Shown: one piece after another, positions 1-64,000 of the stretch
How the letters are laid out: the number at the start of each line of letters is the position of its first letter
How positions within the stretch are numbered: position 1 is the first letter of the stretch
Assembly: GCA_944391435.1 (NCBI GenBank)
Contig: CALXTP010000004.1
Span: 2,303 to 66,302, forward strand
DNA length: 64,000 nucleotides
Direction of reading: 5' to 3'
Source of the DNA: an uncultured Alphaproteobacteria bacterium
GTDB taxonomy: Bacteria > Pseudomonadota > Alphaproteobacteria > RF32 > CAG-239
The notes under the pieces: model-generated
The model's input: the letters and a program-made list of their open reading frames with translations, nothing else
Told to the model about the DNA's origin: nothing
Database searches by the model: none
Program-made: the position numbers and the translations under genes

Positions 1-881
1 ATATTCTGGTTCCGAAACATTCACTGCTGTTTTATTTTCCGCTTTATTCTGCCCGGTGTTAAAGGAATCACGAAATGCTGTTGTCCTGAGCTTTCTCATC
101 ATCAGCATTTCCCTTTTGGCTTCGTCCGTTGTCTTTTGCAGTTCTGCCTCAATGTGGGACAGTTCTCTGTCCAGTTGGTTCTGCATTATAAAAGCCCCCT
201 TTTCCCGCATAAATTCTTTGCCTTCTTCCTTTAAAACAGGCCATTTGCCAAAAGGCATCGCGGTGCCATTTGCAATCCTTGCATTTTTCTGAGCCATAAC
301 CAGATTTTTGGATTCTTTGGAAAAATCCCTGCGTACAAAACTGCCATCTGCCGATTTCTCCAATCGCCAGATATCATCAATCTGCCCTTTGTCATCATAA
401 TGCTCCACCGTAATTCCCTTAACGGCTTTGCTGGAAAAACGGTTACCGCGCCTCTAAGCTCTTTCGTCAAACTATCCTTTGTCACTGCCCTTTCCAATGT
501 AAAAAGGCAGGATTCCGGATTAAAATCTTTTGGCAATCCCCAAACCTGATGCGGATTGCCGCCGGCATCGGTAAAAACAGCCGTGCACCCGTCTGCATTT
601 AAGCCTGATTCACGATCTGCCTCTGGTGAATCATACCAGACACTGCAATCCGCCTTAACCATCAACAAATTGCCCACATATTCGGGAGCCGGCTCGTCAC
701 TATAAAATCTGCGCACATCTCTGCGTAATTTTTCTTCTTCAATGACAAACATTTTTTCGGAACTCTCCAACATCCAAGCGGGAAAACGCACAGACTGGCC
801 GGCATTAACATTGGGAAAGTAAGAAGCTTCCATATCATCTTTTTCCGCCCCGCTTAGCAATTCATTATATCTTGTTTTCAT
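1..881 (-). pseudogene. Hypothetical protein, apparently frameshifted. Frame A is the 231..881 ORF; frame B is open from 453 down past the window start.
   Basis: The track ORF 231..881 ends in a W/R-rich tail (WRNRQMAVLYAGIFPKNPKIWLWLRKMQ...) that looks out of frame. The adjacent minus-strand frame is open from 453 to position 1 with plausible composition (…VKGITVEHYDDKGQIDDIWRLEKSADGSFVRRDFSKESKNLVMAQKNARIANGT…QNQLDRELSHIEAELQKTTDEAKREM…) and runs off the window. The frames switch near an A5/T5 homopolymer at 436-441. The alternative reading is two genes: 455..881 and <1..297 or <1..186, the latter with a strong SD (aaagggggc) before the ATG at 186. Confidence 0.4.
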
Positions 882-1060
882 TGACTTTCTCCTTTTTTAA
901 TCTTCCTCGCACACAATTAATGCTTATGTTTATTGTACCTTTAAAGTCACCACGCCCGTATTTAGCAATATATTGAAATAAAAAATTTTTTTTTACTTGA
1001 ATATTGCTGAAAAAAAAGGTACTTAAAAAATAAGCAATATTTTTCAATCAATTTTGCAAA

Positions 1061-1092
1061 CAAAAAAAGAGGATAGATTCTATCTACCCTCT
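1061..1092 (-). terminator. Rho-independent terminator downstream of accD (hairpin usable on both strands).
   Basis: Perfect inverted repeat agaggatagattc/tatctaccctct at 1068..1092. An A-run at 1061-1067 gives the U-tract on the minus strand. Confidence 0.5.
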
Positions 1093-1116
1093 TAATTTAA
1101 TCCAGCAACCTAAAAG

Positions 1117-1998
1117 CTACACTGCCTGTTTAACCGCCTCCTGTTTCGTCTGGCGGTTAGCCATCAGCAAACGCAAAACCCTGTCCACGGTTTCTTTAAG
1201 GTCTTTACGTTCTACCACAATATCAACCATGCCGTGCTCTTTCAGATACTCCGCCGTCTGGAAGCCTTCCGGCAGTTTTTCGCGGATAGTCTGCTCAATC
1301 ACGCGCTTGCCGGCAAAACCGATCATCGCCCCTTTCTCTGCAATATGGATATCCCCGATCATCGCAAACGACGCCGAAACGCCGCCCGTTGTCGGATCCG
1401 TAAAAATAGAAATATAGGGCAGGCCTTTTTCTTTAACCCGGTTAATCGCCGCCGTCGTCCGCGCCATCTGCATCAAGGACAACATGCCTTCCTGCATGCG
1501 GGCACCGCCCGACGCACTGACAATTATCAACGGGCAGTCATGGTCAAAAGCATAACGCGCCGCCGCAACAATGCCCTCGCCTACCGCTGTACCCATAGAA
1601 CCGCCCATAAAGGCAAAATCCATAACTGCCACAACGGCATCCATATCAGCCACTTTTCCGATACCGACTTTAATGGCATCGTCATTGCCCGTCTTTTTGC
1701 GATATACCTTCAACCGGTCAACATAGCGCTGCGTATCTTTAAACTTCAACGGGTCTTCCTTAACTGACGGCAAAACCATCTCGGTATAGGCACCGCCGTC
1801 AAACAGCTGCCGCAAACGCTTATCCACAAAAAGGCGCAAGTGATGCCCGCACTTGGTGCAAACATACATTGACTGTTTTAATTCCTTAGAAAACAGCATT
1901 TGCCCGCATTCCGGACATTTAACCCACAAATCGTCAGAAATCTCTTTCGGAGTCGTCTTCTTAATTTTTGGTCTGACAATATCTGTTAACCAATTCAT
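1117..1998 (-). CDS. accD: Acetyl-CoA carboxylase carboxyltransferase beta subunit
   Basis: N-terminal CxxC...CxxC zinc ribbon (CPECGQ...CTKCGH) and the conserved carboxyltransferase core (GGSMG, SGGARMQEG). Confidence 0.9.
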   Translation of the reverse strand: MNWLTDIVRPKIKKTTPKEISDDLWVKCPECGQMLFSKELKQSMYVCTKCGHHLRLFVDKRLRQLFDGGAYTEMVLPSVKEDPLKFKDTQRYVDRLKVYRKKTGNDDAIKVGIGKVADMDAVVAVMDFAFMGGSMGTAVGEGIVAAARYAFDHDCPLIIVSASGGARMQEGMLSLMQMARTTAAINRVKEKGLPYISIFTDPTTGGVSASFAMIGDIHIAEKGAMIGFAGKRVIEQTIREKLPEGFQTAEYLKEHGMVDIVVERKDLKETVDRVLRLLMANRQTKQEAVKQAV

Positions 1999-2103
1999 CT
2001 TTTACCTCTCTTTATTTTTTACGCTTTGCCGCTCCAAAGGCTGCTGCCGCAATTTCCGCCGAAAACAAAAGTCCCTCGGCACAACAGGCTCCGAGCAGAA
2101 TAT

Positions 2104-2532
2104 CTATTTGTCCTCAAGCGACGGTTTTGAAAAAAACTTCTTGATTTTCTGATTAAATGAAAATCCGCTTTTTCTCTCGGCCTTTTCGGCTTCTTCCTGC
2201 AGTGAAGAAAACTGATGGTTAAGCTTTTCATGCTCAATATTAAGCTTTTCATGTTCTTTAGACAAAGCCTTGTTTTCCTTTTTTTGTTTTCTGAGCTGCA
2301 TTCTGAGCGGGGCATAGGCTGACCAGGCAGAAAGCCTTCCGCAAAAATACCCCAAAAAGAACATTGCCAGATAAACCACGCTGACGCCAACCATCAGCGT
2401 CGATTCGGAAGACGCTTCGGAAATAGGCCAGATACCGACCAGTTCCGTATTGTTTTGCACCAGAAAAACCAAAAACAATGCAAAAAGCAGAATTTTAACC
2501 AACCACATATTTTCTCCTTTCTCAAGGACCAA
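2104..2532 (-). CDS. LapA/YciS-like inner-membrane protein (DUF1049-type)
   Basis: Two N-terminal TM helices followed by a coiled-coil K/E-rich tail. It sits directly downstream of ihfB, as is common in proteobacteria. Confidence 0.5.
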   Translation of the reverse strand: MVLEKGENMWLVKILLFALFLVFLVQNNTELVGIWPISEASSESTLMVGVSVVYLAMFFLGYFCGRLSAWSAYAPLRMQLRKQKKENKALSKEHEKLNIEHEKLNHQFSSLQEEAEKAERKSGFSFNQKIKKFFSKPSLEDK

Positions 2533-2537
2533 CCGGC

Positions 2538-2819
2538 TTAATTCTCGTTCATTTTTTCGTGCAGCTCTTTTCCTACCCGGAAATGGACGATATTGCGGTT
2601 TCCGATTTTAACTTTTTCGCCCGTTCTTGGATTTTGGGCCACTCTCGGCGCCCGCCGGTGAATAGAAAAAACACCAAACCCGCGAAATTCAACGCGCTGA
2701 CCCTTTGCCAGGGCTGCAGTCATGCTGGCAAAAATAACACTGACAATTTTTTCAATCTCGCTAATCATCAGATTCGGATTTTTTTTGGCAATATTTTCAA
2801 TTAATTCGGACCTAGTCAC
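2538..2819 (-). CDS. ihfB: Integration host factor beta subunit
   Basis: HU/IHF fold motifs (GFGVFSIHRRAPRVAQNPRTGEKV...VHFRVGKEL) match IHF-beta rather than HU. Confidence 0.8.
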   Translation of the reverse strand: MTRSELIENIAKKNPNLMISEIEKIVSVIFASMTAALAKGQRVEFRGFGVFSIHRRAPRVAQNPRTGEKVKIGNRNIVHFRVGKELHEKMNEN

Positions 2820-2909
2820 GGCACACCTCTTTCAACAAAAATAAATTCTTTCAAGTCTTTCAAACAAATCATATAGCATCACACTAACGACATAGCCATA
2901 TTTTTTTGC

Positions 2910-3566
2910 TTATTTTACACAAGTGTCTGCCCCTCTTATATACAGCGGTTTCGGAAAATCAAGATTTTTCTGCAGATATTTTTGATAAGTTGTGCGAAAC
3001 AAAGCATCTAAAGACATCATTTCGGCCAATTCAACCTGTTTTATCTGCAGTCCCAGCGACACGGAAAGCAGCCTTTCCACGCCGTCGCCGGCAAAACTGA
3101 CCTGATGCCCTTTCAGGCGTTTGGCGATTTCTTCACGCGTCAACGCTTCCGGCTGCCCGATTTTGCACAAGCGGGAATCAAACAGCTGAAAATAAAAATC
3201 TTCCCGTTTGGTTTCAATCACGACGGCATTATAAAAAGCTCGGTCTTTTTCATCCAGCATATTGGCATACACTTCAAACGCCGGCACACCCGTAAGCTGT
3301 AACTCCGGACTTCCGAGCGCCAATCCGCGTGCAAACGCCAGCCCGGCACGCACGCCGGTAAAAGACCCCGGCCCCGTGCACACGCCGAGCAAACTTATAT
3401 CCTTAAATTCCAAACGGTTGCTGTCTAACAAATTTTTAACACCGACCGCCAAATCTTCTGCCTGCCCGAATTCCTCGGCCTTTTCTTTCTTGCCGATGCA
3501 GGTCGTATCTTTGTAGAGACCGGCGACAATGCCGTTTCCAGTCGTATCAAAAACCAATGTATACAT
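2910..3566 (-). CDS. tsaB: tRNA threonylcarbamoyladenosine biosynthesis protein TsaB (YeaZ)
   Basis: MYTLVFDTT...GVCTGPGSFTGVRAGLAFARGLALG is typical of the inactive Kae1/YgjD-like TsaB. The start is taken at the internal Met at 3566. Confidence 0.75.
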   Translation of the reverse strand: MYTLVFDTTGNGIVAGLYKDTTCIGKKEKAEEFGQAEDLAVGVKNLLDSNRLEFKDISLLGVCTGPGSFTGVRAGLAFARGLALGSPELQLTGVPAFEVYANMLDEKDRAFYNAVVIETKREDFYFQLFDSRLCKIGQPEALTREEIAKRLKGHQVSFAGDGVERLLSVSLGLQIKQVELAEMMSLDALFRTTYQKYLQKNLDFPKPLYIRGADTCVK

Positions 3567-3708
3567 ATTGTTCACTCTTTCAATTTTTAGTTTGCCATCA
3601 GGCGGCAAATGTCTTAAAAAGATCTATATACCAAAACAAAAAAACAAACAACCATTTTTTTGGCGTAACATATTTTTACGCTTAACCGGCTGAATAGAAA
3701 GCGACAAA

Positions 3709-5331
3709 ATGAGCATAGAAACCATTACCATTTTTCTTTATGTCTGGCTGACCATAAGTTTATGTTTTCCCCTGCTGGCCGTTGTTTTGTTTCGTCGCAC
3801 CCGCAGGATAAAAAGCGAGCTCACCAAACGGGATTTAGCCAACAGTTATTATGAAGAAATGCTCTATGCGGCCAAAGACGGCTACCTGACCGGTTCCGTA
3901 TACAAAGACAAAGAATACCAATATTGTTCGCGCCGCCTGGCCACGCTGCTTAATCTGAAAAACGGGGAAAAGAGCACCGCTGCGGAGGTTTTTTCCGTAT
4001 TTGCACGCGCCGATGCCGAAAAGCTAAACGGCATGTACCTCGCATTGCAAAAAAGCGGCATAAGTTTTGAAACAATCGCCCGCAGCCAAAACAAAAAAAT
4101 CTTTGTCGTATCCGGCTGCCGCATCAGTTCTGCCGATTCCAAAATAGAAAGCAATTGCCTGTGGTTTCGTGACATCACGCACGAAACGGAATTTATTGAC
4201 CGCGCCACCGAAGAGGCGATATCTTGCCGCAAAGAAATGGAAGACTACCGGATTTTGATAGACAACCTGCCCTGTCCGGTATGGTTGCGCGATGACAAGC
4301 TGAACCTCCGGATTTTAAACCGACGGTACCTGGAATTGCTGGGATTGAAAAGTTTCAAAGACATCACGCCCGAAAACTCGGTTCTGCGCGACCTGGGTAA
4401 TACCACAAATCTGCTGGAAATGGCAAAAAATGCCCGTGAATCAAACACGCCGCAGAAAAAGAACATCAACATCCTGCATAACGGCGAACTCAAAAAATAT
4501 GAAATAACCGAAACGCCTTATTACGATTCGTCCCTGAAAACCTCCCACATTATCGGCTCGCTGATAGACATCACAAACTTTGACGAAGCCAAGCGCAGCT
4601 ATCAGGTCCACCTGGAAACGCACCTGGACATATTAAGCTCGCTGGATACGGCCTTTTGCATCGTCAACACCAGGCACGAGTTTACGTTCGGCAATGCCGC
4701 CTTTCTGAAATTATGGGGGCTGCCGCCGGATTTTCTGAACAACTCTCCCCATTACAACCTGTTTTTAGATAAGATTCGCGAACAGCGTACATTACCCGAA
4801 GTTTCGGATTTTAAAGCCTACAAAGAAGAAGAAAACAAGGCTTTTGACGCTTTAACGGAACAGCGGGAAGATTTGCTTTACATTCCTGACGGCCGCACAT
4901 TCCGGCGCATACGCGCCCCACACCCGGACGGGACGATTATTGCTTACGAAGACATATCCGACCGCCTGGCAGATGCCCGCCGCCTCAGCGATTTAATGTC
5001 CGTACAGCGCGGCATTTTGGACAATATCAGCGATTCGATTGTCATCTTCGCTCCGAATTTGAAGCTGAAAATCTACAATCCTGCTTTTATTAAGTTATGG
5101 GGCATAAATGCCATCGCCCTGGATGCGCTGCCGTCTCTGCGGGAGCTGCTGGATATGCAAAAGCCAAAGCTCCCCGAACTGGACGACTGGGAGACATTTC
5201 GCGAAGATATGCTAAAGCACATAACTGCCTGTACCCAATTTACGCTCAAATTGAAAAACAAACAAAAAATATTGGTAACGCCGGTCATCTTGGCAGACAC
5301 GTCTTTAATGATTACATATCGCCGGGAATAA
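3709..5331 (+). CDS. Membrane-anchored PAS-domain protein. No histidine-kinase H-box or ATPase motifs were seen.
   Basis: N-terminal TM helix, then repeated PAS-like segments (PCPVWLRDDKLNLRILNRRYLELLGL; AFCIVNTRHEFTFGNAAFLKLWG; IVIFAPNLKLKIYNPAFIKLWG). Confidence 0.5.
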   Translation: MSIETITIFLYVWLTISLCFPLLAVVLFRRTRRIKSELTKRDLANSYYEEMLYAAKDGYLTGSVYKDKEYQYCSRRLATLLNLKNGEKSTAAEVFSVFARADAEKLNGMYLALQKSGISFETIARSQNKKIFVVSGCRISSADSKIESNCLWFRDITHETEFIDRATEEAISCRKEMEDYRILIDNLPCPVWLRDDKLNLRILNRRYLELLGLKSFKDITPENSVLRDLGNTTNLLEMAKNARESNTPQKKNINILHNGELKKYEITETPYYDSSLKTSHIIGSLIDITNFDEAKRSYQVHLETHLDILSSLDTAFCIVNTRHEFTFGNAAFLKLWGLPPDFLNNSPHYNLFLDKIREQRTLPEVSDFKAYKEEENKAFDALTEQREDLLYIPDGRTFRRIRAPHPDGTIIAYEDISDRLADARRLSDLMSVQRGILDNISDSIVIFAPNLKLKIYNPAFIKLWGINAIALDALPSLRELLDMQKPKLPELDDWETFREDMLKHITACTQFTLKLKNKQKILVTPVILADTSLMITYRRE

Positions 5332-5374
5332 GGCATTCAGAACCGTTTTCCGTTACAAAAAGGAGCCTGTTGCA

Positions 5375-6169
5375 ATGACTGAAAAAGATGAAACCTTTGC
5401 ACCTAATCAAAAAAAGATTATTGACTGGGACAAAAAATCTGCCTCTGACGCCTCCCGTATCGGCAAGCGGCTGTCCGGCCGCGCCGCACTGCCGGATCAG
5501 GCTTCAACCGACAACAGCATCTCCCGGCTAAACACGCCGAAACCATCAGACAAAGCCTTGCGGCGCCTCCGGCAGAAAATACGGGAAGTGTACGATGAAG
5601 AAGATGAAGAAGAAGACGCATCACCTGATTTTTTTAATATCAACCTGCTTGGCGAAACGGAAGATGCAGCCGAAAGCACCCGCAGGCATACAGAAACGGA
5701 AACGATTCGCATCACAAAAGAACAACAGCTTGCCGGCAAATTAAACGCCATCCTCAGCACCTCTCTTGCCGCCAAAGAAGCCGGTCTGCCGCCATCTCCG
5801 ACTTCGCAAGATGCACGCCTTGCCAATGCGGCCGAATATGATATTCCCGGGATTCGCCGCAAGACATTAAAACAAAAGGTTTCCGAACCGCTGCATTTAA
5901 AAGGAGAACTGAAAGAGGACGGCCTGCCAAACGCTTTGCGCGGCATCAAAAAGACCAGAGACAGGCTACCCGAAGACGCCCTCAACGATTACCCCGCTTC
6001 GGATGCCGAAGAACTGGACAATGAAGATACCGAAGCCAAATTAGCCAAACTAATATTAAAAAAATCCGGGCGCCGCGCCCCAAACAAAAAACTATCCGAA
6101 CTGGTTCGGGAATCCTCAATAGCCGAAAAAGCCCGTTCTACCAAACAAAACGGCAATGAAAACGCCTGA
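5375..6169 (+). CDS. Hypothetical acidic, low-complexity protein
   Basis: 264-aa ORF with an RBS-like AAAGGAG upstream. It is D/E/K-rich and probably disordered. Confidence 0.4.
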   Translation: MTEKDETFAPNQKKIIDWDKKSASDASRIGKRLSGRAALPDQASTDNSISRLNTPKPSDKALRRLRQKIREVYDEEDEEEDASPDFFNINLLGETEDAAESTRRHTETETIRITKEQQLAGKLNAILSTSLAAKEAGLPPSPTSQDARLANAAEYDIPGIRRKTLKQKVSEPLHLKGELKEDGLPNALRGIKKTRDRLPEDALNDYPASDAEELDNEDTEAKLAKLILKKSGRRAPNKKLSELVRESSIAEKARSTKQNGNENA

Positions 6170-6184
6170 CGCTGCGAAACATAA

Positions 6185-6213
6185 TTGACACTTATAAAAT
6201 TTTGTGATATCCT
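6185..6213 (+). promoter_or_regulatory. Candidate sigma70 promoter for the 6246 operon
   Basis: TTGACA (6185-6190), a 17-nt spacer, then TATCCT (6208-6213), about 30 nt upstream of the ATG at 6246. Confidence 0.35.
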
Positions 6214-6245
6214 GAGCGGCGTTGATAAGTTAAAAATGCGAAGGT

Positions 6246-6668
6246 TTGGCTATGGAAAATCAATATTACACGCTCATTGAGAAACAGGATTTTTTTGAAA
6301 TAATAGAAAACAAATTCGGCGAACTGGCCGTATTCATCGACGCCCGCAAAGGCGAACCGGCTAACCCGATATTGGAGTTTGACGGCAAAAACTCCGCTTT
6401 GTTAAAACGTGACGGGCGCCTGGCTGTCAAATTGGAGGGCATAAATTCCGAAACAGCGGAAGTTCTGGCCGAATCGGAATTTGTCATGATTGTGGAGTTA
6501 TCCGGTGATACGGTAGAAAGAACCTACGGCGTGCCGGTTGAAATGGTAGAAGAAATCGCATTCCGCGGCCGCCAAACCCGCGCTGACGAATTAGAGCGCA
6601 TAAAGAGCAAAAATGAGCTGATAGAAGCTTTCGGTGCCGTTAAGATATGGAAAAGCGGAGAAAAATAG
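6246..6668 (+). CDS. Hypothetical protein occupying the HprK position upstream of EIIA(Man)-HPr. No Walker A motif.
   Basis: 140-aa ORF with good coding potential. It ends 2 nt before the EIIA start. Confidence 0.45.
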   Translation: MAMENQYYTLIEKQDFFEIIENKFGELAVFIDARKGEPANPILEFDGKNSALLKRDGRLAVKLEGINSETAEVLAESEFVMIVELSGDTVERTYGVPVEMVEEIAFRGRQTRADELERIKSKNELIEAFGAVKIWKSGEK

Positions 6669-6669
6669 A

Positions 6670-7068
6670 ATGATTGGAATAGTATTGGTAACGCATGGCC
6701 GCCTGGCCGATGAGTTTTTATCAGCCATGCAGCATATCGTCGGCCCGCAGCAGCAAATAGCCACCGCATGTATCGGCCCCAACGACGATATGAATATCCG
6801 CCGCGAAGATATTTTGCATAAAGTGCAGGATGTTGACAGCGGTGACGGGGTGGTTGTACTGACCGATATGTTCGGCGGCACTCCGTCAAACTTATCCATC
6901 TCCATCATGGACCACGCCAATATTGAAGTCATTGCCGGCATCAATCTGCCAATGCTTGTAAAATTAAGCTCTTTAAGAAAAGACAAGCCGCTTAAAGAAG
7001 CCGTTGCCGGCGCCAAGGAAGCCGGTATCAAATACATAACGATTGCTTCCGAGCTTCTTGGAAAATAA
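6670..7068 (+). CDS. PTS EIIA component, mannose/fructose family (ManX-like regulatory EIIA)
   Basis: MIGIVLVTHGRLADEF...VVLTDMFGGTPSNL matches EIIA-Man. A GGAG RBS lies 7 nt upstream. Confidence 0.75.
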   Translation: MIGIVLVTHGRLADEFLSAMQHIVGPQQQIATACIGPNDDMNIRREDILHKVQDVDSGDGVVVLTDMFGGTPSNLSISIMDHANIEVIAGINLPMLVKLSSLRKDKPLKEAVAGAKEAGIKYITIASELLGK

Positions 7069-7091
7069 AGCTGAATTAGGGAACAAAAAGA

Positions 7092-7370
7092 ATGGAAGAT
7101 AAGATTTCTGCAGAATTGGAAATTCAGAATGAACGCGGATTGCACGCCCGCGCCGCCGCCGCTTTTGTCAAAGCGACAGACGGATTAAACGCAAATATTG
7201 AAGTAGAACGCCTTGGGCAAACCGTAGGCGGCAGTTCCATTATGGGTCTGATGATGTTAGCTGCGTCCAAAGGCACCACCATAAAGGTTTCGGCAACGGG
7301 CCCTGATGCACAAAAAGCCATAGACGCCATAACACAATTGGTCAACAACAAATTCGGCGAAGAGAAATAA
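7092..7370 (+). CDS. ptsH: Phosphocarrier protein HPr
   Basis: IQNERGLHARAAA (His-15 region) and GSSIMGLMML (Ser-46 region). Confidence 0.8.
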   Translation: MEDKISAELEIQNERGLHARAAAAFVKATDGLNANIEVERLGQTVGGSSIMGLMMLAASKGTTIKVSATGPDAQKAIDAITQLVNNKFGEEK

Positions 7371-7372
7371 AA

Positions 7373-8305
7373 ATGAAGGGCACCCCGGCTCCCCGCAACA
7401 AAACCCTTATCTTATCGGAGTCGGACATTGCCGAATATTCTTCGCGTGCCGTTACCCTTTCCGGCAAAGCAAAATTAAACGACATCATAAACAAAACCAT
7501 CTGGCAGGATACTTTTGAGGCGCTGAAGTTTTTGCCGGCGGACTTTGCCGACCTGGTGATTGTTGACCCGCCATACAATCTGACCAAGAAGTTCGGCACC
7601 AAAGAATTTAAATCCATGGATTGGAACGACTACAAGCGTTGGATGGATAAATGGCTGGCAGAAATTTTTATTTCTTTAAAGCCGAACGGCAGCCTGTACA
7701 TATGTTCCGACTGGAACACATCAATAGCCGTCCCGGAAATAGCCGGCAAATATTTTCTACTGAAAAACCGCATAACCTGGGAACGGGAAAAAGGGCGCAG
7801 CTCCGGCAATAACTGGAAAAACTGCCTGGAAGATATATGGTTTTTTACCAAATCATCGGAATACACGTTCAATCTGGACGCCGTCAAGCTGAAGCGCCCG
7901 GTATTGGCACCGTATAAAGATGACAACGGCACCCCGAAAGATTGGCAGGAAGACGAGGAAATAGAGGGCGGAAAATATCGCCTGACCGCGCCGTCAAACT
8001 TGTGGACGGATATCTCCATTCCATTCTGGTCAATGGCAGAAAACACGCCGCACCCGACCCAAAAGCCCGAAAAGCTGATTGCCAAGCTGATACTGGCCTC
8101 CAGCAACGAAGGCGATGTGGTTTTTGACCCGTTTTTAGGCTCCGGCACCACCTCGGTAACCGCCGCCAAACTCGGCCGCCGCTACATCGGCATTGAACGG
8201 GAGCGCGAATATGTCGCCCTGGCGGAAAAAAGGCTGGAGATGGCACAAACAGATAAAACCATTCAAGGTTACGAAAACGGCGTATTCAAACTGCGCCATG
8301 CCTGA
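7373..8305 (+). CDS. Site-specific DNA adenine methyltransferase, beta-class (CcrM/M.HinfI family)
   Basis: Motif IV IVDPPYNL, HPTQKPEKL, and C-terminal motif I FDPFLGSGTT...GRRYIGIEREREY. The order and spacing match CcrM-type N6A methyltransferases. The ATG is 3 nt after the ptsH stop. Confidence 0.8.
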   Translation: MKGTPAPRNKTLILSESDIAEYSSRAVTLSGKAKLNDIINKTIWQDTFEALKFLPADFADLVIVDPPYNLTKKFGTKEFKSMDWNDYKRWMDKWLAEIFISLKPNGSLYICSDWNTSIAVPEIAGKYFLLKNRITWEREKGRSSGNNWKNCLEDIWFFTKSSEYTFNLDAVKLKRPVLAPYKDDNGTPKDWQEDEEIEGGKYRLTAPSNLWTDISIPFWSMAENTPHPTQKPEKLIAKLILASSNEGDVVFDPFLGSGTTSVTAAKLGRRYIGIEREREYVALAEKRLEMAQTDKTIQGYENGVFKLRHA

Positions 8306-8395
8306 CCCCGCGGCATCGTTTCACCCCGGATTCCTGCATTTGACAATTGCCGGATTTCATGTTACACTATATTGAAACGGATAAGGGGAAAAACG

Positions 8396-9637
8396 ATGGA
8401 TTCAATCCAGATATACGATGATTTTATTGAACGGCATAAGGACATTCCTTCTTATCTGGCCCGGCTCATCAGCAGCGAAAGAGGCAATTTGCCGCCACCT
8501 CGGGAAACGGCCGCTTATAATCTCGGCACCATGCAAAAAGACGCAGACATTGCTTTTTCTGACAATATTGCCATCGCCAATGCCCACCGTTTTCAAACCG
8601 AATTTAACCGTTACAAAACCGAAAACCCGCAAATGGGCGACACGGAAGCCCGTGCCCGGGTCGTATTTGACTTTTTACAACAAAACCACAGCCCCTTTTC
8701 CTATGATAAAAACAAAAGTGACATTTTGTGGGGCAATGTAACCAGAGAACTGTTCTACGGCGCCCCAAAAGATAGCGTATATGCCAACGCCACCTCAAAC
8801 ACCAACTTTTTTGACCGGAACATCGGCAATATGCAAATAATATGCATGGAGCCAAAATCTGCCGACAGCCTGCCCCGCAACGTCGCCGGTCTGTCCGAGG
8901 AAACAAAAGCCGCTTTCCTTGCCATTCCGCCGGAAGAGCGCCTGACAATCCTATTAAAGCGCGGCTTTTATCATGAGAGCATACACGCCACCATGCCGAC
9001 AACGGATGAAAGGAAATGCGATGCCTTTGCCATGTTAAAAGTAATGAAAGAACACCCTGCCCATACGCAAACCATTTTTGACATTTACAATATGCAGCGC
9101 TCCAAAACCGGGCACACCATTGAAAATATGTACCAAAAACGTGAAGGGACAAACGATTTCCGGCGCGAAATCAAAAAAGGCACCATGACCTATATAATGC
9201 CGGAAACATACAAAAAGCTTGAAGAATACGCCAAACATCCGGAAAAAATCCCCGTTGACGACGGCAGCCTGCTCAAGCTCGCCTGTTCTCTCACGTCAGA
9301 ACCAGAATTTTCCGACAAACAGCTTGATGCGTTTGTCAGCCTCATGTCTCAAAAAGAGATTACGGCAAATGATTTGGCAAACAACGAAATAATCCAAAGC
9401 TGCATGCGCCAGGGAAAATTTACGGACATAAACGCTTACATCAAAAGTGACAACGCCTTAAACAAATTTATAGAAAAACAAAAGTTTCAAAAAAGCATGC
9501 GAAAAATTACCGAATTGCGGCAAAAAATATCCCCCTCCGGCATCAGGCCGCCTTTAACCGCAGAAAAGACAAAAGAAAAACGCCAAATTTCGCCCATGGT
9601 ATTAAAAACATACCAAAACAGCAAACAAAACAACTAA
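8396..9637 (+). CDS. Hypothetical protein with no recognised domain
   Basis: 414-aa ORF with an AAGGGG RBS. It lies downstream of the methyltransferase. Confidence 0.45.
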   Translation: MDSIQIYDDFIERHKDIPSYLARLISSERGNLPPPRETAAYNLGTMQKDADIAFSDNIAIANAHRFQTEFNRYKTENPQMGDTEARARVVFDFLQQNHSPFSYDKNKSDILWGNVTRELFYGAPKDSVYANATSNTNFFDRNIGNMQIICMEPKSADSLPRNVAGLSEETKAAFLAIPPEERLTILLKRGFYHESIHATMPTTDERKCDAFAMLKVMKEHPAHTQTIFDIYNMQRSKTGHTIENMYQKREGTNDFRREIKKGTMTYIMPETYKKLEEYAKHPEKIPVDDGSLLKLACSLTSEPEFSDKQLDAFVSLMSQKEITANDLANNEIIQSCMRQGKFTDINAYIKSDNALNKFIEKQKFQKSMRKITELRQKISPSGIRPPLTAEKTKEKRQISPMVLKTYQNSKQNN

Positions 9638-9773
9638 ATCTACCCCCAACCCGGCGCAAAATCAAAAATTGCTATTGAGTTTTAACCTTTTCCGCTCTAT
9701 ATACTAACGTAGCGTCATAAACGCCAAAGCCTGCATTTTGCGGTTTTAACGACATATAGGGAAAAATCAAAAT

Positions 9774-11639
9774 ATGAAACCGATGAAAAGTATCTTATTC
9801 TGGCTCGTTGCTTTCATTTTGCTGAGCGTCATAATGAACGGCATGGCACCCGAAGCCAAAAAGAATGCTGCCGCACCGATTGCTTTTTCGGAATTTATGA
9901 ACAAAGCCGAAAACAATCAGATTGATTCCGTAACCATTATCGGCAATGACATCTACGGCACCTATGCCAACGGCGCCGAATTTCGCACATATGCGCCGTT
10001 TGACCCAAGCATGGTAGAAACGCTGCGCAAACAAGGCGTAAAGATTGAAGCCAAACCGATAGACACCTCAGAAAGTACGTTCTGGGGCATCGTCATTTCC
10101 TGGTTCCCGATGTTATTGCTCATCGGCGTTTGGATTTTTTTCATGCGCCAGGCAAATTCCGGCAACAACAAAGCCATGAGTTTCGGCAAATCCCGTGCCC
10201 GGCTGATTGAAAACACCAAAAAGGTAACTTTTGCCGACGTTGCCGGCGCAGACGAAAGCAAACAGGAGCTGGAAGAGATTATTGATTTCTTAAAAGACCC
10301 GCAAAAATTCCAACGCCTCGGCGGCAAGATTCCGAGAGGCGTGCTGCTCGTCGGACCTCCGGGAACAGGCAAAACCCTGTTGGCAAAAGCCGTCGCCGGT
10401 GAAGCGAATGTCCCGTTCTTTTCCATTTCCGGCTCAGATTTCGTTGAAATGTTTGTCGGTGTCGGAGCATCGCGCGTCCGTGATATGTTCGCCCAGGCCA
10501 AAAAGAATGCACCTTGCCTGCTGTTTATAGACGAAATAGACGCCGTTGGCCGCCATCGCGGCGCCGGTTTGGGCGGCGGCAATGACGAACGTGAGCAAAC
10601 CCTGAACCAGCTGCTGGTGGAAATGGATGGTTTTGAAGCGCACGAAAATGTCATCGTCATCGCAGCCACCAACCGTCCTGACGTTCTGGATCCGGCATTG
10701 CTGCGCCCCGGTCGCTTTGACCGCCAGGTTACCGTAAGCAATCCGGACGTTAAAGGGCGCGAGGAAATTTTAAAAGTCCATACCCGCAAAGTCCCGTTGG
10801 CAAAAGATGTCAATTTAAGCGTCGTCGCACGCGGCACGCCGGGTTTTTCCGGTGCCGATTTGGCCAATCTTGTCAATGAAGCGGCCTTGCTGGCTGCCCG
10901 CAAAAACAAATTAAAAGTAAGCTCAGCAGATTTTGACGAAGCCAAAGACAAGGTCCTGATGGGCAACGAACGCAAATCCATGGCAATGGACGAAAAAGAA
11001 AAGTGCCTGACCGCTTATCATGAAGCAGGCCACGCCGTTTGCTCGTTATACGTCAAAGACACCGATCCGATACACAAAGCCACGATAGTCCCGCGCGGAA
11101 GAGCTTTGGGCATGGTTCAGCAACTGCCGGAAAAAGACAAGTATTCTTATTCCCGCATCCAGATGCTGTCGCGTTTAGCCATCTTAATGGGCGGCCGCGT
11201 TGCCGAGGAGCTGAAATTCGGCTATGGCAACGTAACTTCCGGCGCTTCAGCGGATATCAATGCCGCAACCAACTTGGCACGCGCCATGGTAACGGAATGG
11301 GGGATGAGCGATGTCTTAGGACCGATTCGCTACTCAGAAAACTCTAATGAAGTTTTCTTAGGCCGCGCCGTAACCCAAAATCAAAATATGAGCGAAGAAA
11401 CAGCCCGCCTGGTAGACGCCGAAATCAAACGGTTTGTAACCGAGGGCTATGAAGAAGCGAAAAAGATTTTGCATGAACATCGCGCAGATTGGGAAAAGAT
11501 TGCAGAAGCTCTGATAGAATACGAAACGTTGACCGGCGATGAAATTAAAGAAATTCTGGCCGGCAAAACGATAGACCAGAACAAAGATGCTCCCGTTTCG
11601 GAAGAAAAACGCACAAAAGCATCTATTCCGGAACTGTAA
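9774..11639 (+). CDS. ftsH: ATP-dependent zinc metalloprotease FtsH
   Basis: Two N-terminal TM helices, AAA+ Walker A GPPGTGKT, the SRH region, and the zinc motif HEAGHA. Confidence 0.95.
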
Positions 11640-11654
11640 TGTACTTTCCCTCCG

Positions 11655-11685
11655 GAGGTCTGCCGCAAGGCAGGCCTCTTTTTTT
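11655..11685 (+). terminator. Rho-independent terminator after ftsH
   Basis: Hairpin gaggtctgcc-gcaa-ggcaggcctc followed by T7. Confidence 0.55.
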
Positions 11686-11836
11686 AGGCGCAAATAGCTT
11701 ATTTTTTGTATGCAGAAGACCTCCGGCTTTTTATGTCTGCTGCATTGCAGCTTAAAATATCTGCTCCAAACAACGCTTCAATTACAAAAAAAGGAGCCCT
11801 GTTGGACTCCTTAATTTTTTTACGCATTAATACGCA

Positions 11837-12403
11837 TTAAAACGATAGTACATCGCAATAATGCGGCTCCCATGCATTCATTCGCAACTTGCCGCGTTCA
11901 TCAAAAAACATGCTCCTCCGTCCGGCCGACAAGTTAACCTTTGCCAAACACTGAATTCGTAAAGGTTCGCCCAGATTGGAACATAACATCCATCCGCCGT
12001 CGGCATAACGCACCAGATGAAAATTTTTATTAACGGCAATAAAACCGCGAAGGTTTTCGTGGATAATCATCCCTTCTGCATTAGCCACCGACAAACAATT
12101 GCCTTTGACAACTTTATTGCTCTGGTCAATATCCAAAACCTCTTCAGAAAAGATTCTAAACCCGTCCAACATAATACTGCGTTGATCCTTATAGGAAATA
12201 AGCGCCCAATCCGGCGTATAAACATATTCCCCGTCCACGGTTTCAATCTTGTTGTAATGGCTGCCGACAGATACGCGCACAACCCCGGTCATCAAAGGAT
12301 ATTTTCCGCCCTTGGCGAACAAAGAACCGTTAGATAAACACATACCGTTGAAATTAGAACTTTTGCCAGCTGCCGCATAGGTAGCTAAAATTGAATTTTT
12401 CAT
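11837..12403 (-). CDS. Hypothetical repeat protein sharing a GGW(M/F)L motif with the 19955..20968 gene
   Basis: 188-aa ORF. Contains GGWMLCSNLGEP, which resembles GGWFLLSDNKWRPVVNEP in the other gene. Confidence 0.4.
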   Translation of the reverse strand: MKNSILATYAAAGKSSNFNGMCLSNGSLFAKGGKYPLMTGVVRVSVGSHYNKIETVDGEYVYTPDWALISYKDQRSIMLDGFRIFSEEVLDIDQSNKVVKGNCLSVANAEGMIIHENLRGFIAVNKNFHLVRYADGGWMLCSNLGEPLRIQCLAKVNLSAGRRSMFFDERGKLRMNAWEPHYCDVLSF

Positions 12404-12612
12404 ATCAAAAAAATTTTTTTATGTTATTTAATAATAGTCACATCCGTACAAAACTGATTCAACATACCACATTTTTTCCGATTGCGCAAGCTTTTTTGTC
12501 AATTTTTCAAAAAAATATTTTCTTGATTGTTTTCTCTCTCCGTTTTCTGTATTGCAGACACAAAAAAAAGGCGCCGGAGCACGCCCTAACGCCGTTTTTT
12601 CATAACAAAATA

Positions 12613-13284
12613 TCAGCTGTTCTTTTTTGCCAGCCGATATTGGGCAAGTATCACCATACAAATATACGGCAAAAACATCTCGCTTGATTCCTCCAACAGC
12701 TGGAATACGGCATACACATCATCAGGCAGCGATATCCCGTTATGAGCTTTGCGCCAATTTGACGGAAACCGGTCAATAACCTTGGCACACACGCCAACCG
12801 TGCATAACACAGCCACCGACCATGTAACCGGATTAAGCTCAAAAAAAGACTTTATCAGATGTTTTGAATATTTAACGGCCAAATACCCGACAGCGCCGGC
12901 CACAATCAAAAGAACCGCACCAAAAATAATCTTCTCGCTTAGCGGATTATTGGGATTAAGAAAAAAACGGGATTTAAACGGCGTCGTATCTGTCCGCGAC
13001 AAATGGTGTTGGATGCCTTCCTCCCGCAACAGCGCACAAAGAGCCAAAAACAAAAAAATTCCCCACGTCCGCATCTTGTCTTTATAATCATCAGCAATAA
13101 CCAACAACATACCGACAAGCAAAACATATCCTAAATGCGTAAAAACTTCAACAATTCCGCCTTCTTCGGTAAGAGGCAAAATACGGTCGGGATAAAACTG
13201 CAACAATCCCATACCGATAAAAGAAAGCCATAAAACCAAAAACGCAACCGGCGTAAAAAAAGGAGATAAAAATATTTTTTTCAT
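12613..13284 (-). CDS. Hypothetical polytopic membrane protein
   Basis: 223-aa ORF with about 6 hydrophobic helices. A hairpin plus T8 terminator follows on the minus strand at about 12560-12610. Confidence 0.45.
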   Translation of the reverse strand: MKKIFLSPFFTPVAFLVLWLSFIGMGLLQFYPDRILPLTEEGGIVEVFTHLGYVLLVGMLLVIADDYKDKMRTWGIFLFLALCALLREEGIQHHLSRTDTTPFKSRFFLNPNNPLSEKIIFGAVLLIVAGAVGYLAVKYSKHLIKSFFELNPVTWSVAVLCTVGVCAKVIDRFPSNWRKAHNGISLPDDVYAVFQLLEESSEMFLPYICMVILAQYRLAKKNS

Positions 13285-13389
13285 AAAAAAGTCCCAAATT
13301 AGTCAAACTCTGCTAAGAATACATTATTTTGCCGCAAAAACAATAAAAACACACTTTCTCCCACAGAAAAAGAATAAAAAAGGGAATGT

Positions 13390-13986
13390 TTATCCCCAAT
13401 CTGCCGTCGTATCGCTTTCTAAAATAGCAACAATCCTCTTCAGCGGCGCTTGTTCAACAAATTCTCCCCGGCGCACCCAAACGGCACTGCGCACGCCGTC
13501 AGCCTCATAAAACGGAGAAATTCGTATATACTCGCGTTTCAAAACATCAACGCTGTCCGTAATATCAATTTTTTCACCGTCAAGCTTTTCCGGCTCTCCG
13601 CCATAAACGCAATCCACCACAATGTGCGGTTTCAATTTTTCCTTCCCGCTCATAAACAACTTATAAATTTGCGCCCCTCCGGCGATATACAAATCACGTT
13701 CTTCTTTATCCAGCAACGCTGCAATATCGCGTTGCGTATGGATTATGCTGTGCCTTGCCACATCAGACAGTTCATAATTTTCATCAGCCGTCAAAACCCA
13801 AATAAAACAGCCGTCAATCGTCCTGCCGGGAAAACTTTCATATGTTTTGCGCCCGCACACAACGGTCTGCCCGGCAACCACCTGCAAAAAATGCCGGCTG
13901 TCGCTGGCAACGCTCCACGGTATCCTTTTGCCGATACCTATAAGATTGTCGTTTTCATGCCGGCACCACATTGCCACAATCGTCAT
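13390..13986 (-). CDS. folA: Dihydrofolate reductase
   Basis: IVAM...NLIGIGKRIPW...VVCGRKTYES and LYIAGGAQIY match the DHFR signature. It overlaps rnhB by 4 nt. Confidence 0.7.
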   Translation of the reverse strand: MTIVAMWCRHENDNLIGIGKRIPWSVASDSRHFLQVVAGQTVVCGRKTYESFPGRTIDGCFIWVLTADENYELSDVARHSIIHTQRDIAALLDKEERDLYIAGGAQIYKLFMSGKEKLKPHIVVDCVYGGEPEKLDGEKIDITDSVDVLKREYIRISPFYEADGVRSAVWVRRGEFVEQAPLKRIVAILESDTTADWG

Positions 13987-14609
13987 TTCAAAAACTCCTT
14001 TATCGGCGCATAAGATTTTCTATGCTCCGGCGTTATACCCAGTTTTTTCAACCCTTCTATATGTGCTTTAGTGCCATATCCGGCATTTTTTTCAAATCCA
14101 TACCCCGGATATCGGACGGCCATTTCTTCCATCAGCCGGTCGCGATACACTTTCGCCAAAATGGACGCTGCCGCCACCGAATAGGATTTTGCATCGCCTT
14201 TAACCACCGCCTTGGTTTTATAACCGAAATTTTTCGGCTCTCTGTTGCCGTCTATCAACACCAGCCCCGGCTCTATCCGTGCATTTTCTACTGCTCTTTT
14301 CATCGCCAAAAAAGAAGCATTCAAAATATTGATATCATCAATTTCCCGTGCCGATGCCAACCCAATTCCCAAACGCATGGTTCCGCGCAAAGCTTCCTGC
14401 TGCAGCAAATCATACAACATCTCCCTTTTCTTTTTGGAAAGTTTTTTGGAATCATTCAAATTATCAAGCAGCTGCGCATTAACATCTCGGCTGATAAATG
14501 TAGCACATCCGGCCACAACCGGTCCGGCCCACGGTCCTCTCCCCGCTTCATCAACACCGGCAACAACCACCTCGCGGCCGGCTTCATCTTCCAATAAAAA
14601 ATCAGGCAT
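13983..14609 (-). CDS. rnhB: Ribonuclease HII
   Basis: VAGVDEAGRGPWAGPVVAG...DDSKKLS, the RNase HII catalytic motifs. Confidence 0.9.
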   Translation of the reverse strand: MPDFLLEDEAGREVVVAGVDEAGRGPWAGPVVAGCATFISRDVNAQLLDNLNDSKKLSKKKREMLYDLLQQEALRGTMRLGIGLASAREIDDINILNASFLAMKRAVENARIEPGLVLIDGNREPKNFGYKTKAVVKGDAKSYSVAAASILAKVYRDRLMEEMAVRYPGYGFEKNAGYGTKAHIEGLKKLGITPEHRKSYAPIKEFLK

Positions 14610-14673
14610 ATCCTTTCTCCGTTGCTTTGAAAAAAGATATTACCGGATTCTAAAAAAAAACGCAACATCAATC

Positions 14674-14985
14674 TTAATGCTTCAAAATTTTCAACCCTTC
14701 ATATTCGGCTTCAATAATTCCGCCGACAATAACCGCCACATTTGGATAGCCGGCCTTTTCAAACCGTTCGGCCACTTCTGACGCCACACCGCCGGACATA
14801 CACAAAATATTAACGGCTTTTTTCCCGTCCGGATTATATTCCGCCATAAATTTATCCGGGTCAACATCATCCGCACGGATAAGGACATGCGGCAAAGCCA
14901 ATTGCTCCTGTTCATGTGCCTGCCAATCGCGCACATCTAAAATCAAAGATTTTTCATTCAAACTTTCCGGCCTGATAAAATACAT
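14674..14985 (-). CDS. Single-domain rhodanese-like sulfurtransferase
   Basis: LILDVRDWQAHEQ...NILCMSGGVASE, with the active-site Cys in a CxxG loop. Confidence 0.7.
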   Translation of the reverse strand: MYFIRPESLNEKSLILDVRDWQAHEQEQLALPHVLIRADDVDPDKFMAEYNPDGKKAVNILCMSGGVASEVAERFEKAGYPNVAVIVGGIIEAEYEGLKILKH

Positions 14986-15124
14986 TTTTAATCTCCTTCA
15001 CCGGAAAAAATAATTCCCCGTTTTGACGATTAAAGCTGGACTTTGGTATATTTAAACAGCTTCGCCGGATACGCCGCCTGCCTAAAAGAAAGCCCCATTT
15101 TGCAAAACTGTCCTCCCCTTATAT

Positions 15125-15160
15125 TTGCACAACAAAAAACGGCCGCCGAAGCAGCCGTTC
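15125..15160 (-). terminator. Rho-independent terminator downstream of the 15184 gene
   Basis: Minus-strand hairpin aacggctgcttcggcggccgtt followed by T7. Confidence 0.5.
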
Positions 15161-15183
15161 ACAGCACACTCTGTTGCCAGATA

Positions 15184-15969
15184 TTAAAGAGTCAATATAC
15201 GGTAATCTATGCCGTTGCCGTCAGCTCTTATAACATCAATCTGCAACGAACCTATGGCCACCGTCTTGTCATACATCGGAAATCTTAACGTTTTATTTTC
15301 TTCCGTCAGAGAACCTCCTTCTGCTGAAACAGTCTTATATTTAAAAACCATCTGGTTATTTTCAATGCCGGCATATCTCAATTCATAACTGGAAACCAGA
15401 TTATCATCGTCCTCATCAGATGCCTGCGCTGTCTCATGCTGGAACGTAACGCCTTCCGGCTCCAGCTGAAATTCGGTCCGCAGCAAAGCCAGCCTATCAT
15501 TAAATATGCGCCCGACCCGCGGATAAATATTGCCGTAATCATCCAGCAAAATAATGTCTTTCAGACGATTCGGCTCCACCAGCCGGTAAATCCGCCCGTC
15601 AATATCCGCTTCACCGATAATCCGATACAACTTTTCATCTGAAAATTCCACCGGAACGGTATAAGAAACCAGCGCGCCTTTTTTGGTCGGACGGACAAAT
15701 TCGTCATTGCGCACTTGCCGCACCACCGTTTTGGCAGAAACAACCTCCCCTCCCGGACCGGCATGCAGCTCATCGCCAATGGAAAAATCGCTGACAACTT
15801 CGGTTTCGCCGATTGTGTCCGCAACAACCCCATTATCATAATAGCGGATATTATAGGTATAGAAAAAATCGTTAAACGTATTACGCTTCCCCAAAATATA
15901 GTCGCCTTTCATATAATACGAACAGGAAGCAAGCGCCAACGCAGCCAAACCGATAAATATTTTTTTCAT
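15184..15969 (-). CDS. Hypothetical lipoprotein
   Basis: Lipobox signal peptide MKKIFIGLAALALASC. The start is taken at the internal Met at 15969. Confidence 0.5.
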   Translation of the reverse strand: MKKIFIGLAALALASCSYYMKGDYILGKRNTFNDFFYTYNIRYYDNGVVADTIGETEVVSDFSIGDELHAGPGGEVVSAKTVVRQVRNDEFVRPTKKGALVSYTVPVEFSDEKLYRIIGEADIDGRIYRLVEPNRLKDIILLDDYGNIYPRVGRIFNDRLALLRTEFQLEPEGVTFQHETAQASDEDDDNLVSSYELRYAGIENNQMVFKYKTVSAEGGSLTEENKTLRFPMYDKTVAIGSLQIDVIRADGNGIDYRILTL

Positions 15970-16058
15970 AACATAATCTCTTTTTAACGTTTCCACCATT
16001 ATATTTATGCAACCAGAAAAGAAAGATGTAAACAAAAAAATATTTATGAGGCAAATCT

Positions 16059-16934
16059 ATGCATAACTTTGGCAAAAGCTGTAAATTGATAAAATTCGCG
16101 CCGGTAGAGGCTTTGGCTACGCCGGAAGCCGAATTTTTGGAAGAAATGTTTGACGTTGTCGCCATCAACTATACCGATGACGGCAAAGAGGAATATGTCG
16201 GCTACGCGCCGCTTGACTTTAACGCCGCTGCATTCGCCGCCGCAGCCGGCCAGAGGCAGCTGCACCTGCCGGATTTTTCCGAAGAGCTTTTGGAAAGCAA
16301 AAACTGGCTTAAAGAAAACGTCATTCGTTTCGCCCCTTTTGAAATCGGCGATTTTATGATATATGGCATTCACGAAGCCTCTTGTCCGCCAACCGCAAAG
16401 ATTCCGGTACAAGTCTATGCGGCCACGGCCTTTGGTTCCGAGCATCAGACCACCCGGATGTGCCTGTCTGCCATCAGCGAACTGCACCAGAAGATAAAAA
16501 CGCCGCGCAAGATTCTGGATATGGGCACCGGCTCCGGCATACTGTCCATCGCCGCAGCCAAAATCTGGCACCTCGCGCCGCAAATCATTGCCGCCGACAT
16601 TGACACAGAAGCCGTAGACGTTACCCAAAGCAATGCTTTAACCAACAACACGGAAACATCAATAACCGCCATACTAAGTGACGGCTATCAAAATCCCGTG
16701 ATAACCCAAACGGCTCCCTATGATTTGATATTTGCCAACATTCTGGCCAATCCGCTCAAAGCCATGTCCGCATCGGCATACCAAAATCTGACACCGGGCG
16801 GCTGTTACTTAATTTCCGGATTTATTGACAACCAGGAACAGGATATTATAGAACAACATCAGCAAATCGGGTTCAGCCTGCTAAAAACTTATCAAATGGA
16901 AAACTGGCGTGCGGCTCTGTTGCAAAAGAAATAA
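16059..16934 (+). CDS. prmA: Ribosomal protein L11 methyltransferase
   Basis: SAM-binding motif ILDMGTGSGILSIAAAK...AADID. The length and layout match PrmA. Confidence 0.75.
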   Translation: MHNFGKSCKLIKFAPVEALATPEAEFLEEMFDVVAINYTDDGKEEYVGYAPLDFNAAAFAAAAGQRQLHLPDFSEELLESKNWLKENVIRFAPFEIGDFMIYGIHEASCPPTAKIPVQVYAATAFGSEHQTTRMCLSAISELHQKIKTPRKILDMGTGSGILSIAAAKIWHLAPQIIAADIDTEAVDVTQSNALTNNTETSITAILSDGYQNPVITQTAPYDLIFANILANPLKAMSASAYQNLTPGGCYLISGFIDNQEQDIIEQHQQIGFSLLKTYQMENWRAALLQKK

Positions 16935-16981
16935 TTTTGCCGGCAGCAGCCCTTCGCCCAATCTGACAATCGGAGGCGCGT

Positions 16982-18658
16982 ATGGATATCAAAACCGTTC
17001 AAAAGGAACTAAAAGCCGCAAAACTTTCCGGCCGGCTTTTTATGTTTGGCAACATGTTCATTGATGAAGACATTCTCCCGGAAGAAAATCAGATTCGCAA
17101 ACTGACCGGCTTTACCGGGTCATACGCGCTGTTATTCATAACGCCGGCCAAAGCCTTTCTGTTTGTAGACGGACGCTATGAATTGCAAGCCAAAAAAGAA
17201 GTCAACCTGCGCCGCACGGAAATTGTCAAGCTTTCCGAAACAAGCCTGCCTCGTTGGCTGCAGAACAATTTTGCCAAAACCGCCGCCCGCATTAGCTATA
17301 ACCCGTGGACAATCACCCCTAAAACCCTATCCTCGTTACAACACGCATTGCCGCGGGCAGAATTTATCCCCGCAGAAGATGCCGACCGCCGGCTCAGCCC
17401 AAAAAAAGTAAAGGTTTTCACGCATCAGAAAAAATTTACCGGCAAGACATCCAAAGAAAAACTGGCCGAATTTGCCGCCCACCTCAAAAAAAGCGGATTA
17501 GACGCCTTTCTGGTAACTTCGGCAGCCAATGCCTCCTGGCTGCTTAACTTACGCTCGGACGCCCTGCCATATACCCCTGTCTTCCGCGCTTTCGTATTGG
17601 TAGAAAAAAACGCCTCATATAAAATCTTCGCCGAAAATACAGATAAGGAAGGTGCTCTCCCCTTCCAAAAATTAGCCGAAATCCTTCCCCTCTATGCCAA
17701 AATCGGCGCCGACTTCAGCACCATGCCTGCAATAATTTCTTCTTTTGCCCCCGGCATTGTCAATTATCCGGACATAATAACGGATTGGAAAGCCGTCAAA
17801 AACCCCGTGGAACTGAAAGGCGTGCGCAGCGCCCATTTGCGCGACGGTGTTGCCATCACCAAATTTTTGTTCTGGCTGTCCAAAAACCACAAAGGCAAAA
17901 CCGAAACGGACATCACTGCAAAATTATTGGATTTTCGCAAAAAAGAATTGAATTTCTATTCAGAAAGCTTTGCGCCGATTGCCGGCTCCGGCGCCAATGC
18001 CGCAATTGTCCACTACAATCCGGCCAACCAAACGCCTTCCCTGCTGAAAAAAAACTCTGTGCTGCTGCTGGATACCGGCGCACAGTATTATGACGGCACG
18101 ACGGATATTACCCGCACCATCGCGCTCGGCACGCCGTCTGCCGATATGATAGAAAAAAACACCTTGGTTTTAAAAGCACACATTGCGCTGGCATCTGCCG
18201 TTTTCCCCAAACAGACCGGCGGCAACGAGCTGGATTTAATCGCCCGCCAGCCATTATTAAAGCAAGGACTTGATTTTGCCCATGGCACCGGGCACGGGGT
18301 CGGTTTTTTTTCCGATGTCCACGAAGGGCCGGCACGCATATCCGTCCACGCCAAAGGCAGTGCCCCATTGCAAACAGGCATGATAACATCAGTTGAACCC
18401 GGCTATTACAAAGAAAACGCTTTCGGCATCCGCATAGAAAATCTTTATGCCGTCAAGCCGCAAAAGGGAACGCCTTTTTTACATTTTGAAGTTTTGACGC
18501 TGGTCCCCCTTGATAAAAAGCTCATCAATAAATATCTTTTAACCACAGAAGAATTAAATTGGTTAAACCGCTACCACCGCCAGGTATTCCTGAGCCTGAA
18601 AAAATATCTGACACGCCAGGAATTGGAATGGCTGCGCGATGCATGCTCGCCGCTCTGA
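16982..18658 (+). CDS. Xaa-Pro aminopeptidase (M24B, aminopeptidase P family)
   Basis: Pita-bread fold metal-binding motifs HGTGHGVGFF...EPGYY...IRIEN. Confidence 0.8.
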   Translation: MDIKTVQKELKAAKLSGRLFMFGNMFIDEDILPEENQIRKLTGFTGSYALLFITPAKAFLFVDGRYELQAKKEVNLRRTEIVKLSETSLPRWLQNNFAKTAARISYNPWTITPKTLSSLQHALPRAEFIPAEDADRRLSPKKVKVFTHQKKFTGKTSKEKLAEFAAHLKKSGLDAFLVTSAANASWLLNLRSDALPYTPVFRAFVLVEKNASYKIFAENTDKEGALPFQKLAEILPLYAKIGADFSTMPAIISSFAPGIVNYPDIITDWKAVKNPVELKGVRSAHLRDGVAITKFLFWLSKNHKGKTETDITAKLLDFRKKELNFYSESFAPIAGSGANAAIVHYNPANQTPSLLKKNSVLLLDTGAQYYDGTTDITRTIALGTPSADMIEKNTLVLKAHIALASAVFPKQTGGNELDLIARQPLLKQGLDFAHGTGHGVGFFSDVHEGPARISVHAKGSAPLQTGMITSVEPGYYKENAFGIRIENLYAVKPQKGTPFLHFEVLTLVPLDKKLINKYLLTTEELNWLNRYHRQVFLSLKKYLTRQELEWLRDACSPL

Positions 18659-18697
18659 GAATTGGCAACAAAGCAGTTTATCTGCAAACAACGGGAG

Positions 18698-19168
18698 ATG
18701 AATATGGCTGTGCCGACAACATATTTTCATACAATCTGCCTGGTTGCAGCCGCGTTCTTCTTTTCGTTTCCGCAGCAGGCTGACGCCGGCGCGGCAACAC
18801 CCTCGCTGCAATCATTGTACATCAATCCCGAAAATCAACGCCTGCCCGAAGCCTTGATTTTTTACAATTCATCCGCCCCATGCGAAAATTGCTCCCGGGC
18901 TGCCGATATGGTTATCAGCACCCTGCGCCGCAACTATGCCGGCAGGCTGCGCATTTACCTGATAGATGCCGCCCGCCATCCGGAATTTATTGCAGCCTTT
19001 TCGTTATCCGGGCCGCTTACGCTGGTTTTAGTCCGTATTTCGGACGGTGCCGCTTTCGGCTACACTTCTCTTACCGGCCTGCAAAGCCAAACCGGAGATG
19101 CTGCATCTTTCTCCAACGTTATTACCGAAAAAATCAATAATTTTTTAAATCTTTCTCCCGAAAATTAG
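18698..19168 (+). CDS. Hypothetical secreted protein, possibly thioredoxin-like
   Basis: Signal-peptide-like N-terminus, C-x-x-C (CENC), and a GGGAG RBS. A weak call. Confidence 0.35.
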   Translation: MNMAVPTTYFHTICLVAAAFFFSFPQQADAGAATPSLQSLYINPENQRLPEALIFYNSSAPCENCSRAADMVISTLRRNYAGRLRIYLIDAARHPEFIAAFSLSGPLTLVLVRISDGAAFGYTSLTGLQSQTGDAASFSNVITEKINNFLNLSPEN

Positions 19169-19259
19169 GAATTTGCTAAGTATCTCTGCCCTAAAATGCA
19201 AATAAATATTTACACCACGCTGCTTTTTTGCTATATTAAAAAAAAGCAAGGAGAACAGA

Positions 19260-19892
19260 ATGAACAAAATCTTAAGCTGGTTAAAACCTCAGGCTCCGCA
19301 AGAGCCCGTATCCGGCCAAACGCAGAAATTCATAGACATTAAGCGCAGTTCCACCATCATAAACTTTATACATCCGGGACATCCGCTTTATGACAATGTT
19401 GTCGCCAAAGAAGAAAACAAACTGAGGATTCTCGCCCCTAATGAAACGGCCTACAGCGAAAACAGCCTCTTGCACAAATTCGTAGCCATTGCAATTTACA
19501 AAGGCTCAAGCTACCTGATTGTCAATTCATTAAAACATTATAAAGAGCAAAGCATCGGCGGGCTTTTGCAATTTGATGAAAACATCTATAACATCATTCC
19601 TTTCTTTGAAAACGAAACGGAATATCAGACTGCCGGCGAATATACGTTCCGTGAAACATACGAATACGACCATCCGGTGGAAAGCTATGCCTTTTTGGCC
19701 GACTACCAGGGAAAAAGCATTAAAATGTCTCTGGAGCGCGGCAAACAGCCCCTGACGCTCAAAATGATAGATCAAAACCGGAAATTATTTACATCAAAGC
19801 TTTCCGCCCGGCAGATTGAAATAATAGATTATATTATCATGCCGGCCATTAACGCCTACGCCGGTCTGGTGCAAAAGCATAAAATATCATAA
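19260..19892 (+). CDS. Hypothetical protein
   Basis: 210-aa ORF with an AAGGAG RBS. A terminator follows. Confidence 0.45.
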   Translation: MNKILSWLKPQAPQEPVSGQTQKFIDIKRSSTIINFIHPGHPLYDNVVAKEENKLRILAPNETAYSENSLLHKFVAIAIYKGSSYLIVNSLKHYKEQSIGGLLQFDENIYNIIPFFENETEYQTAGEYTFRETYEYDHPVESYAFLADYQGKSIKMSLERGKQPLTLKMIDQNRKLFTSKLSARQIEIIDYIIMPAINAYAGLVQKHKIS

Positions 19893-19915
19893 GTTTTTTT
19901 CTGTATACAAAAAAA

Positions 19916-19944
19916 GCAGCTGTCGCCGAGACAGCTGCTTTCCG
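19916..19944. terminator. Bidirectional Rho-independent terminator between convergent genes
   Basis: Perfect hairpin gcagctgtc-gccga-gacagctgc, flanked by A7 upstream and a T-rich run downstream. Confidence 0.6.
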
Positions 19945-19954
19945 TTTGTAAAAC

Positions 19955-20968
19955 CTAAACCAAAAAAGGGATTGACGTACCGTCGTCCGCAGATATTTTT
20001 GTGCCGTCAGGCAAACAAAAAAATCCCGTCGCATTAACCGACACATGCAGCCAGCCGTTTGATACCTGCCTGACAACTACATGCCCGCCGACAACAGTAT
20101 CTCCGAACAGCAAAGACGAAGAAACCTGCCCGGTGTCGCATGAGCGCAAGCTTCGGACATCCGAATAAAGCAGCGTCCCTTCCGGCGAATAAAGCAGCCA
20201 TCGGTCTTTCGTTTTGCAAAGGTAAAATCCGTTGGCAAACATTGCCACACCCGAAACAGCCTCCTGTTTAAGCTGTAAATCAGCATCATACACGTTAGCC
20301 ACACCGCCGGAAACATCTTCAGCCAAAAACAAATCAGGCTCGTTAACAACCGGACGCCATTTATTATCCGACAGCAAAAACCAGCCGCCGGGCAATGGCG
20401 CAAAATATTTTCCGTAATCAACCCGTTTGACCGTTTCGCCGGTCTCTGCCGCTTTCAGCTGCAACTCGGTTTTTCCGTCGCATGTCAGGGCAAACACCAC
20501 ACCGGCAGCATCCTTTCCGTTAAAGATTTTGACTTCGTCAACATCAAAACAGGCAAAAGTCTGGTTTTGAAACTGATTTTTTGCAAAGTGGATAACCTGC
20601 CACCGCTTGGTTTCAGACTGCAACGCGACAAAATCATCGCCTAAAACTTCCGCCTGCATTGCCGGCATTGTCATACCGGAAATTTCCAATCGCCAACAAA
20701 ACTTATCTGCCGACGAAACAGGAATCTGCTTCAAAACAGAGCCGTTCAAAAAGACATAAACATCATTAAGATGCTTTTCCGCCAGCCGGCCGGCATTGTC
20801 ATATAATACAACGCCGTCCTCATTCAGCAGCGCAAAACTGCCGTTGCTGAACTTTTGGGCACCCAGGCAGACGCCATAGGTTCTCAAATTTTTTTTGCAA
20901 ACAACCAGCCTTGGTTTTGCAAATTTTTTAACAAACTTGGATTCCATAATCATAACAAACATAAACAT
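19955..20968 (-). CDS. Hypothetical repeat protein (KxW / GGWFLL-type repeats)
   Basis: 337-aa ORF with internal repeats (KDRWLLYSPEG, NKWRPVVNEPD, KRWQVIHFAKNQF). Confidence 0.45.
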   Translation of the reverse strand: MFMFVMIMESKFVKKFAKPRLVVCKKNLRTYGVCLGAQKFSNGSFALLNEDGVVLYDNAGRLAEKHLNDVYVFLNGSVLKQIPVSSADKFCWRLEISGMTMPAMQAEVLGDDFVALQSETKRWQVIHFAKNQFQNQTFACFDVDEVKIFNGKDAAGVVFALTCDGKTELQLKAAETGETVKRVDYGKYFAPLPGGWFLLSDNKWRPVVNEPDLFLAEDVSGGVANVYDADLQLKQEAVSGVAMFANGFYLCKTKDRWLLYSPEGTLLYSDVRSLRSCDTGQVSSSLLFGDTVVGGHVVVRQVSNGWLHVSVNATGFFCLPDGTKISADDGTSIPFLV

Positions 20969-21125
20969 AAAAAAACGACGTCAGTATAAGCCAAAGTTTA
21001 TGCTTGTCAACCGGTTTATCGCTTCAAAAAAAATAAATACGGCTTATATGATTACCGGCTCACCGGGTTTAAGCTCATAAAAAAACGCCCGACCGACCAT
21101 GTTTTAAAAAGCAAGGAGAAACATC

Positions 21126-21386
21126 ATGGGAAAAATCATCCGTTACATTATTTATTTTTTGCTTATCATCGCAGCATTCGTTTTAATTCGCGGCATATTT
21201 ACCGGCAGCATTAACAGCAACACAACCATCGGCCAGGCCGCAACTGACGTTCGGGAGGGCAGTATGCAAACTTTGGAAAATATGAAAAACAGCGCTTCTT
21301 CCGCCGTCAACAAATTAACCGGGCATGAACCGGCGGCACAATCGGGCAATCTTCCATCATCAGCTATTTCCAATACCCAAAATTAG
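21126..21386 (+). CDS. Small membrane protein, hypothetical
   Basis: One TM helix. AAGGAG RBS. Confidence 0.4.
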   Translation: MGKIIRYIIYFLLIIAAFVLIRGIFTGSINSNTTIGQAATDVREGSMQTLENMKNSASSAVNKLTGHEPAAQSGNLPSSAISNTQN

Positions 21387-21694
21387 CCCTCCTCAACACT
21401 CTGAGCAACCGGCAATAAATTCCGCTTTCCGGCACCTCCCTAAGCTATATTGATATTACCGGGACATAGCGATTCGCTTTTCGCTGCCGTATAAAGCAAC
21501 CATTTCACTCGCAAACGCGCCGCCACACATAAATACGGCCGCAAAAATTCACCCCTTTGCCGGCAAAAAAATTCAACATCTTCACTTAATCTCTCTTGCG
21601 GCAACAGGAACAACATCTCCTTGCATAACTTTACCCGCGCCCTCAAAGAACAGTGGCCTGGAGCAACAATTCCATCTGCAATTTCCGCAGGCAA

Positions 21695-21722
21695 CAAAAA
21701 AGGGGCGACAACATCGCCCCAT
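21695..21722 (-). terminator. Rho-independent terminator of rplQ
   Basis: Minus-strand hairpin ggggcgatgttgtcgcccc followed by T6. Confidence 0.6.
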
Positions 21723-21746
21723 AACTTTCTTTGCTGTTCAGCGCAA

Positions 21747-22199
21747 TCAGGCAGCAGCCGTTTCCGTATCGTTCGCGGCAGCTTCAGCTGCGGCTTTTTC
21801 AGCCTTAACGCGTTCAATATCCTTTGCACCTTTGGCATTAACATCTCTGTCAACCAATTCAATAATAGCCATCGGCGCACAATCGCCATATCTGTAACCG
21901 GCTTTCAAAACGCGGGTATAGCCGCCCTGGCGTTCTTTATAACGCTCGGCCAAAACAGAAAAAAGCTTTGCGACAACTTCATTGTCACGCAAGAAAGACA
22001 AAGCCAGACGGCGGGAATTTAAATCGCCCTTTTTGGCATAAGTAATCATGCTCTCGGCAAAAGTTCTTAATTCTTTGGCTCTCGGAAGGGTAATCGTAAT
22101 CTGTTCATGCGTAAACAAAGCATTCGTCAAATTAGCAAACAAAGCCCTGCGTTGGCTCTTCGGCATATTAAACCGTCTGTGTGCATCACCATGTCTCAT
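21747..22199 (-). CDS. rplQ: 50S ribosomal protein L17
   Basis: [45 protein letters not shown] matches the L17 N-terminus. It has an Ala/Glu-rich C-terminal extension. The start is taken at Met 22199. Confidence 0.85.
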
Positions 22200-22494
22200 T
22201 TTAAGTTTCCTTTCTTTTTTCTGTGCCCCGGAACCCGGAGCGGATAAAAACACTCCCGCACCACCTTCATGTATGCGGAAAACCTTTGAGAAAACACTTG
22301 CAGACAACAATTTTAAGACTTATGTCCTTCAACAACCCTAAAACTTATGTCTTTCAATTTTGCCGTAAAAAAAGCAGGCAAGATTCCGATTCTCTCAAAA
22401 TCTTGTCCGCTTATACCCTATTATTTCTGATTTGTAAAGCTTTTTCTTTATACATTCCCAAAATTCGGATACAGGCGCAAAACCTTAGCATTTT

Positions 22495-22995
22495 TTAAAA
22501 ACGTACTCTATTTTCAAGTGCCTTTTCAAATATAGACACGGTAATTTGTTGACCGCTGCCGCCATAAGCCGCCGCGCCGCCGTGCCCGTCCCCTTGAAAA
22601 GCTTTTTTCTGAAGTTCCTCTTTCCCGGCTTCTGCCATCTCCGGAAGCTGGCCGCTAAACCCGCCGCTAAGTTCAAATCTGCTGCTGCCGGCCATATAAT
22701 TAAGCCTCTCGCCGTCAGATTTCAGAATAGCCCTTACATCTTTAAATCTATCTACATCGTACCCGGCAAAAACTCTTTCAACGGCATTCTTCATACTTGC
22801 ACATTGAGCTTTTAAGGCTGCTCTCAATTCTGTATGAAACAACGCTGCCGCGTCTGGCCCGCCTGCCATCTGCGGAGCTTCTTGCCTTCTGGCAACACTT
22901 TCCCCGACACGAACGGTTTCCTGCCTCTGCACTTTGCCGGGCGCAGCCAGTGCCGCTCCCATCATAGCCACCGTTTCCGCATTAACCACACTCAT
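22495..22995 (-). CDS. Hypothetical protein
   Basis: 166-aa ORF, G/A-rich. It sits directly upstream of rplQ, where rpoA is normally found. Confidence 0.4.
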   Translation of the reverse strand: MSVVNAETVAMMGAALAAPGKVQRQETVRVGESVARRQEAPQMAGGPDAAALFHTELRAALKAQCASMKNAVERVFAGYDVDRFKDVRAILKSDGERLNYMAGSSRFELSGGFSGQLPEMAEAGKEELQKKAFQGDGHGGAAAYGGSGQQITVSIFEKALENRVRF

Positions 22996-23061
22996 CGCTT
23001 ATCTCCCCGGTATTTCAAGTATTCTAATTATCATACTATAATTATTTGCCGACTGCAACAA

Positions 23062-24495
23062 TTATTTGCCGCCGCAAAGTTTTTTCCACTCTACCTGCTT
23101 ATGGCGGTACATTTCGGCATTATCGCCTTTCAGCGCCTGAAATTTGCGTGCAATGGTATATTGCGGCAGCAATTTTTTAATTTCCGCAACATCTCTTCCC
23201 CATTGCCCGGGACGGATTCGTATTTTCTTTCCCTGGCCGGCAGAAACCTTTACCATCGCCTCGCCTGTTTCTGCATCTTCAAATTCATTAAGTGCCAGCC
23301 TCAGATTATCCAACCCGCCCGGCAACAAAAATTCTATAAACTCGCCGCCGTTGATATAATTGCGTAACTCAAAAATGGCCTCATCGCCCTGCCACTCCAC
23401 AATAGAGCCGGCAAACAGCCATTCGCCGAGCGTCCGCGTATATTCGTAGTTCTGGCTGATATTCGTTAGTTTCCCGTCATGAAAGCCAAGGCAATAGCCG
23501 CGATTCTGCAAAGTCATCAGTTCAGGCATATACTTATCGCCGTTCCACACCTCCGGGTCGGCATAATAATCATCAATGGCCTGACGGTATGCACGCGCCA
23601 CCACGCCGGCATAATACTCCGTTTTGTTGCGCCCTTCCACTTTCAACGAATCCATTCCTATGCGCAGCAAATCATTCAACCTCGGCATCAGACACATATC
23701 CTTGGAATTAAGCAGATAGCTGCCATGTTCGTCTTCTACCACTTCATAATACTCGCCCGGGCGAAAGTCCTCTTCCAGCAGATATTCAAAATTATTTTTG
23801 TTTTCATCGTTTATTACCAGCTCGCGCACGGTACCGTCCTTCATTCTCAAATGCAGCTTATAATGCCAGCGGCAGCAATGCGCACACTTGCCCTTGTTGG
23901 CACTGCGGTCGGCCAAAAAGTTGGAAATCAGGCACCGGCCGGAATAAGACATACACATCGCTCCGTGTACAAAACACTCCAAAGCAACATCCGGGCAGCG
24001 GCGGCGGATTTCTTCCATCTCGTTAAAAGTAACTTCCCTTCCGAGAACGCAAAGTTTCGCCCCCAGGGATTGCCAAAACTTCACGGTCAAGGCCGAACAA
24101 ATATTAGCCTGGGTAGATACAAAGCGGTTTAATTCCGGTGCATTTTCTTTTAAATAATAAAAAACGCCCGGGTCGGCAACCAAAACGCCGTCCGGCCCGA
24201 GTTCCCTCAGCGTCCGGACAAACTGCGGCAGCTTGTCGGCCTCTTCGTTGTGCACATAAAGATTAAGCGTCAGATAAATTTTTTTCCCCTTGCGATGTAC
24301 CAGCTCAATCCCTTCTGCCAATTCATCCAGCGAATATTGCGATTGTGTCCTGAGGCTCATATCGGGTGTTCCGGCATACACGGCATCTGCCCCATACAAC
24401 AAAGCCGTTTTAAGCTTAACCGGCGAGCCGGCCGGCAGCAGCAATTCTGATTTATGTTCGGCCTTTTTTAATTCCATTGCTTTATTCTCCGTCAT
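23062..24495 (-). CDS. Peptidase U32 family protein (RlhA/YegQ-like)
   Basis: N-terminal U32 core (LLLPAGSP...GADAVY...E..H) and the Cys cluster CAHCCRWHY. Confidence 0.8.
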   Translation of the reverse strand: MTENKAMELKKAEHKSELLLPAGSPVKLKTALLYGADAVYAGTPDMSLRTQSQYSLDELAEGIELVHRKGKKIYLTLNLYVHNEEADKLPQFVRTLRELGPDGVLVADPGVFYYLKENAPELNRFVSTQANICSALTVKFWQSLGAKLCVLGREVTFNEMEEIRRRCPDVALECFVHGAMCMSYSGRCLISNFLADRSANKGKCAHCCRWHYKLHLRMKDGTVRELVINDENKNNFEYLLEEDFRPGEYYEVVEDEHGSYLLNSKDMCLMPRLNDLLRIGMDSLKVEGRNKTEYYAGVVARAYRQAIDDYYADPEVWNGDKYMPELMTLQNRGYCLGFHDGKLTNISQNYEYTRTLGEWLFAGSIVEWQGDEAIFELRNYINGGEFIEFLLPGGLDNLRLALNEFEDAETGEAMVKVSAGQGKKIRIRPGQWGRDVAEIKKLLPQYTIARKFQALKGDNAEMYRHKQVEWKKLCGGK

Positions 24496-24556
24496 TTATT
24501 TAATCCTTTTTTCAGCAGCGCCAACACACACATTGCCATAATTATAATACCGCCCG

Positions 24557-25405
24557 CTATATCCGGACAAGGCTTTTCGGCCTGACGGTCAAACTGCCGA
24601 GTGGCGTCGTATCTATTTTTATTTCCAAAACATATGGGACGCCTGTTTCCTGTTGTACGCCTATCCACATAAAAATCGGGCGCTCAGCGCTGACATCCCA
24701 TAAGATATTATCATTGTTTTCTTTCAAATTTTCTATATAAAACGAACATTTATACGAGTTTTCCGTCCGCCGCAGCCAGTCAAAATAGCGATTGTCCGTC
24801 CCTTCATCAGCCAGGACGACCCGATAATGTTTTTTGCCGTCATAAATTTCCCGCCGCATATTGCAGCTTCGGCTTTTCTCAAACTGTTGCAAAAGTTCGG
24901 CAAACACTGCCTGCAAATCGGCCGCATCGGCGCTGGCGGGCACATCGCGTATCGGCACGGTATTCTTTTTGGCATCTTTGGTAGAAATACGCTGATAGGC
25001 AACACCGTTGCCGTCATAAAAAATCCGTTTGGTACGGATATGGCTGCGGGATTGCGTATACGTCTGATAAATTTCGGGCAAAATTCCCCTGCCTCTGCCG
25101 TCAGCGTCGCCTTTTTTGCCGCGGCTCTCATAACGGCCGATAAAAGGATAAAGCGTCTGAAACAGGTTGGCCGTCTGCACCTCTGCACTGATAACATAAC
25201 GTCCGCCGGCCTGTTCATCATACTGCAAAACAACGTCCGCCGCGTCAAACAAGCCGATTTCAACATCCATCTCCTGTCTAAAGCCGCCGGCTTGCGCCGT
25301 TTCGCAGCACAAAGCCAGCAACACCGCCGATAAAACTCTTTTCAAGCCCAAAATTTTAACCTTTCTTAATTTTTTTCTTTTAAATTCAAAACAGCAGCAA
25401 CCCAT
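24557..25405 (-). CDS. Hypothetical secreted protein
   Basis: Signal-peptide-like LKRVLSAVLLALCCETAQA. The start codon is uncertain and may be non-ATG. Confidence 0.4.
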   Translation of the reverse strand: MGCCCFEFKRKKLRKVKILGLKRVLSAVLLALCCETAQAGGFRQEMDVEIGLFDAADVVLQYDEQAGGRYVISAEVQTANLFQTLYPFIGRYESRGKKGDADGRGRGILPEIYQTYTQSRSHIRTKRIFYDGNGVAYQRISTKDAKKNTVPIRDVPASADAADLQAVFAELLQQFEKSRSCNMRREIYDGKKHYRVVLADEGTDNRYFDWLRRTENSYKCSFYIENLKENNDNILWDVSAERPIFMWIGVQQETGVPYVLEIKIDTTPLGSLTVRPKSLVRI

Positions 25406-25508
25406 CGTGTTTTATAAAACATCTGGTTTATTTGTAAAGAAAATTTCAACGCACGCCGGCAAAAAAGCTGCGGGCTGGCCATGCCGAAACAAAGCCAAAG
25501 GAGCAAAA

Positions 25509-26417
25509 ATGGCACAAAACATCATGGTAATTATGGGCGGATTTTCTTCTGAAAGGGAAGTCAGTCTGCAAAGCGGCCAAAACGTCGCCGCCGCCCTGCG
25601 CCGCAAAGGATATACCGTCACCACCCACGACCTGACAGATTCGCATAAACTGATATCGGCTTTAACCCGCCGCAAACCCGACGTCGTTTTCAACGCGCTT
25701 CACGGCAACTGGGGCGAAGACGGAACCATACCCGCCCTGTTGGATTTGTTACAAATTCCTTACACGCATTCGGGGGTGGCTGCCTCCGGAATCGGTATGA
25801 ACAAATACCTGACCAAACTCATTGCCAAAGACGCCGGCATCAAAACCGCTTTCGGTCGCAAGATGACGGCTCGTGAATTCAGCACCATCGGTGCCACGCT
25901 GGCTCGTCCGTATGTCGTCAAACCGGTCTCAGACGGCTCATCGGTCGGCGTTTTCATCGTAAAAGAACAGGAGGACATCTTCCAAATCCGGTATGACATC
26001 CCCGAAACCGAACTTTTGGTTGAAAGATATATTCCCGGCCGGGAACTGACGGTTATGTGTCTGGAGGGAAAAGCAGGCGTCGTAACCGAAATGTGCCCCA
26101 GAGACGATTTTTACGATTACAAACACAAATACACTGCCGGTCAAACATTACATATCCTGCCGGCAGATATTCCGGCAGATGTTGCAAAAACTTGCCTGTC
26201 CTGTGCCGAAACCATGCACAATAAATTAGGCTGCAAAACGATTTCGCGTTCAGACTTTCGTTATAACCCGGAAGATGGCGTTGTCTTTTTGGAAATTAAC
26301 ACCCACCCCGGCATGACTGCATTGTCTCTCGTTCCCGAACAGGCAAAATACCTGGGCATTTCCTATGAAGATTTATGCGCAAAACTGGTAGAGGACGCCT
26401 CATGCCGAAAGATGTAG
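25509..26417 (+). CDS. ddl: D-alanine--D-alanine ligase
   Basis: ATP-grasp Ddl motifs (IMVIMGGFSSEREVSLQSG...ALHGNWGEDGT...). A GGAG RBS lies before the ATG at 25509. Confidence 0.9.
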   Translation: MAQNIMVIMGGFSSEREVSLQSGQNVAAALRRKGYTVTTHDLTDSHKLISALTRRKPDVVFNALHGNWGEDGTIPALLDLLQIPYTHSGVAASGIGMNKYLTKLIAKDAGIKTAFGRKMTAREFSTIGATLARPYVVKPVSDGSSVGVFIVKEQEDIFQIRYDIPETELLVERYIPGRELTVMCLEGKAGVVTEMCPRDDFYDYKHKYTAGQTLHILPADIPADVAKTCLSCAETMHNKLGCKTISRSDFRYNPEDGVVFLEINTHPGMTALSLVPEQAKYLGISYEDLCAKLVEDASCRKM

Positions 26418-27364
26418 CCAACATTCCGATAATCGTCATTGCCGGTCCCACCGCCTCCGGAAAATCCGGATTGGCACTTGCCTTGGCCGAATGCCTCGGC
26501 GGAACCGTCATCAATGCCGATTCCATGCAAATATACAAAGACATCCCTGTTTTAGCCGCCACGCCTTCTCCGGAAGATAAAAAACGCGTTCCCCACCGCC
26601 TGTATGAAATATATGATGCTTCCGTCCGCGGCAACGTGGTTGACTGGTTTGCATTGTGCCGGGAAGAAATAAAGCTAGCCCGCAACGCCGAAAGGTTTCC
26701 GATAGTCGTCGGCGGCACCGGCTTCTATCTGGAAACGCTGACCAAAGGCGTTACCCCCATACCGGAAACGCCGGAAGACATTCGCCTTGAGGTAGAACAT
26801 CTCTGCCAAACCAAAGGGTTGCCGGAATTATATAATATTCTGCAACAAACGGATCCGCAAACGGCCGCCCGTCTCAGTCCCAACGACACGACGCGCATCC
26901 GGCGTGCCGTAGAAATTTGGAAACACACCGGGCACCCCCTGTCCTACTGGCACAGCCGGCCGTTAAATGCCGGCTATCGTCCCGACGAATTCATTTGCAT
27001 TCAAATAAAGCCCGAACGCAGCGATTTATATACCCGCATCGGCATCCGTTTTGATTCCATGCTGGCAGAAGGTGCCGTAAACGAAGTGCAAAAGCTGGTA
27101 GCCCGCGGGCTGTCCGATTCGCTTCCGGCAATGCGCGCGCTCGGCGTACAGGAGTTAAAATCGTATCTGGCAGGCCTTTGCAGCCTGGAAGAAGCAGCCG
27201 ACACGGCTAAAATGCACACCCGCCAGTATGCCAAACGCCAAATGACCTGGTTTAACAACCGGTTCAAAGCAGATTTTACCTTTGCCGGATGTTATGGCGG
27301 CAATAATCCGCCCGCCTGCAGTTTCGTCAACGAACTTGTTGATAATTTGCAAAAAAGGGCATAA
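26402..27364 (+). CDS. miaA: tRNA dimethylallyltransferase
   Basis: P-loop IVIAGPTASGKS and INADSMQIYKD...PH. It overlaps the end of ddl. Confidence 0.9.
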   Translation: MPKDVANIPIIVIAGPTASGKSGLALALAECLGGTVINADSMQIYKDIPVLAATPSPEDKKRVPHRLYEIYDASVRGNVVDWFALCREEIKLARNAERFPIVVGGTGFYLETLTKGVTPIPETPEDIRLEVEHLCQTKGLPELYNILQQTDPQTAARLSPNDTTRIRRAVEIWKHTGHPLSYWHSRPLNAGYRPDEFICIQIKPERSDLYTRIGIRFDSMLAEGAVNEVQKLVARGLSDSLPAMRALGVQELKSYLAGLCSLEEAADTAKMHTRQYAKRQMTWFNNRFKADFTFAGCYGGNNPPACSFVNELVDNLQKRA

Positions 27365-27415
27365 ACTGCTTGCAAAATTATCGCTTTATCCTTAAAAGAT
27401 AAAGAAAATATATAA

Positions 27416-28471
<1,056 letters not shown>

Positions 28472-28499
28472 AGGCACACGGCAGCATTAAGGAAGCAAT

Positions 28500-29363
28500 A
28501 TGAAACGCCAAAAAGTACTGTTCCTGAAAGAAAACTATGTCTTACGGATACTAAAGAACTTTATGGTGGCAGGGCTGTTTGCAATAGCCCTGCTCTTGAT
28601 TTTAGTGCACAAAATAGACTTGGGGCTTATTTCCGGTGTTTCCAAAGGTGTTTTTTATATAACGGCACCGCTCATCCGCGTCGCGGCATTGCCTGCCGAT
28701 GCCATAAGTTTCGGCTATAAAAAGGCTGCAGAAATCGTCAACATTTATCAGGAAAACGAAAAACTGCGGCAGGAAAATCAGGAATTGTTTCTTCTGAAAG
28801 ATAAAATAAGAGCCGTACGCGCCGAAAATAAAATCTTGAAAAAGCTGCTCCATCATATAGACCTGCCCCAGGAAAAGAGCTACACGGCGCGTGTTATCGC
28901 CGAAAACGGCAGTGCCTTCACCAATTCGTTGATAATTTATTTAGGCGAGGCTGCTCCCGAAATCAAAAGCGGATATGCCGTCGTAAACGAACAAGGGCTG
29001 GTCGGGCGCATAGACATGGTCAGCGGTGCTTATGCCCGTGTCACGCTCATTACCGATATCAACTCCAAAATTCCCGTCGTATCACAAAAAAGCCGTGACC
29101 GTGGCATTTTAACCGGACATAACACCCGCGAACTGTCCCTGATTTTCACACCTTTGCTGGCAGAATTACACAAAGGCGACCTATTGGTTACTTCGGGCAT
29201 CGGCGGAGGCCTTCCCGCGGATATTCCGGTAGCCCGCATCACGCGCGCCGGAGTGGAAAATATAACGGCAGCCCCGTTATTTTCAGCTTCTTCGCTGGAA
29301 ATAGTCAAAATCATCGTATATGATATTCTGCCGGACAACGCAACGACCGGGGAGCTGGAGTAA
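28500..29363 (+). CDS. mreC: Rod shape-determining protein MreC
   Basis: N-terminal TM, a coiled coil, then a beta-rich domain. Placement is mreB-mreC-mreD. Confidence 0.8.
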   Translation: MKRQKVLFLKENYVLRILKNFMVAGLFAIALLLILVHKIDLGLISGVSKGVFYITAPLIRVAALPADAISFGYKKAAEIVNIYQENEKLRQENQELFLLKDKIRAVRAENKILKKLLHHIDLPQEKSYTARVIAENGSAFTNSLIIYLGEAAPEIKSGYAVVNEQGLVGRIDMVSGAYARVTLITDINSKIPVVSQKSRDRGILTGHNTRELSLIFTPLLAELHKGDLLVTSGIGGGLPADIPVARITRAGVENITAAPLFSASSLEIVKIIVYDILPDNATTGELE

Positions 29364-29893
29364 TGACCGCTCTAAAAAATTTCCTAACCAATCTCAGCGT
29401 TTTTATCATCCCGCTTTTGAGCATTCTTGTCATGGTGCTCATTTTTTACATTCCCCGCTACTCGGAATTTTGGAATTTGCTGCGCAGTGTCCCCTTTTAT
29501 ACGGGAATTTACTTTTGGATAAGCCAGCGTCCGGACGCCTTCAACAGTGTTTCCGCCTTTGTTCTGGGCACTTTCGCCGACATAACTGCCGGCACGCCGC
29601 TGGGTGTAGGCATTATCACATTTTTGGTCCTGTATTTTTGCAGCTTGCACTTGTCCGCTTATTTTAACGTCAAAAAATTTGCATACTCATGGCTTTTGTT
29701 TATATTGCTCGCCGGAATCACACTGTTGTTCAAAGGCCTGCTGGTATGCGCATTCTACCGCTCGCTTATTCCTTTAAAACCGCTTGTATTTGAATTTTTG
29801 CTGGTTTCCGCCCTTTATCCTCTGCTGGCCCGTTTTTATATCTGGACGGAACGCCGTTTCATCCATCTGGAGGAACGTTATGAAAAAATCTAA
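29363..29893 (+). CDS. mreD: Rod shape-determining protein MreD
   Basis: Small polytopic membrane protein downstream of mreC. ATGA overlap with mreC. Confidence 0.7.
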   Translation: MTALKNFLTNLSVFIIPLLSILVMVLIFYIPRYSEFWNLLRSVPFYTGIYFWISQRPDAFNSVSAFVLGTFADITAGTPLGVGIITFLVLYFCSLHLSAYFNVKKFAYSWLLFILLAGITLLFKGLLVCAFYRSLIPLKPLVFEFLLVSALYPLLARFYIWTERRFIHLEERYEKI

Positions 29894-31691
29894 CGAAAAA
29901 CTCCGGATACTGTTAAAACGCTCATTGGTTTTATTCAGTGCCAACATTTTTTTATTTTTTATCCTGGTTGGGCGCCTCTATTACTTGCAAATATACCAGG
30001 GCGAAAAGTATGCCGTTTTGGCAGACAGCAATCGCCTTTCAACCCGGCTTCTGGTACCGCCGCGCGGCAGCATCAACGACCGCAACGGCGTAGAATTGGC
30101 CACCAATATCCAAAACTTCCAGGCTTTGCTGATTGCCGAACAGACACGCGGCAGCATAGACAATCTTCTGCAGGAAATAGCACCTCTGCTTTCCCTTTCC
30201 GAAAAAGACAAAGCACGCATCAAAAAAGACATTTCCACCCATCGGCGATTTGTCCCGGTCAAAATAAAAGACAATCTGAGCTGGAACGAAGTAGCAGCCT
30301 TAATGATAAATAATTACCGCTGGCCGGGACTCATCATAGACCAGGGATTAATTCGTTACTATCCGTTCGGAAAATATACGGCACACCCGCTTGGTTACGT
30401 CGGCTCCGTCTCCGAACAAGACTTGCAGAACTCTGACGCGCCGCTGCTGCAAGTACCGGGTTTTAAAATAGGAAAATCAGGCTTTGAAAAAACTTATGAC
30501 GAAAGCCTGCGCGGCACTGAAGGCATACTGAAATACGAAGTCAATGCCTACGGGCGCATTATGCGCGAGATAGAAAAAACAGACGGCATAAAAGGCAGCG
30601 ATTTGGACCTGACCATAGACATCCGCCTGCAGAAAGCGGCTTTTGACGCTTTCGGAGACGAAGCAGGTGCCGCTGTCGTCTTGGATGTACATACCGGTGA
30701 AATCCTGGCTTTTGTCTCCACGCCCGCATTTGACCCGAATCTGTTTGTTGACGGCATCTCCCACAAAAACTGGAACAGCCTGCGCAATAACGAAAAAACG
30801 CCGTTAACCGACAAAGCCGTTTCCGGACAATACTCTCCCGGTTCAACTTTTAAGATTGTCGTCGCCCTGGCTGCCCTTGAAGCCGGTATCATTGATGAAA
30901 AGACAACCTATAACTGTACCGGAAGGATGCAGCTCGGCAATCACCTGTTCCATTGTTGGCGCCACTATGGGCACGGCAAACAAAACCTGGTAGAAGCCAT
31001 CAAAAATTCCTGCGATATTTATTTTTATGAAACGGCCCTGGAACTGGGCATTGAAAAAATAGCCGCCATGAGCCGACGCCTAGGCCTGGGGCAAGTCTAT
31101 GATTTAGGCTTGGAAAATCAAAAATCAGGCGTCATTCCGGATAAAAAATGGAAACAGGAAAAACTCAAAGCTCCCTGGCAACAGGGCGAAACGGTTATTG
31201 CCGGCATCGGCCAGGGTTATGTCCTTGTAACTCCGATACAACTGGTAACCATGCTGTCCCGCGTTGTCAACGGCGGTTATGCCGTTTCGCCGACTTTCAT
31301 AAAAAGAAAAGAGGCCGCCCCGGCCGAACCATTAGGCATATCCGAAAAAAATATCGCCTTGGTCAAACAAGGTATGTTTGAAGTCGTCAATGGCACCGGA
31401 GGCACTGCCGCCCGCGCCAAATTCAAAAATTCGGACATTAAAATCGGGGGAAAAACGGGAACAACGCAAGTACGGCGCATCAGTTTAAAAGAACGGGCCG
31501 AAGGGATAAAAAAAGATGAAGATTTGCCTTGGAAATACCGCAATCATGCTTGGTTCATGGCATACGCTCCGCACGATAACCCGCGCTACGCCGTCGCTGT
31601 CATCGTTGAACACGGGCGTTCCGGATCCGGCGTTGCAGCCCCCATTGCCTCAAAAATTTTGGAAGAAGCGATTAAATTGGATATCAGATAG
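29880..31691 (+). CDS. mrdA: Penicillin-binding protein 2 (elongasome transpeptidase)
   Basis: TM anchor, then STFK (active-site Ser), SCD and KTGT motifs. A GGAGG RBS lies before the ATG at 29880. Confidence 0.9.
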   Translation: MKKSNEKLRILLKRSLVLFSANIFLFFILVGRLYYLQIYQGEKYAVLADSNRLSTRLLVPPRGSINDRNGVELATNIQNFQALLIAEQTRGSIDNLLQEIAPLLSLSEKDKARIKKDISTHRRFVPVKIKDNLSWNEVAALMINNYRWPGLIIDQGLIRYYPFGKYTAHPLGYVGSVSEQDLQNSDAPLLQVPGFKIGKSGFEKTYDESLRGTEGILKYEVNAYGRIMREIEKTDGIKGSDLDLTIDIRLQKAAFDAFGDEAGAAVVLDVHTGEILAFVSTPAFDPNLFVDGISHKNWNSLRNNEKTPLTDKAVSGQYSPGSTFKIVVALAALEAGIIDEKTTYNCTGRMQLGNHLFHCWRHYGHGKQNLVEAIKNSCDIYFYETALELGIEKIAAMSRRLGLGQVYDLGLENQKSGVIPDKKWKQEKLKAPWQQGETVIAGIGQGYVLVTPIQLVTMLSRVVNGGYAVSPTFIKRKEAAPAEPLGISEKNIALVKQGMFEVVNGTGGTAARAKFKNSDIKIGGKTGTTQVRRISLKERAEGIKKDEDLPWKYRNHAWFMAYAPHDNPRYAVAVIVEHGRSGSGVAAPIASKILEEAIKLDIR

Positions 31692-31699
31692 GAAAGAAA

Positions 31700-32833
31700 A
31701 TGGCCATTGCTCTAAATCAAAATCAGGAATTAAGCTTAAAGGAACGCTTTTTCAACTTAAACTTCATCTTCATTTTTATCCTCATCATACTGGCCGCCAT
31801 CGGCTGCATGACATTATATTCGGCTGCCGGCGGCAAAATGACGCCATGGGCGCTGAACCAGGGGATTCGTTTCGGCTTAGGCTTGGTGGTTATGCTGACA
31901 GCTGCGCTTATCCCGCCGGAATTTTATTATAAAACGACCACAATTTTCTATCTGTTCACCCTTTTCCTGCTGTTGTATGTAGATATTGCCGGCCACAGAG
32001 GCATGGGCGCCCAACGCTGGATAAACCTCGGATTTTTCAAACTCCAACCATCGGAATTGATGAAAGTTGCCGTCGTCCTGCAGCTGGCTCGTTATTTCAG
32101 CAACACGCCCTATGAAGATATCCGCACCATTCGCGGCATCATCATCCCGGTCATTATCGTGGCGGTTCCCGTCGCTTTCATTATGATTCAGCCTGATTTG
32201 GGAACATCTTTGATGGTTTTGTTTTGCGCCGCAGCTTTGTTTTACCTGGCCGGTGTCCAATGGTGGAAATTTGCTGCCGCCGCCGGTGCCGTAGCCGCCG
32301 CAGCCCCGGTACTCTGGCATTTTCTCCACGATTATCAAAAAAACCGCATTTTAACTTTTCTTAATCCCGAACGCGATCCGCAGGGAGCCGGCTATCACAT
32401 CATTCAGGCAAAAATAGCCTTAGGCTCCGGCGGGGCCTGGGGCAAAGGCTATTTATCCGGCACACAGAGCCACTTAAATTTTCTGCCGGAAAAACACACG
32501 GATTTTATCTTTACGACCTTTTCGGAAGAATTCGGCATGGCCGGAGGCATTGTTATTTTGTTGTTAAACCTGATATTGATAAGCTACGGCTATTGGTTTG
32601 CTTTCCGCATACATAACTCCAATTATTTTGGCAAAATGGTCATCTTAGGCCTTAACACCAATTATTTTCTGTATGTATTCATCAACATCGCCATGGTCAT
32701 CGGACTGCTGCCGGTTGTGGGGATACCGTTGCCGCTTATCAGTTATGGCGGAACGGTTATCATCTCGGTTATGGCCAGTTTTGGCATTATGATGTCATTT
32801 TATGCCAACCGCGACCGGGAATTGAAAAAGTAA
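31700..32833 (+). CDS. mrdB: Peptidoglycan glycosyltransferase RodA (SEDS family)
   Basis: 10-TM SEDS protein downstream of mrdA. Contains the conserved loop LPEKHTDFIF. Confidence 0.9.
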   Translation: MAIALNQNQELSLKERFFNLNFIFIFILIILAAIGCMTLYSAAGGKMTPWALNQGIRFGLGLVVMLTAALIPPEFYYKTTTIFYLFTLFLLLYVDIAGHRGMGAQRWINLGFFKLQPSELMKVAVVLQLARYFSNTPYEDIRTIRGIIIPVIIVAVPVAFIMIQPDLGTSLMVLFCAAALFYLAGVQWWKFAAAAGAVAAAAPVLWHFLHDYQKNRILTFLNPERDPQGAGYHIIQAKIALGSGGAWGKGYLSGTQSHLNFLPEKHTDFIFTTFSEEFGMAGGIVILLLNLILISYGYWFAFRIHNSNYFGKMVILGLNTNYFLYVFINIAMVIGLLPVVGIPLPLISYGGTVIISVMASFGIMMSFYANRDRELKK

Positions 32834-32904
32834 TCCCATAATCTCCTTGAAAAAGAAAATACCGCACATATATAGCAAAATATGCGGATACCAAGGAGGA
32901 AACA

Positions 32905-33315
32905 ATGCCATATTTACGGATAACTGCCATTTTTTGCACCATGGCCATTTTATCGTCATGTGCTTCACCGCAAAAATATAACACCCGCCTTAATCAGGAA
33001 TTGGGAAAAAGCCAACAGCAGCTGATAAGCAGTTTCGGCACGCCGTCATCTGTAAAAAAATTTGCCAACGGTGACAAAATAATCTCATACGTTAACCTCA
33101 ATTATCAAACCATTCCGGACCCGGATTACGACTTCAGTACCGATTTTATGACCGAAAATGAATTATTCACCCCTTTTACTTTCGGCGGAGATGAAATACC
33201 GATAGGGAATTTTATGGGAGAAACGATTACCGATTATTGCAAAACAGATTTCTACCTCACCGGCAACATCGTTACCTCTTGGCAATGGCGGGGCAACGCT
33301 TGCGGCGTTTTATAA
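32905..33315 (+). CDS. Hypothetical lipoprotein
   Basis: Lipobox AILSSCAS. Confidence 0.45.
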   Translation: MPYLRITAIFCTMAILSSCASPQKYNTRLNQELGKSQQQLISSFGTPSSVKKFANGDKIISYVNLNYQTIPDPDYDFSTDFMTENELFTPFTFGGDEIPIGNFMGETITDYCKTDFYLTGNIVTSWQWRGNACGVL

Positions 33316-33347
33316 CAAAACAACAATATCTGTCCGCCTGCCGCCGC

Positions 33348-34337
33348 TTAAATCCGTTGGCATTCCTTTTCACCTAAACGCAAAGCGAAAATTTTTTGAA
33401 TATCTGAATCTTTTTGTTCATCTGCAACATCAACGGCGCTGGCACGTTCAAACGGAATATTCCTTTTTTGATAACGCTCGCTCAAAATATCTTCCATCTT
33501 TTTACACCGCTCAAAACTATTCTTCAGGCTCTGTTCCAGACTATCGCGGTTGATTTCAGGCGAAGGTTCTTCCCTATCTTTAACAGGTGTCATATTGATG
33601 CCGTTTTCCCGAAAAATATTAACCAGCCTGTTTTGCATTTCAGGTGACAAATGTTTGAGCGCAGCTTGTTGCGGACGTTGGCGCAAATAATCAACCAACC
33701 GCATTTTTTCCTCTCTGTTCATAATACGCGACATCGTTTTTCTGATTTCATTATCCGCTTCGTCCAAAGTCATTCCGGAAAGAGATCCACCGTTCTGCGC
33801 CTTACGATAAGCCCTGTCCGCCGTTTTCGCCAAATGGATAATATATTTTTCCGGTTGATGTTCTCGCCATTCTTTTTCAATAATTTGCCGGTCTTTTTCG
33901 CGCAAAGCCAGCCAGCGAGCTTTTTGTTCCGGACTAAAAGGCTGATTGCCGGCTTCTTTAAGCAATTGCATACGCTGCTCGCGGTTGGCCGTCATTTCCG
34001 CCACGGTTTCCGCAGCATATCCGAGCGCCAACAGGCTGACACTATAGTTAATCAGGGCTCGGCTTTCTTTTTCTTCTTCGTTCAGCTTTTCTTCTTCGGC
34101 ATCAACAAAATCATCTGCCGCCACATTACCATCCAACACTTCGCGCGGCAAAACATCACTGTACCTATCCTTAACCCATTCCGGCACATATTCCCATATT
34201 TTATAATGTGTTTCATGCCGGCTCAAAATAGCCGTCAACACGTCATCCGGCACATCTTCAGCTGTTGCCCGCCGATAATCATCCGGATAATTGGCATATA
34301 AAAATCTCTCAAAATCATCAGAACACTTAGACATCAT
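33348..34337 (-). CDS. Hypothetical protein
   Basis: ORF 33348..34451. The start is more likely at 34337, where a GGGAG RBS precedes ATGATG. Confidence 0.45.
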   Translation of the reverse strand: MMSKCSDDFERFLYANYPDDYRRATAEDVPDDVLTAILSRHETHYKIWEYVPEWVKDRYSDVLPREVLDGNVAADDFVDAEEEKLNEEEKESRALINYSVSLLALGYAAETVAEMTANREQRMQLLKEAGNQPFSPEQKARWLALREKDRQIIEKEWREHQPEKYIIHLAKTADRAYRKAQNGGSLSGMTLDEADNEIRKTMSRIMNREEKMRLVDYLRQRPQQAALKHLSPEMQNRLVNIFRENGINMTPVKDREEPSPEINRDSLEQSLKNSFERCKKMEDILSERYQKRNIPFERASAVDVADEQKDSDIQKIFALRLGEKECQRI

Positions 34338-34478
34338 ATTTCTCCCGCATCCCGATTGACACTTCATTGGTACTATAATATCATATTTTTTACTGCCTGA
34401 CAATAAAAAAATCCCGAAACCTGACGATTTCGGAATTTTACATTGTAGCAATTGTAACGATGTTTTCTGCTGTCATTT

Positions 34479-34865
34479 TCACGAATCAAGATATTTTTCC
34501 GCATCCCGGTTGCAATATTTGTTCATATACAACACAAACCTGAACACCAAAAAACATCCGGTCAGCAAAACCGCCAAAAACAAACAGCTTGCCACGTTAT
34601 AAACGCCTGCCAAATAGCTTATCCTGCCCATAAACAGTATCAGCAGCATAATAAACAACACCCGCAGATTCAACGAACGGCGTTGGATAAAGCTGATAAG
34701 CAAAGCCTCTGCCTGGCCGATACAGGCAATAACCAAACAGACAAACGCAACTGTTTCTTCCGAAAAATAGGAAATTGCAAACAACAGCAGACACGCTGCA
34801 AAAACAACATTTGTTACAACTTTTAATTTAAAACGTTCCATAAAAATAATATTAAAAAACAACAA
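34479..34865 (-). CDS. Small polytopic membrane protein, hypothetical
   Basis: 128 aa with 3-4 hydrophobic helices. Confidence 0.35.
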   Translation of the reverse strand: MLFFNIIFMERFKLKVVTNVVFAACLLLFAISYFSEETVAFVCLVIACIGQAEALLISFIQRRSLNLRVLFIMLLILFMGRISYLAGVYNVASCLFLAVLLTGCFLVFRFVLYMNKYCNRDAEKYLDS

Positions 34866-34942
34866 AATATCTGAATAACTTTATAACCGCTCCAACTCTA
34901 ACAACAGACAAATTTAAAATCAAGCCCCCTAAAAAAATATTT

Positions 34943-35932
34943 TTATCCCCGGCTAAATCCGTTGCGCAACATTTCCAGGCTCAAAGCCGTTGCCGCCTGC
35001 ACAGAGGGGCTGCCGCCCAAATCGTTTAACATCAGAAAATCATGGATAGTCCCGTTAACACGCACGGCAAAAGTCAAAACGCCGGCATCATCAAGCTTTC
35101 TGGCATAAGCCTCGCCTTCATCGCGCAGAACATCATTTTCCGCCGTAACCACCAGCGCCGGCGGCAACCCCTGCAAATCATGCTTTGTCGCCGCCAGCGG
35201 GCTGGCCTCTTTGCTCTTGCGTTTTTCCAGATCTGGCAGATACTGTTGCCAAAACCATTCCATTGCCTTTTTTGTCAGCCACGGCCCCGAAGCAAACTGT
35301 TCATACGATTCGGTATTAAAATCGGCCCCTGTTACCGGATAAAACAGCAGTTGAAAATCTATTTTCGGCACAAACCCGTTTTCTTTTGCCATCAGCGCCA
35401 TAACTGTCGCCATATTGCCGCCAACGCTGTCGCCGGCAACGGCCAGCCTGGAAACATTAAGTCCGTATTTATGCCCGTTTGCAACAATATCAGACAACGC
35501 ATGAAACAAATCATCCGTTATCTGCGGAAACTGCCCCTCCGGTGCCGGCGTATAAAGGGGAAAGATAACAGACGCCGGCACCCCTTTTGCCAAAACGGAA
35601 ACCAGCCGGCGATGCGTAAAGGCATCTCCCATAACCCAGCCTCCGCCATGGATGTAATAGATTGTTCCCAAAGGCTCAACACCGCCCAACGGATTAAAAA
35701 CCCTCAGTGTCATCGTCCGCCCGCCGGCCAGCTCCGCTTTTATATCGCGAAATTCAATATCCGGCACATCAACCGGTATGGCAGCCTGCTCATTATGCAA
35801 AAATTCGCGTGCCTCTTCCGGAGTCAGTTCCTGCAAAGGCCGCCCGCCTGTTTTGTTAATTTTTTCAATAAATTCCCGTTCCGCCGAAAATAAATTTGCT
35901 TTTTTCATGTTTTCATCCTCCCTGTCAGACAA
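34943..35932 (-). CDS. Alpha/beta hydrolase (hormone-sensitive-lipase-like esterase)
   Basis: Oxyanion HGGGW motif and nucleophile elbow GDSVGG. Confidence 0.8.
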   Translation of the reverse strand: MSDREDENMKKANLFSAEREFIEKINKTGGRPLQELTPEEAREFLHNEQAAIPVDVPDIEFRDIKAELAGGRTMTLRVFNPLGGVEPLGTIYYIHGGGWVMGDAFTHRRLVSVLAKGVPASVIFPLYTPAPEGQFPQITDDLFHALSDIVANGHKYGLNVSRLAVAGDSVGGNMATVMALMAKENGFVPKIDFQLLFYPVTGADFNTESYEQFASGPWLTKKAMEWFWQQYLPDLEKRKSKEASPLAATKHDLQGLPPALVVTAENDVLRDEGEAYARKLDDAGVLTFAVRVNGTIHDFLMLNDLGGSPSVQAATALSLEMLRNGFSRG

Positions 35933-36298
35933 ATAAACCGTATTTCGCCGTTTTCAACCCCGGCATTTTTACTTTTTACCGCAAAAAAAGATTGACAACC
36001 CCCACGGATATATCTAACTTAAAACCAAGCCGATACATTATCAGCCAGTGCCTTGAGAAAGGTGCGGGGCTGTCGTAAGCTCTTATATGTCGCGGTGTTG
36101 GATAGCATCGTTAGTTGCTGCTTAAAAAGCAACATATATCCCCGACTGAGAAGGTCGGGGAGCTTTCGGCGCATGTCCAAAGGTGCCTTTATCTCTGAAA
36201 TAGCACCCGAAAGGTTGAAAGAATCATCTCGACATATATGATTTACGAACTTCTCGACCGCCTTTTCCATAGGTGGTTTTTCTTTATGGGGAAGTGCT

Positions 36299-37861
36299 TT
36301 GATGACCGGTTCTTTTTTATCTTTCTTCACAACCGCCACCCGCAAGCTGGATATTCTCCAACAAAAACAAAATCTAATTTTTATATGCAGTTGCACACTT
36401 TTCGCGCTCATAACAATAACGCGCATATTCACCGCTAATTATTTCTTTTTTGATACGGCCGAACATATACATGCCTCATGGCTGGTCAGCATCGGGAAAA
36501 TCCCCTATCGGGATTTTTTTGAACATCATAATCCGTTGCTGTGGTTTTGCCTTGCCCCGCTCACGCAACTGTTTGAAAGAAAGATTTGCCTGATTTTCAT
36601 TGTTCGTTTTGTTGCCGTTATAAGTTGGGCAGCCTGCCTTGCCGTTATATACAAGATAAGCCGAAAATTTTTGTATGACAAACCAAAAGCGCAACTATCC
36701 GTATTGATTTTATTGTCAATCCCCTCCATTTGGGCTGATGCCATAAATATCCGCCCAGACACCTTTATGCTGCTAAGTTTTTTAATGGCCGTATATTTCC
36801 TGTATAATTATCTGGACGGTGCCGGCAGGGCTTCATTGGCTATTTCATATATCTGCTTATCCCTGTCTTTCCTGTTTTTACAAAAAATGCTGTTTCTTGG
36901 CATGGGATTCGCAATAGCCAACCTGTTATTATGGCAACAAAAAAAGATTAAAACGGCCGATATTTGCCTCGCCGCCCTGTATGCGCTTATCCCTCTGATA
37001 ATTTTTCTTTTTTACCTGATAGACAATGATTGTCTGCACACCTGGTTTTACTACAATTTTCCGTTCAACACCCAGCTGAAAAGTTTTTACAAATCCTATA
37101 CATCTGGCCTTTCCGCCCGGCTGGGCACTTTTACAGCCTTATCGCTGCTCGTTTTGGCCAGGTGGTTCCGTCCGACTTGGCAAACGCTTATTATCTGTTG
37201 TTGCGGAATAAGCGCTTTGATGATGGTTAAATTTTTTGCCCCGCACCCCTGGTATTACGTCCCCTATTGGGTATTCGCATCAATCCTTTTAGCCGGCATT
37301 ATCGGCAAAAGCAAATATTTTAGTTTATGGTTTGCCATAATCCTGTATTGCTTCCTGAACACATCAGCAGCACTTCTTCCCAAACAGCACAATATTCTTT
37401 TCGCCCAGACATTGCAAAACATAAAAGATATTATGGAGCATTCTTCAAAACAAGACACCGTGCTCAATCTAAAAAAGGAAACCATCCACCTGTTTAACCA
37501 CGACGCCTTTTATCATTGGTTCGGTTTTCATAATGTTGCTATTTGCGATGCCATCTACAACCGGAAACAGTATTTTGATATAAACACCGCCATAAAAAGC
37601 GCCAAACCGGATATTATCATTTTCGACGGCAATTCATTTTTCCCGGTTGCCCACGATGTTGTTATGACGCAGCGTGAAAACTATCGCATTGCCAGAAACC
37701 AGCATATTATCCAAAAAGCAAGAACGTTCCCGGCAATACTGTCCAAAATAAGCTATCCGCAAGATGACTTCTGGAAAGTTGATAAAAAATGGATAAAACA
37801 GCATTATCAAAAAATAGAAAACACCGATATCTGGAAAAAGCGCCCCGTTCCCGGAACATAA
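36299..37861 (+). CDS. Polytopic membrane protein, putative GT-C-fold glycosyltransferase (paralog 1 of 3)
   Basis: About 11 TM helices and a C-terminal soluble domain. The first extracytoplasmic loop carries the conserved EHIHASWLV..PYRDFFEHHNPL shared with the paralogs at 45489 and 46993. Confidence 0.5.
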   Translation: MMTGSFLSFFTTATRKLDILQQKQNLIFICSCTLFALITITRIFTANYFFFDTAEHIHASWLVSIGKIPYRDFFEHHNPLLWFCLAPLTQLFERKICLIFIVRFVAVISWAACLAVIYKISRKFLYDKPKAQLSVLILLSIPSIWADAINIRPDTFMLLSFLMAVYFLYNYLDGAGRASLAISYICLSLSFLFLQKMLFLGMGFAIANLLLWQQKKIKTADICLAALYALIPLIIFLFYLIDNDCLHTWFYYNFPFNTQLKSFYKSYTSGLSARLGTFTALSLLVLARWFRPTWQTLIICCCGISALMMVKFFAPHPWYYVPYWVFASILLAGIIGKSKYFSLWFAIILYCFLNTSAALLPKQHNILFAQTLQNIKDIMEHSSKQDTVLNLKKETIHLFNHDAFYHWFGFHNVAICDAIYNRKQYFDINTAIKSAKPDIIIFDGNSFFPVAHDVVMTQRENYRIARNQHIIQKARTFPAILSKISYPQDDFWKVDKKWIKQHYQKIENTDIWKKRPVPGT

Positions 37862-37864
37862 AAA

Positions 37865-37941
37865 TGGTGTCAGCGGCGGGACTCGAACCCACTACCCACA
37901 GTTTAGGAAACTGTTGCTCTATCCTGATGAGCTACGCCGAC
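37865..37941 (-). tRNA. tRNA-Arg (anticodon CCU)
   Basis: Hand-folded 77-nt cloverleaf on the minus strand: 7-bp acceptor stem, D-arm GCTC/GAGC, anticodon loop TTCCTAA, T-arm GTGGG-TTCGAGT-CCCGC, discriminator A, encoded CCA. Confidence 0.85.
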
Positions 37942-38051
37942 AACCCAGATACTGGCTTACCGTCAAAAATAATAAAAAGCAAGCAAAATTTTAACACTCC
38001 CGCGATTTTAGCACTTAATTCCCGGTACAAAACGGACATATCCTCCACCGT

Positions 38052-39641
38052 TCAGGCCAAAGCCGCCCGGATAAGCTGCTGGGCATACGGCGTCTGCGGA
38101 TGTGAAAAAATATCGTTGGCCGTCCCTTTTTCCACAATTCTCCCATGGCGCATAACCGCCACTTCATGTGAAATGGCACGCACCGCCCGCATATCGTGAG
38201 AAATAAATAAATAGGCAATACCTGTCATCTTTTGAATTTTTTTAAGCAACTCCAGGATTTCTGCCTGTACCGTCACATCCAAAGCCGATGTCGGCTCATC
38301 TAAAATCATGATTTTCGGTTCAACAACCAATGCTCTTGCAATGGCAATACGCTGCCGTTGTCCGCCGGAAAACTCATGCGGATACTTATCCAGAATATCC
38401 TCGTCCGTTAACCCGACATCGGCCAAAACATTTTTCACCCGTTCTTCCTTCTGCTTTTCCGTAAGTTGTGAAAAATGGACCAACAGCCCCTCTTCCACGA
38501 TTTTCCTTACAGTCATCCGCGGATTGAGGGAATTATACGGGTCTTGAAAAACAATCTGTACATTTTTGCGAAAATCCTTTTCATTGCGGATATGGACGGA
38601 TTTCGCTATCAGGATTTCCCCCTGATAGCGGATAAGGTCCGCCATACACAACCCGAGCGTTGTTTTTCCCGAGCCGGATTCGCCGACAATCCCCAACGTT
38701 TTCCCCTCATACAAAGCCAAAGAAACATCTTGAACGGCATGAATTTCTTTAACCGTTTTGCCTAACAGATTTTTTTTCAGCGGAAAACTGACCGACAAAT
38801 GGCGTGCTTCCATCAGTTTGCGTGACGCAAAATCAACCAGCGGGTTCGTCCGGTAAAACGCCGCCAAAAGCTCTTTCGTATATGGGTGCATCGGCGCGTT
38901 AAAAATATTGCCGACACTCCCCTGTTCCACAATAACGCCATGCCGCATAACCAGCACACGGTTAGCTATTTTCCGTACCAGCATCAAATCATGGGAAATA
39001 AAGATGACGGCCATGCCGAATTTTTCTTTCAGCCGCAGCAACAAATCCAAAATTTGCTTTTGCACCGTTACATCCAAAGCCGTCGTCGGCTCATCGGCAA
39101 TCAAAACTTTCGGCTTATTGGCCACAGCCATGGCAATCATCACCCGTTGCCGCTGTCCGCCGGAAAGTTCAAACGGATAAGCATTCATCCTTTCCCCGGC
39201 ATTTTCTATCCCAACCAGGCGCAGCAGATAACGCGCGCGCGCCCATGCTTTTCTAGCCGAAACTTTTTTATGAACCCGGATAACCTCCGCAACCTGTTCT
39301 CCGATTTTTACCAACGGGTTCAGCGAGCTCATCGGTTCTTGAAAAATCATGCTGATATCATTGCCGCGAATATTCTGCCACTCGCTCTCCGACAATGCCG
39401 TCAGTTCTTTTCCTTCAAACAAAATAGAATTGGTGCTCTTATACAATACTTTTTTCGGATTAATCAGCCCCATCAGTGACAAAGCCGTTACGGATTTTCC
39501 CGAACCGGATTCGCCGACGATAGCCAGCACCTCGCCGGGTTCCACTGCAAAACTGCTGTTATAAACAGCTGAAAACAGCCCGCCCTCGGCATTGATAAAG
39601 CGGACATTCAGGCTTTTAACTTCCAACACCGGTTCCGTCAT
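38052..39641 (-). CDS. yejF: ABC transporter ATP-binding protein with two fused ABC domains (YejF/DppDF-like)
   Basis: Two Walker A sites (GESGSGKS twice), two LSGGQRQR signatures, and two Walker B sites (ILDEPTSALD, LIADEPTTALD). 529 aa, the same as E. coli YejF. Confidence 0.85.
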   Translation of the reverse strand: MTEPVLEVKSLNVRFINAEGGLFSAVYNSSFAVEPGEVLAIVGESGSGKSVTALSLMGLINPKKVLYKSTNSILFEGKELTALSESEWQNIRGNDISMIFQEPMSSLNPLVKIGEQVAEVIRVHKKVSARKAWARARYLLRLVGIENAGERMNAYPFELSGGQRQRVMIAMAVANKPKVLIADEPTTALDVTVQKQILDLLLRLKEKFGMAVIFISHDLMLVRKIANRVLVMRHGVIVEQGSVGNIFNAPMHPYTKELLAAFYRTNPLVDFASRKLMEARHLSVSFPLKKNLLGKTVKEIHAVQDVSLALYEGKTLGIVGESGSGKTTLGLCMADLIRYQGEILIAKSVHIRNEKDFRKNVQIVFQDPYNSLNPRMTVRKIVEEGLLVHFSQLTEKQKEERVKNVLADVGLTDEDILDKYPHEFSGGQRQRIAIARALVVEPKIMILDEPTSALDVTVQAEILELLKKIQKMTGIAYLFISHDMRAVRAISHEVAVMRHGRIVEKGTANDIFSHPQTPYAQQLIRAALA

Positions 39642-40633
39642 CTTTTCCTCTTATCCATGGCATCGCGCACCCCTTCGCCGATAAAGATAAGTGCCGTTAA
39701 AAGCATTGAAAGCACAAAAAAGATGCTCAACCCAATCCACGGCGCCTGCAAATTATCCTTTCCCTGGCGCACCAAATCGCCGAGCGACGGATATTCATGT
39801 CCGAGCCCCAGCCCCAAAAAGTCCAGCGCCGTTAATGCCACAATGGCTCCTGCCATAATAAACGGCACAAACGTAACCGTCGTAACCAATGCATTCGGCA
39901 AAATATGCCGCCACATAATCCGAAAATTCCCCACGCCGATAGCTTTCGCCGCTTTCACATATTCAAAATTGCGCGCCCGCAAAAATTCTGCCCGCACCAT
40001 CCCCGTCAACTCCGTCCATGAAAACAGCAGCAAAATAAGCAGCAGTGTCCAAAACGTCGGCACAAAAATGCTTGCCACAATAATTAAAATAAACATTTGC
40101 GGCATTGAATCCCATATTTCAATCACCCTTTGCAAAACAATATCCGTTTTTCCGCCGAAATATCCCTGCACGGCGCCGGCAAAAATTCCTATAACCGACG
40201 ACAACAGCGTCAAAAGAAATGCAAAAACAAACGACAAACGGATTCCATACAAAAGCCTTGCCGCAATATCCCGGCCTTCCTCATCTGTCCCCAGCCAATG
40301 CCGTTTGGACGGCGGCGCCGGAAAAGGCTCATTCATCTCATAATCCACCGTATTATAAGAAAAAGGGATAGGCGGCATAACCATATACCCGTCCGCCTCT
40401 ATGTTTTTACGGATAAGTTCGTCCTTATAATCTGCTTCAGTCGGGAAATCGCCGCCAAAACGCGCATCGGTATACACCTTAAAAATCGGAAAAAAATACT
40501 CGCCGTCATATTTCAGGACAATCGGCTTGTCATTTGCAATAACTTCAGCCAACAGCGACAAAAGCAGCATAACCGATAACAAAACCAGCGCCGCTTTTCC
40601 CCGTCTATTTTTTATATATTTGCCTGCCTGCAT
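39638..40633 (-). CDS. yejE: ABC transporter permease, DppC/OppC family (YejE-like)
   Basis: N-terminal TM, a long periplasmic loop, and the EAA-type loop AAKAIGVGNFRIMWRHILPN. ATGA overlap with yejF. Confidence 0.8.
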   Translation of the reverse strand: MQAGKYIKNRRGKAALVLLSVMLLLSLLAEVIANDKPIVLKYDGEYFFPIFKVYTDARFGGDFPTEADYKDELIRKNIEADGYMVMPPIPFSYNTVDYEMNEPFPAPPSKRHWLGTDEEGRDIAARLLYGIRLSFVFAFLLTLLSSVIGIFAGAVQGYFGGKTDIVLQRVIEIWDSMPQMFILIIVASIFVPTFWTLLLILLLFSWTELTGMVRAEFLRARNFEYVKAAKAIGVGNFRIMWRHILPNALVTTVTFVPFIMAGAIVALTALDFLGLGLGHEYPSLGDLVRQGKDNLQAPWIGLSIFFVLSMLLTALIFIGEGVRDAMDKRKR

Positions 40634-40737
40634 GGCCTCTCCGCAAAAACAACGTCCTTTATCCCTGTTTGTATACCAATCTGTTGAATAATCAATAATA
40701 AAATAAATTTATTGCCGCTTTTCCTCAGGCACACAAA

Positions 40738-43086
40738 TCATTGTACCGCCGCTGCCGGAGCCGGAGCAACATTCGCTGCCGGTGCTGCCTCTGCCGGAAC
40801 CGGAGCCGGTGCAACATTAGCCGCCGGGGCTACCTCTGCCGGAACAGGAACCGGCGCAGCATTCGCTGCCGGTGCTGCCTCTGCCGGAACAGGAGCCGGC
40901 GCAACATTCGCTGCCGGTGCTGCCGCTGCAGGAACAGGAACCGGTGCAACATTCGCTGCCGGAGCCGCCTCTGCCGGAACCGGAGCCGGCGCAGCAACAT
41001 GTGCCAAAGGAACATTCCTCACTTCATTGTTAAAAGAACGCATCTCCCCGTTATCATCCATTTCCAAAATCAAATCATCTGTCGGAGCATAAACACGGTT
41101 AGATTCAGCCGGCTGCGAAGCTGAAGCTTTCCTCCCTGAATTTACATTTCTCTCTGCGCCAAAAACTTCTTTATTCTTTTGCTTCGCCTGCAATTTTTTC
41201 TGGTACGTCTGGCTTTTTTGCTTATAAACCTCATACCAATCCCGATAATTGGCGGCAATGTTAGATATTTTGCTGCCACGTAAAACCGAATTGTTAATCA
41301 AATTCTGTTTCAAGCTGACGGCTTCATCAGGCTGCATTTTCATATTATCAATCGTATAGCAATAATCCTGATAACGGATAAGTGTTTTTGTAAAATCGCT
41401 CGCCAGGCAGATATTGGCATTAATCAAAAATTTCGGCCGTTTACCTTTGCGTATGGCCAGGCTGACCAATTGATCCTTCACAAAGTTTGCATATCTGCCG
41501 CCGGTCATTCCCGCCAATTCGCGAATATTGCTCACGCCTTGTACAATAACATCGGTTTTACGGCTCTTGGGGCTGGCCTGCATCTCATCCATATATTCCT
41601 GCAGTTTGCCGATAACACACTTGGCCTGGTCGGCATATGCCTTTCGTTTTTCGTCAATACCGCCTCTGGTCAATGAATTATCTTTCATCGCCACCCATTC
41701 TTTCCGCGGTTTCAAATTGCAAAACTCATCATATATATAAATATCGGAAGGCAAATCCACATAAACCATATAAACTTGTCCCCATGGATCCCTGATATAA
41801 TCTTCCGTCACTTCATCAATCAGGCTGACAGCCCCTTCCTGTGAAACCCGGCGATTCTCAGCCGTAACTTTATACCCTCTGATAGCAGACATCCCCGCCA
41901 GCAAATCTGCCACCGACTTCAATTCCTTGCTTTTAATGCTCAGCACCCATTCGGCCAGCAGGGCATAAACATTTTGTTCCAAAGTCCGGTTAGAATCATA
42001 CAACGGCACCGTTTTATAACTTTTAACCACACATCTGTCCGTATTCAGATTGTTGCCCGTAACACAAAAATTAAACCCTGGCATGGCATAAGTGCTGAGC
42101 CCATAGCCGTTTTCCCGCAAATAATCATACAAACGGTTTTCCTCCAGGCTGAAATAATCCAGTCCGCCGTGAATAAACTCCCATTTATTGATAAACTCCG
42201 AATATGCCCGATTCCCGCTGGTTGTACTGGTATAGTCAACTTGATTAAAGATATCAATAATATTGCTTACCGTATCATTTTTCTTAACAAAAGCATTCGG
42301 ATAAACTTCAAAACCGTTAATGGCAAAAAAGCCAATCATCAAATCGCGCAACTCGCGCAAATTATGGTCTTTCATACTGCTCAAAAACTGATAAGACGGA
42401 AAACGCGGCAGCATAAAATAAACCATATTTCCTTCCCGGTCTTTGCCTGCCTGTGAAGCAAGTGCTTTAACTTCCGTATATTCCCCTTTGGGCTGTTGGA
42501 TAAACTCGTTATTTTTAATACCCAATACGCCGGCAAACATCAAAACCATCGTAACAAAAAGCATGGCAAATGTTGAGCGAAAAGCAAAAAAGATAATAAC
42601 GCCCAACAACAAGCCGACCAGCCATGTACTGGGAACAATGCCGATAAAAGTCAGCCAGCTGGCTTTTTTTTCCAGCCACTTTTCAATAAACGTATCCGCA
42701 TCAAACAACGCAAACTGGTAAAAGAATACGATTGTCACCAAAAGTGTTACCACCGCGCACACGACATTTTGTACATCTTTTGAAAAAGATAAAATCAGCA
42801 TAAGCAAAAAGGCAACAACAAAAACCCCGCCGCAAATAACCAACACTGCTTCATTAACTTTGCCGTTTTCAATCAATTTGCCGTTGATGGAATAAATAAA
42901 CATCACAAAATCTATTGTAAACAGCAAAAAGATATAAAAAGCTCGCAAAAACTTATCATAAAAGTGGTTGGCATTTCCCGTCCAGCTGGCAAATCTGCTT
43001 GAACGGCTTTTTTTTCTTAAAACCAAAGGCTGATTAACTCCCTCGTTCATAATTCCCTCTGTCAAAATTGGACTTTTGTTTACCAT
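40738..43086 (-). CDS. Large membrane protein: 5-6 N-terminal TM helices, roughly 450-aa extracytoplasmic domain, C-terminal Pro/Ala-rich 15-aa tandem repeats
   Basis: 782-aa ORF. The C-terminus carries the repeat APAPVPAEAAPAANV about 5.5 times. The globular domain was not recognised. Confidence 0.55.
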   Translation of the reverse strand: MVNKSPILTEGIMNEGVNQPLVLRKKSRSSRFASWTGNANHFYDKFLRAFYIFLLFTIDFVMFIYSINGKLIENGKVNEAVLVICGGVFVVAFLLMLILSFSKDVQNVVCAVVTLLVTIVFFYQFALFDADTFIEKWLEKKASWLTFIGIVPSTWLVGLLLGVIIFFAFRSTFAMLFVTMVLMFAGVLGIKNNEFIQQPKGEYTEVKALASQAGKDREGNMVYFMLPRFPSYQFLSSMKDHNLRELRDLMIGFFAINGFEVYPNAFVKKNDTVSNIIDIFNQVDYTSTTSGNRAYSEFINKWEFIHGGLDYFSLEENRLYDYLRENGYGLSTYAMPGFNFCVTGNNLNTDRCVVKSYKTVPLYDSNRTLEQNVYALLAEWVLSIKSKELKSVADLLAGMSAIRGYKVTAENRRVSQEGAVSLIDEVTEDYIRDPWGQVYMVYVDLPSDIYIYDEFCNLKPRKEWVAMKDNSLTRGGIDEKRKAYADQAKCVIGKLQEYMDEMQASPKSRKTDVIVQGVSNIRELAGMTGGRYANFVKDQLVSLAIRKGKRPKFLINANICLASDFTKTLIRYQDYCYTIDNMKMQPDEAVSLKQNLINNSVLRGSKISNIAANYRDWYEVYKQKSQTYQKKLQAKQKNKEVFGAERNVNSGRKASASQPAESNRVYAPTDDLILEMDDNGEMRSFNNEVRNVPLAHVAAPAPVPAEAAPAANVAPVPVPAAAAPAANVAPAPVPAEAAPAANAAPVPVPAEVAPAANVAPAPVPAEAAPAANVAPAPAAAVQ
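40741..40995. repeat. 45-bp tandem repeat array, about 5.5 units, coding
   Basis: Units gcaacattcgctgccggtgctgcctctgccggaacaggagccggc with point variants. Near-identical to the array at 44600..44865. Confidence 0.85.
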
Positions 43087-43164
43087 ACGCCATATTTATT
43101 AAATAAAAGCTTAACCTATTTAAAAAGCCGAAAAATTTTCTAAAAAAAATAATCACTATTATTC

Positions 43165-43192
43165 TTGAATTTAAAAAAAAATCCCCTATAAT
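43165..43192 (+). promoter_or_regulatory. Near-consensus sigma70 promoter of ssrA
   Basis: TTGAAT (43165-43170), a 16-nt spacer, TATAAT (43187-43192). The predicted TSS is about 43199. Confidence 0.5.
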
Positions 43193-43199
43193 TCTTCTT

Positions 43200-43506
43200 A
43201 GTATGTGCTTCGGCACACACTTTGATACGAAAAGCCGCATGAAATAGATATATTGGACCCGGGGGCGGTACCCGGCACCTCCACCATAGACGGGGGTGAA
43301 ACAGGTTTGACAGTGTATAGTAAAGATGCGTGGGCTGTATTCGGCAAGACACCACCGTTATCGGTTCAAATCAAATAAACGCAAATGATAATTTTGCACC
43401 GGTTGCCGTAGCCGCATAAGGCAAAGCAACAAATGAAATTCTTCTGGTTATGGTTAACCGGGAGTGGGGAAGGAGCCGCCCAGCAACAGAAGGGCTCATT
43501 TTATTT
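43200..43506 (+). ncRNA. ssrA: tmRNA (ssrA), circularly permuted two-piece type as in alphaproteobacteria
   Basis: The acceptor 3' end GGCACCTCCACCA ends at 43286 after a T-arm CCGGG-GGCGGTA-CCCGG. Five nt later the 5' acceptor strand GGGGGTG (43292) pairs with CACCTCC and includes a G3:U70 pair. The tag ORF GCA AAT GAT AAT TTT GCA CCG GTT GCC GTA GCC GCA TAA (43381-43419) gives ANDNFAPVAVAA. A terminal hairpin at 43473-43497 is followed by a T-rich run. Confidence 0.75.
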
Positions 43507-43531
43507 AATATCTGCAGAAAGACATTTGGGA

Positions 43532-43996
43532 ATGACAGAATTTGTAACCGAAATAAATTATGACAAGCTGATTGAAAAGGCCTTAAAACAAGTTGTCGTT
43601 GAAGCATTAAAGATTGCGGAAGCGCAAGGGCTCCCCGGAGAAAACCATTTTTACATTACATTTAAGACAAATTTCCCCGGCACCTCCGTTCCAAGTGATT
43701 TGCAAATCCAATACCCGGAAAATATGACCATCGTTTTACAGCATCAATATGCCAATCTCCGGGTCGGAACCGATTCTTTTTCTGTTGAGCTGAGTTTTGG
43801 CGGCCGCCCGCAAACGCTCGTCATTCCTTATGACGCCATCACCTATTTTGCCGACCCGTATGCCAAATTCGGTTTGAGCTTTTCGTTTTATGAAAACGGC
43901 GACGTCCACTCGCTTGATGAAATTGAACCTGAAAAGAAAGTTGCCGGCGAAACCGCACAAATTATCTCCTTTGACAGCTTTAGAAAGAAAAAATAA
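43532..43996 (+). CDS. sspB: ClpXP adaptor SspB (stringent starvation protein B-like)
   Basis: HFYITFKTNFPGTSVP...IVLQHQYANLRVGTDSFSVELSFGGRPQTLVIPYDAITYF parallels E. coli SspB HLVVDVTLPGVQVP...IVLNIAPRAVGNLELANDEVRFNARFGGIPRQVSVPLAAV. The basic C-terminal tail ...SFDSFRKKK resembles a ClpX-binding peptide. The start is taken at Met 43532. Confidence 0.6.
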   Translation: MTEFVTEINYDKLIEKALKQVVVEALKIAEAQGLPGENHFYITFKTNFPGTSVPSDLQIQYPENMTIVLQHQYANLRVGTDSFSVELSFGGRPQTLVIPYDAITYFADPYAKFGLSFSFYENGDVHSLDEIEPEKKVAGETAQIISFDSFRKKK

Positions 43997-44229
43997 TGCA
44001 AAAATATTCCGTTGTTATTGCCGGAAAACATTACACCAGCATTTCTTTGGAAAAAGAATTTTATCAGCAGCTTAACATATTGGCATTGGAACAACGCAAG
44101 CCCGTAAACCAGTTGATTACGGAAATTGACAGTACAAAAACCGTTTCCAACTTATCGTCGGCACTACGCCTTTATATATTAAAATCCTTGCAAGACAAGC
44201 TCAACTGCTTGGAATCTTCCGTTTCATAA
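43996..44229 (+). CDS. Ribbon-helix-helix domain protein (RHH_4 family)
   Basis: GKHYTSISLEKEFYQQLNILALEQRKPVNQLITEID...NLSSALRLYIL matches the RHH_4 pattern (HxTSxxLExxFWxxL...LIxEID...NLSSAxRLFxL). Confidence 0.6.
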   Translation: MQKYSVVIAGKHYTSISLEKEFYQQLNILALEQRKPVNQLITEIDSTKTVSNLSSALRLYILKSLQDKLNCLESSVS

Positions 44230-44251
44230 GATAAGAAAAAATTATAAACAA

Positions 44252-45397
44252 TTAAAGGCCGCCATCTTCATCCGCTGCTTCCGGCAAAACGGGATTTTCC
44301 GTTATACTCTCCAAAGACTTTTCTGCTGCATTTTCCGATAAAGTTTCGCTTTGGATATCTTTATGCTCCCCTTCATTCTTCACCGCATCGCCTGTTGCTC
44401 GCGACTCAGCTTCTTCCTCAGAAACTGCTTCAGACTGTGCCTTTAGCAAATCGGCCAATCCTCCGGCCGATACAGCACCATGCAATTCAATTTCTTGGGC
44501 ATGGCTTGTTTCCCGATTGGTTTCATCTGATTTTTCAACAACTGCTTCCGCATCTGCTGCACCTTCTTTAACCTCTGCCCCTGCCGGCGATTCGCCTGCT
44601 ATGGCATTCGCCGCTGGTGCCGCCCCTGCCGGAACAGGAGCCGGCGCAACATCTACCGCCGGAACAGCCTCTGCCGGAACCGGAGCCGGCGCAACATCCG
44701 CCGCCGGTGCTGTCGCTGCAGGAACTGGAGCCGGCGCAACATTCGCTGCCGGTGCCGCCTCTGCCGGAACTGGAGCCGGCGCAACATCCGCCGCCGGTGC
44801 CGCCTCTGCCGGAACTGGAGCCGGCGCAACATTCGCTGCCGGTGCTGCCTCTGCCGGAACAGCTATATCTTCAGCAGCAATACCTTCTTTAACATCCTCC
44901 CCTGTGGACGGCATTTCAGCATCTGTACTTATCGCAGGCGCCACACCTTCTTTTACTTTTTTAAATCCGCCCTTTCTCTTCTTAAAATCAATTTTACCCT
45001 GTTCTGCCTCTTTATCCCGGGATAGTTTGGCATTATAATTTTCGCTCTTCGGACGTGCAGCTTCAGCCGCCTCCTCTTCCATCTTCCGCTTGGTTTCCTT
45101 AACTTCCTGAACAATAGCATCCGGAATAAAGCCGGTATCGCCGCTTTCTACAGCCTTGGTAACCGCCTCAAATTTAAATGCCTCATATTTATTCTGATAC
45201 CAAGTCAAAATTTCTTCCGGTTTAACCCCCTGACTCATCGGATAATATGCTGCGCCTCCGGCAGCCAACGCCAAAATAAACAATATCCACAGCGGATGCC
45301 TGAGAATAAACAGCAACACAAAAATCGGAAAAGTGATAACACTCAGCACTATATAAAAAAATCTGAACAAACTACTCCGTTTTTTCGGCTCGGCCAT
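44252..45397 (-). CDS. Membrane-anchored protein with Pro/Ala-rich 15-aa tandem repeats and an acidic C-terminal tail
   Basis: Two N-terminal TM helices, a K/E-rich segment, about 6 repeats of AAPAANVAPAPVPAE, then a D/E/S-rich tail. Confidence 0.55.
   Translation of the reverse strand: MAEPKKRSSLFRFFYIVLSVITFPIFVLLFILRHPLWILFILALAAGGAAYYPMSQGVKPEEILTWYQNKYEAFKFEAVTKAVESGDTGFIPDAIVQEVKETKRKMEEEAAEAARPKSENYNAKLSRDKEAEQGKIDFKKRKGGFKKVKEGVAPAISTDAEMPSTGEDVKEGIAAEDIAVPAEAAPAANVAPAPVPAEAAPAADVAPAPVPAEAAPAANVAPAPVPAATAPAADVAPAPVPAEAVPAVDVAPAPVPAGAAPAANAIAGESPAGAEVKEGAADAEAVVEKSDETNRETSHAQEIELHGAVSAGGLADLLKAQSEAVSEEEAESRATGDAVKNEGEHKDIQSETLSENAAEKSLESITENPVLPEAADEDGGL
44600..44865. repeat. 45-bp tandem repeat array, about 6 units, coding
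   Basis: gcaacattcgctgccggtgccgcctctgccggaactggagccggc and variants. The same repeat family as 40741..40995. Confidence 0.85.
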
Positions 45398-45488
45398 TTT
45401 TTCCTCCCGGCTTTTCCGTTATTGACAATACCTTAATCATAGACGCAGATGTTTAAAACATACTTAACGGCAGTTTGCTAAATTGCCA

Positions 45489-47030
45489 TCAATCTTCATA
45501 AGACCACTGTCCTGTCGCCACATTCAGGACACACTTTTTCTGCTCATATTCCGGTTTCAAACGATAGATAGAACCAAACCTTGTCGGCTGATAGTATTTT
45601 TCAACAACAGCCGGATCAATATAGTGTACAACTTCCGGTTTTCGCGTTTCATCGGAAAATTTGTTAAAATAGCTCCGCCCGTAGATAAATTTAGGCCTTA
45701 AACGCAAAATAAGCCCATTCACGTCAGGTTTCGGATAAATTCCCGTTTCTTCACCGATAACATCAAGTTGCCCGATAAGCTGCCAATAATAGGCCGGATC
45801 TTTGCCAAATAAATTGTACATCATGCCATCGCCATTAAAAACATAATCACAAGGGTTGATGGAGCGTGCAATATAGTCCGGCAAATATTCCCGCCCGTTC
45901 TGAGACAAAATCAGTCCCCGTTGAAACAAAAACACATGATAAAAAGCAAAATACAATCCGGCTATAATCAGCCAAACAACCAAATGGCACTTTTCATAAA
46001 GCCTCGCCAACAGCGGAACAGCGCATAAAACCGCAAAATAAAGCAACAGCCAATAATAATACGAATATGGCGAAAAATAAAATTTCCGCTGCACAAATTC
46101 CGCGACAAACAACAAAGCAATAACCCGCCAATATCGGTTTTTGCCCCAAAGAGCCACCACCGTTCCCACAAAAGCAGCCACAGACCAGACCAACATATAT
46201 GTCGGCAGTTCAACCACCCGGCCGAGATCAAACCCCCGTTCCAAATTCAGATTAAACGTATAATTGGAATCATAATAAAGCCCGACCATATCATAATGCA
46301 CCAAATACAAAATAAAAACGGCCACCATGAGTAACGGCAGAATCATGGCTCTGGCCATATCTGCCGTCTTAATGTATTTTTTGTACCAAAAATAAAGCCC
46401 CGTAATCCCCAAGACAGCCAGCGGAAACAACGCCTTTTGTGCAAAAAAGAACGATAATGCAAACCAAACGAACGCCACCGCCAGATGCCGAAAATTTTGC
46501 TGTTTGAGATACAAAAAATAATAATAAAGCCCTCCCGTCAGGCAAAAAACCATATAATTATCCGGCCGAAAATCCACGGCATACAGCTTATAACTCGGCG
46601 TTGCAATAGCGGCCGCGGCCACTACGCCCCACAGTTTATTGCTCAAAAATTCGGCATTTATGCGATATACATACACCAGCGACTTCAAAAAAACCAAAAA
46701 GGAAATCAGGCACACAACTTCCGTTATCGTTGCATTATAAGCAAATAAAGCCGTTAATGGCGCAAACAGATACCACATCAGCGGATTATGGTGCTGGAAA
46801 AAATCCCGATAAGGCACCAGCCCCTGCATAATCAAAAAGCTGGAATGGATATGCTCTATATTATCCCCGTTTTGCGTCGGCACATGCGCCGTCATCATCA
46901 CATACATAATAGATACGGATACCAGATAAACCCCCAACGCCCCGAAAGCACCGAATTTATCTATAAGTGCATAAAAAGACCGGCCCATTTGTTTAATTCT
47001 TTCCATATTGCCAAACTCCCGTCTTTTCAT
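45489..47030 (-). CDS. Polytopic membrane protein, putative GT-C-fold glycosyltransferase (paralog 2 of 3)
   Basis: EHIHSSFLIMQGLVPYRDFFQHHNPLMWY motif and about 11 TM helices. The start is uncertain (47030, 47006 or 46988). Confidence 0.5.
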   Translation of the reverse strand: MKRREFGNMERIKQMGRSFYALIDKFGAFGALGVYLVSVSIMYVMMTAHVPTQNGDNIEHIHSSFLIMQGLVPYRDFFQHHNPLMWYLFAPLTALFAYNATITEVVCLISFLVFLKSLVYVYRINAEFLSNKLWGVVAAAAIATPSYKLYAVDFRPDNYMVFCLTGGLYYYFLYLKQQNFRHLAVAFVWFALSFFFAQKALFPLAVLGITGLYFWYKKYIKTADMARAMILPLLMVAVFILYLVHYDMVGLYYDSNYTFNLNLERGFDLGRVVELPTYMLVWSVAAFVGTVVALWGKNRYWRVIALLFVAEFVQRKFYFSPYSYYYWLLLYFAVLCAVPLLARLYEKCHLVVWLIIAGLYFAFYHVFLFQRGLILSQNGREYLPDYIARSINPCDYVFNGDGMMYNLFGKDPAYYWQLIGQLDVIGEETGIYPKPDVNGLILRLRPKFIYGRSYFNKFSDETRKPEVVHYIDPAVVEKYYQPTRFGSIYRLKPEYEQKKCVLNVATGQWSYED

Positions 47031-48564
47031 CTTTTACACAATCGCGTCGGATATATTCTTTTTTCAGGCGATATAATCCGCGCGGATATTCAAAATAAAC
47101 CTCTTTCTGAAGTTCAAAATTCCATTTTCCGTCGTTGACGATTTCCGTCGGCTCATATAATTTATCCAGCACCTCCTTATTAAAGGTATAAATTGTTTGC
47201 TCTTCATCAAAAAAACTCTTTATATCATCAACCCAGATAAACTTAGGGCGATATTTTTGGATAAGCGCACCATAATCATCATAATCATGCAGCCCGATTT
47301 TTGCACCGACAATCGACAGACGCCCCGGAATAAACCAATAATATTCCGGAGTTTTGCTAAACAAAAACAAAATTCCACCATTGCCTGTTAAAACATAATC
47401 GCACCGGTTTGTTTGTTCCCACAAATACTCCAAAACCGTCTTGTGATATTTATAAACAATATCATTATAAAAGCACATACCCATATAAATAAGATAACAC
47501 TGTATCTCCACAAACACGATAAGCAGCAGGATTTTCCATTTTTCTGCCAATTTCATGACACCGGCAGCAGCTAACGGAACGGCAAAGAAATACGCTTCGT
47601 AATAGTAATAAACATGTGGGGAAAAATAAAAGACCTTGCTGGCATAAATAAGTACAAACAGCCACACCCAGCAACGAAAATACCGCCCCATATATTTATA
47701 CAGGGCAATTCCCGAAAATATCGCCGCGCCAAACATAATATTGGCAATATCCCAAGCTCTGTTTATACGCCTGTCGCCAAATAGATCCACCATCTCCCGG
47801 TTAAAAGCAAAATTCATTTGATAGTAAACATCCCATAAACCGGCAGACCATAAATACAAAGCAAGGCACGCCGCACTGGCCAGCGGAAAAATAATGGCTG
47901 AGCCAAAATCGCGCCATTTCATTTCCCGCGTATAAAGAAGCCAGCCAGACCAAACCGCAACCAATGGAAAATAAAACAACGCCTTTTGGCAAAACAAAAA
48001 AGCAACCCAGAAAGCGGCATACGAAAAAATCAAATCGCGGCGTTTCTTATCGCGCATATAGCAAAACAGATAATATATGCCCGCCATAACGCAGGTAAAC
48101 ATATAATTATCCGGCTTGAAATAAACATAATACAAAAATATTCCGGGCGCCAGCAGCATCAACACGGATAACAAAGCCGCCGTCCGCCCGCTTAAAAACT
48201 CCGTAATAACTTTATATAAAAAAACAAGCCCTATAACAAAAAACAAAAAAGTGATATAATTAACGACTCCGAATACATGAATATTTCTCTCAAGTAAACC
48301 TACAACCGGAGCAAACAAATACCATAACAGAGGATGATGATGTTCAAAAAAATCACGATACGGCACAGCCCCCTGATGGACTAAAAAACTGGCCTGGATA
48401 TGTTCGGCAATATCGCCTTCCGCCCACTCAAAATACACTGTAGCAAGGCTGACAAGCCCCAATATCACCAATAAATTAACAAACAGGGTAGCATCAATCC
48501 ATATCGGAAAGCGCCGCCACACCGTCTGCCAAATATTTTCCAGTCCGTGTTTCACGTACCCCAC
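46993..48564 (-). CDS. Polytopic membrane protein, putative GT-C-fold glycosyltransferase (paralog 3 of 3)
   Basis: EHIQASFLVHQGAVPYRDFFEHHHPLLWY motif. GTG start 7 nt after the malQ stop. Confidence 0.5.
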   Translation of the reverse strand: MGYVKHGLENIWQTVWRRFPIWIDATLFVNLLVILGLVSLATVYFEWAEGDIAEHIQASFLVHQGAVPYRDFFEHHHPLLWYLFAPVVGLLERNIHVFGVVNYITFLFFVIGLVFLYKVITEFLSGRTAALLSVLMLLAPGIFLYYVYFKPDNYMFTCVMAGIYYLFCYMRDKKRRDLIFSYAAFWVAFLFCQKALFYFPLVAVWSGWLLYTREMKWRDFGSAIIFPLASAACLALYLWSAGLWDVYYQMNFAFNREMVDLFGDRRINRAWDIANIMFGAAIFSGIALYKYMGRYFRCWVWLFVLIYASKVFYFSPHVYYYYEAYFFAVPLAAAGVMKLAEKWKILLLIVFVEIQCYLIYMGMCFYNDIVYKYHKTVLEYLWEQTNRCDYVLTGNGGILFLFSKTPEYYWFIPGRLSIVGAKIGLHDYDDYGALIQKYRPKFIWVDDIKSFFDEEQTIYTFNKEVLDKLYEPTEIVNDGKWNFELQKEVYFEYPRGLYRLKKEYIRRDCVKDEKTGVWQYGKN

Positions 48565-48571
48565 CCTCTTG

Positions 48572-50707
48572 CTAGCGCCATTTTTTCACCGCGGCAATAT
48601 GGCGATGATACATTTCGCTGTCCGCAATATCTTCTACCTCAACCGGAAGTTTGCTGCGCCAATTCGGATATAAGGGCACATCTGTCCCCGGCAGGTTTTG
48701 TATCTTCTCGGATTGGAAAATATCTTCCGGCTGCAACATAAACACTTCGCTGTTGGATTTTGCCATATAGGCATGAACAGCTTCTTCAATCCCCTCCGGA
48801 TAGCCGTCGCCGTAAAGATAATCAGATTTTCTCAACCGGTCCGCCGGCCATACGCCCTCGCCGTCCAATGCCTGCAGCAAAAGCCATCGTTCATGCTCAC
48901 GCCAGTGATACCCGTTCTGCATTTCCTCTTCGGTATATAGGCCCAACTCATGCATCAAGCCGATTTCCCTGGCATACCACCAGGCTTTTAACGGCGGCAT
49001 ATCATGTGTCCCGACTGAAGCGAAATAAGCACGCTCATATTCTTCCGGCTTTTTCATTGTGCCGTTTTCATCTTTACGTTCAACCCACAACACGCCGAGA
49101 GAATAAATATTACGTTCCCGGAGCATATCCTGAAAACCGTCCGACACATTGCCGATACATTCGCCGACCACGACACATTTGTTCAAATAGCTTTCCAGCG
49201 CCAAAATATTGAACATATCCTCGGCATTATACATCAGATACGTTCCTTCTTCGCCTTTGTCGGGAATCAAATACAAACGTGAAAGCCCCATCACATGGTC
49301 AATCCGAACAGCTCCGGCATAACGCATATTGGCGCGCAAAATACGGATAAACGGCTTATATGCCCGTTCTTTGAGTTCAAAAGGGTTAAACGCCCCCAAC
49401 ATCCATTTCTGCCCGATGGGAAAGCTGTTATCCGGCGGCGCCCCTGCACCGCTGTCTTGCATATAAAGATACTTATCGCCCCACACTTCGGCACTGTTTT
49501 TGGAAACGCCTACCGGCAAATCCCGATAAAGTCCGACAGCCAGGCCGCGTTCTTTTATTTTAGTAAAAACTTCCTGCAGCTGCCTGTCTGCCTCAAATTG
49601 TAAAAATTTGAAAAAATCTATCTCTTCGCTGTGCCCGGCCACAAATTTTTCCATTTCGTTGCCCATAGACATTTTATCAATGCTTTTAACTTTTTTTTGC
49701 CCGTTCTTTTGGGCATTGTGCCTCATTTCTTCATACGCCTGAAAAACAGCCAGCCTCTGCAATTCTCCCGTATCATTCGCCGCAAATTCTTCAAATTTTT
49801 TGTAATAATCGGATTTGCGTTGCTTCATCACCCGTGCAAAAATACGCCGCAAAGCCTTTATCTTCGCCGTATAAACTGTCGTATAGTCAATATTTTCGCT
49901 TTCCCTGGCCGTGGCAATTGCCGCCTCGTCCTTATCCTGCGCCTCATAAAAAGGCACCCTTTCCACATCAATATAAATCGGATTTAAAAATAAACGGCTG
50001 ACCGATGCATACGGGCTGGCACATTCGGGATAATCATGCTGTAACACATTAAGCGGGTTAAGCCCGATAATATCGCCGCCGCTTTGCGCCAAAACATCAA
50101 CCATCCGGCTCAAATCCGTAAAATCACCCACGCCCCAATTCCGGCGGCTTTTCAGCGAATACAGCTGCAGCGCAAAGCCAAACAATTTATCTTTGCCTTT
50201 CTTATCCAACCCATAACATGTACACGGAGCCACCGCCAATATGGTCTTATATGTAGCTTTGGCCGTTTTAACATCTATGTCATAATATCCGGGCGCCATA
50301 TCGGCGTCAATATCATAGCGCAATTTAACATATGACGTACGAGATTCTTGCCTTTTCTCCATTTCGGTCAAACACCCCGGCAACGGTTGAAAATCTCCGC
50401 TTCCTTCCGGCGCATAAAAAAAAGCTGCTCCGCTCTCGGCTTCCTTTTCCGTCAACACGATATCAATATTTTTATTATCTGTTTTTCGCACATACACCAC
50501 GTCCAAAGCATATTGCCAGCGCTTTTTTTCTATCCTTTCCAAAGACTTGCGGATTTCCTCGTCGTTTTTGGCATGATAGCCGAGGCTTTCAATAAAAAAG
50601 CGCACCAAGTCATCGCTGGCTTCTCGGGTTTTAACAGAACCGCATGTATATGTAAAACGGGTACAAACGCCCAATTTTTCCGCCAAAACGTCTAAAATTC
50701 CGCTCAT
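48572..50707 (-). CDS. malQ: 4-alpha-glucanotransferase (amylomaltase), long MalQ form
   Basis: 711 aa with the GH77 catalytic region (RIDHVMGL..., GECIG, GTHDMPP). Confidence 0.9.
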   Translation of the reverse strand: MSGILDVLAEKLGVCTRFTYTCGSVKTREASDDLVRFFIESLGYHAKNDEEIRKSLERIEKKRWQYALDVVYVRKTDNKNIDIVLTEKEAESGAAFFYAPEGSGDFQPLPGCLTEMEKRQESRTSYVKLRYDIDADMAPGYYDIDVKTAKATYKTILAVAPCTCYGLDKKGKDKLFGFALQLYSLKSRRNWGVGDFTDLSRMVDVLAQSGGDIIGLNPLNVLQHDYPECASPYASVSRLFLNPIYIDVERVPFYEAQDKDEAAIATARESENIDYTTVYTAKIKALRRIFARVMKQRKSDYYKKFEEFAANDTGELQRLAVFQAYEEMRHNAQKNGQKKVKSIDKMSMGNEMEKFVAGHSEEIDFFKFLQFEADRQLQEVFTKIKERGLAVGLYRDLPVGVSKNSAEVWGDKYLYMQDSGAGAPPDNSFPIGQKWMLGAFNPFELKERAYKPFIRILRANMRYAGAVRIDHVMGLSRLYLIPDKGEEGTYLMYNAEDMFNILALESYLNKCVVVGECIGNVSDGFQDMLRERNIYSLGVLWVERKDENGTMKKPEEYERAYFASVGTHDMPPLKAWWYAREIGLMHELGLYTEEEMQNGYHWREHERWLLLQALDGEGVWPADRLRKSDYLYGDGYPEGIEEAVHAYMAKSNSEVFMLQPEDIFQSEKIQNLPGTDVPLYPNWRSKLPVEVEDIADSEMYHRHIAAVKKWR

Positions 50708-50717
50708 AAATCTCTCC

Positions 50718-52790
50718 CTATTTCTTTATTTCAAAACACAACACCGACCACGCCGGAACCCATATTTCGGCAGCCGAAGAGCAATTTTCAGTTTCAAATT
50801 TTCCCGAACTGTCCAACAGCAGATTCCATTTATAAGATTTCTTAAAATGCGGCAATTTCCATTTCAAACTGTTGGCCTGTGCGTTCAAAATGACCATAAA
50901 CATTTTTTCCCTTGCCGCCACTACATAAGATAACGACTTGCGATTCGCCTGATACCAGTCATTTCCGGAAAATTCCGTTCCCTTTTCGGTAAACCAGGCC
51001 AAATCTTTTGTCCCGTTTTTATCAATAGCCGTTCCGGTAAAAAAGTTCTTACGGTTAAAGACCCCCATTCTTCTCCGCAGCCGTATCAAATTTTTGACAA
51101 ACCGCACATTGGCAATTTCTTCGGAACCGATGGCATCCCAAACCAGATAAGATATAACGTTATTCTGGCAATAGGCATTGTTATTGCCGAACTGTGTATT
51201 CATAAACTCATCGCCGGCGCGCAACATCGGCGTACCGAAAGAAAGCAATAATGTGCTCATCATCGCCCTCTGCCGCTGTTTGCGGTTTTCTAAAATGTCT
51301 TTATTATCGGTCAATCCTTCAAAGCCGGAATTATAACTCCAGTTGGCATCGGTACCGTCGCGGTTATCTTCGCCGTTAGCCTGGTTATGCTTATGGTTAT
51401 AGCTAACCAGATCATACAGTGTCATACCGTCATGCACGGCCAGATAATTAACGGAACTCCAGATTGTCCGCTGGCTCGGTCCGAAAATATCGCTGGATCC
51501 CGAAAGCCTGCTGGCTAATTCTCCGATTTGCCGGTCATCGCCGCGCCAGAACCTCCTGACAACATCGCGATAACGGTCGTTCCACTCCATGCTGCCGGGC
51601 GGAAAAGCGCCCAGCTGATAACCGCCTATGCCGACATCCCATGGCTCGGCAACCATTTTAACCAGTTGCAAAACCTCATCTTGCCGCACGGACATCATAA
51701 AACCGCTGCTTTGGCTGAACTCCTGCTTAACACGCGCCAGCGAAGTTGCCAAATCCAGCCGGAATCCGTCCACATGCATTTCCTCCACGAGATAACGCAT
51801 TGAATCCATCACCAGCGTCAGGACATATGGATTCTGCAAATTAAACGACGCGCCGCAACCGGTACTGTCATAATAGTAACGCTTGTTGGTGCCGTCCAGA
51901 GTATAATAGCTTTCGTTATCTATGCCGCGATAGCAGAGTGTCGGGCCCAAGTGATTGCCTTCCAGCGTATGGTTATACACCATATCCAAAATAACTTCCA
52001 ACCCGTTTTCATGAAACCTCTTTACCATTTTCTTAAAATTGCTGATATCGGCATTCACCATATAGCTTGGTTCCATCGCAAAGAAATTCAGCGTTTCATA
52101 CCCCCAAAAATTCTCCTTTTGCCCGGCGCTCCGCTCTGCCATAAAAGCATTAACCGGCATCAGCTCCACCGAAGTAACGCCCAGCCACTTCAGATAGCCG
52201 CAAACGCTGCGGCTGGCCAGACCGGAAAACGTTCCCCTCTTGGCATCCTGAACTTTCGGATGCATGCGCGTATACCCTTTAACATGCAGTTCATAAAAAA
52301 CGGTCTTTGCCGCATCAACCTGTGGCGGCACATCTCCTTCCCAGTCAAAATCGCTGCTGTCCGTTACCACCGACTTCGGAACATACGGCGCACTGTCCAG
52401 CGTGGAAAAAGAAAGATCCTTATCCGGACTATCAACATCATAGCCGAATATGGCTTTATGCCAAAGCAGCCGGCCAACCAGCTTTTTCGCATAAGGATCC
52501 ATCAACAGCTTATTTGGATTAAACCTTTTCCCCTTCGCCGGTTCATACGGCCCGTAAACACGATAGCCGTAAACCTGCCCGGGTTGCACCCCTTCAAGGT
52601 AAATATGCCAGATATTATTCTCACGCACGGGAAGCTCATATCGCGCCAGCTCTTTAACGCCGCTCTTATCAAACAGGCATAGCTCAACCTTTGTTGCGCC
52701 GGCCGAAAACAAAGCAAAATTAACACCCCACTCGTCAACGGTTGCGCCCAGCGGATAAGCGCGCCCTTCCCATACTCTGATATCTGGCAT
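50718..52790 (-). CDS. glgX: Glycogen debranching enzyme
   Basis: N-terminal PLGA...GVNFALFS, GH13 motifs (DMVYNHT, GFRLDLA, EPWD, YLAVHDG). Confidence 0.9.
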   Translation of the reverse strand: MPDIRVWEGRAYPLGATVDEWGVNFALFSAGATKVELCLFDKSGVKELARYELPVRENNIWHIYLEGVQPGQVYGYRVYGPYEPAKGKRFNPNKLLMDPYAKKLVGRLLWHKAIFGYDVDSPDKDLSFSTLDSAPYVPKSVVTDSSDFDWEGDVPPQVDAAKTVFYELHVKGYTRMHPKVQDAKRGTFSGLASRSVCGYLKWLGVTSVELMPVNAFMAERSAGQKENFWGYETLNFFAMEPSYMVNADISNFKKMVKRFHENGLEVILDMVYNHTLEGNHLGPTLCYRGIDNESYYTLDGTNKRYYYDSTGCGASFNLQNPYVLTLVMDSMRYLVEEMHVDGFRLDLATSLARVKQEFSQSSGFMMSVRQDEVLQLVKMVAEPWDVGIGGYQLGAFPPGSMEWNDRYRDVVRRFWRGDDRQIGELASRLSGSSDIFGPSQRTIWSSVNYLAVHDGMTLYDLVSYNHKHNQANGEDNRDGTDANWSYNSGFEGLTDNKDILENRKQRQRAMMSTLLLSFGTPMLRAGDEFMNTQFGNNNAYCQNNVISYLVWDAIGSEEIANVRFVKNLIRLRRRMGVFNRKNFFTGTAIDKNGTKDLAWFTEKGTEFSGNDWYQANRKSLSYVVAAREKMFMVILNAQANSLKWKLPHFKKSYKWNLLLDSSGKFETENCSSAAEIWVPAWSVLCFEIKK

Positions 52791-52828
52791 ATACCCTCTC
52801 TCTAAATTTTAAGACACCTGACAACCGT

Positions 52829-55126
52829 TTATCTGATACGTTTGATGACAATGGTTGACAACGGCGGCAGGACAACATTGATGGAATGCGGACGACCGTT
52901 GGCTCCCTCGTCGGAGGCATATATCTCGCCTTCGTTCTTAACGCCACTTCCCCAATAGTTTTTATCATCGCTGTTAAAGATTTCCTGATAAACGCCGCCA
53001 TCCGGAACACCGAGTCTGAAATCATGTCTGACCACCGGTGTAAAGTTGCTGATGACAATCATATAATTATTATAATCATGTCCGCGGCGGATATAAGAAA
53101 TAACACTGTCATTGGCATCGGCATGGTCAATCCATTCAAAGCCTTTGCTGTCAAAATCTTCTTCATAAAAAGCAGAATTTCCTTTGTACATCAGGTTCAA
53201 ATCGCGCACGCAGTTTTGCATTCCTTTATACATCGGATATTGCAGCAAATGCCACCGCAGGCTCTCGTTGGAATTCCATTCCCAATCCTGCCCGAACTCG
53301 CACCCCATAAACAACAGCTTTTTGCCCGGATGTGTCCACATAAACCCGTAATAGGCACGCAGATTGGCAAACTTCTGCCATTCGTCGCCCGGCATCTTAT
53401 ACAGCATGGAGCCTTTGCCGTGAACCACTTCATCATGTGAAATCGGCAGGATGAAATTTTCATTAAATGCATACAACAAACCAAACGTCAGTTTGCCGTG
53501 TTCATATTTGCGATATACGGGGTCTTTGCTGATATATGTCAGCGTATCGTTCATCCATCCCATATTCCACTTAAAGCCGAAACCGAGCCCGCCCATAGAT
53601 GTCGGACGCGATACCATCGGCCACGCCGTTGATTCTTCGGCGCAAGTCATAATGCCGGGACAAGTGCCATAGCACAATTCGTTCATCTTACGGATAAACG
53701 ATATGGCCTCCAGATTTTCGTTTCCGCCATAAATATTCGGTACCCATTCGCCGGGTTTGCGGGAATAATCCAGATAAAGCATAGACGCCACCGCATCAAC
53801 ACGCAGCCCGTCAATATGATATTCTTTCAGCCAATACAAAGCGCTTGAGCACAAGACATTGCTGACTTCTGTCCGCCCGTAATTGTAGATTTTCGTTCCC
53901 CAATCTTTATGCTCGCCTTTGCGCGGATCGGCATGCTCATAAAGATGTGTGCCGTCAAACTCTACCAGCCCGTGGCCGTCTTTCGGAAAGTGTGCCGGCA
54001 CCCAATCCATAATGACGCCGATATTGGCCTGATGGAATTTATCAATCATATACCGGAAATCATCAGGATTACCGAAACGCGACGTCGGCGCAAACAAACC
54101 GGTTACCTGATATCCCCACGAAGCATCAAGCGGATGTTCACAAACCGGCAAAAATTCAACATGCGTAAATCCCATATTCATAACATAGGGGACCAAGCTA
54201 TCGGCAAGTTCGCGATACGTCAAAAATTCGCAACCGTCTTTCCCTTTTCTGCGCCATGAGCCGAGATGGACTTCATAAATGCTCATCGGGCGGTCAAAAC
54301 TGTTGTAAGATGCACGATACTGCATCCAATCATTATCTTTCCATTTAAAATGGTTCAAATCATAAACAATGGAAGCCGTCCTCGGACGCACCTCGGCATA
54401 AAAAGCCATCGGGTCGCTCTTTGTCAGGATATACCCTTCATGTGTTTTGATTTCGTATTTATAAAGTTCGCCTTCTCCGATGTTCGGGATAAAGATATCC
54501 CACACGCCGCAATTATAATGCTTGCGCATAACATTTACGCGTCCGTCCCAGTTGTTAAAAGCGCCGACAACCGAAACGCGTTTAGCGTTCGGAGCCCAAA
54601 CCGAAAAAGCGACACCCTTCACGCCGTTTAACTCCAGCAAATGCGCACCGAGTTTTTTATACAGGTCAAGATGGTTTCCCTCGGCAAAAAGATATTCGTC
54701 AATATCGCCCAGCGTAGAAGGGAAAGAATAGATATCCTCTTCCTCATACGTTTCATTTTTATCATTGGTAACTCTGAATTTGTGTTTAAAATTTTCCGTA
54801 TTCATAACACCGAGATTTATCTGGTAAAAACCTCTGTCGTCCAGTTTTGTCATCATGCCCAGCGAATTGCCGTTTCCGTCCAAAAGCTCAATAGACTTCG
54901 TTTTCGGCTTATAAGCGCGGATAAAGACTTCCTTGCTGCCTTTATCGCGATGAATGCCCAGCACGGCCATTACATTTTCATAATCACCGTTAATAATGCA
55001 TTCCATTTCTTTTTGTGAAAGCAGATTTTTCATATTCTTCCCGTTGCAAGAACTCAATACCGCAAAATTCTGCGGCTGTCCGTTTTTTTCAGATTTTACA
55101 GTTTGATTTTGAACTGTGCTGGCCAT
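52829..55126 (-). CDS. glgB: 1,4-alpha-glucan branching enzyme
   Basis: GH13_9 motifs ([30 protein letters not shown]) and the N-terminal ...MAVLGIH. Confidence 0.9.
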
Positions 55127-55751
55127 AACTATAACTCCAATAGATAAACAAAAAATACATCACTGGATATGTATAAAACAAAACAAAAAAATTGCAAGAA
55201 TTTTGTCGTTGATTTCCTCTGTTTACAAAACATTTTTTCTTTTAAAAACAACAAGCTTATGTTTTAAAAACACTTTTGCTTTTCTCTGCGCCTAAATAGC
55301 TTCGTCTTTTCTTTCGCACGCGGAAAAAATATTTCACATTTTTTCCGGCATCGGATATCGTCTCTTATATAATCCGGCCGTCTGCTTTTTGCGATATGTT
55401 TTTTGCACAAGAAACGAAAAAAATTTTTTTTTATTTTTTTTTGCTTTTTTTGCCGGACGCCCGCCGGAAACTGTCTTTTTTTTCGCTCTTCTTTTTAACT
55501 TAAAATTAAAAAAATTAAGGCGCTAAAACAAAATGTTAACACCGTACACAACAAGTCGTCAGACAGATATTTCGGGTACATTTTAACAGCTTGAAAAAAT
55601 TTTATTTTTCCTGTTTTTTTTAATCTTTTTTTAATCTATTTATGTATATACAATGACTAACAACAACAAACGATGAAATTCGTATTTACAAAATAAAAAT
55701 TATATTTATACTTAACCTTGTTTTATAACACAAATTATTTGGAGAATTGAT

Positions 55752-55973
55752 ATGACATTCAATGAAAACTTAATCAGAGAAGCTGCTTACTACAACTGGC
55801 AGAATGCAGGCTGCCCTTTTGGCCAGGATGAAAAATTCTGGAATATGGCAATTGAGCAGATTTATGGCTCAAAGGCTACTAAATCCTGCTGCAGCTCTTC
55901 TTCTTCTTCCAAGAAGACGGCTTCTTCCAGCAAAAAAACTTCTTCTTCTTCTAAATCAAAATCCAAGAAGTAA
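55752..55973 (+). CDS. DUF2934-family small protein with a Ser/Lys-rich low-complexity tail
   Basis: IREAAYYNWQNAGCPFGQDEKFW matches the DUF2934 core. A GGAG RBS lies upstream. Confidence 0.55.
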   Translation: MTFNENLIREAAYYNWQNAGCPFGQDEKFWNMAIEQIYGSKATKSCCSSSSSSKKTASSSKKTSSSSKSKSKK

Positions 55974-55996
55974 GATGTGCTGAAAAGCAAAAAAAA

Positions 55997-56026
55997 GGAC
56001 CACCTTGACCAAGGTGGTTTTTTTAT
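55997..56026 (+). terminator. Rho-independent terminator
   Basis: Hairpin ccacctt-gacc-aaggtgg followed by T8. Confidence 0.7.
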
Positions 56027-56281
56027 ATTTCTTCTAACGCACCACATTTTTTCTCCGGTGTATTTTTTCTGGCAACGTTTTTATGGTTCTCCGTATTTTT
56101 TATGTTTGCCCATATTGAAAACATGCATCTTTGCCGGCAACAGTCTTAAAAATTCGCCCTTATTTCTGCACATTCTGCCGCCCGGATATTTTTTTGCAGT
56201 TTTTCAACTGCCGCGTTTTGGCGTTTACTTAATATTAAAATATCCCGGCTACACTCTTTTATACGATAAGAGAAAAACAAA

Positions 56282-57520
56282 ATGGAAAACTGCAGGATGA
56301 AAAGTTCAAACCCGTTAAAAAGGCTGGATATAGCCTGTTTTTTACGTTCACAGCTGTATCTGGCTCCGGTTCTGCTGCTTTTTTATCAACAAAACGGCCT
56401 GAGCATCGCCGACTTCGTCCTCTTTCAGGGTATTTTCCAGCTGACCGGGATTTTATTTGAAATTCCCTGCGGCTACATTGCCGATGTCATATCCAAAAAG
56501 AAAGTCCTGATTCTGGCCTTTTTTTGTTTTTTCATGCGAGCAGTTTTATGGCTGGAATTTTCGGGTTTATACATCGTCCTTCTGGGCGAATTGTTCAATG
56601 CCCTGTCCCGTGCCTTTCTTTCCGGTGTATATGACAGCTACATATATGATTATCTGAAAAACGAAAACCAAACAAAAAAAATGTTAAAAGAATGTGGCAA
56701 AACCAATTTTGCCATGTCCTCCGGAGCAATGTTTGCCGCTGTTTTCAGTGCTGTTTTATACGACAATTTCGGCACCGTCGTTTTGCTTTCGCTGGAACTG
56801 GTTTTAACCCTCATCAGCATCATACTGTTGACAACATTGCCCAATCCGCCTTCAGCGCGGCCGCACGCCCAAACCTTAAAAGAAAAATTTATTGAAATTA
56901 AAGACACGACCATCGCCACCGTCAAAAACCCAAACATCAACATTTATATTTTATACTCGGCGCTTTTATTCTCCACTACTTCGCTTTTCTGTTGGTGTTT
57001 CCAGCCTTTGCTGACCCTTTCCGCCGCACCTGTTTTGATGTTCAGCTCCATTTACGTCATCAACCACGCCCTGCGGGCCGGATTCTCTTATTACGTCAAC
57101 AAGCTGCAAAAATTCTTCGGTTTCAACCGCCTTCTGGTCGTAACCACTTTTCTGTGTTTATATTCTTTTGCCTGCATGGTTCTGAGTTTTTATTTCAGAA
57201 TGCCGAATATTGCCATTACCTGTCTGATATTTGTCTGCATCGGCATCGGTTTCCAACTGGCTTTTGCCATTGCCAACATCAACCACATCCACCAATACGC
57301 CAATGAAGAAACCAGAGCGACAATCTCCTCGGTAAATAATATGCTCCAACAAACCCTGTCCGGCATCTCTCTGATATGCTTCAAATTTGTCATTGAACCG
57401 GGGGATAACATTCCCGGCCTGAGTTTTTCCGCCGCTTTTCTGCTGTTCGGGCTGTTCTATATGAGCCTGTTTACCGTACTTTCTTATATAATTTTTCATC
57501 GCCATCCGGAAAAGAATTAG
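56282..57520 (+). CDS. MFS transporter
   Basis: 12 predicted TM helices. An MFS-like loop GYIADVISKKK follows TM2. Confidence 0.7.
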   Translation: MENCRMKSSNPLKRLDIACFLRSQLYLAPVLLLFYQQNGLSIADFVLFQGIFQLTGILFEIPCGYIADVISKKKVLILAFFCFFMRAVLWLEFSGLYIVLLGELFNALSRAFLSGVYDSYIYDYLKNENQTKKMLKECGKTNFAMSSGAMFAAVFSAVLYDNFGTVVLLSLELVLTLISIILLTTLPNPPSARPHAQTLKEKFIEIKDTTIATVKNPNINIYILYSALLFSTTSLFCWCFQPLLTLSAAPVLMFSSIYVINHALRAGFSYYVNKLQKFFGFNRLLVVTTFLCLYSFACMVLSFYFRMPNIAITCLIFVCIGIGFQLAFAIANINHIHQYANEETRATISSVNNMLQQTLSGISLICFKFVIEPGDNIPGLSFSAAFLLFGLFYMSLFTVLSYIIFHRHPEKN

Positions 57521-57629
57521 CCCGGATAAGCCATAAAAAAACTCACGGATTTCCCTCTGCCTTTAACGAAATATAAAGTAATGTCTGCTTTAATGAATGC
57601 AAACATTTAACCAGCTTAAGGAATATCGG

Positions 57630-58067
57630 ATGTCTGCTTGGATTATTTTTCTCATCATTGCGTTAATATGTTTCATCGCTGAAATATATGCACCGACAAT
57701 GTTTTTTATGAATTTTGCCCTTGCCGGGGTTGTTTGTGCCCTGTTGGGTCTGCTGACGGATAATTATAACATTTTGATACCGATTTTTACCATCTTATCC
57801 ATCATCTTCATTCTGTTCTTGCGCCCGTTGCTTAACATTAATCCCAAACGCGACAAAGAACATAGTTTTGAATCCCAATATATCGGCAAAATCGCCACAG
57901 CCACCACGGATATCAATGCTTTTTCTGGACGTCTTAGCATCTATGACGAACAGTGGGAAGCACGCACAACTGATGAAAACGCGGCAGAAATCAAAAAAGG
58001 AACCAAAGTAAAAATCATTCGCCACGATGATTTGACCATGTATGTTGAAAAGAAAGGAAAGAAATAA
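57630..58067 (+). CDS. NfeD-family membrane protein (short form), partner of the SPFH protein
   Basis: Three TM helices plus a C-terminal OB-fold-like domain. It lies directly upstream of the SPFH gene, with ATGA-style coupling. Confidence 0.6.
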   Translation: MSAWIIFLIIALICFIAEIYAPTMFFMNFALAGVVCALLGLLTDNYNILIPIFTILSIIFILFLRPLLNINPKRDKEHSFESQYIGKIATATTDINAFSGRLSIYDEQWEARTTDENAAEIKKGTKVKIIRHDDLTMYVEKKGKK

Positions 58068-59050
58068 TGGAAGTCGTATTATCCCTTTTGCTCCTGGCCG
58101 GCATTTTATTTGCCATCAAAGGCTGCATTATCGTTGAACAGCAGGAAGTCATCATCGTCCAGCGTTTGGGCAAGTACAAAGAAACCCTGACTGCCGGTCT
58201 GAACTTCATCGTCCCTTTCATAGATTCGCCGAAAGTTTTTTATCAAAAAGTCAATACGGGCGTTGAACGTGACGGCAGAAGCTACAGTTACATTCACAAA
58301 ACCTACCGGCTGGACTTGCGTGAAACGGTATATGACTTTCCGCGCCAAAACGTTATCACCAAAGACAACGTTTCCATCGCCATCAATGCTGTCCTTTATT
58401 ACCAGATTATCAATCCGGAAAAAGCCGTTTACGGCGTTGAAAACCTGTCGGAAGCAATTGAAAAGCTGACCCAGACCACCCTGCGCCAGCTCATCGGAAA
58501 AATGGAATTGCAGGAAACCCTCGTTTCGCGTGATAAAATCAACGACGAATTGCGGAGCATTTTAGATGCAGCTTCTGACAAATGGGGCGTAAAGGTCAAC
58601 CGCATTGAATTGCAGGATATTATGCCGCCGAGCGACATTCAGGCCGCCATGGACAAGCAAATGAAAGCCGAGCGTGAAAAGCGCGCCATGATTTACGAAG
58701 CCGAAGGCCAGAAAGAATCAGCCATCCGCATTGCCGAAGGCGAAAAAGAAGCGGCCATCCGCCAGGCAGAAGGCGCAAAAGAAGCCGAAATTTTACGCGC
58801 AGAAGGCATCGCCCAGGCTCGTAAAATAGAAGCAGACGCCGAAAAGGAAGCGATTCACCGCATCATAGAAGTTCTGTCTTCCAAAGGGCAGGCTGACAAA
58901 TATCTGATTGCGATGAAATATCTTGAAACCCTGAAAGATATCACATCAGGCAAAGATAACAAAATCGTCTATATGCCCTATGAAGCCAGCGCAGTTTTAA
59001 GTTCCATTGACGGCATCAAGGAATTATTATCCGCGCATAAGAACATATAA
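58067..59050 (+). CDS. SPFH/band-7 (stomatin-like) domain protein
   Basis: N-terminal TM, then an SPFH core (IIVEQQEVIIVQRLGKY...NVSIAINAVLYY) and a coiled-coil A/E/K-rich C-terminus. Confidence 0.8.
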   Translation: MEVVLSLLLLAGILFAIKGCIIVEQQEVIIVQRLGKYKETLTAGLNFIVPFIDSPKVFYQKVNTGVERDGRSYSYIHKTYRLDLRETVYDFPRQNVITKDNVSIAINAVLYYQIINPEKAVYGVENLSEAIEKLTQTTLRQLIGKMELQETLVSRDKINDELRSILDAASDKWGVKVNRIELQDIMPPSDIQAAMDKQMKAEREKRAMIYEAEGQKESAIRIAEGEKEAAIRQAEGAKEAEILRAEGIAQARKIEADAEKEAIHRIIEVLSSKGQADKYLIAMKYLETLKDITSGKDNKIVYMPYEASAVLSSIDGIKELLSAHKNI

Positions 59051-59087
59051 AAACGCGCAACAGCACACGGCAACTGAAAGGTATAAA

Positions 59088-59447
59088 ATGTTTATATTGT
59101 TAACCGTTGGAATTTTCATCTTAAAATTTCTGGCCGTCGGCGTTGTCGGATTATTTTTTGCCGAAGATTTGGAGTTAACAAAAGAAGTCGGCGGCTCAAT
59201 ATATTCCGTATATTTCACCCTCGGTGCCGGTGCATTTGTTGCGCTTTTTCTTTTTGCCTTAGGCAAAAGGCTGTTCTGGCTGATAGTCTTTGCCGTCCTT
59301 GCTTTTTCATATTTCGGAATGTACCACGAAGTGCCGGAAATAGCGGAAATACATCGGCAAAACGATATAAAAAGCCGTTATTTCAAAGACACGGATACTT
59401 TTTTTGCCCGTATGGAAGATGTCTTTAACGCCATCAATAAAAAATAA
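59088..59447 (+). CDS. Hypothetical membrane protein
   Basis: Three hydrophobic helices. AAAGG RBS. Confidence 0.4.
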   Translation: MFILLTVGIFILKFLAVGVVGLFFAEDLELTKEVGGSIYSVYFTLGAGAFVALFLFALGKRLFWLIVFAVLAFSYFGMYHEVPEIAEIHRQNDIKSRYFKDTDTFFARMEDVFNAINKK

Positions 59448-59624
59448 AGCCAAAGCTGTCTTTTAAGATAGCATCAAACAACCGTTAAGGCAAAAAGCTT
59501 CAGCCGCCCGGCAAAAGATTCCCTCTGCCTTTTTCTTAAAATTCCAATCCAAAAAGCATTTGCCTTATTTATAAAAATATGTTATCCTGTATAGCAATGA
59601 GATTTTAAGCGGAGAAAATAAAAA

Positions 59625-61139
59625 ATGAAAACATACACCATGGATCAACTTGTAACTTTTAATTCGGAACAAATTGACCAAATCCAAAAATCCATTGACA
59701 ACGACGCCCTCGCCTATTTGGAAGAACAAAACGCCGGCCTTTCTTTTTTAAGTGCAAAAGACCGTATGTATCTGGAAGAATACTACACCGACACGATGGA
59801 AAAATACCGCCTGCTGTATGAGGCTATCGTTTCCGGATTTTCCACCACCCATAATGCCGGCTTTCCGGAAAATATATACAATATCAATTTAAAAGACGGC
59901 AGCATAGAAACAGACCGCAACGGGCGGCACATCAGCTATTCAACCGAAATTCTGGCGCCTTGCACCACAGCCATGCTCCATTACATCAACAGTGAATGCA
60001 ACAACGTTTTCGTCATTATTCCCCCGATAAAAGGCATAGAACGCACCATAGAAAAATTAATGACGGAATGCCATCGCGAATATAATGACGAACGCAAACA
60101 AAAACTGCAAAAATTTGAACAGGATTCGTTTGAAGACGAACCGGAACTCCCTTTCCCGCTAACCCCAAGAGCCAGACAAACCTGCGCCACGGCCGTCGCC
60201 TTAAACGCCCGCAAAAACGAACTCGCCACAGATAATATTCTGCTAGATATTGCCCGGACAGAAATATTGCCGCGTGACATTTACCGCCTGTCCATTACAT
60301 CAAAATATCCCGGAGATTTAGAAGAACTCATCCGCGAGTTGGAACAAAAATTCCCTCCTTATATCAGATTTGAAAAAGGCGAACGCAACCTCTACAAAAA
60401 GAACTTAAGTGAAAATACCCGCAACTATTTTGACATAAAAAAGATTGCCCGCATCACCATTCCAAACAGCGACCGCACTTTCTGCATTGAATTTCAATTT
60501 AAGCAAACCAATATGTTCTTTGCCCATATCCGTTCGCACAGTGCCTATGAAGAATTTCGGATTCTGGAAGCTAAATATTTGGCACTAAAAGAGGCAGAAA
60601 ACAAAAATAAAACCCAAAGCGGCAAACAAAAGCTGCAGCAGCTGAAAAAACAATGTGAAGAAAAGAAAGAACTTTGTTTAAAAATCCACCGCAACGCCGT
60701 CCACCAAAGCAATCTGTATTTAATGCACAAACTGCTCTGGCTGGACGACAACGCACACGGTTTGCGCCGCCATCCCGAATACCCGGACGGAAAGTTTAAA
60801 CACTCCATAGAAATCCTAAAGAAAAACTACATTATTGAAAGCTACGAGCCATTTGACGGTGCGACGGCCTTTGCCACTTCGCCCGACGAATACCTCAACA
60901 AATCCTACTATCTGAAAATGATAGGGCTGTTACCGGAAAGCTTTGACGAACTCGGCAAAAACGCTAAAGAACACATCAACAAAACCTGGAATTCGCTAAC
61001 CCCTGCCGACATCAAAGATTTCTCGCGCATTACCGGTACGGCGCTCAAATACCAGGATATCGTCCGCGACATTCAAAAACAGCGCCGCATGATGGATCCG
61101 GCAGCATTGCTGACCGTTTTTGCCCAAAATGAACGTTGA
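59625..61139 (+). CDS. Hypothetical protein with no recognised domain
   Basis: 504-aa ORF with a GGAG RBS. The K/E-rich middle may be coiled-coil. Confidence 0.45.
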   Translation: MKTYTMDQLVTFNSEQIDQIQKSIDNDALAYLEEQNAGLSFLSAKDRMYLEEYYTDTMEKYRLLYEAIVSGFSTTHNAGFPENIYNINLKDGSIETDRNGRHISYSTEILAPCTTAMLHYINSECNNVFVIIPPIKGIERTIEKLMTECHREYNDERKQKLQKFEQDSFEDEPELPFPLTPRARQTCATAVALNARKNELATDNILLDIARTEILPRDIYRLSITSKYPGDLEELIRELEQKFPPYIRFEKGERNLYKKNLSENTRNYFDIKKIARITIPNSDRTFCIEFQFKQTNMFFAHIRSHSAYEEFRILEAKYLALKEAENKNKTQSGKQKLQQLKKQCEEKKELCLKIHRNAVHQSNLYLMHKLLWLDDNAHGLRRHPEYPDGKFKHSIEILKKNYIIESYEPFDGATAFATSPDEYLNKSYYLKMIGLLPESFDELGKNAKEHINKTWNSLTPADIKDFSRITGTALKYQDIVRDIQKQRRMMDPAALLTVFAQNER

Positions 61140-61684
61140 GCACAAAATTTTCAATACTGTTTTTTTGGTTGACTGTTGCAATACAAGCGGTATATACTGC
61201 CGCTTGTATAAATATTTTTATGAACCGCTTAAATTTATGTATTATGGAAGAAAAAGTATCCGCTAATCAGCACACGGCGAGTTTCCCGTTAAAAATCTTA
61301 ATCCAAAAAGCAGACGGATCGTTTGTTCAATCCGAAACGCCGGTCAAAAACGGTATCTACCTTGGCTTCTGCATCAAAAACCGGGCATGGCTGTTAAGAA
61401 AAATGCCCACGGAAGCATGTCCGCCCGCAGTGTTTATCCAAGCGCTCGCTAACATGACTGGGTTGCCTTTATGCTATCCTGACGAAAAAGATTTTAACAA
61501 CCTTGCTTCTGCGTCAGGCGATGTAAAAAAAACCTTTGACCTGTTGCAAAAAATCCAAGGCACGGCTTCTCTTTGGCGCATCAGCAGTTACAATGCCGCC
61601 GAAAAAGAAACCCTGCAGCATTACTTGCAAAACGAGCAACACGGGTTCATCCGGCTGGCCATTAACTTGGATAAGATGTTCTAG
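61136..61684 (+). CDS. Hypothetical protein
   Basis: The ORF overlaps the upstream stop (TTGA). The true start may be the downstream ATG at about 61220-61244. Confidence 0.35.
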   Translation: MSTKFSILFFWLTVAIQAVYTAACINIFMNRLNLCIMEEKVSANQHTASFPLKILIQKADGSFVQSETPVKNGIYLGFCIKNRAWLLRKMPTEACPPAVFIQALANMTGLPLCYPDEKDFNNLASASGDVKKTFDLLQKIQGTASLWRISSYNAAEKETLQHYLQNEQHGFIRLAINLDKMF

Positions 61685-61713
61685 CTGCATCTTTTGTTTA
61701 TGCGGATAAGTTA

Positions 61714-61744
61714 AACGTTTTCCTTACAAGGAAAACGTTTTTTT
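61714..61744. terminator. Bidirectional Rho-independent terminator
   Basis: Hairpin aaacgttttcc-ttaca-aggaaaacgttt followed by T4 (an A-run on the other side). Confidence 0.6.
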
Positions 61745-61764
61745 ATGCTCATACAACAGCGCCT

Positions 61765-62979
61765 TTATCCCTTCAAAAAAGCACGGCCGCCATCCCGGCA
61801 CAACAAAGAAGATACGGCCAGGCAAACCAGACCGTTGCATATAAACACTTTATCCACCCCATAGATATCAGCCGGAATGCTGAAACAGGCAATTCCAAGC
61901 GGCAAAGCTGCCGCCGTAACAAACTGGACATAGCCAAACATCCGCCCGTACATTTCAGCCTCTGTCCGTTCCTGTACCAGGGTTGTAATCGGCGTATTGT
62001 AACAGGGAACGGATACGCCCGCCAAAAAGTTGATGCACAAATACGCCCCAAAAGCCGGAACTACACCCAATCCGGCCATAAAAAAGCCATAAAATGCCGC
62101 CGCGGCAAACATCAGATAAATTTTCGCCACCCTTTTCCCCAATCCTGCCGCCGCCATGCCTCCGATTACCATGCCCAGGCTGTACACTGCCTCTGCACCG
62201 CTGAGCAACCGCACATCGCCGCCAAACTTGGTAGTGACCAGCAGCGGATTAAGAAACGCCGACGGGCTTATAAGAAACAAAACAACAAACTGAAACAGCA
62301 GCAAACGACGCATAAAAATATCTTTCCGCAGAAAAGCATATCCATCTTTCATTTTTTGCCCAAAGCTCTTCATTCGGGAACTTTTCTGTTCCTCTTTCAC
62401 AACCGGCCGAACCTTTATAAACAGCAAAATTGCCACGCCGGCAACCGCCGTAACAATATCCGTCAGCAACACCGCCGTAAAAGACAGATAATTCAACAAC
62501 ACCCCGCCGGCCAATGGCGCCAACAACATCATGCCCGAATTAAGCGCTGCATTAATTCCGTTTACTTTCATAAGCTTATTTTTATCGGCAAGCTGCGGCA
62601 GCATAGCATTGACTGCCGGCATCTGTACACCGGTTGCCAGCGCCCGGATAACCAGTACGGCAAAAATAACCGGCATTGATTCCCGGCCGAGATAAAACTG
62701 CCAGGCCAACCCTGCCGTTGCCGCCGCCGTCAACATATCCGCCGCAACAATAACCTTTTTCCGTGAATATCGATCAATCCACACACCGGCAAAAACCGAC
62801 ACCGCCAATTGCGGCAAAAAGCCGGATATAGCAGAAACCGCCAACATTGTCGCCGATTCTGTAACCAGCGTCACATACCATACCACGGCAAACTGGACAA
62901 TCAGCGACCCGAACAGTGAAACCGTCTGCGCTCCCAAAAACCATATAACCGTATGTTTTTCAATTTGCCGCACCATCAC
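61765..62979 (-). CDS. MFS transporter
   Basis: 12 TM helices. The loop after TM2 reads GVWIDRYSRKK, an MFS motif-A-like sequence. Confidence 0.7.
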   Translation of the reverse strand: MMVRQIEKHTVIWFLGAQTVSLFGSLIVQFAVVWYVTLVTESATMLAVSAISGFLPQLAVSVFAGVWIDRYSRKKVIVAADMLTAAATAGLAWQFYLGRESMPVIFAVLVIRALATGVQMPAVNAMLPQLADKNKLMKVNGINAALNSGMMLLAPLAGGVLLNYLSFTAVLLTDIVTAVAGVAILLFIKVRPVVKEEQKSSRMKSFGQKMKDGYAFLRKDIFMRRLLLFQFVVLFLISPSAFLNPLLVTTKFGGDVRLLSGAEAVYSLGMVIGGMAAAGLGKRVAKIYLMFAAAAFYGFFMAGLGVVPAFGAYLCINFLAGVSVPCYNTPITTLVQERTEAEMYGRMFGYVQFVTAAALPLGIACFSIPADIYGVDKVFICNGLVCLAVSSLLCRDGGRAFLKG

Positions 62980-63003
62980 ATCAACACCATAAAAATATGC
63001 CGA

Positions 63004-63435
63004 TTACGGACGCGGTACCCCGTCCCAGTTTTTGCCGTTGACCAACAGATGTCGCACAAACGGCCGCTGCCCTTGGCGATACGAAAACACCATCTCTGCG
63101 ACATTATGGCTGTTTTGAATATCCTGTTCCAGCGCTTTGGCATATTTTTCCGGCACATAAAAGCGCCCGGTCTTCAGTGCTGAAAAATCAGCCTTGGGGC
63201 AGATATTATCCGCAAACTGCCCGCAATCCGTCGCTTCCCAATCCAATTCATAGCGTATATAATGCCCCGCCAGCAAATCCCTGGGATCATAGCCGCGCAA
63301 CCGTATTTTGACCGACACCCCCGCCGCACTCTGCCATACTAAATAGGCTATCAACCCCGCCATCAAAAACACCGGCAGCATAATCAAAACCGTATTCTTC
63401 AACTTTTCAGACATGTTTAATCCCCTTACATGCAA
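63004..63435 (-). CDS. Membrane-anchored hypothetical protein (possibly GDYXXLXY-family-like)
   Basis: One N-terminal TM helix. Contains the segment RGYDPRDLLAGHYIRYELDW. A weak call. Confidence 0.35.
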   Translation of the reverse strand: MHVRGLNMSEKLKNTVLIMLPVFLMAGLIAYLVWQSAAGVSVKIRLRGYDPRDLLAGHYIRYELDWEATDCGQFADNICPKADFSALKTGRFYVPEKYAKALEQDIQNSHNVAEMVFSYRQGQRPFVRHLLVNGKNWDGVPRP

Positions 63436-63985
63436 ATTGAACCGCCCTGGGTGCGCATCCGAGCAGCAACAATAGCACGCTGCCGCCGATAATCAGCCCG
63501 ACCCCGGTTTCAAACAATCCGAGCGTATTACCCAGGTTAATATACAGCATCATCACCAGCCACCCGGCAAATTTAACATTCCGTCGCAGCAATTGTCCGT
63601 TTTTATACCGCCAGAAAACAAAGGATAAAGCCAACAACAACACAACCGCCCGCCCCAGACGGCACAACCCGTCATAATTATCAAACCCAGCAACTAAAAT
63701 ATATAACGCCAGCGATAAATAAAAAACAAATACCGCCTCTTTTTTCAAGATTGTGCCAAACGCCGCACCACGGACACATCTCTCCAATCCATAGCCGATT
63801 CCGGCCAGCCCCAAAAATAACAACAATATAATCTCCGGCACCCAATGCCCAATTTGCGGATGTTCTGCCAGCCATCCGCTTAAATTATCTGCGGCATAAC
63901 AAAACGCCCACCCCAAAAATAACGGCACCCAGAAATAAGAAACCATTTTCTGTTTAGGCACAAACAACAGGGGCAACGTCATCAA
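63407..63985 (-). CDS. Hypothetical polytopic membrane protein
   Basis: 192-aa ORF with 5-6 hydrophobic helices. It overlaps the downstream gene by 29 nt. Confidence 0.4.
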   Translation of the reverse strand: MMTLPLLFVPKQKMVSYFWVPLFLGWAFCYAADNLSGWLAEHPQIGHWVPEIILLLFLGLAGIGYGLERCVRGAAFGTILKKEAVFVFYLSLALYILVAGFDNYDGLCRLGRAVVLLLALSFVFWRYKNGQLLRRNVKFAGWLVMMLYINLGNTLGLFETGVGLIIGGSVLLLLLGCAPRAVQFACKGIKHV

Positions 63986-64000
63986 CGCCCAAATCCCGAA

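Follow-up and report, generated by a model that had tools for sequence, protein, structure and literature searches.

The sugar donors of known GT-C glycosyltransferases are polyprenyl-phosphate carriers and not cytoplasmic glucan, and those enzymes that are of the Rgt type occur as several paralogs per alphaproteobacterial genome, some of them in tandem (rgtA and rgtB, for example). ArnT (GT83) and the Rhizobium galacturonosyltransferases RgtA, RgtB, RgtC and RgtD belong to the GT-C enzymes and use polyprenyl-phosphate sugars to modify lipid A and the LPS core (PMC4402001). Among Gram-negative bacteria, only in Aeromonas has it been documented that glycogen-type enzymes supply a surface glucan that depends on a lipid carrier; there the surface alpha-glucan is made by GlgA, exported through WecP and ligated by WaaL (PMC8625153, PMC11046441). 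For the mycobacterial capsule the route of alpha-glucan to the surface is still open (PMC11046441). As to the glycogen genes themselves, glgX and malQ are well known as neighbors and even as gene fusions, and this arrangement has been reviewed; the extra functions that the review lists for glg clusters are amy and pgm, and GT-C genes are not among them (PMC11046441).

In the stretch of DNA analyzed here (64,000 nucleotides from an uncultured alphaproteobacterium, hereafter the window) glgB, glgX and malQ are followed by genes for GT-C-like membrane proteins. Searches of the literature on RF32 and glycogen, and on GT-C enzymes and alpha-glucan export, turned up no account of this arrangement. 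Do these genes form one pathway, or are they merely neighbors? Most likely, on the evidence, an ordinary glycogen operon here adjoins a module for envelope glycosylation.

Gene identities and layout of the block

The features of the window that bear on this question are:

55127..55757, minus strand: AT-rich intergenic region, presumed promoter region of the block (read from the sequence; GC 0.38)
52829..55126, minus strand: glgB, 1,4-alpha-glucan branching enzyme, 765 aa, cytoplasmic (NF003811, 1018 bits, cut-off 741)
50718..52790, minus strand: glgX, glycogen debranching enzyme, 690 aa, cytoplasmic (TIGR02100, 908 bits, cut-off 641)
48572..50707, minus strand: malQ, 4-alpha-glucanotransferase (amylomaltase), 711 aa (TIGR00217, 402 bits, cut-off 206)
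46993..48564, minus strand: M3, GT-C fold membrane glycosyltransferase, 523 aa, sister paralog of M2
45489..47030, minus strand: M2, GT-C fold membrane glycosyltransferase, 513 aa, 33% identical to M3
44252..45397, minus strand: PA, orphan membrane protein, 381 aa (no Pfam or NCBIfam match)
44538..44950, no strand assigned: 45-nt (15-aa) repeat array inside PA (family D1, 9 register copies, 66-85% identity)
40738..43086, minus strand: X782, second Pro/Ala-repeat protein (no Pfam match; model pLDDT 74)
36299..37861, plus strand: M1, third paralog of the GT-C family, 520 aa, 27% identical to M2 and M3

By HMM score the identities of glgB, glgX and malQ are solid, all three equivalog matches exceeding their curated cut-offs. 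GlgB has the Pfam domains GlgB_N, CBM_48, Alpha-amylase and Alpha-amylase_C, and MalQ is of the long E. coli type and matches Glyco_hydro_77 at 6e-105. The NCBIfam models PRK14510 and PRK14507, which describe glgX-malQ fusions, match here as well, and no hydrophobic segment was found in GlgB, GlgX or MalQ. The trio is like the classical glycogen clusters (glgBXCAP of E. coli; glgA-treYZ-glgX-malQ of Pseudomonas) in its operonic arrangement and its clear equivalogs. Unlike them, glgB-glgX-malQ in this clade is trailed on the same strand by GT-C genes. The block contains no glgA, glgC or glgP.

The initial annotation had described six co-oriented, tightly spaced genes on the minus strand (44252-55126: glgB, glgX, malQ, M3, M2 and PA), and rechecking of the ORF coordinates confirmed this. 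As called, the gaps are 38 bp (glgB-glgX), 10 bp (glgX-malQ) and 7 bp (malQ-M3); M3 and M2 overlap by 38 bp, and 91 bp separate M2 from PA. Junction reading, together with gene calls of the same species, points to later starts for two of the genes. M3 probably starts at GTG 48555, an AAGAGGG Shine-Dalgarno sequence lying directly after the malQ stop, which makes the malQ-M3 gap 16 bp. For M2 the likely start is ATG 47006, preceded by GGGAG, which reduces the M3/M2 overlap to 14 bp. The overall picture is unchanged by these later starts.

A consensus scan for signals across the block gave 29 promoter-like sites (against 25.7 +/- 6.0) and 20 terminator-like sites (against 16.4 +/- 4.1); both are chance levels, so the scan is uninformative on internal promoters. 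In the intergenic gaps of the block, the same scan of the window found no promoter-like or terminator-like site, in line with the earlier observation that no terminator lies inside the block. The window thus has the usual marks of a single operon (same strand, short gaps, no internal terminator), and from the spacing alone co-transcription from glgB to PA is plausible here. A promoter is plausible in the 630-bp AT-rich region upstream of glgB, between it and a small DUF2934-like gene that is divergent. At its downstream end the block converges on an ssrA-sspB-RHH unit.

The membrane proteins

The identity between M2 and M3 extends over the full length of M2; M1 stands alone, outside the block. 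Fold comparison of a model showed that these polytopic membrane proteins have the conserved GT-C transmembrane core fold, as their description as GT-C-like had anticipated. At the sequence level the Pfam model PMT_2 (PF13231, cut-off 26.1 bits) is matched by M1 (43.8 bits) and M3 (28.4 bits), with M2 below the cut-off (22.2 bits); the match is weak and spans the first loop and the TM region. The Pfam scan gave no match to PMT (PF02366) or MIR, and in the model the loops are short. In NCBIfam the M proteins match no ArnT or other GT-C subfamily HMM, the sole match being a sub-threshold one (20.9 bits) to the Leptospira LA_3751/3752 family. A search of PDB sequences with a profile of the family returned only noise (E 0.3 or worse), so the family was placed by fold comparison only. 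Three residues, D51, E54 and H55, do not vary among 26 diverse family members; they cluster at residues 45-63, directly after model helix 2-44 (TM1), where they may have a catalytic role. The C-terminal soluble domain has a conserved Cys pair.

Members of the family come only from gut and rumen alphaproteobacterial MAGs, with 74 clusters in a set of 5.8 billion proteins and 409 genomic hits. They fall into eight orthogroups, about eight per genome, and the genomic context of every orthogroup is fixed and its own. Like ArnT and the Rgt enzymes, the family has conserved acidic residues just after TM1 and several paralogs per genome, some in tandem. It differs from them in the lack of any match to an ArnT/GT-C NCBIfam HMM or, at sequence level, to a solved structure, in its restriction to uncultured gut and rumen Alphaproteobacteria, and in having no arn-type or rgtE-type donor-synthesis genes nearby. 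The window has no arn genes, neither an ArnT model match nor an arnBCADTEF context being present, and the scanned window ORFs include no donor-synthesis genes of the GT2 polyprenyl-phosphate glycosyltransferase or GtrA/ArnEF-type flippase kind. The likeness to protein O-mannosyltransferases (PMT, GT39) consists of the weak PMT_2 match and of the name 'glycosyltransferase family 39 protein' that some databases give to homologs; against it, the M family lacks a MIR domain, has about 10% sequence identity, and includes a member (M2) that falls short of the Pfam cut-off.

PA is a rare protein (55 representatives among 1.84 billion proteins). Its N-terminus is K/R-rich, with a conserved transmembrane hairpin whose [RK]HP turn is conserved too; a helical region of ~80 aa follows, then the basic stretch KKRKGGFKK and a disordered, acidic tail with species-specific Pro/Ala repeats. 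The predicted topology places this tail probably in the cytoplasm. In PA orthologs the tail is likewise acidic and disordered but not Pro/Ala-rich, and most orthologs end in hydrophobic-x-hydrophobic-F, a conserved motif such as ELDLF. The Pro/Ala repeats were considered as a conserved functional feature of PA and rejected, because the orthologs carry unrelated acidic tails.

The D1 repeat array is common to PA and the 3' end of the X782 gene (40703-41070). X782 has five TM helices and a periplasmic alkaline-phosphatase-superfamily domain of the PbgA/YejM/EptA/MCR-1 kind (Foldseek matches: MCR-1, PbgA, EptA, LtaS and sulfatases), its repeat-bearing tail is predicted to be periplasmic, and its gene forms a unit apart, together with yejE/yejF-like ABC genes. 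Glycosylation of the PA repeats had been proposed from the initial reading of the locus. This idea is contradicted: the shared repeat APAPVPAEAAPAANV contains no Ser or Thr, it is missing from PA orthologs, and the tail that carries it in PA is predicted to be cytoplasmic.

Conservation of the malQ/M junction

The exact M2 is absent from the contig index, and a 98%-identical protein (P0001) served as its stand-in there. The linkage of glg and membrane protein genes proved to be general in this clade. The M2 orthogroup (orthologs 51-88% identical) is found downstream of malQ, co-oriented with it, in each of the 31 species whose locus is visible, and PA follows M2 in every locus with sequence that far (26 M2-to-PA junctions measured); M3 is present in only about 10 of the 31 syntenic species. 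The whole region of ~20 kb (MFS / glgBX-malQ-M-PA / sspB / X782-ABC) is collinear across the clade.

Tight linkage is not confined to malQ, however. Between malQ and M the median distance is 33 bp (n=30). In the DUF47-PiT context of another orthogroup the median distance from PiT to M is only 10 bp (n=25 species), in the nth/uvrC/pgsA context M and uvrC are 0 bp apart (n=4), and the gene order TPR, M-M, nagB is likewise constant (n=13). Since these other GT-C orthogroups are equally tight beside unrelated genes, conserved tight adjacency is no functional signal in this clade.

In 18 of the 31 species a hairpin with a dG of about -20 to -25 kcal/mol lies 10-60 nt past the malQ stop. It has 14 pairs, 8 of which show compensatory double changes. 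About 10 species have a U-rich tail on it; about 8 of the 18 hairpins have no U-tract and so could be processing or stability elements instead of terminators. We considered and rejected a generic repeated element, for the sequence GGCAGRR-N(3-12)-YYCTGCC occurs once per locus, only at the malQ/M junction, and never in the window. About 13 species, that of the window included, have no hairpin and a malQ-M gap of <=25 bp or an overlap; co-transcription is likely in these species, and co-regulation might be selected. In outgroups (MalQ about 50% identical) DUF2934 is again divergent from glgB-glgX-malQ, M and PA are absent, and in one case malQ is followed by a canonical terminator. Across orthologous loci, then, the junction is not the uninterrupted one of a single operon: a hairpin breaks it in 18 of 31, and the outgroups do without M and PA.

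Adjoining modules or a shared pathway

We consider it probable, with moderate confidence, that a cytoplasmic glycogen operon has in this lineage been joined to an ArnT/Rgt-like envelope glycosylation module with which it shares no pathway. The first module, glgB-glgX-malQ, would be a self-contained cytoplasmic operon for the branching, debranching and disproportionation of alpha-1,4/1,6-glucan, acting in glycogen and maltodextrin turnover. The second would be (M3)-M2-PA, with M2 and M3 as inner-membrane glycosyltransferases of a clade-restricted, expanded GT-C family. By analogy with ArnT and Rhizobium RgtA-D we infer both donor and acceptor: each enzyme would most likely draw a single sugar from a polyprenyl-phosphate carrier and pass it, on the periplasmic side, to an acceptor in the envelope, for example lipid A or LPS core, or perhaps an envelope protein. 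PA would be anchored by its TM hairpin, with a probably cytoplasmic tail ending, in most species, in a conserved docking-type tip. The malQ/M junction is punctuated by the conserved hairpin in most relatives. In the lineage of the window the hairpin has been lost and M3 begins 7-16 bp past malQ, so that the two modules are probably one transcript here; such a transcript would probably reflect genome compaction or read-through and not shared chemistry.

The initial annotation had proposed instead that all six genes serve one pathway, in which glucan from GlgB, GlgX and MalQ would pass, directly or lipid-linked, to M2/M3 and so become a surface or capsular alpha-glucan. Were this true, the locus would give genetic access to the route by which alpha-glucan gets from the cytoplasm to the cell surface. 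The invariant M2-malQ linkage, the overlaps or gaps of <=25 bp in about 13 species and the terminator-free block of the window are as such a pathway would predict; the transporter of mycobacterial capsular alpha-glucan is still unknown (PMC11046441), and lipid-carrier machinery does serve a surface glycogen-like glucan in Aeromonas (PMC8625153, PMC11046441). Aeromonas is the nearest precedent, but it employs a phosphoglycosyltransferase and an O-antigen ligase, not an ArnT/PMT-like GT-C enzyme, and no Pfam family of the WecP/WecA-type initiating transferase or the WaaL-type ligase, nor a flippase gene, was found among the scanned window ORFs. A distant M1-like homolog in another lineage (P0047/P0049) has glgA-pgm next to it and glgP about 10 kb away, which might seem to be an independent glg linkage; we rejected it as a probable coincidence, since the gene follows grpE and is divergent from glgA. 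The M family is as tightly and conservedly linked to PiT, uvrC, nth and nagB as to malQ, a covarying hairpin splits malQ from M in most species, the outgroup trio manages without M or PA, the block has no glgA or glgC, and known GT-C enzymes take polyprenyl-phosphate-linked sugars or oligosaccharides. The glucan-to-envelope pathway is accordingly quite unlikely. A narrower tie, in which M2 and PA would be coupled to glycogen turnover by the passage of glucose or short maltooligosaccharides from MalQ/GlgX products via a lipid carrier to an envelope acceptor, is compatible with the linkage in all 31 species and with fusion of the units in about 13, yet we give it very little credence.

Two further readings leave the glucan itself aside. 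M2 and M3 could be PMT-like enzymes that glycosylate periplasmic or envelope proteins and not LPS, with PA or X782 as possible partners or substrates and an incidental link to the glg genes. The family 39 label, the constant position of PA after M2 and the presence of the same repeat on the predicted periplasmic tail of X782 speak for this, but the M proteins have no MIR domain and match no HMM of the PMT catalytic family, the shared repeat is species-specific as well as free of Ser/Thr, and the PA tail is on the wrong side of the membrane if predicted correctly; we regard this reading as unlikely. Alternatively, envelope glycosylation by M2/M3 could be co-expressed with glycogen turnover without physical transfer of glucan, excess carbon, for example, yielding glucose-1-phosphate and UDP-glucose for a polyprenyl-phosphate-glucose donor. 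Conserved co-orientation, loss of the hairpin in about 13 species whose junctions are tight or overlap, and the GtrII-type glucosyltransferase genes that adjoin distant homologs are consistent with such a regulatory link. It is nevertheless very improbable, given that the hairpin present in most species favors at least partial uncoupling, and that the paralog controls show the family to be commonly embedded in unrelated operons.

With two adjoining modules as the preferred reading, the main value of the analysis is cautionary: in this clade, compact and highly collinear as it is, genes that stay tightly adjacent cannot on that ground be taken to share a pathway. The lineage-restricted GT-C family with its eight orthogroups, PA with its ELDLF-type tip and the PbgA/EptA-like orphan X782 may be of interest to those who study uncultured gut Alphaproteobacteria, and together the GT-C expansion, PA and X782 suggest an unusual envelope glycoconjugate biology. 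The C-terminal tip of PA presumably resembles the beta-clamp motif QL[SD]LF and the acidic tips of the SSB type.

Gene block, junctions and clade-wide order

The initial annotation placed six co-oriented genes in one block, and its coordinates are reproduced exactly by the ORF list:

52829-55126, minus strand: glgB (ORF list, HMM scan)
50718-52790, minus strand: glgX (ORF list, HMM scan)
48572-50707, minus strand: malQ (ORF list, HMM scan)
46993-48564, minus strand: M3, a GT-C membrane protein (ORF list)
45489-47030, minus strand: M2, a paralog of M3 (ORF list)
44252-45397, minus strand: PA, a Pro/Ala-repeat membrane protein (ORF list)

There is no doubt about the identities of the three glucan enzymes, which scored 1018 bits (GlgB; NF003811, cut-off 741), 908 bits (GlgX; TIGR02100, cut-off 641) and 402 bits (MalQ; TIGR00217, cut-off 206) in the HMM scan. 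None of them has a hydrophobic segment and they are therefore cytoplasmic. Inspection of the junctions revealed an AAGAGGG Shine-Dalgarno sequence directly 3' of the malQ stop, which serves an M3 GTG start at 48555. For M2 the most likely start is ATG 47006, which gives a 14-nt overlap with the M3 end, and both starts match gene calls of the same species. Promoter-like and terminator-like consensus matches occur in the block at chance frequency, none of them inside the gaps, and gene spacing by itself makes co-transcription in the window plausible. A 630-bp AT-rich spacer lies 5' of glgB, with a divergent gene beyond it:

55758-55979, plus strand: DUF2934-like small gene

This gene has its own bidirectional terminator (55993-56024), and its product has a Ser/Lys-rich tail (…SSSSSSKKTASSSKKTSSSSKSKSKK).

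Relatives were scanned using one genome per GTDB species (409 relatives), and the best 77 of the 409 loci were kept; all of these come from MAGs of gut or rumen origin that carry the labels Alphaproteobacteria, 'Acetobacter sp.', Rickettsiales or Rhodospirillales. In the 77 loci, tblastn and ORF analysis place glgB-glgX-malQ-(M3)-M2-PA, all co-oriented, in 31 species, with M2 invariably after malQ or M3 and before PA. The possibility, raised initially, that the membrane genes are never linked to glg genes in other genomes can thus be set aside. The order MFS(-) / glgB-glgX-malQ-M-PA / sspB(-) / X782-permease-ATPase is collinear throughout the clade and takes in clearly unrelated, opposite-strand genes; synteny in this clade is generally static.

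Two outgroup lineages (L085 and L086, MalQ about 50% identical) keep DUF2934(-) / glgB-glgX-malQ with no M or PA gene downstream of malQ, and in one of them malQ is followed at once by a canonical bidirectional terminator. A closed operon of the three glg genes is the ancestral state. The DUF2934/glgB pairing is conserved even in these outgroups. In L086 a gene for a 309-aa GT2 protein (10227-11156, minus strand), a size typical of polyprenyl-phosphate glycosyltransferases, converges on malQ directly past the terminator.

A strong hairpin (dG about -20 to -25 kcal/mol) lies 10-60 nt past the malQ stop in 18 of the 31 species (L003, L004, L012-L014, L016-L018, L020, L021, L025, L032, L034, L037, L041, L042, L050, L056), among them both single-M species and species that have two M genes (L003, L004). 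Its consensus fold has 14 pairs, eight of them with compensatory double changes, and its core, GGCAGRR...YYCTGCC, is confined within the loci to the malQ/M junction. The hairpin is missing from the window, where the motif has no occurrence, from the closest relative (L001) and from about 11 other species. Internal terminators had been named as evidence against a single unit; terminator-like structures do occur in relatives, but not in the window. We read the hairpin as a putative terminator-like boundary that sets the glg trio off from the membrane genes. Because a U-rich tail follows the stem in about 10 species and some copies have no U-tract, it may terminate transcription, serve in processing or stability, or attenuate the M gene.

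The GT-C membrane family

M2 and M3 are 33% identical and have a third paralog in the window:

36299-37861, plus strand: M1
37868-37941, minus strand: tRNA gene, 7 nt past the M1 stop on the opposite strand

Pfam PMT_2 matches are weak (M2 22.2, M3 28.4 and M1 43.8 bits; cut-off 26.1). Among 5.8 billion proteins searched, only 74 clusters are related to M3, a few of them titled 'glycosyltransferase family 39 protein [Alphaproteobacteria bacterium]'. In 26 aligned diverse members, one cluster of residues is invariant (D51, E54, H55, D71-F-F, H75-H76, P151-D152), of which D51/E54/H55 come directly after TM1. GT-C enzymes have their catalytic acidic residues just after TM1.

AlphaFold models M3 with confidence (pLDDT 87, pTM 0.88), and the top Foldseek matches of this model in the PDB are exclusively GT-C enzymes (STT3, ArnT, ALG9, DPY19, Pmt4, AftA, PglB), with the best reciprocal TM-score for ArnT (0.55/0.53) and with ALG3/9/12 among the high scorers. 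The sequence profile of the family matched no solved structure, making it a remote GT-C branch. The label 'GT-C-like' was therefore correct, and the model gives no sign of a fold outside the glycosyltransferases. In fold the family is closest to ArnT, PMT and ALG, but by specific membership tests it belongs neither to ArnT/GT83 nor to PMT/GT39; it adds to the GT-C superfamily a new and divergent member that is restricted to one lineage.

A neighbor-joining tree of 100 members resolves eight orthogroups, each with its own invariant genomic context; M3, the sister of M2, occurs in about 10 of the 31. Genomes carry about eight orthogroups (loci L019-L077) in fixed contexts, with neighbors confirmed by Pfam for the first three: DUF47-PiT (phosphate transporter), M in 25 species (median gap 10 bp); TPR, M, M, nagB; nth, M, M, uvrC, pgsA (gap to uvrC 0 bp); and grpE, M. 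Between malQ and M the median gap is 33 bp (range -32 to 211 bp). A close, conserved and co-directional position beside housekeeping genes of unrelated function is thus typical of the family. The retention of so many conserved GT-C paralogs by small genomes suggests that a glycoconjugate is built stepwise by an assembly line in the periplasm.

In another lineage (L080-L082; P0047, P0049) a distant M1-like gene follows grpE, divergent from glgA (long, 677 aa)-pgm, with glgP about 10 kb away. This second proximity to glycogen genes is probably coincidence.

Two proposed modules and their alternatives

We propose two modules. The glgB-glgX-malQ trio remodels cytoplasmic alpha-glucan, and M3-M2-PA is one part of the family's roughly eight GT-C paralogs. 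The M enzymes can be compared with ArnT, Rhizobium RgtA-D and the sequential ALG3/9/12; on this analogy each of them probably transfers one particular sugar from a lipid carrier to a glycoconjugate exposed to the periplasm, with LPS core or lipid A as the most plausible acceptor. In the window lineage the hairpin was lost, and both modules are probably read through as one transcript. Taken as a whole, this scheme is the one we favor, with some reserve.

The initial annotation saw instead a pathway carrying glucan to the envelope. The GT-C fold and the linkage of M2 to malQ, conserved in 31 species, stand, and the latter speaks for genuine coupling. Yet the whole neighborhood is collinear, unrelated genes included; other M orthogroups are equally conserved beside unrelated housekeeping genes, with tighter PiT-to-M and M-to-uvrC gaps; the hairpin separates malQ from M in 18 of 31 relatives; and the outgroups have the trio without M or PA downstream. 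The glg-M linkage is accordingly weak evidence of shared function. Among the window ORFs scanned, none encodes an initiating transferase, flippase or ligase. Known GT-C chemistry uses polyprenyl-phosphate-linked donors at the outer face of the membrane, and no GT-C enzyme is known to use cytoplasmic polymers; the ArnT pathway, for instance, has a polyprenyl-phosphate-linked donor at the outer face of the membrane (PMC4402001). We therefore consider such coupling distinctly improbable.

A purely regulatory coupling of the trio and the M genes is very unlikely. That the M enzymes glycosylate proteins in place of LPS is also doubtful, if the least so of these alternatives. Glycosylation of the PA-repeat proteins was among the initial candidates; glycosylation of the repeats themselves cannot be a conserved function, since the repeats are species-specific and the window repeat (APAPVPAEAAPAANV) has neither Ser nor Thr.

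The glg genes are ordinary. Their juxtaposition with GT-C genes appears undescribed, because a review of prokaryotic alpha-glucan metabolism gives amy and pgm as additional members of glg clusters and names GT-C only once, in a general account of glycosyltransferase folds (PMC11046441). The mycobacterial glucan exporter is not known (PMC11046441), and the Aeromonas surface glucan uses WecP and WaaL (PMC11046441, PMC8625153). On present evidence the juxtaposition is not a new system.

PA, X782 and the shared repeat

An exhaustive HMMER search with PA residues 1-135 found only 55 representatives among 1.84 billion proteins, the domain being N-terminal in all. Conserved in PA are an N-terminus rich in K/R, a transmembrane hairpin whose turn reads [RK]HP, some 80 aa of helical structure and the basic patch KKRxGFKKK; the positive-inside rule predicts both ends to be cytoplasmic. 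The tails are acidic and disordered, with species-specific repeats such as EEVKAEEVAPEVVT or NGAEKNG and a conserved 'AGGL..LLK' motif mid-tail. Pro+Ala content is 0.05-0.2 in most species and 0.35 only in the window's species. About three quarters of the tails end hydrophobic-x-hydrophobic-Phe (ELDLF, EFDLF, DLKLF; consensus [DE]-[LFM]-[DEKNQ]-[LFI]-F-COOH in orthologs P0176-P0225, loci L003-L056). This conserved tip, which we take to resemble beta-clamp-binding or SSB-tip peptides, suggests a docking function; the window PA has lost it and ends EDGGL.

The PA repeat recurs in X782, an orphan of a separate unit:

40738-43086, minus strand: X782, 782 aa
40703-41070: repeat array, X782 C-terminus
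44538-44950: repeat array, PA tail

X782 lies directly upstream of a yejE-like permease and a yejF-like ATPase, has no Pfam match, and has homologs in gut and rumen metagenomes and alphaproteobacterial MAGs. It is modelled with five TM helices plus, on the periplasmic side, a domain of the alkaline phosphatase superfamily for which MCR-1, PbgA/YejM, EptA and LtaS are the nearest structures. X782 may be a PbgA-like non-enzyme, since no obvious metal-binding or nucleophile residues occur among its invariant columns. The same 45-nt (15-aa) tandem repeat occupies the two genes, 3.5 kb apart, and its copy number varies among closely related strains (PA 325, 370 or 381 aa; X782 782, 807 or 830 aa), which suggests that the two genes exchange repeats or evolve in concert.

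Between X782 and PA lie three plus-strand features:

43161-43500, plus strand: two-piece (permuted) tmRNA (Rfam alpha_tmRNA, 200 bits)
43433-43996, plus strand: sspB, adaptor for ssrA-tagged proteins, immediately downstream of the tmRNA
about 43996-44229, plus strand: RHH_4 gene

The tmRNA and the longest sspB ORF share 68 nt; translation of sspB probably starts further in, because the SspB domain begins at residue 46. The alpha_tmRNA match also confirms the alphaproteobacterial identity of the organism.
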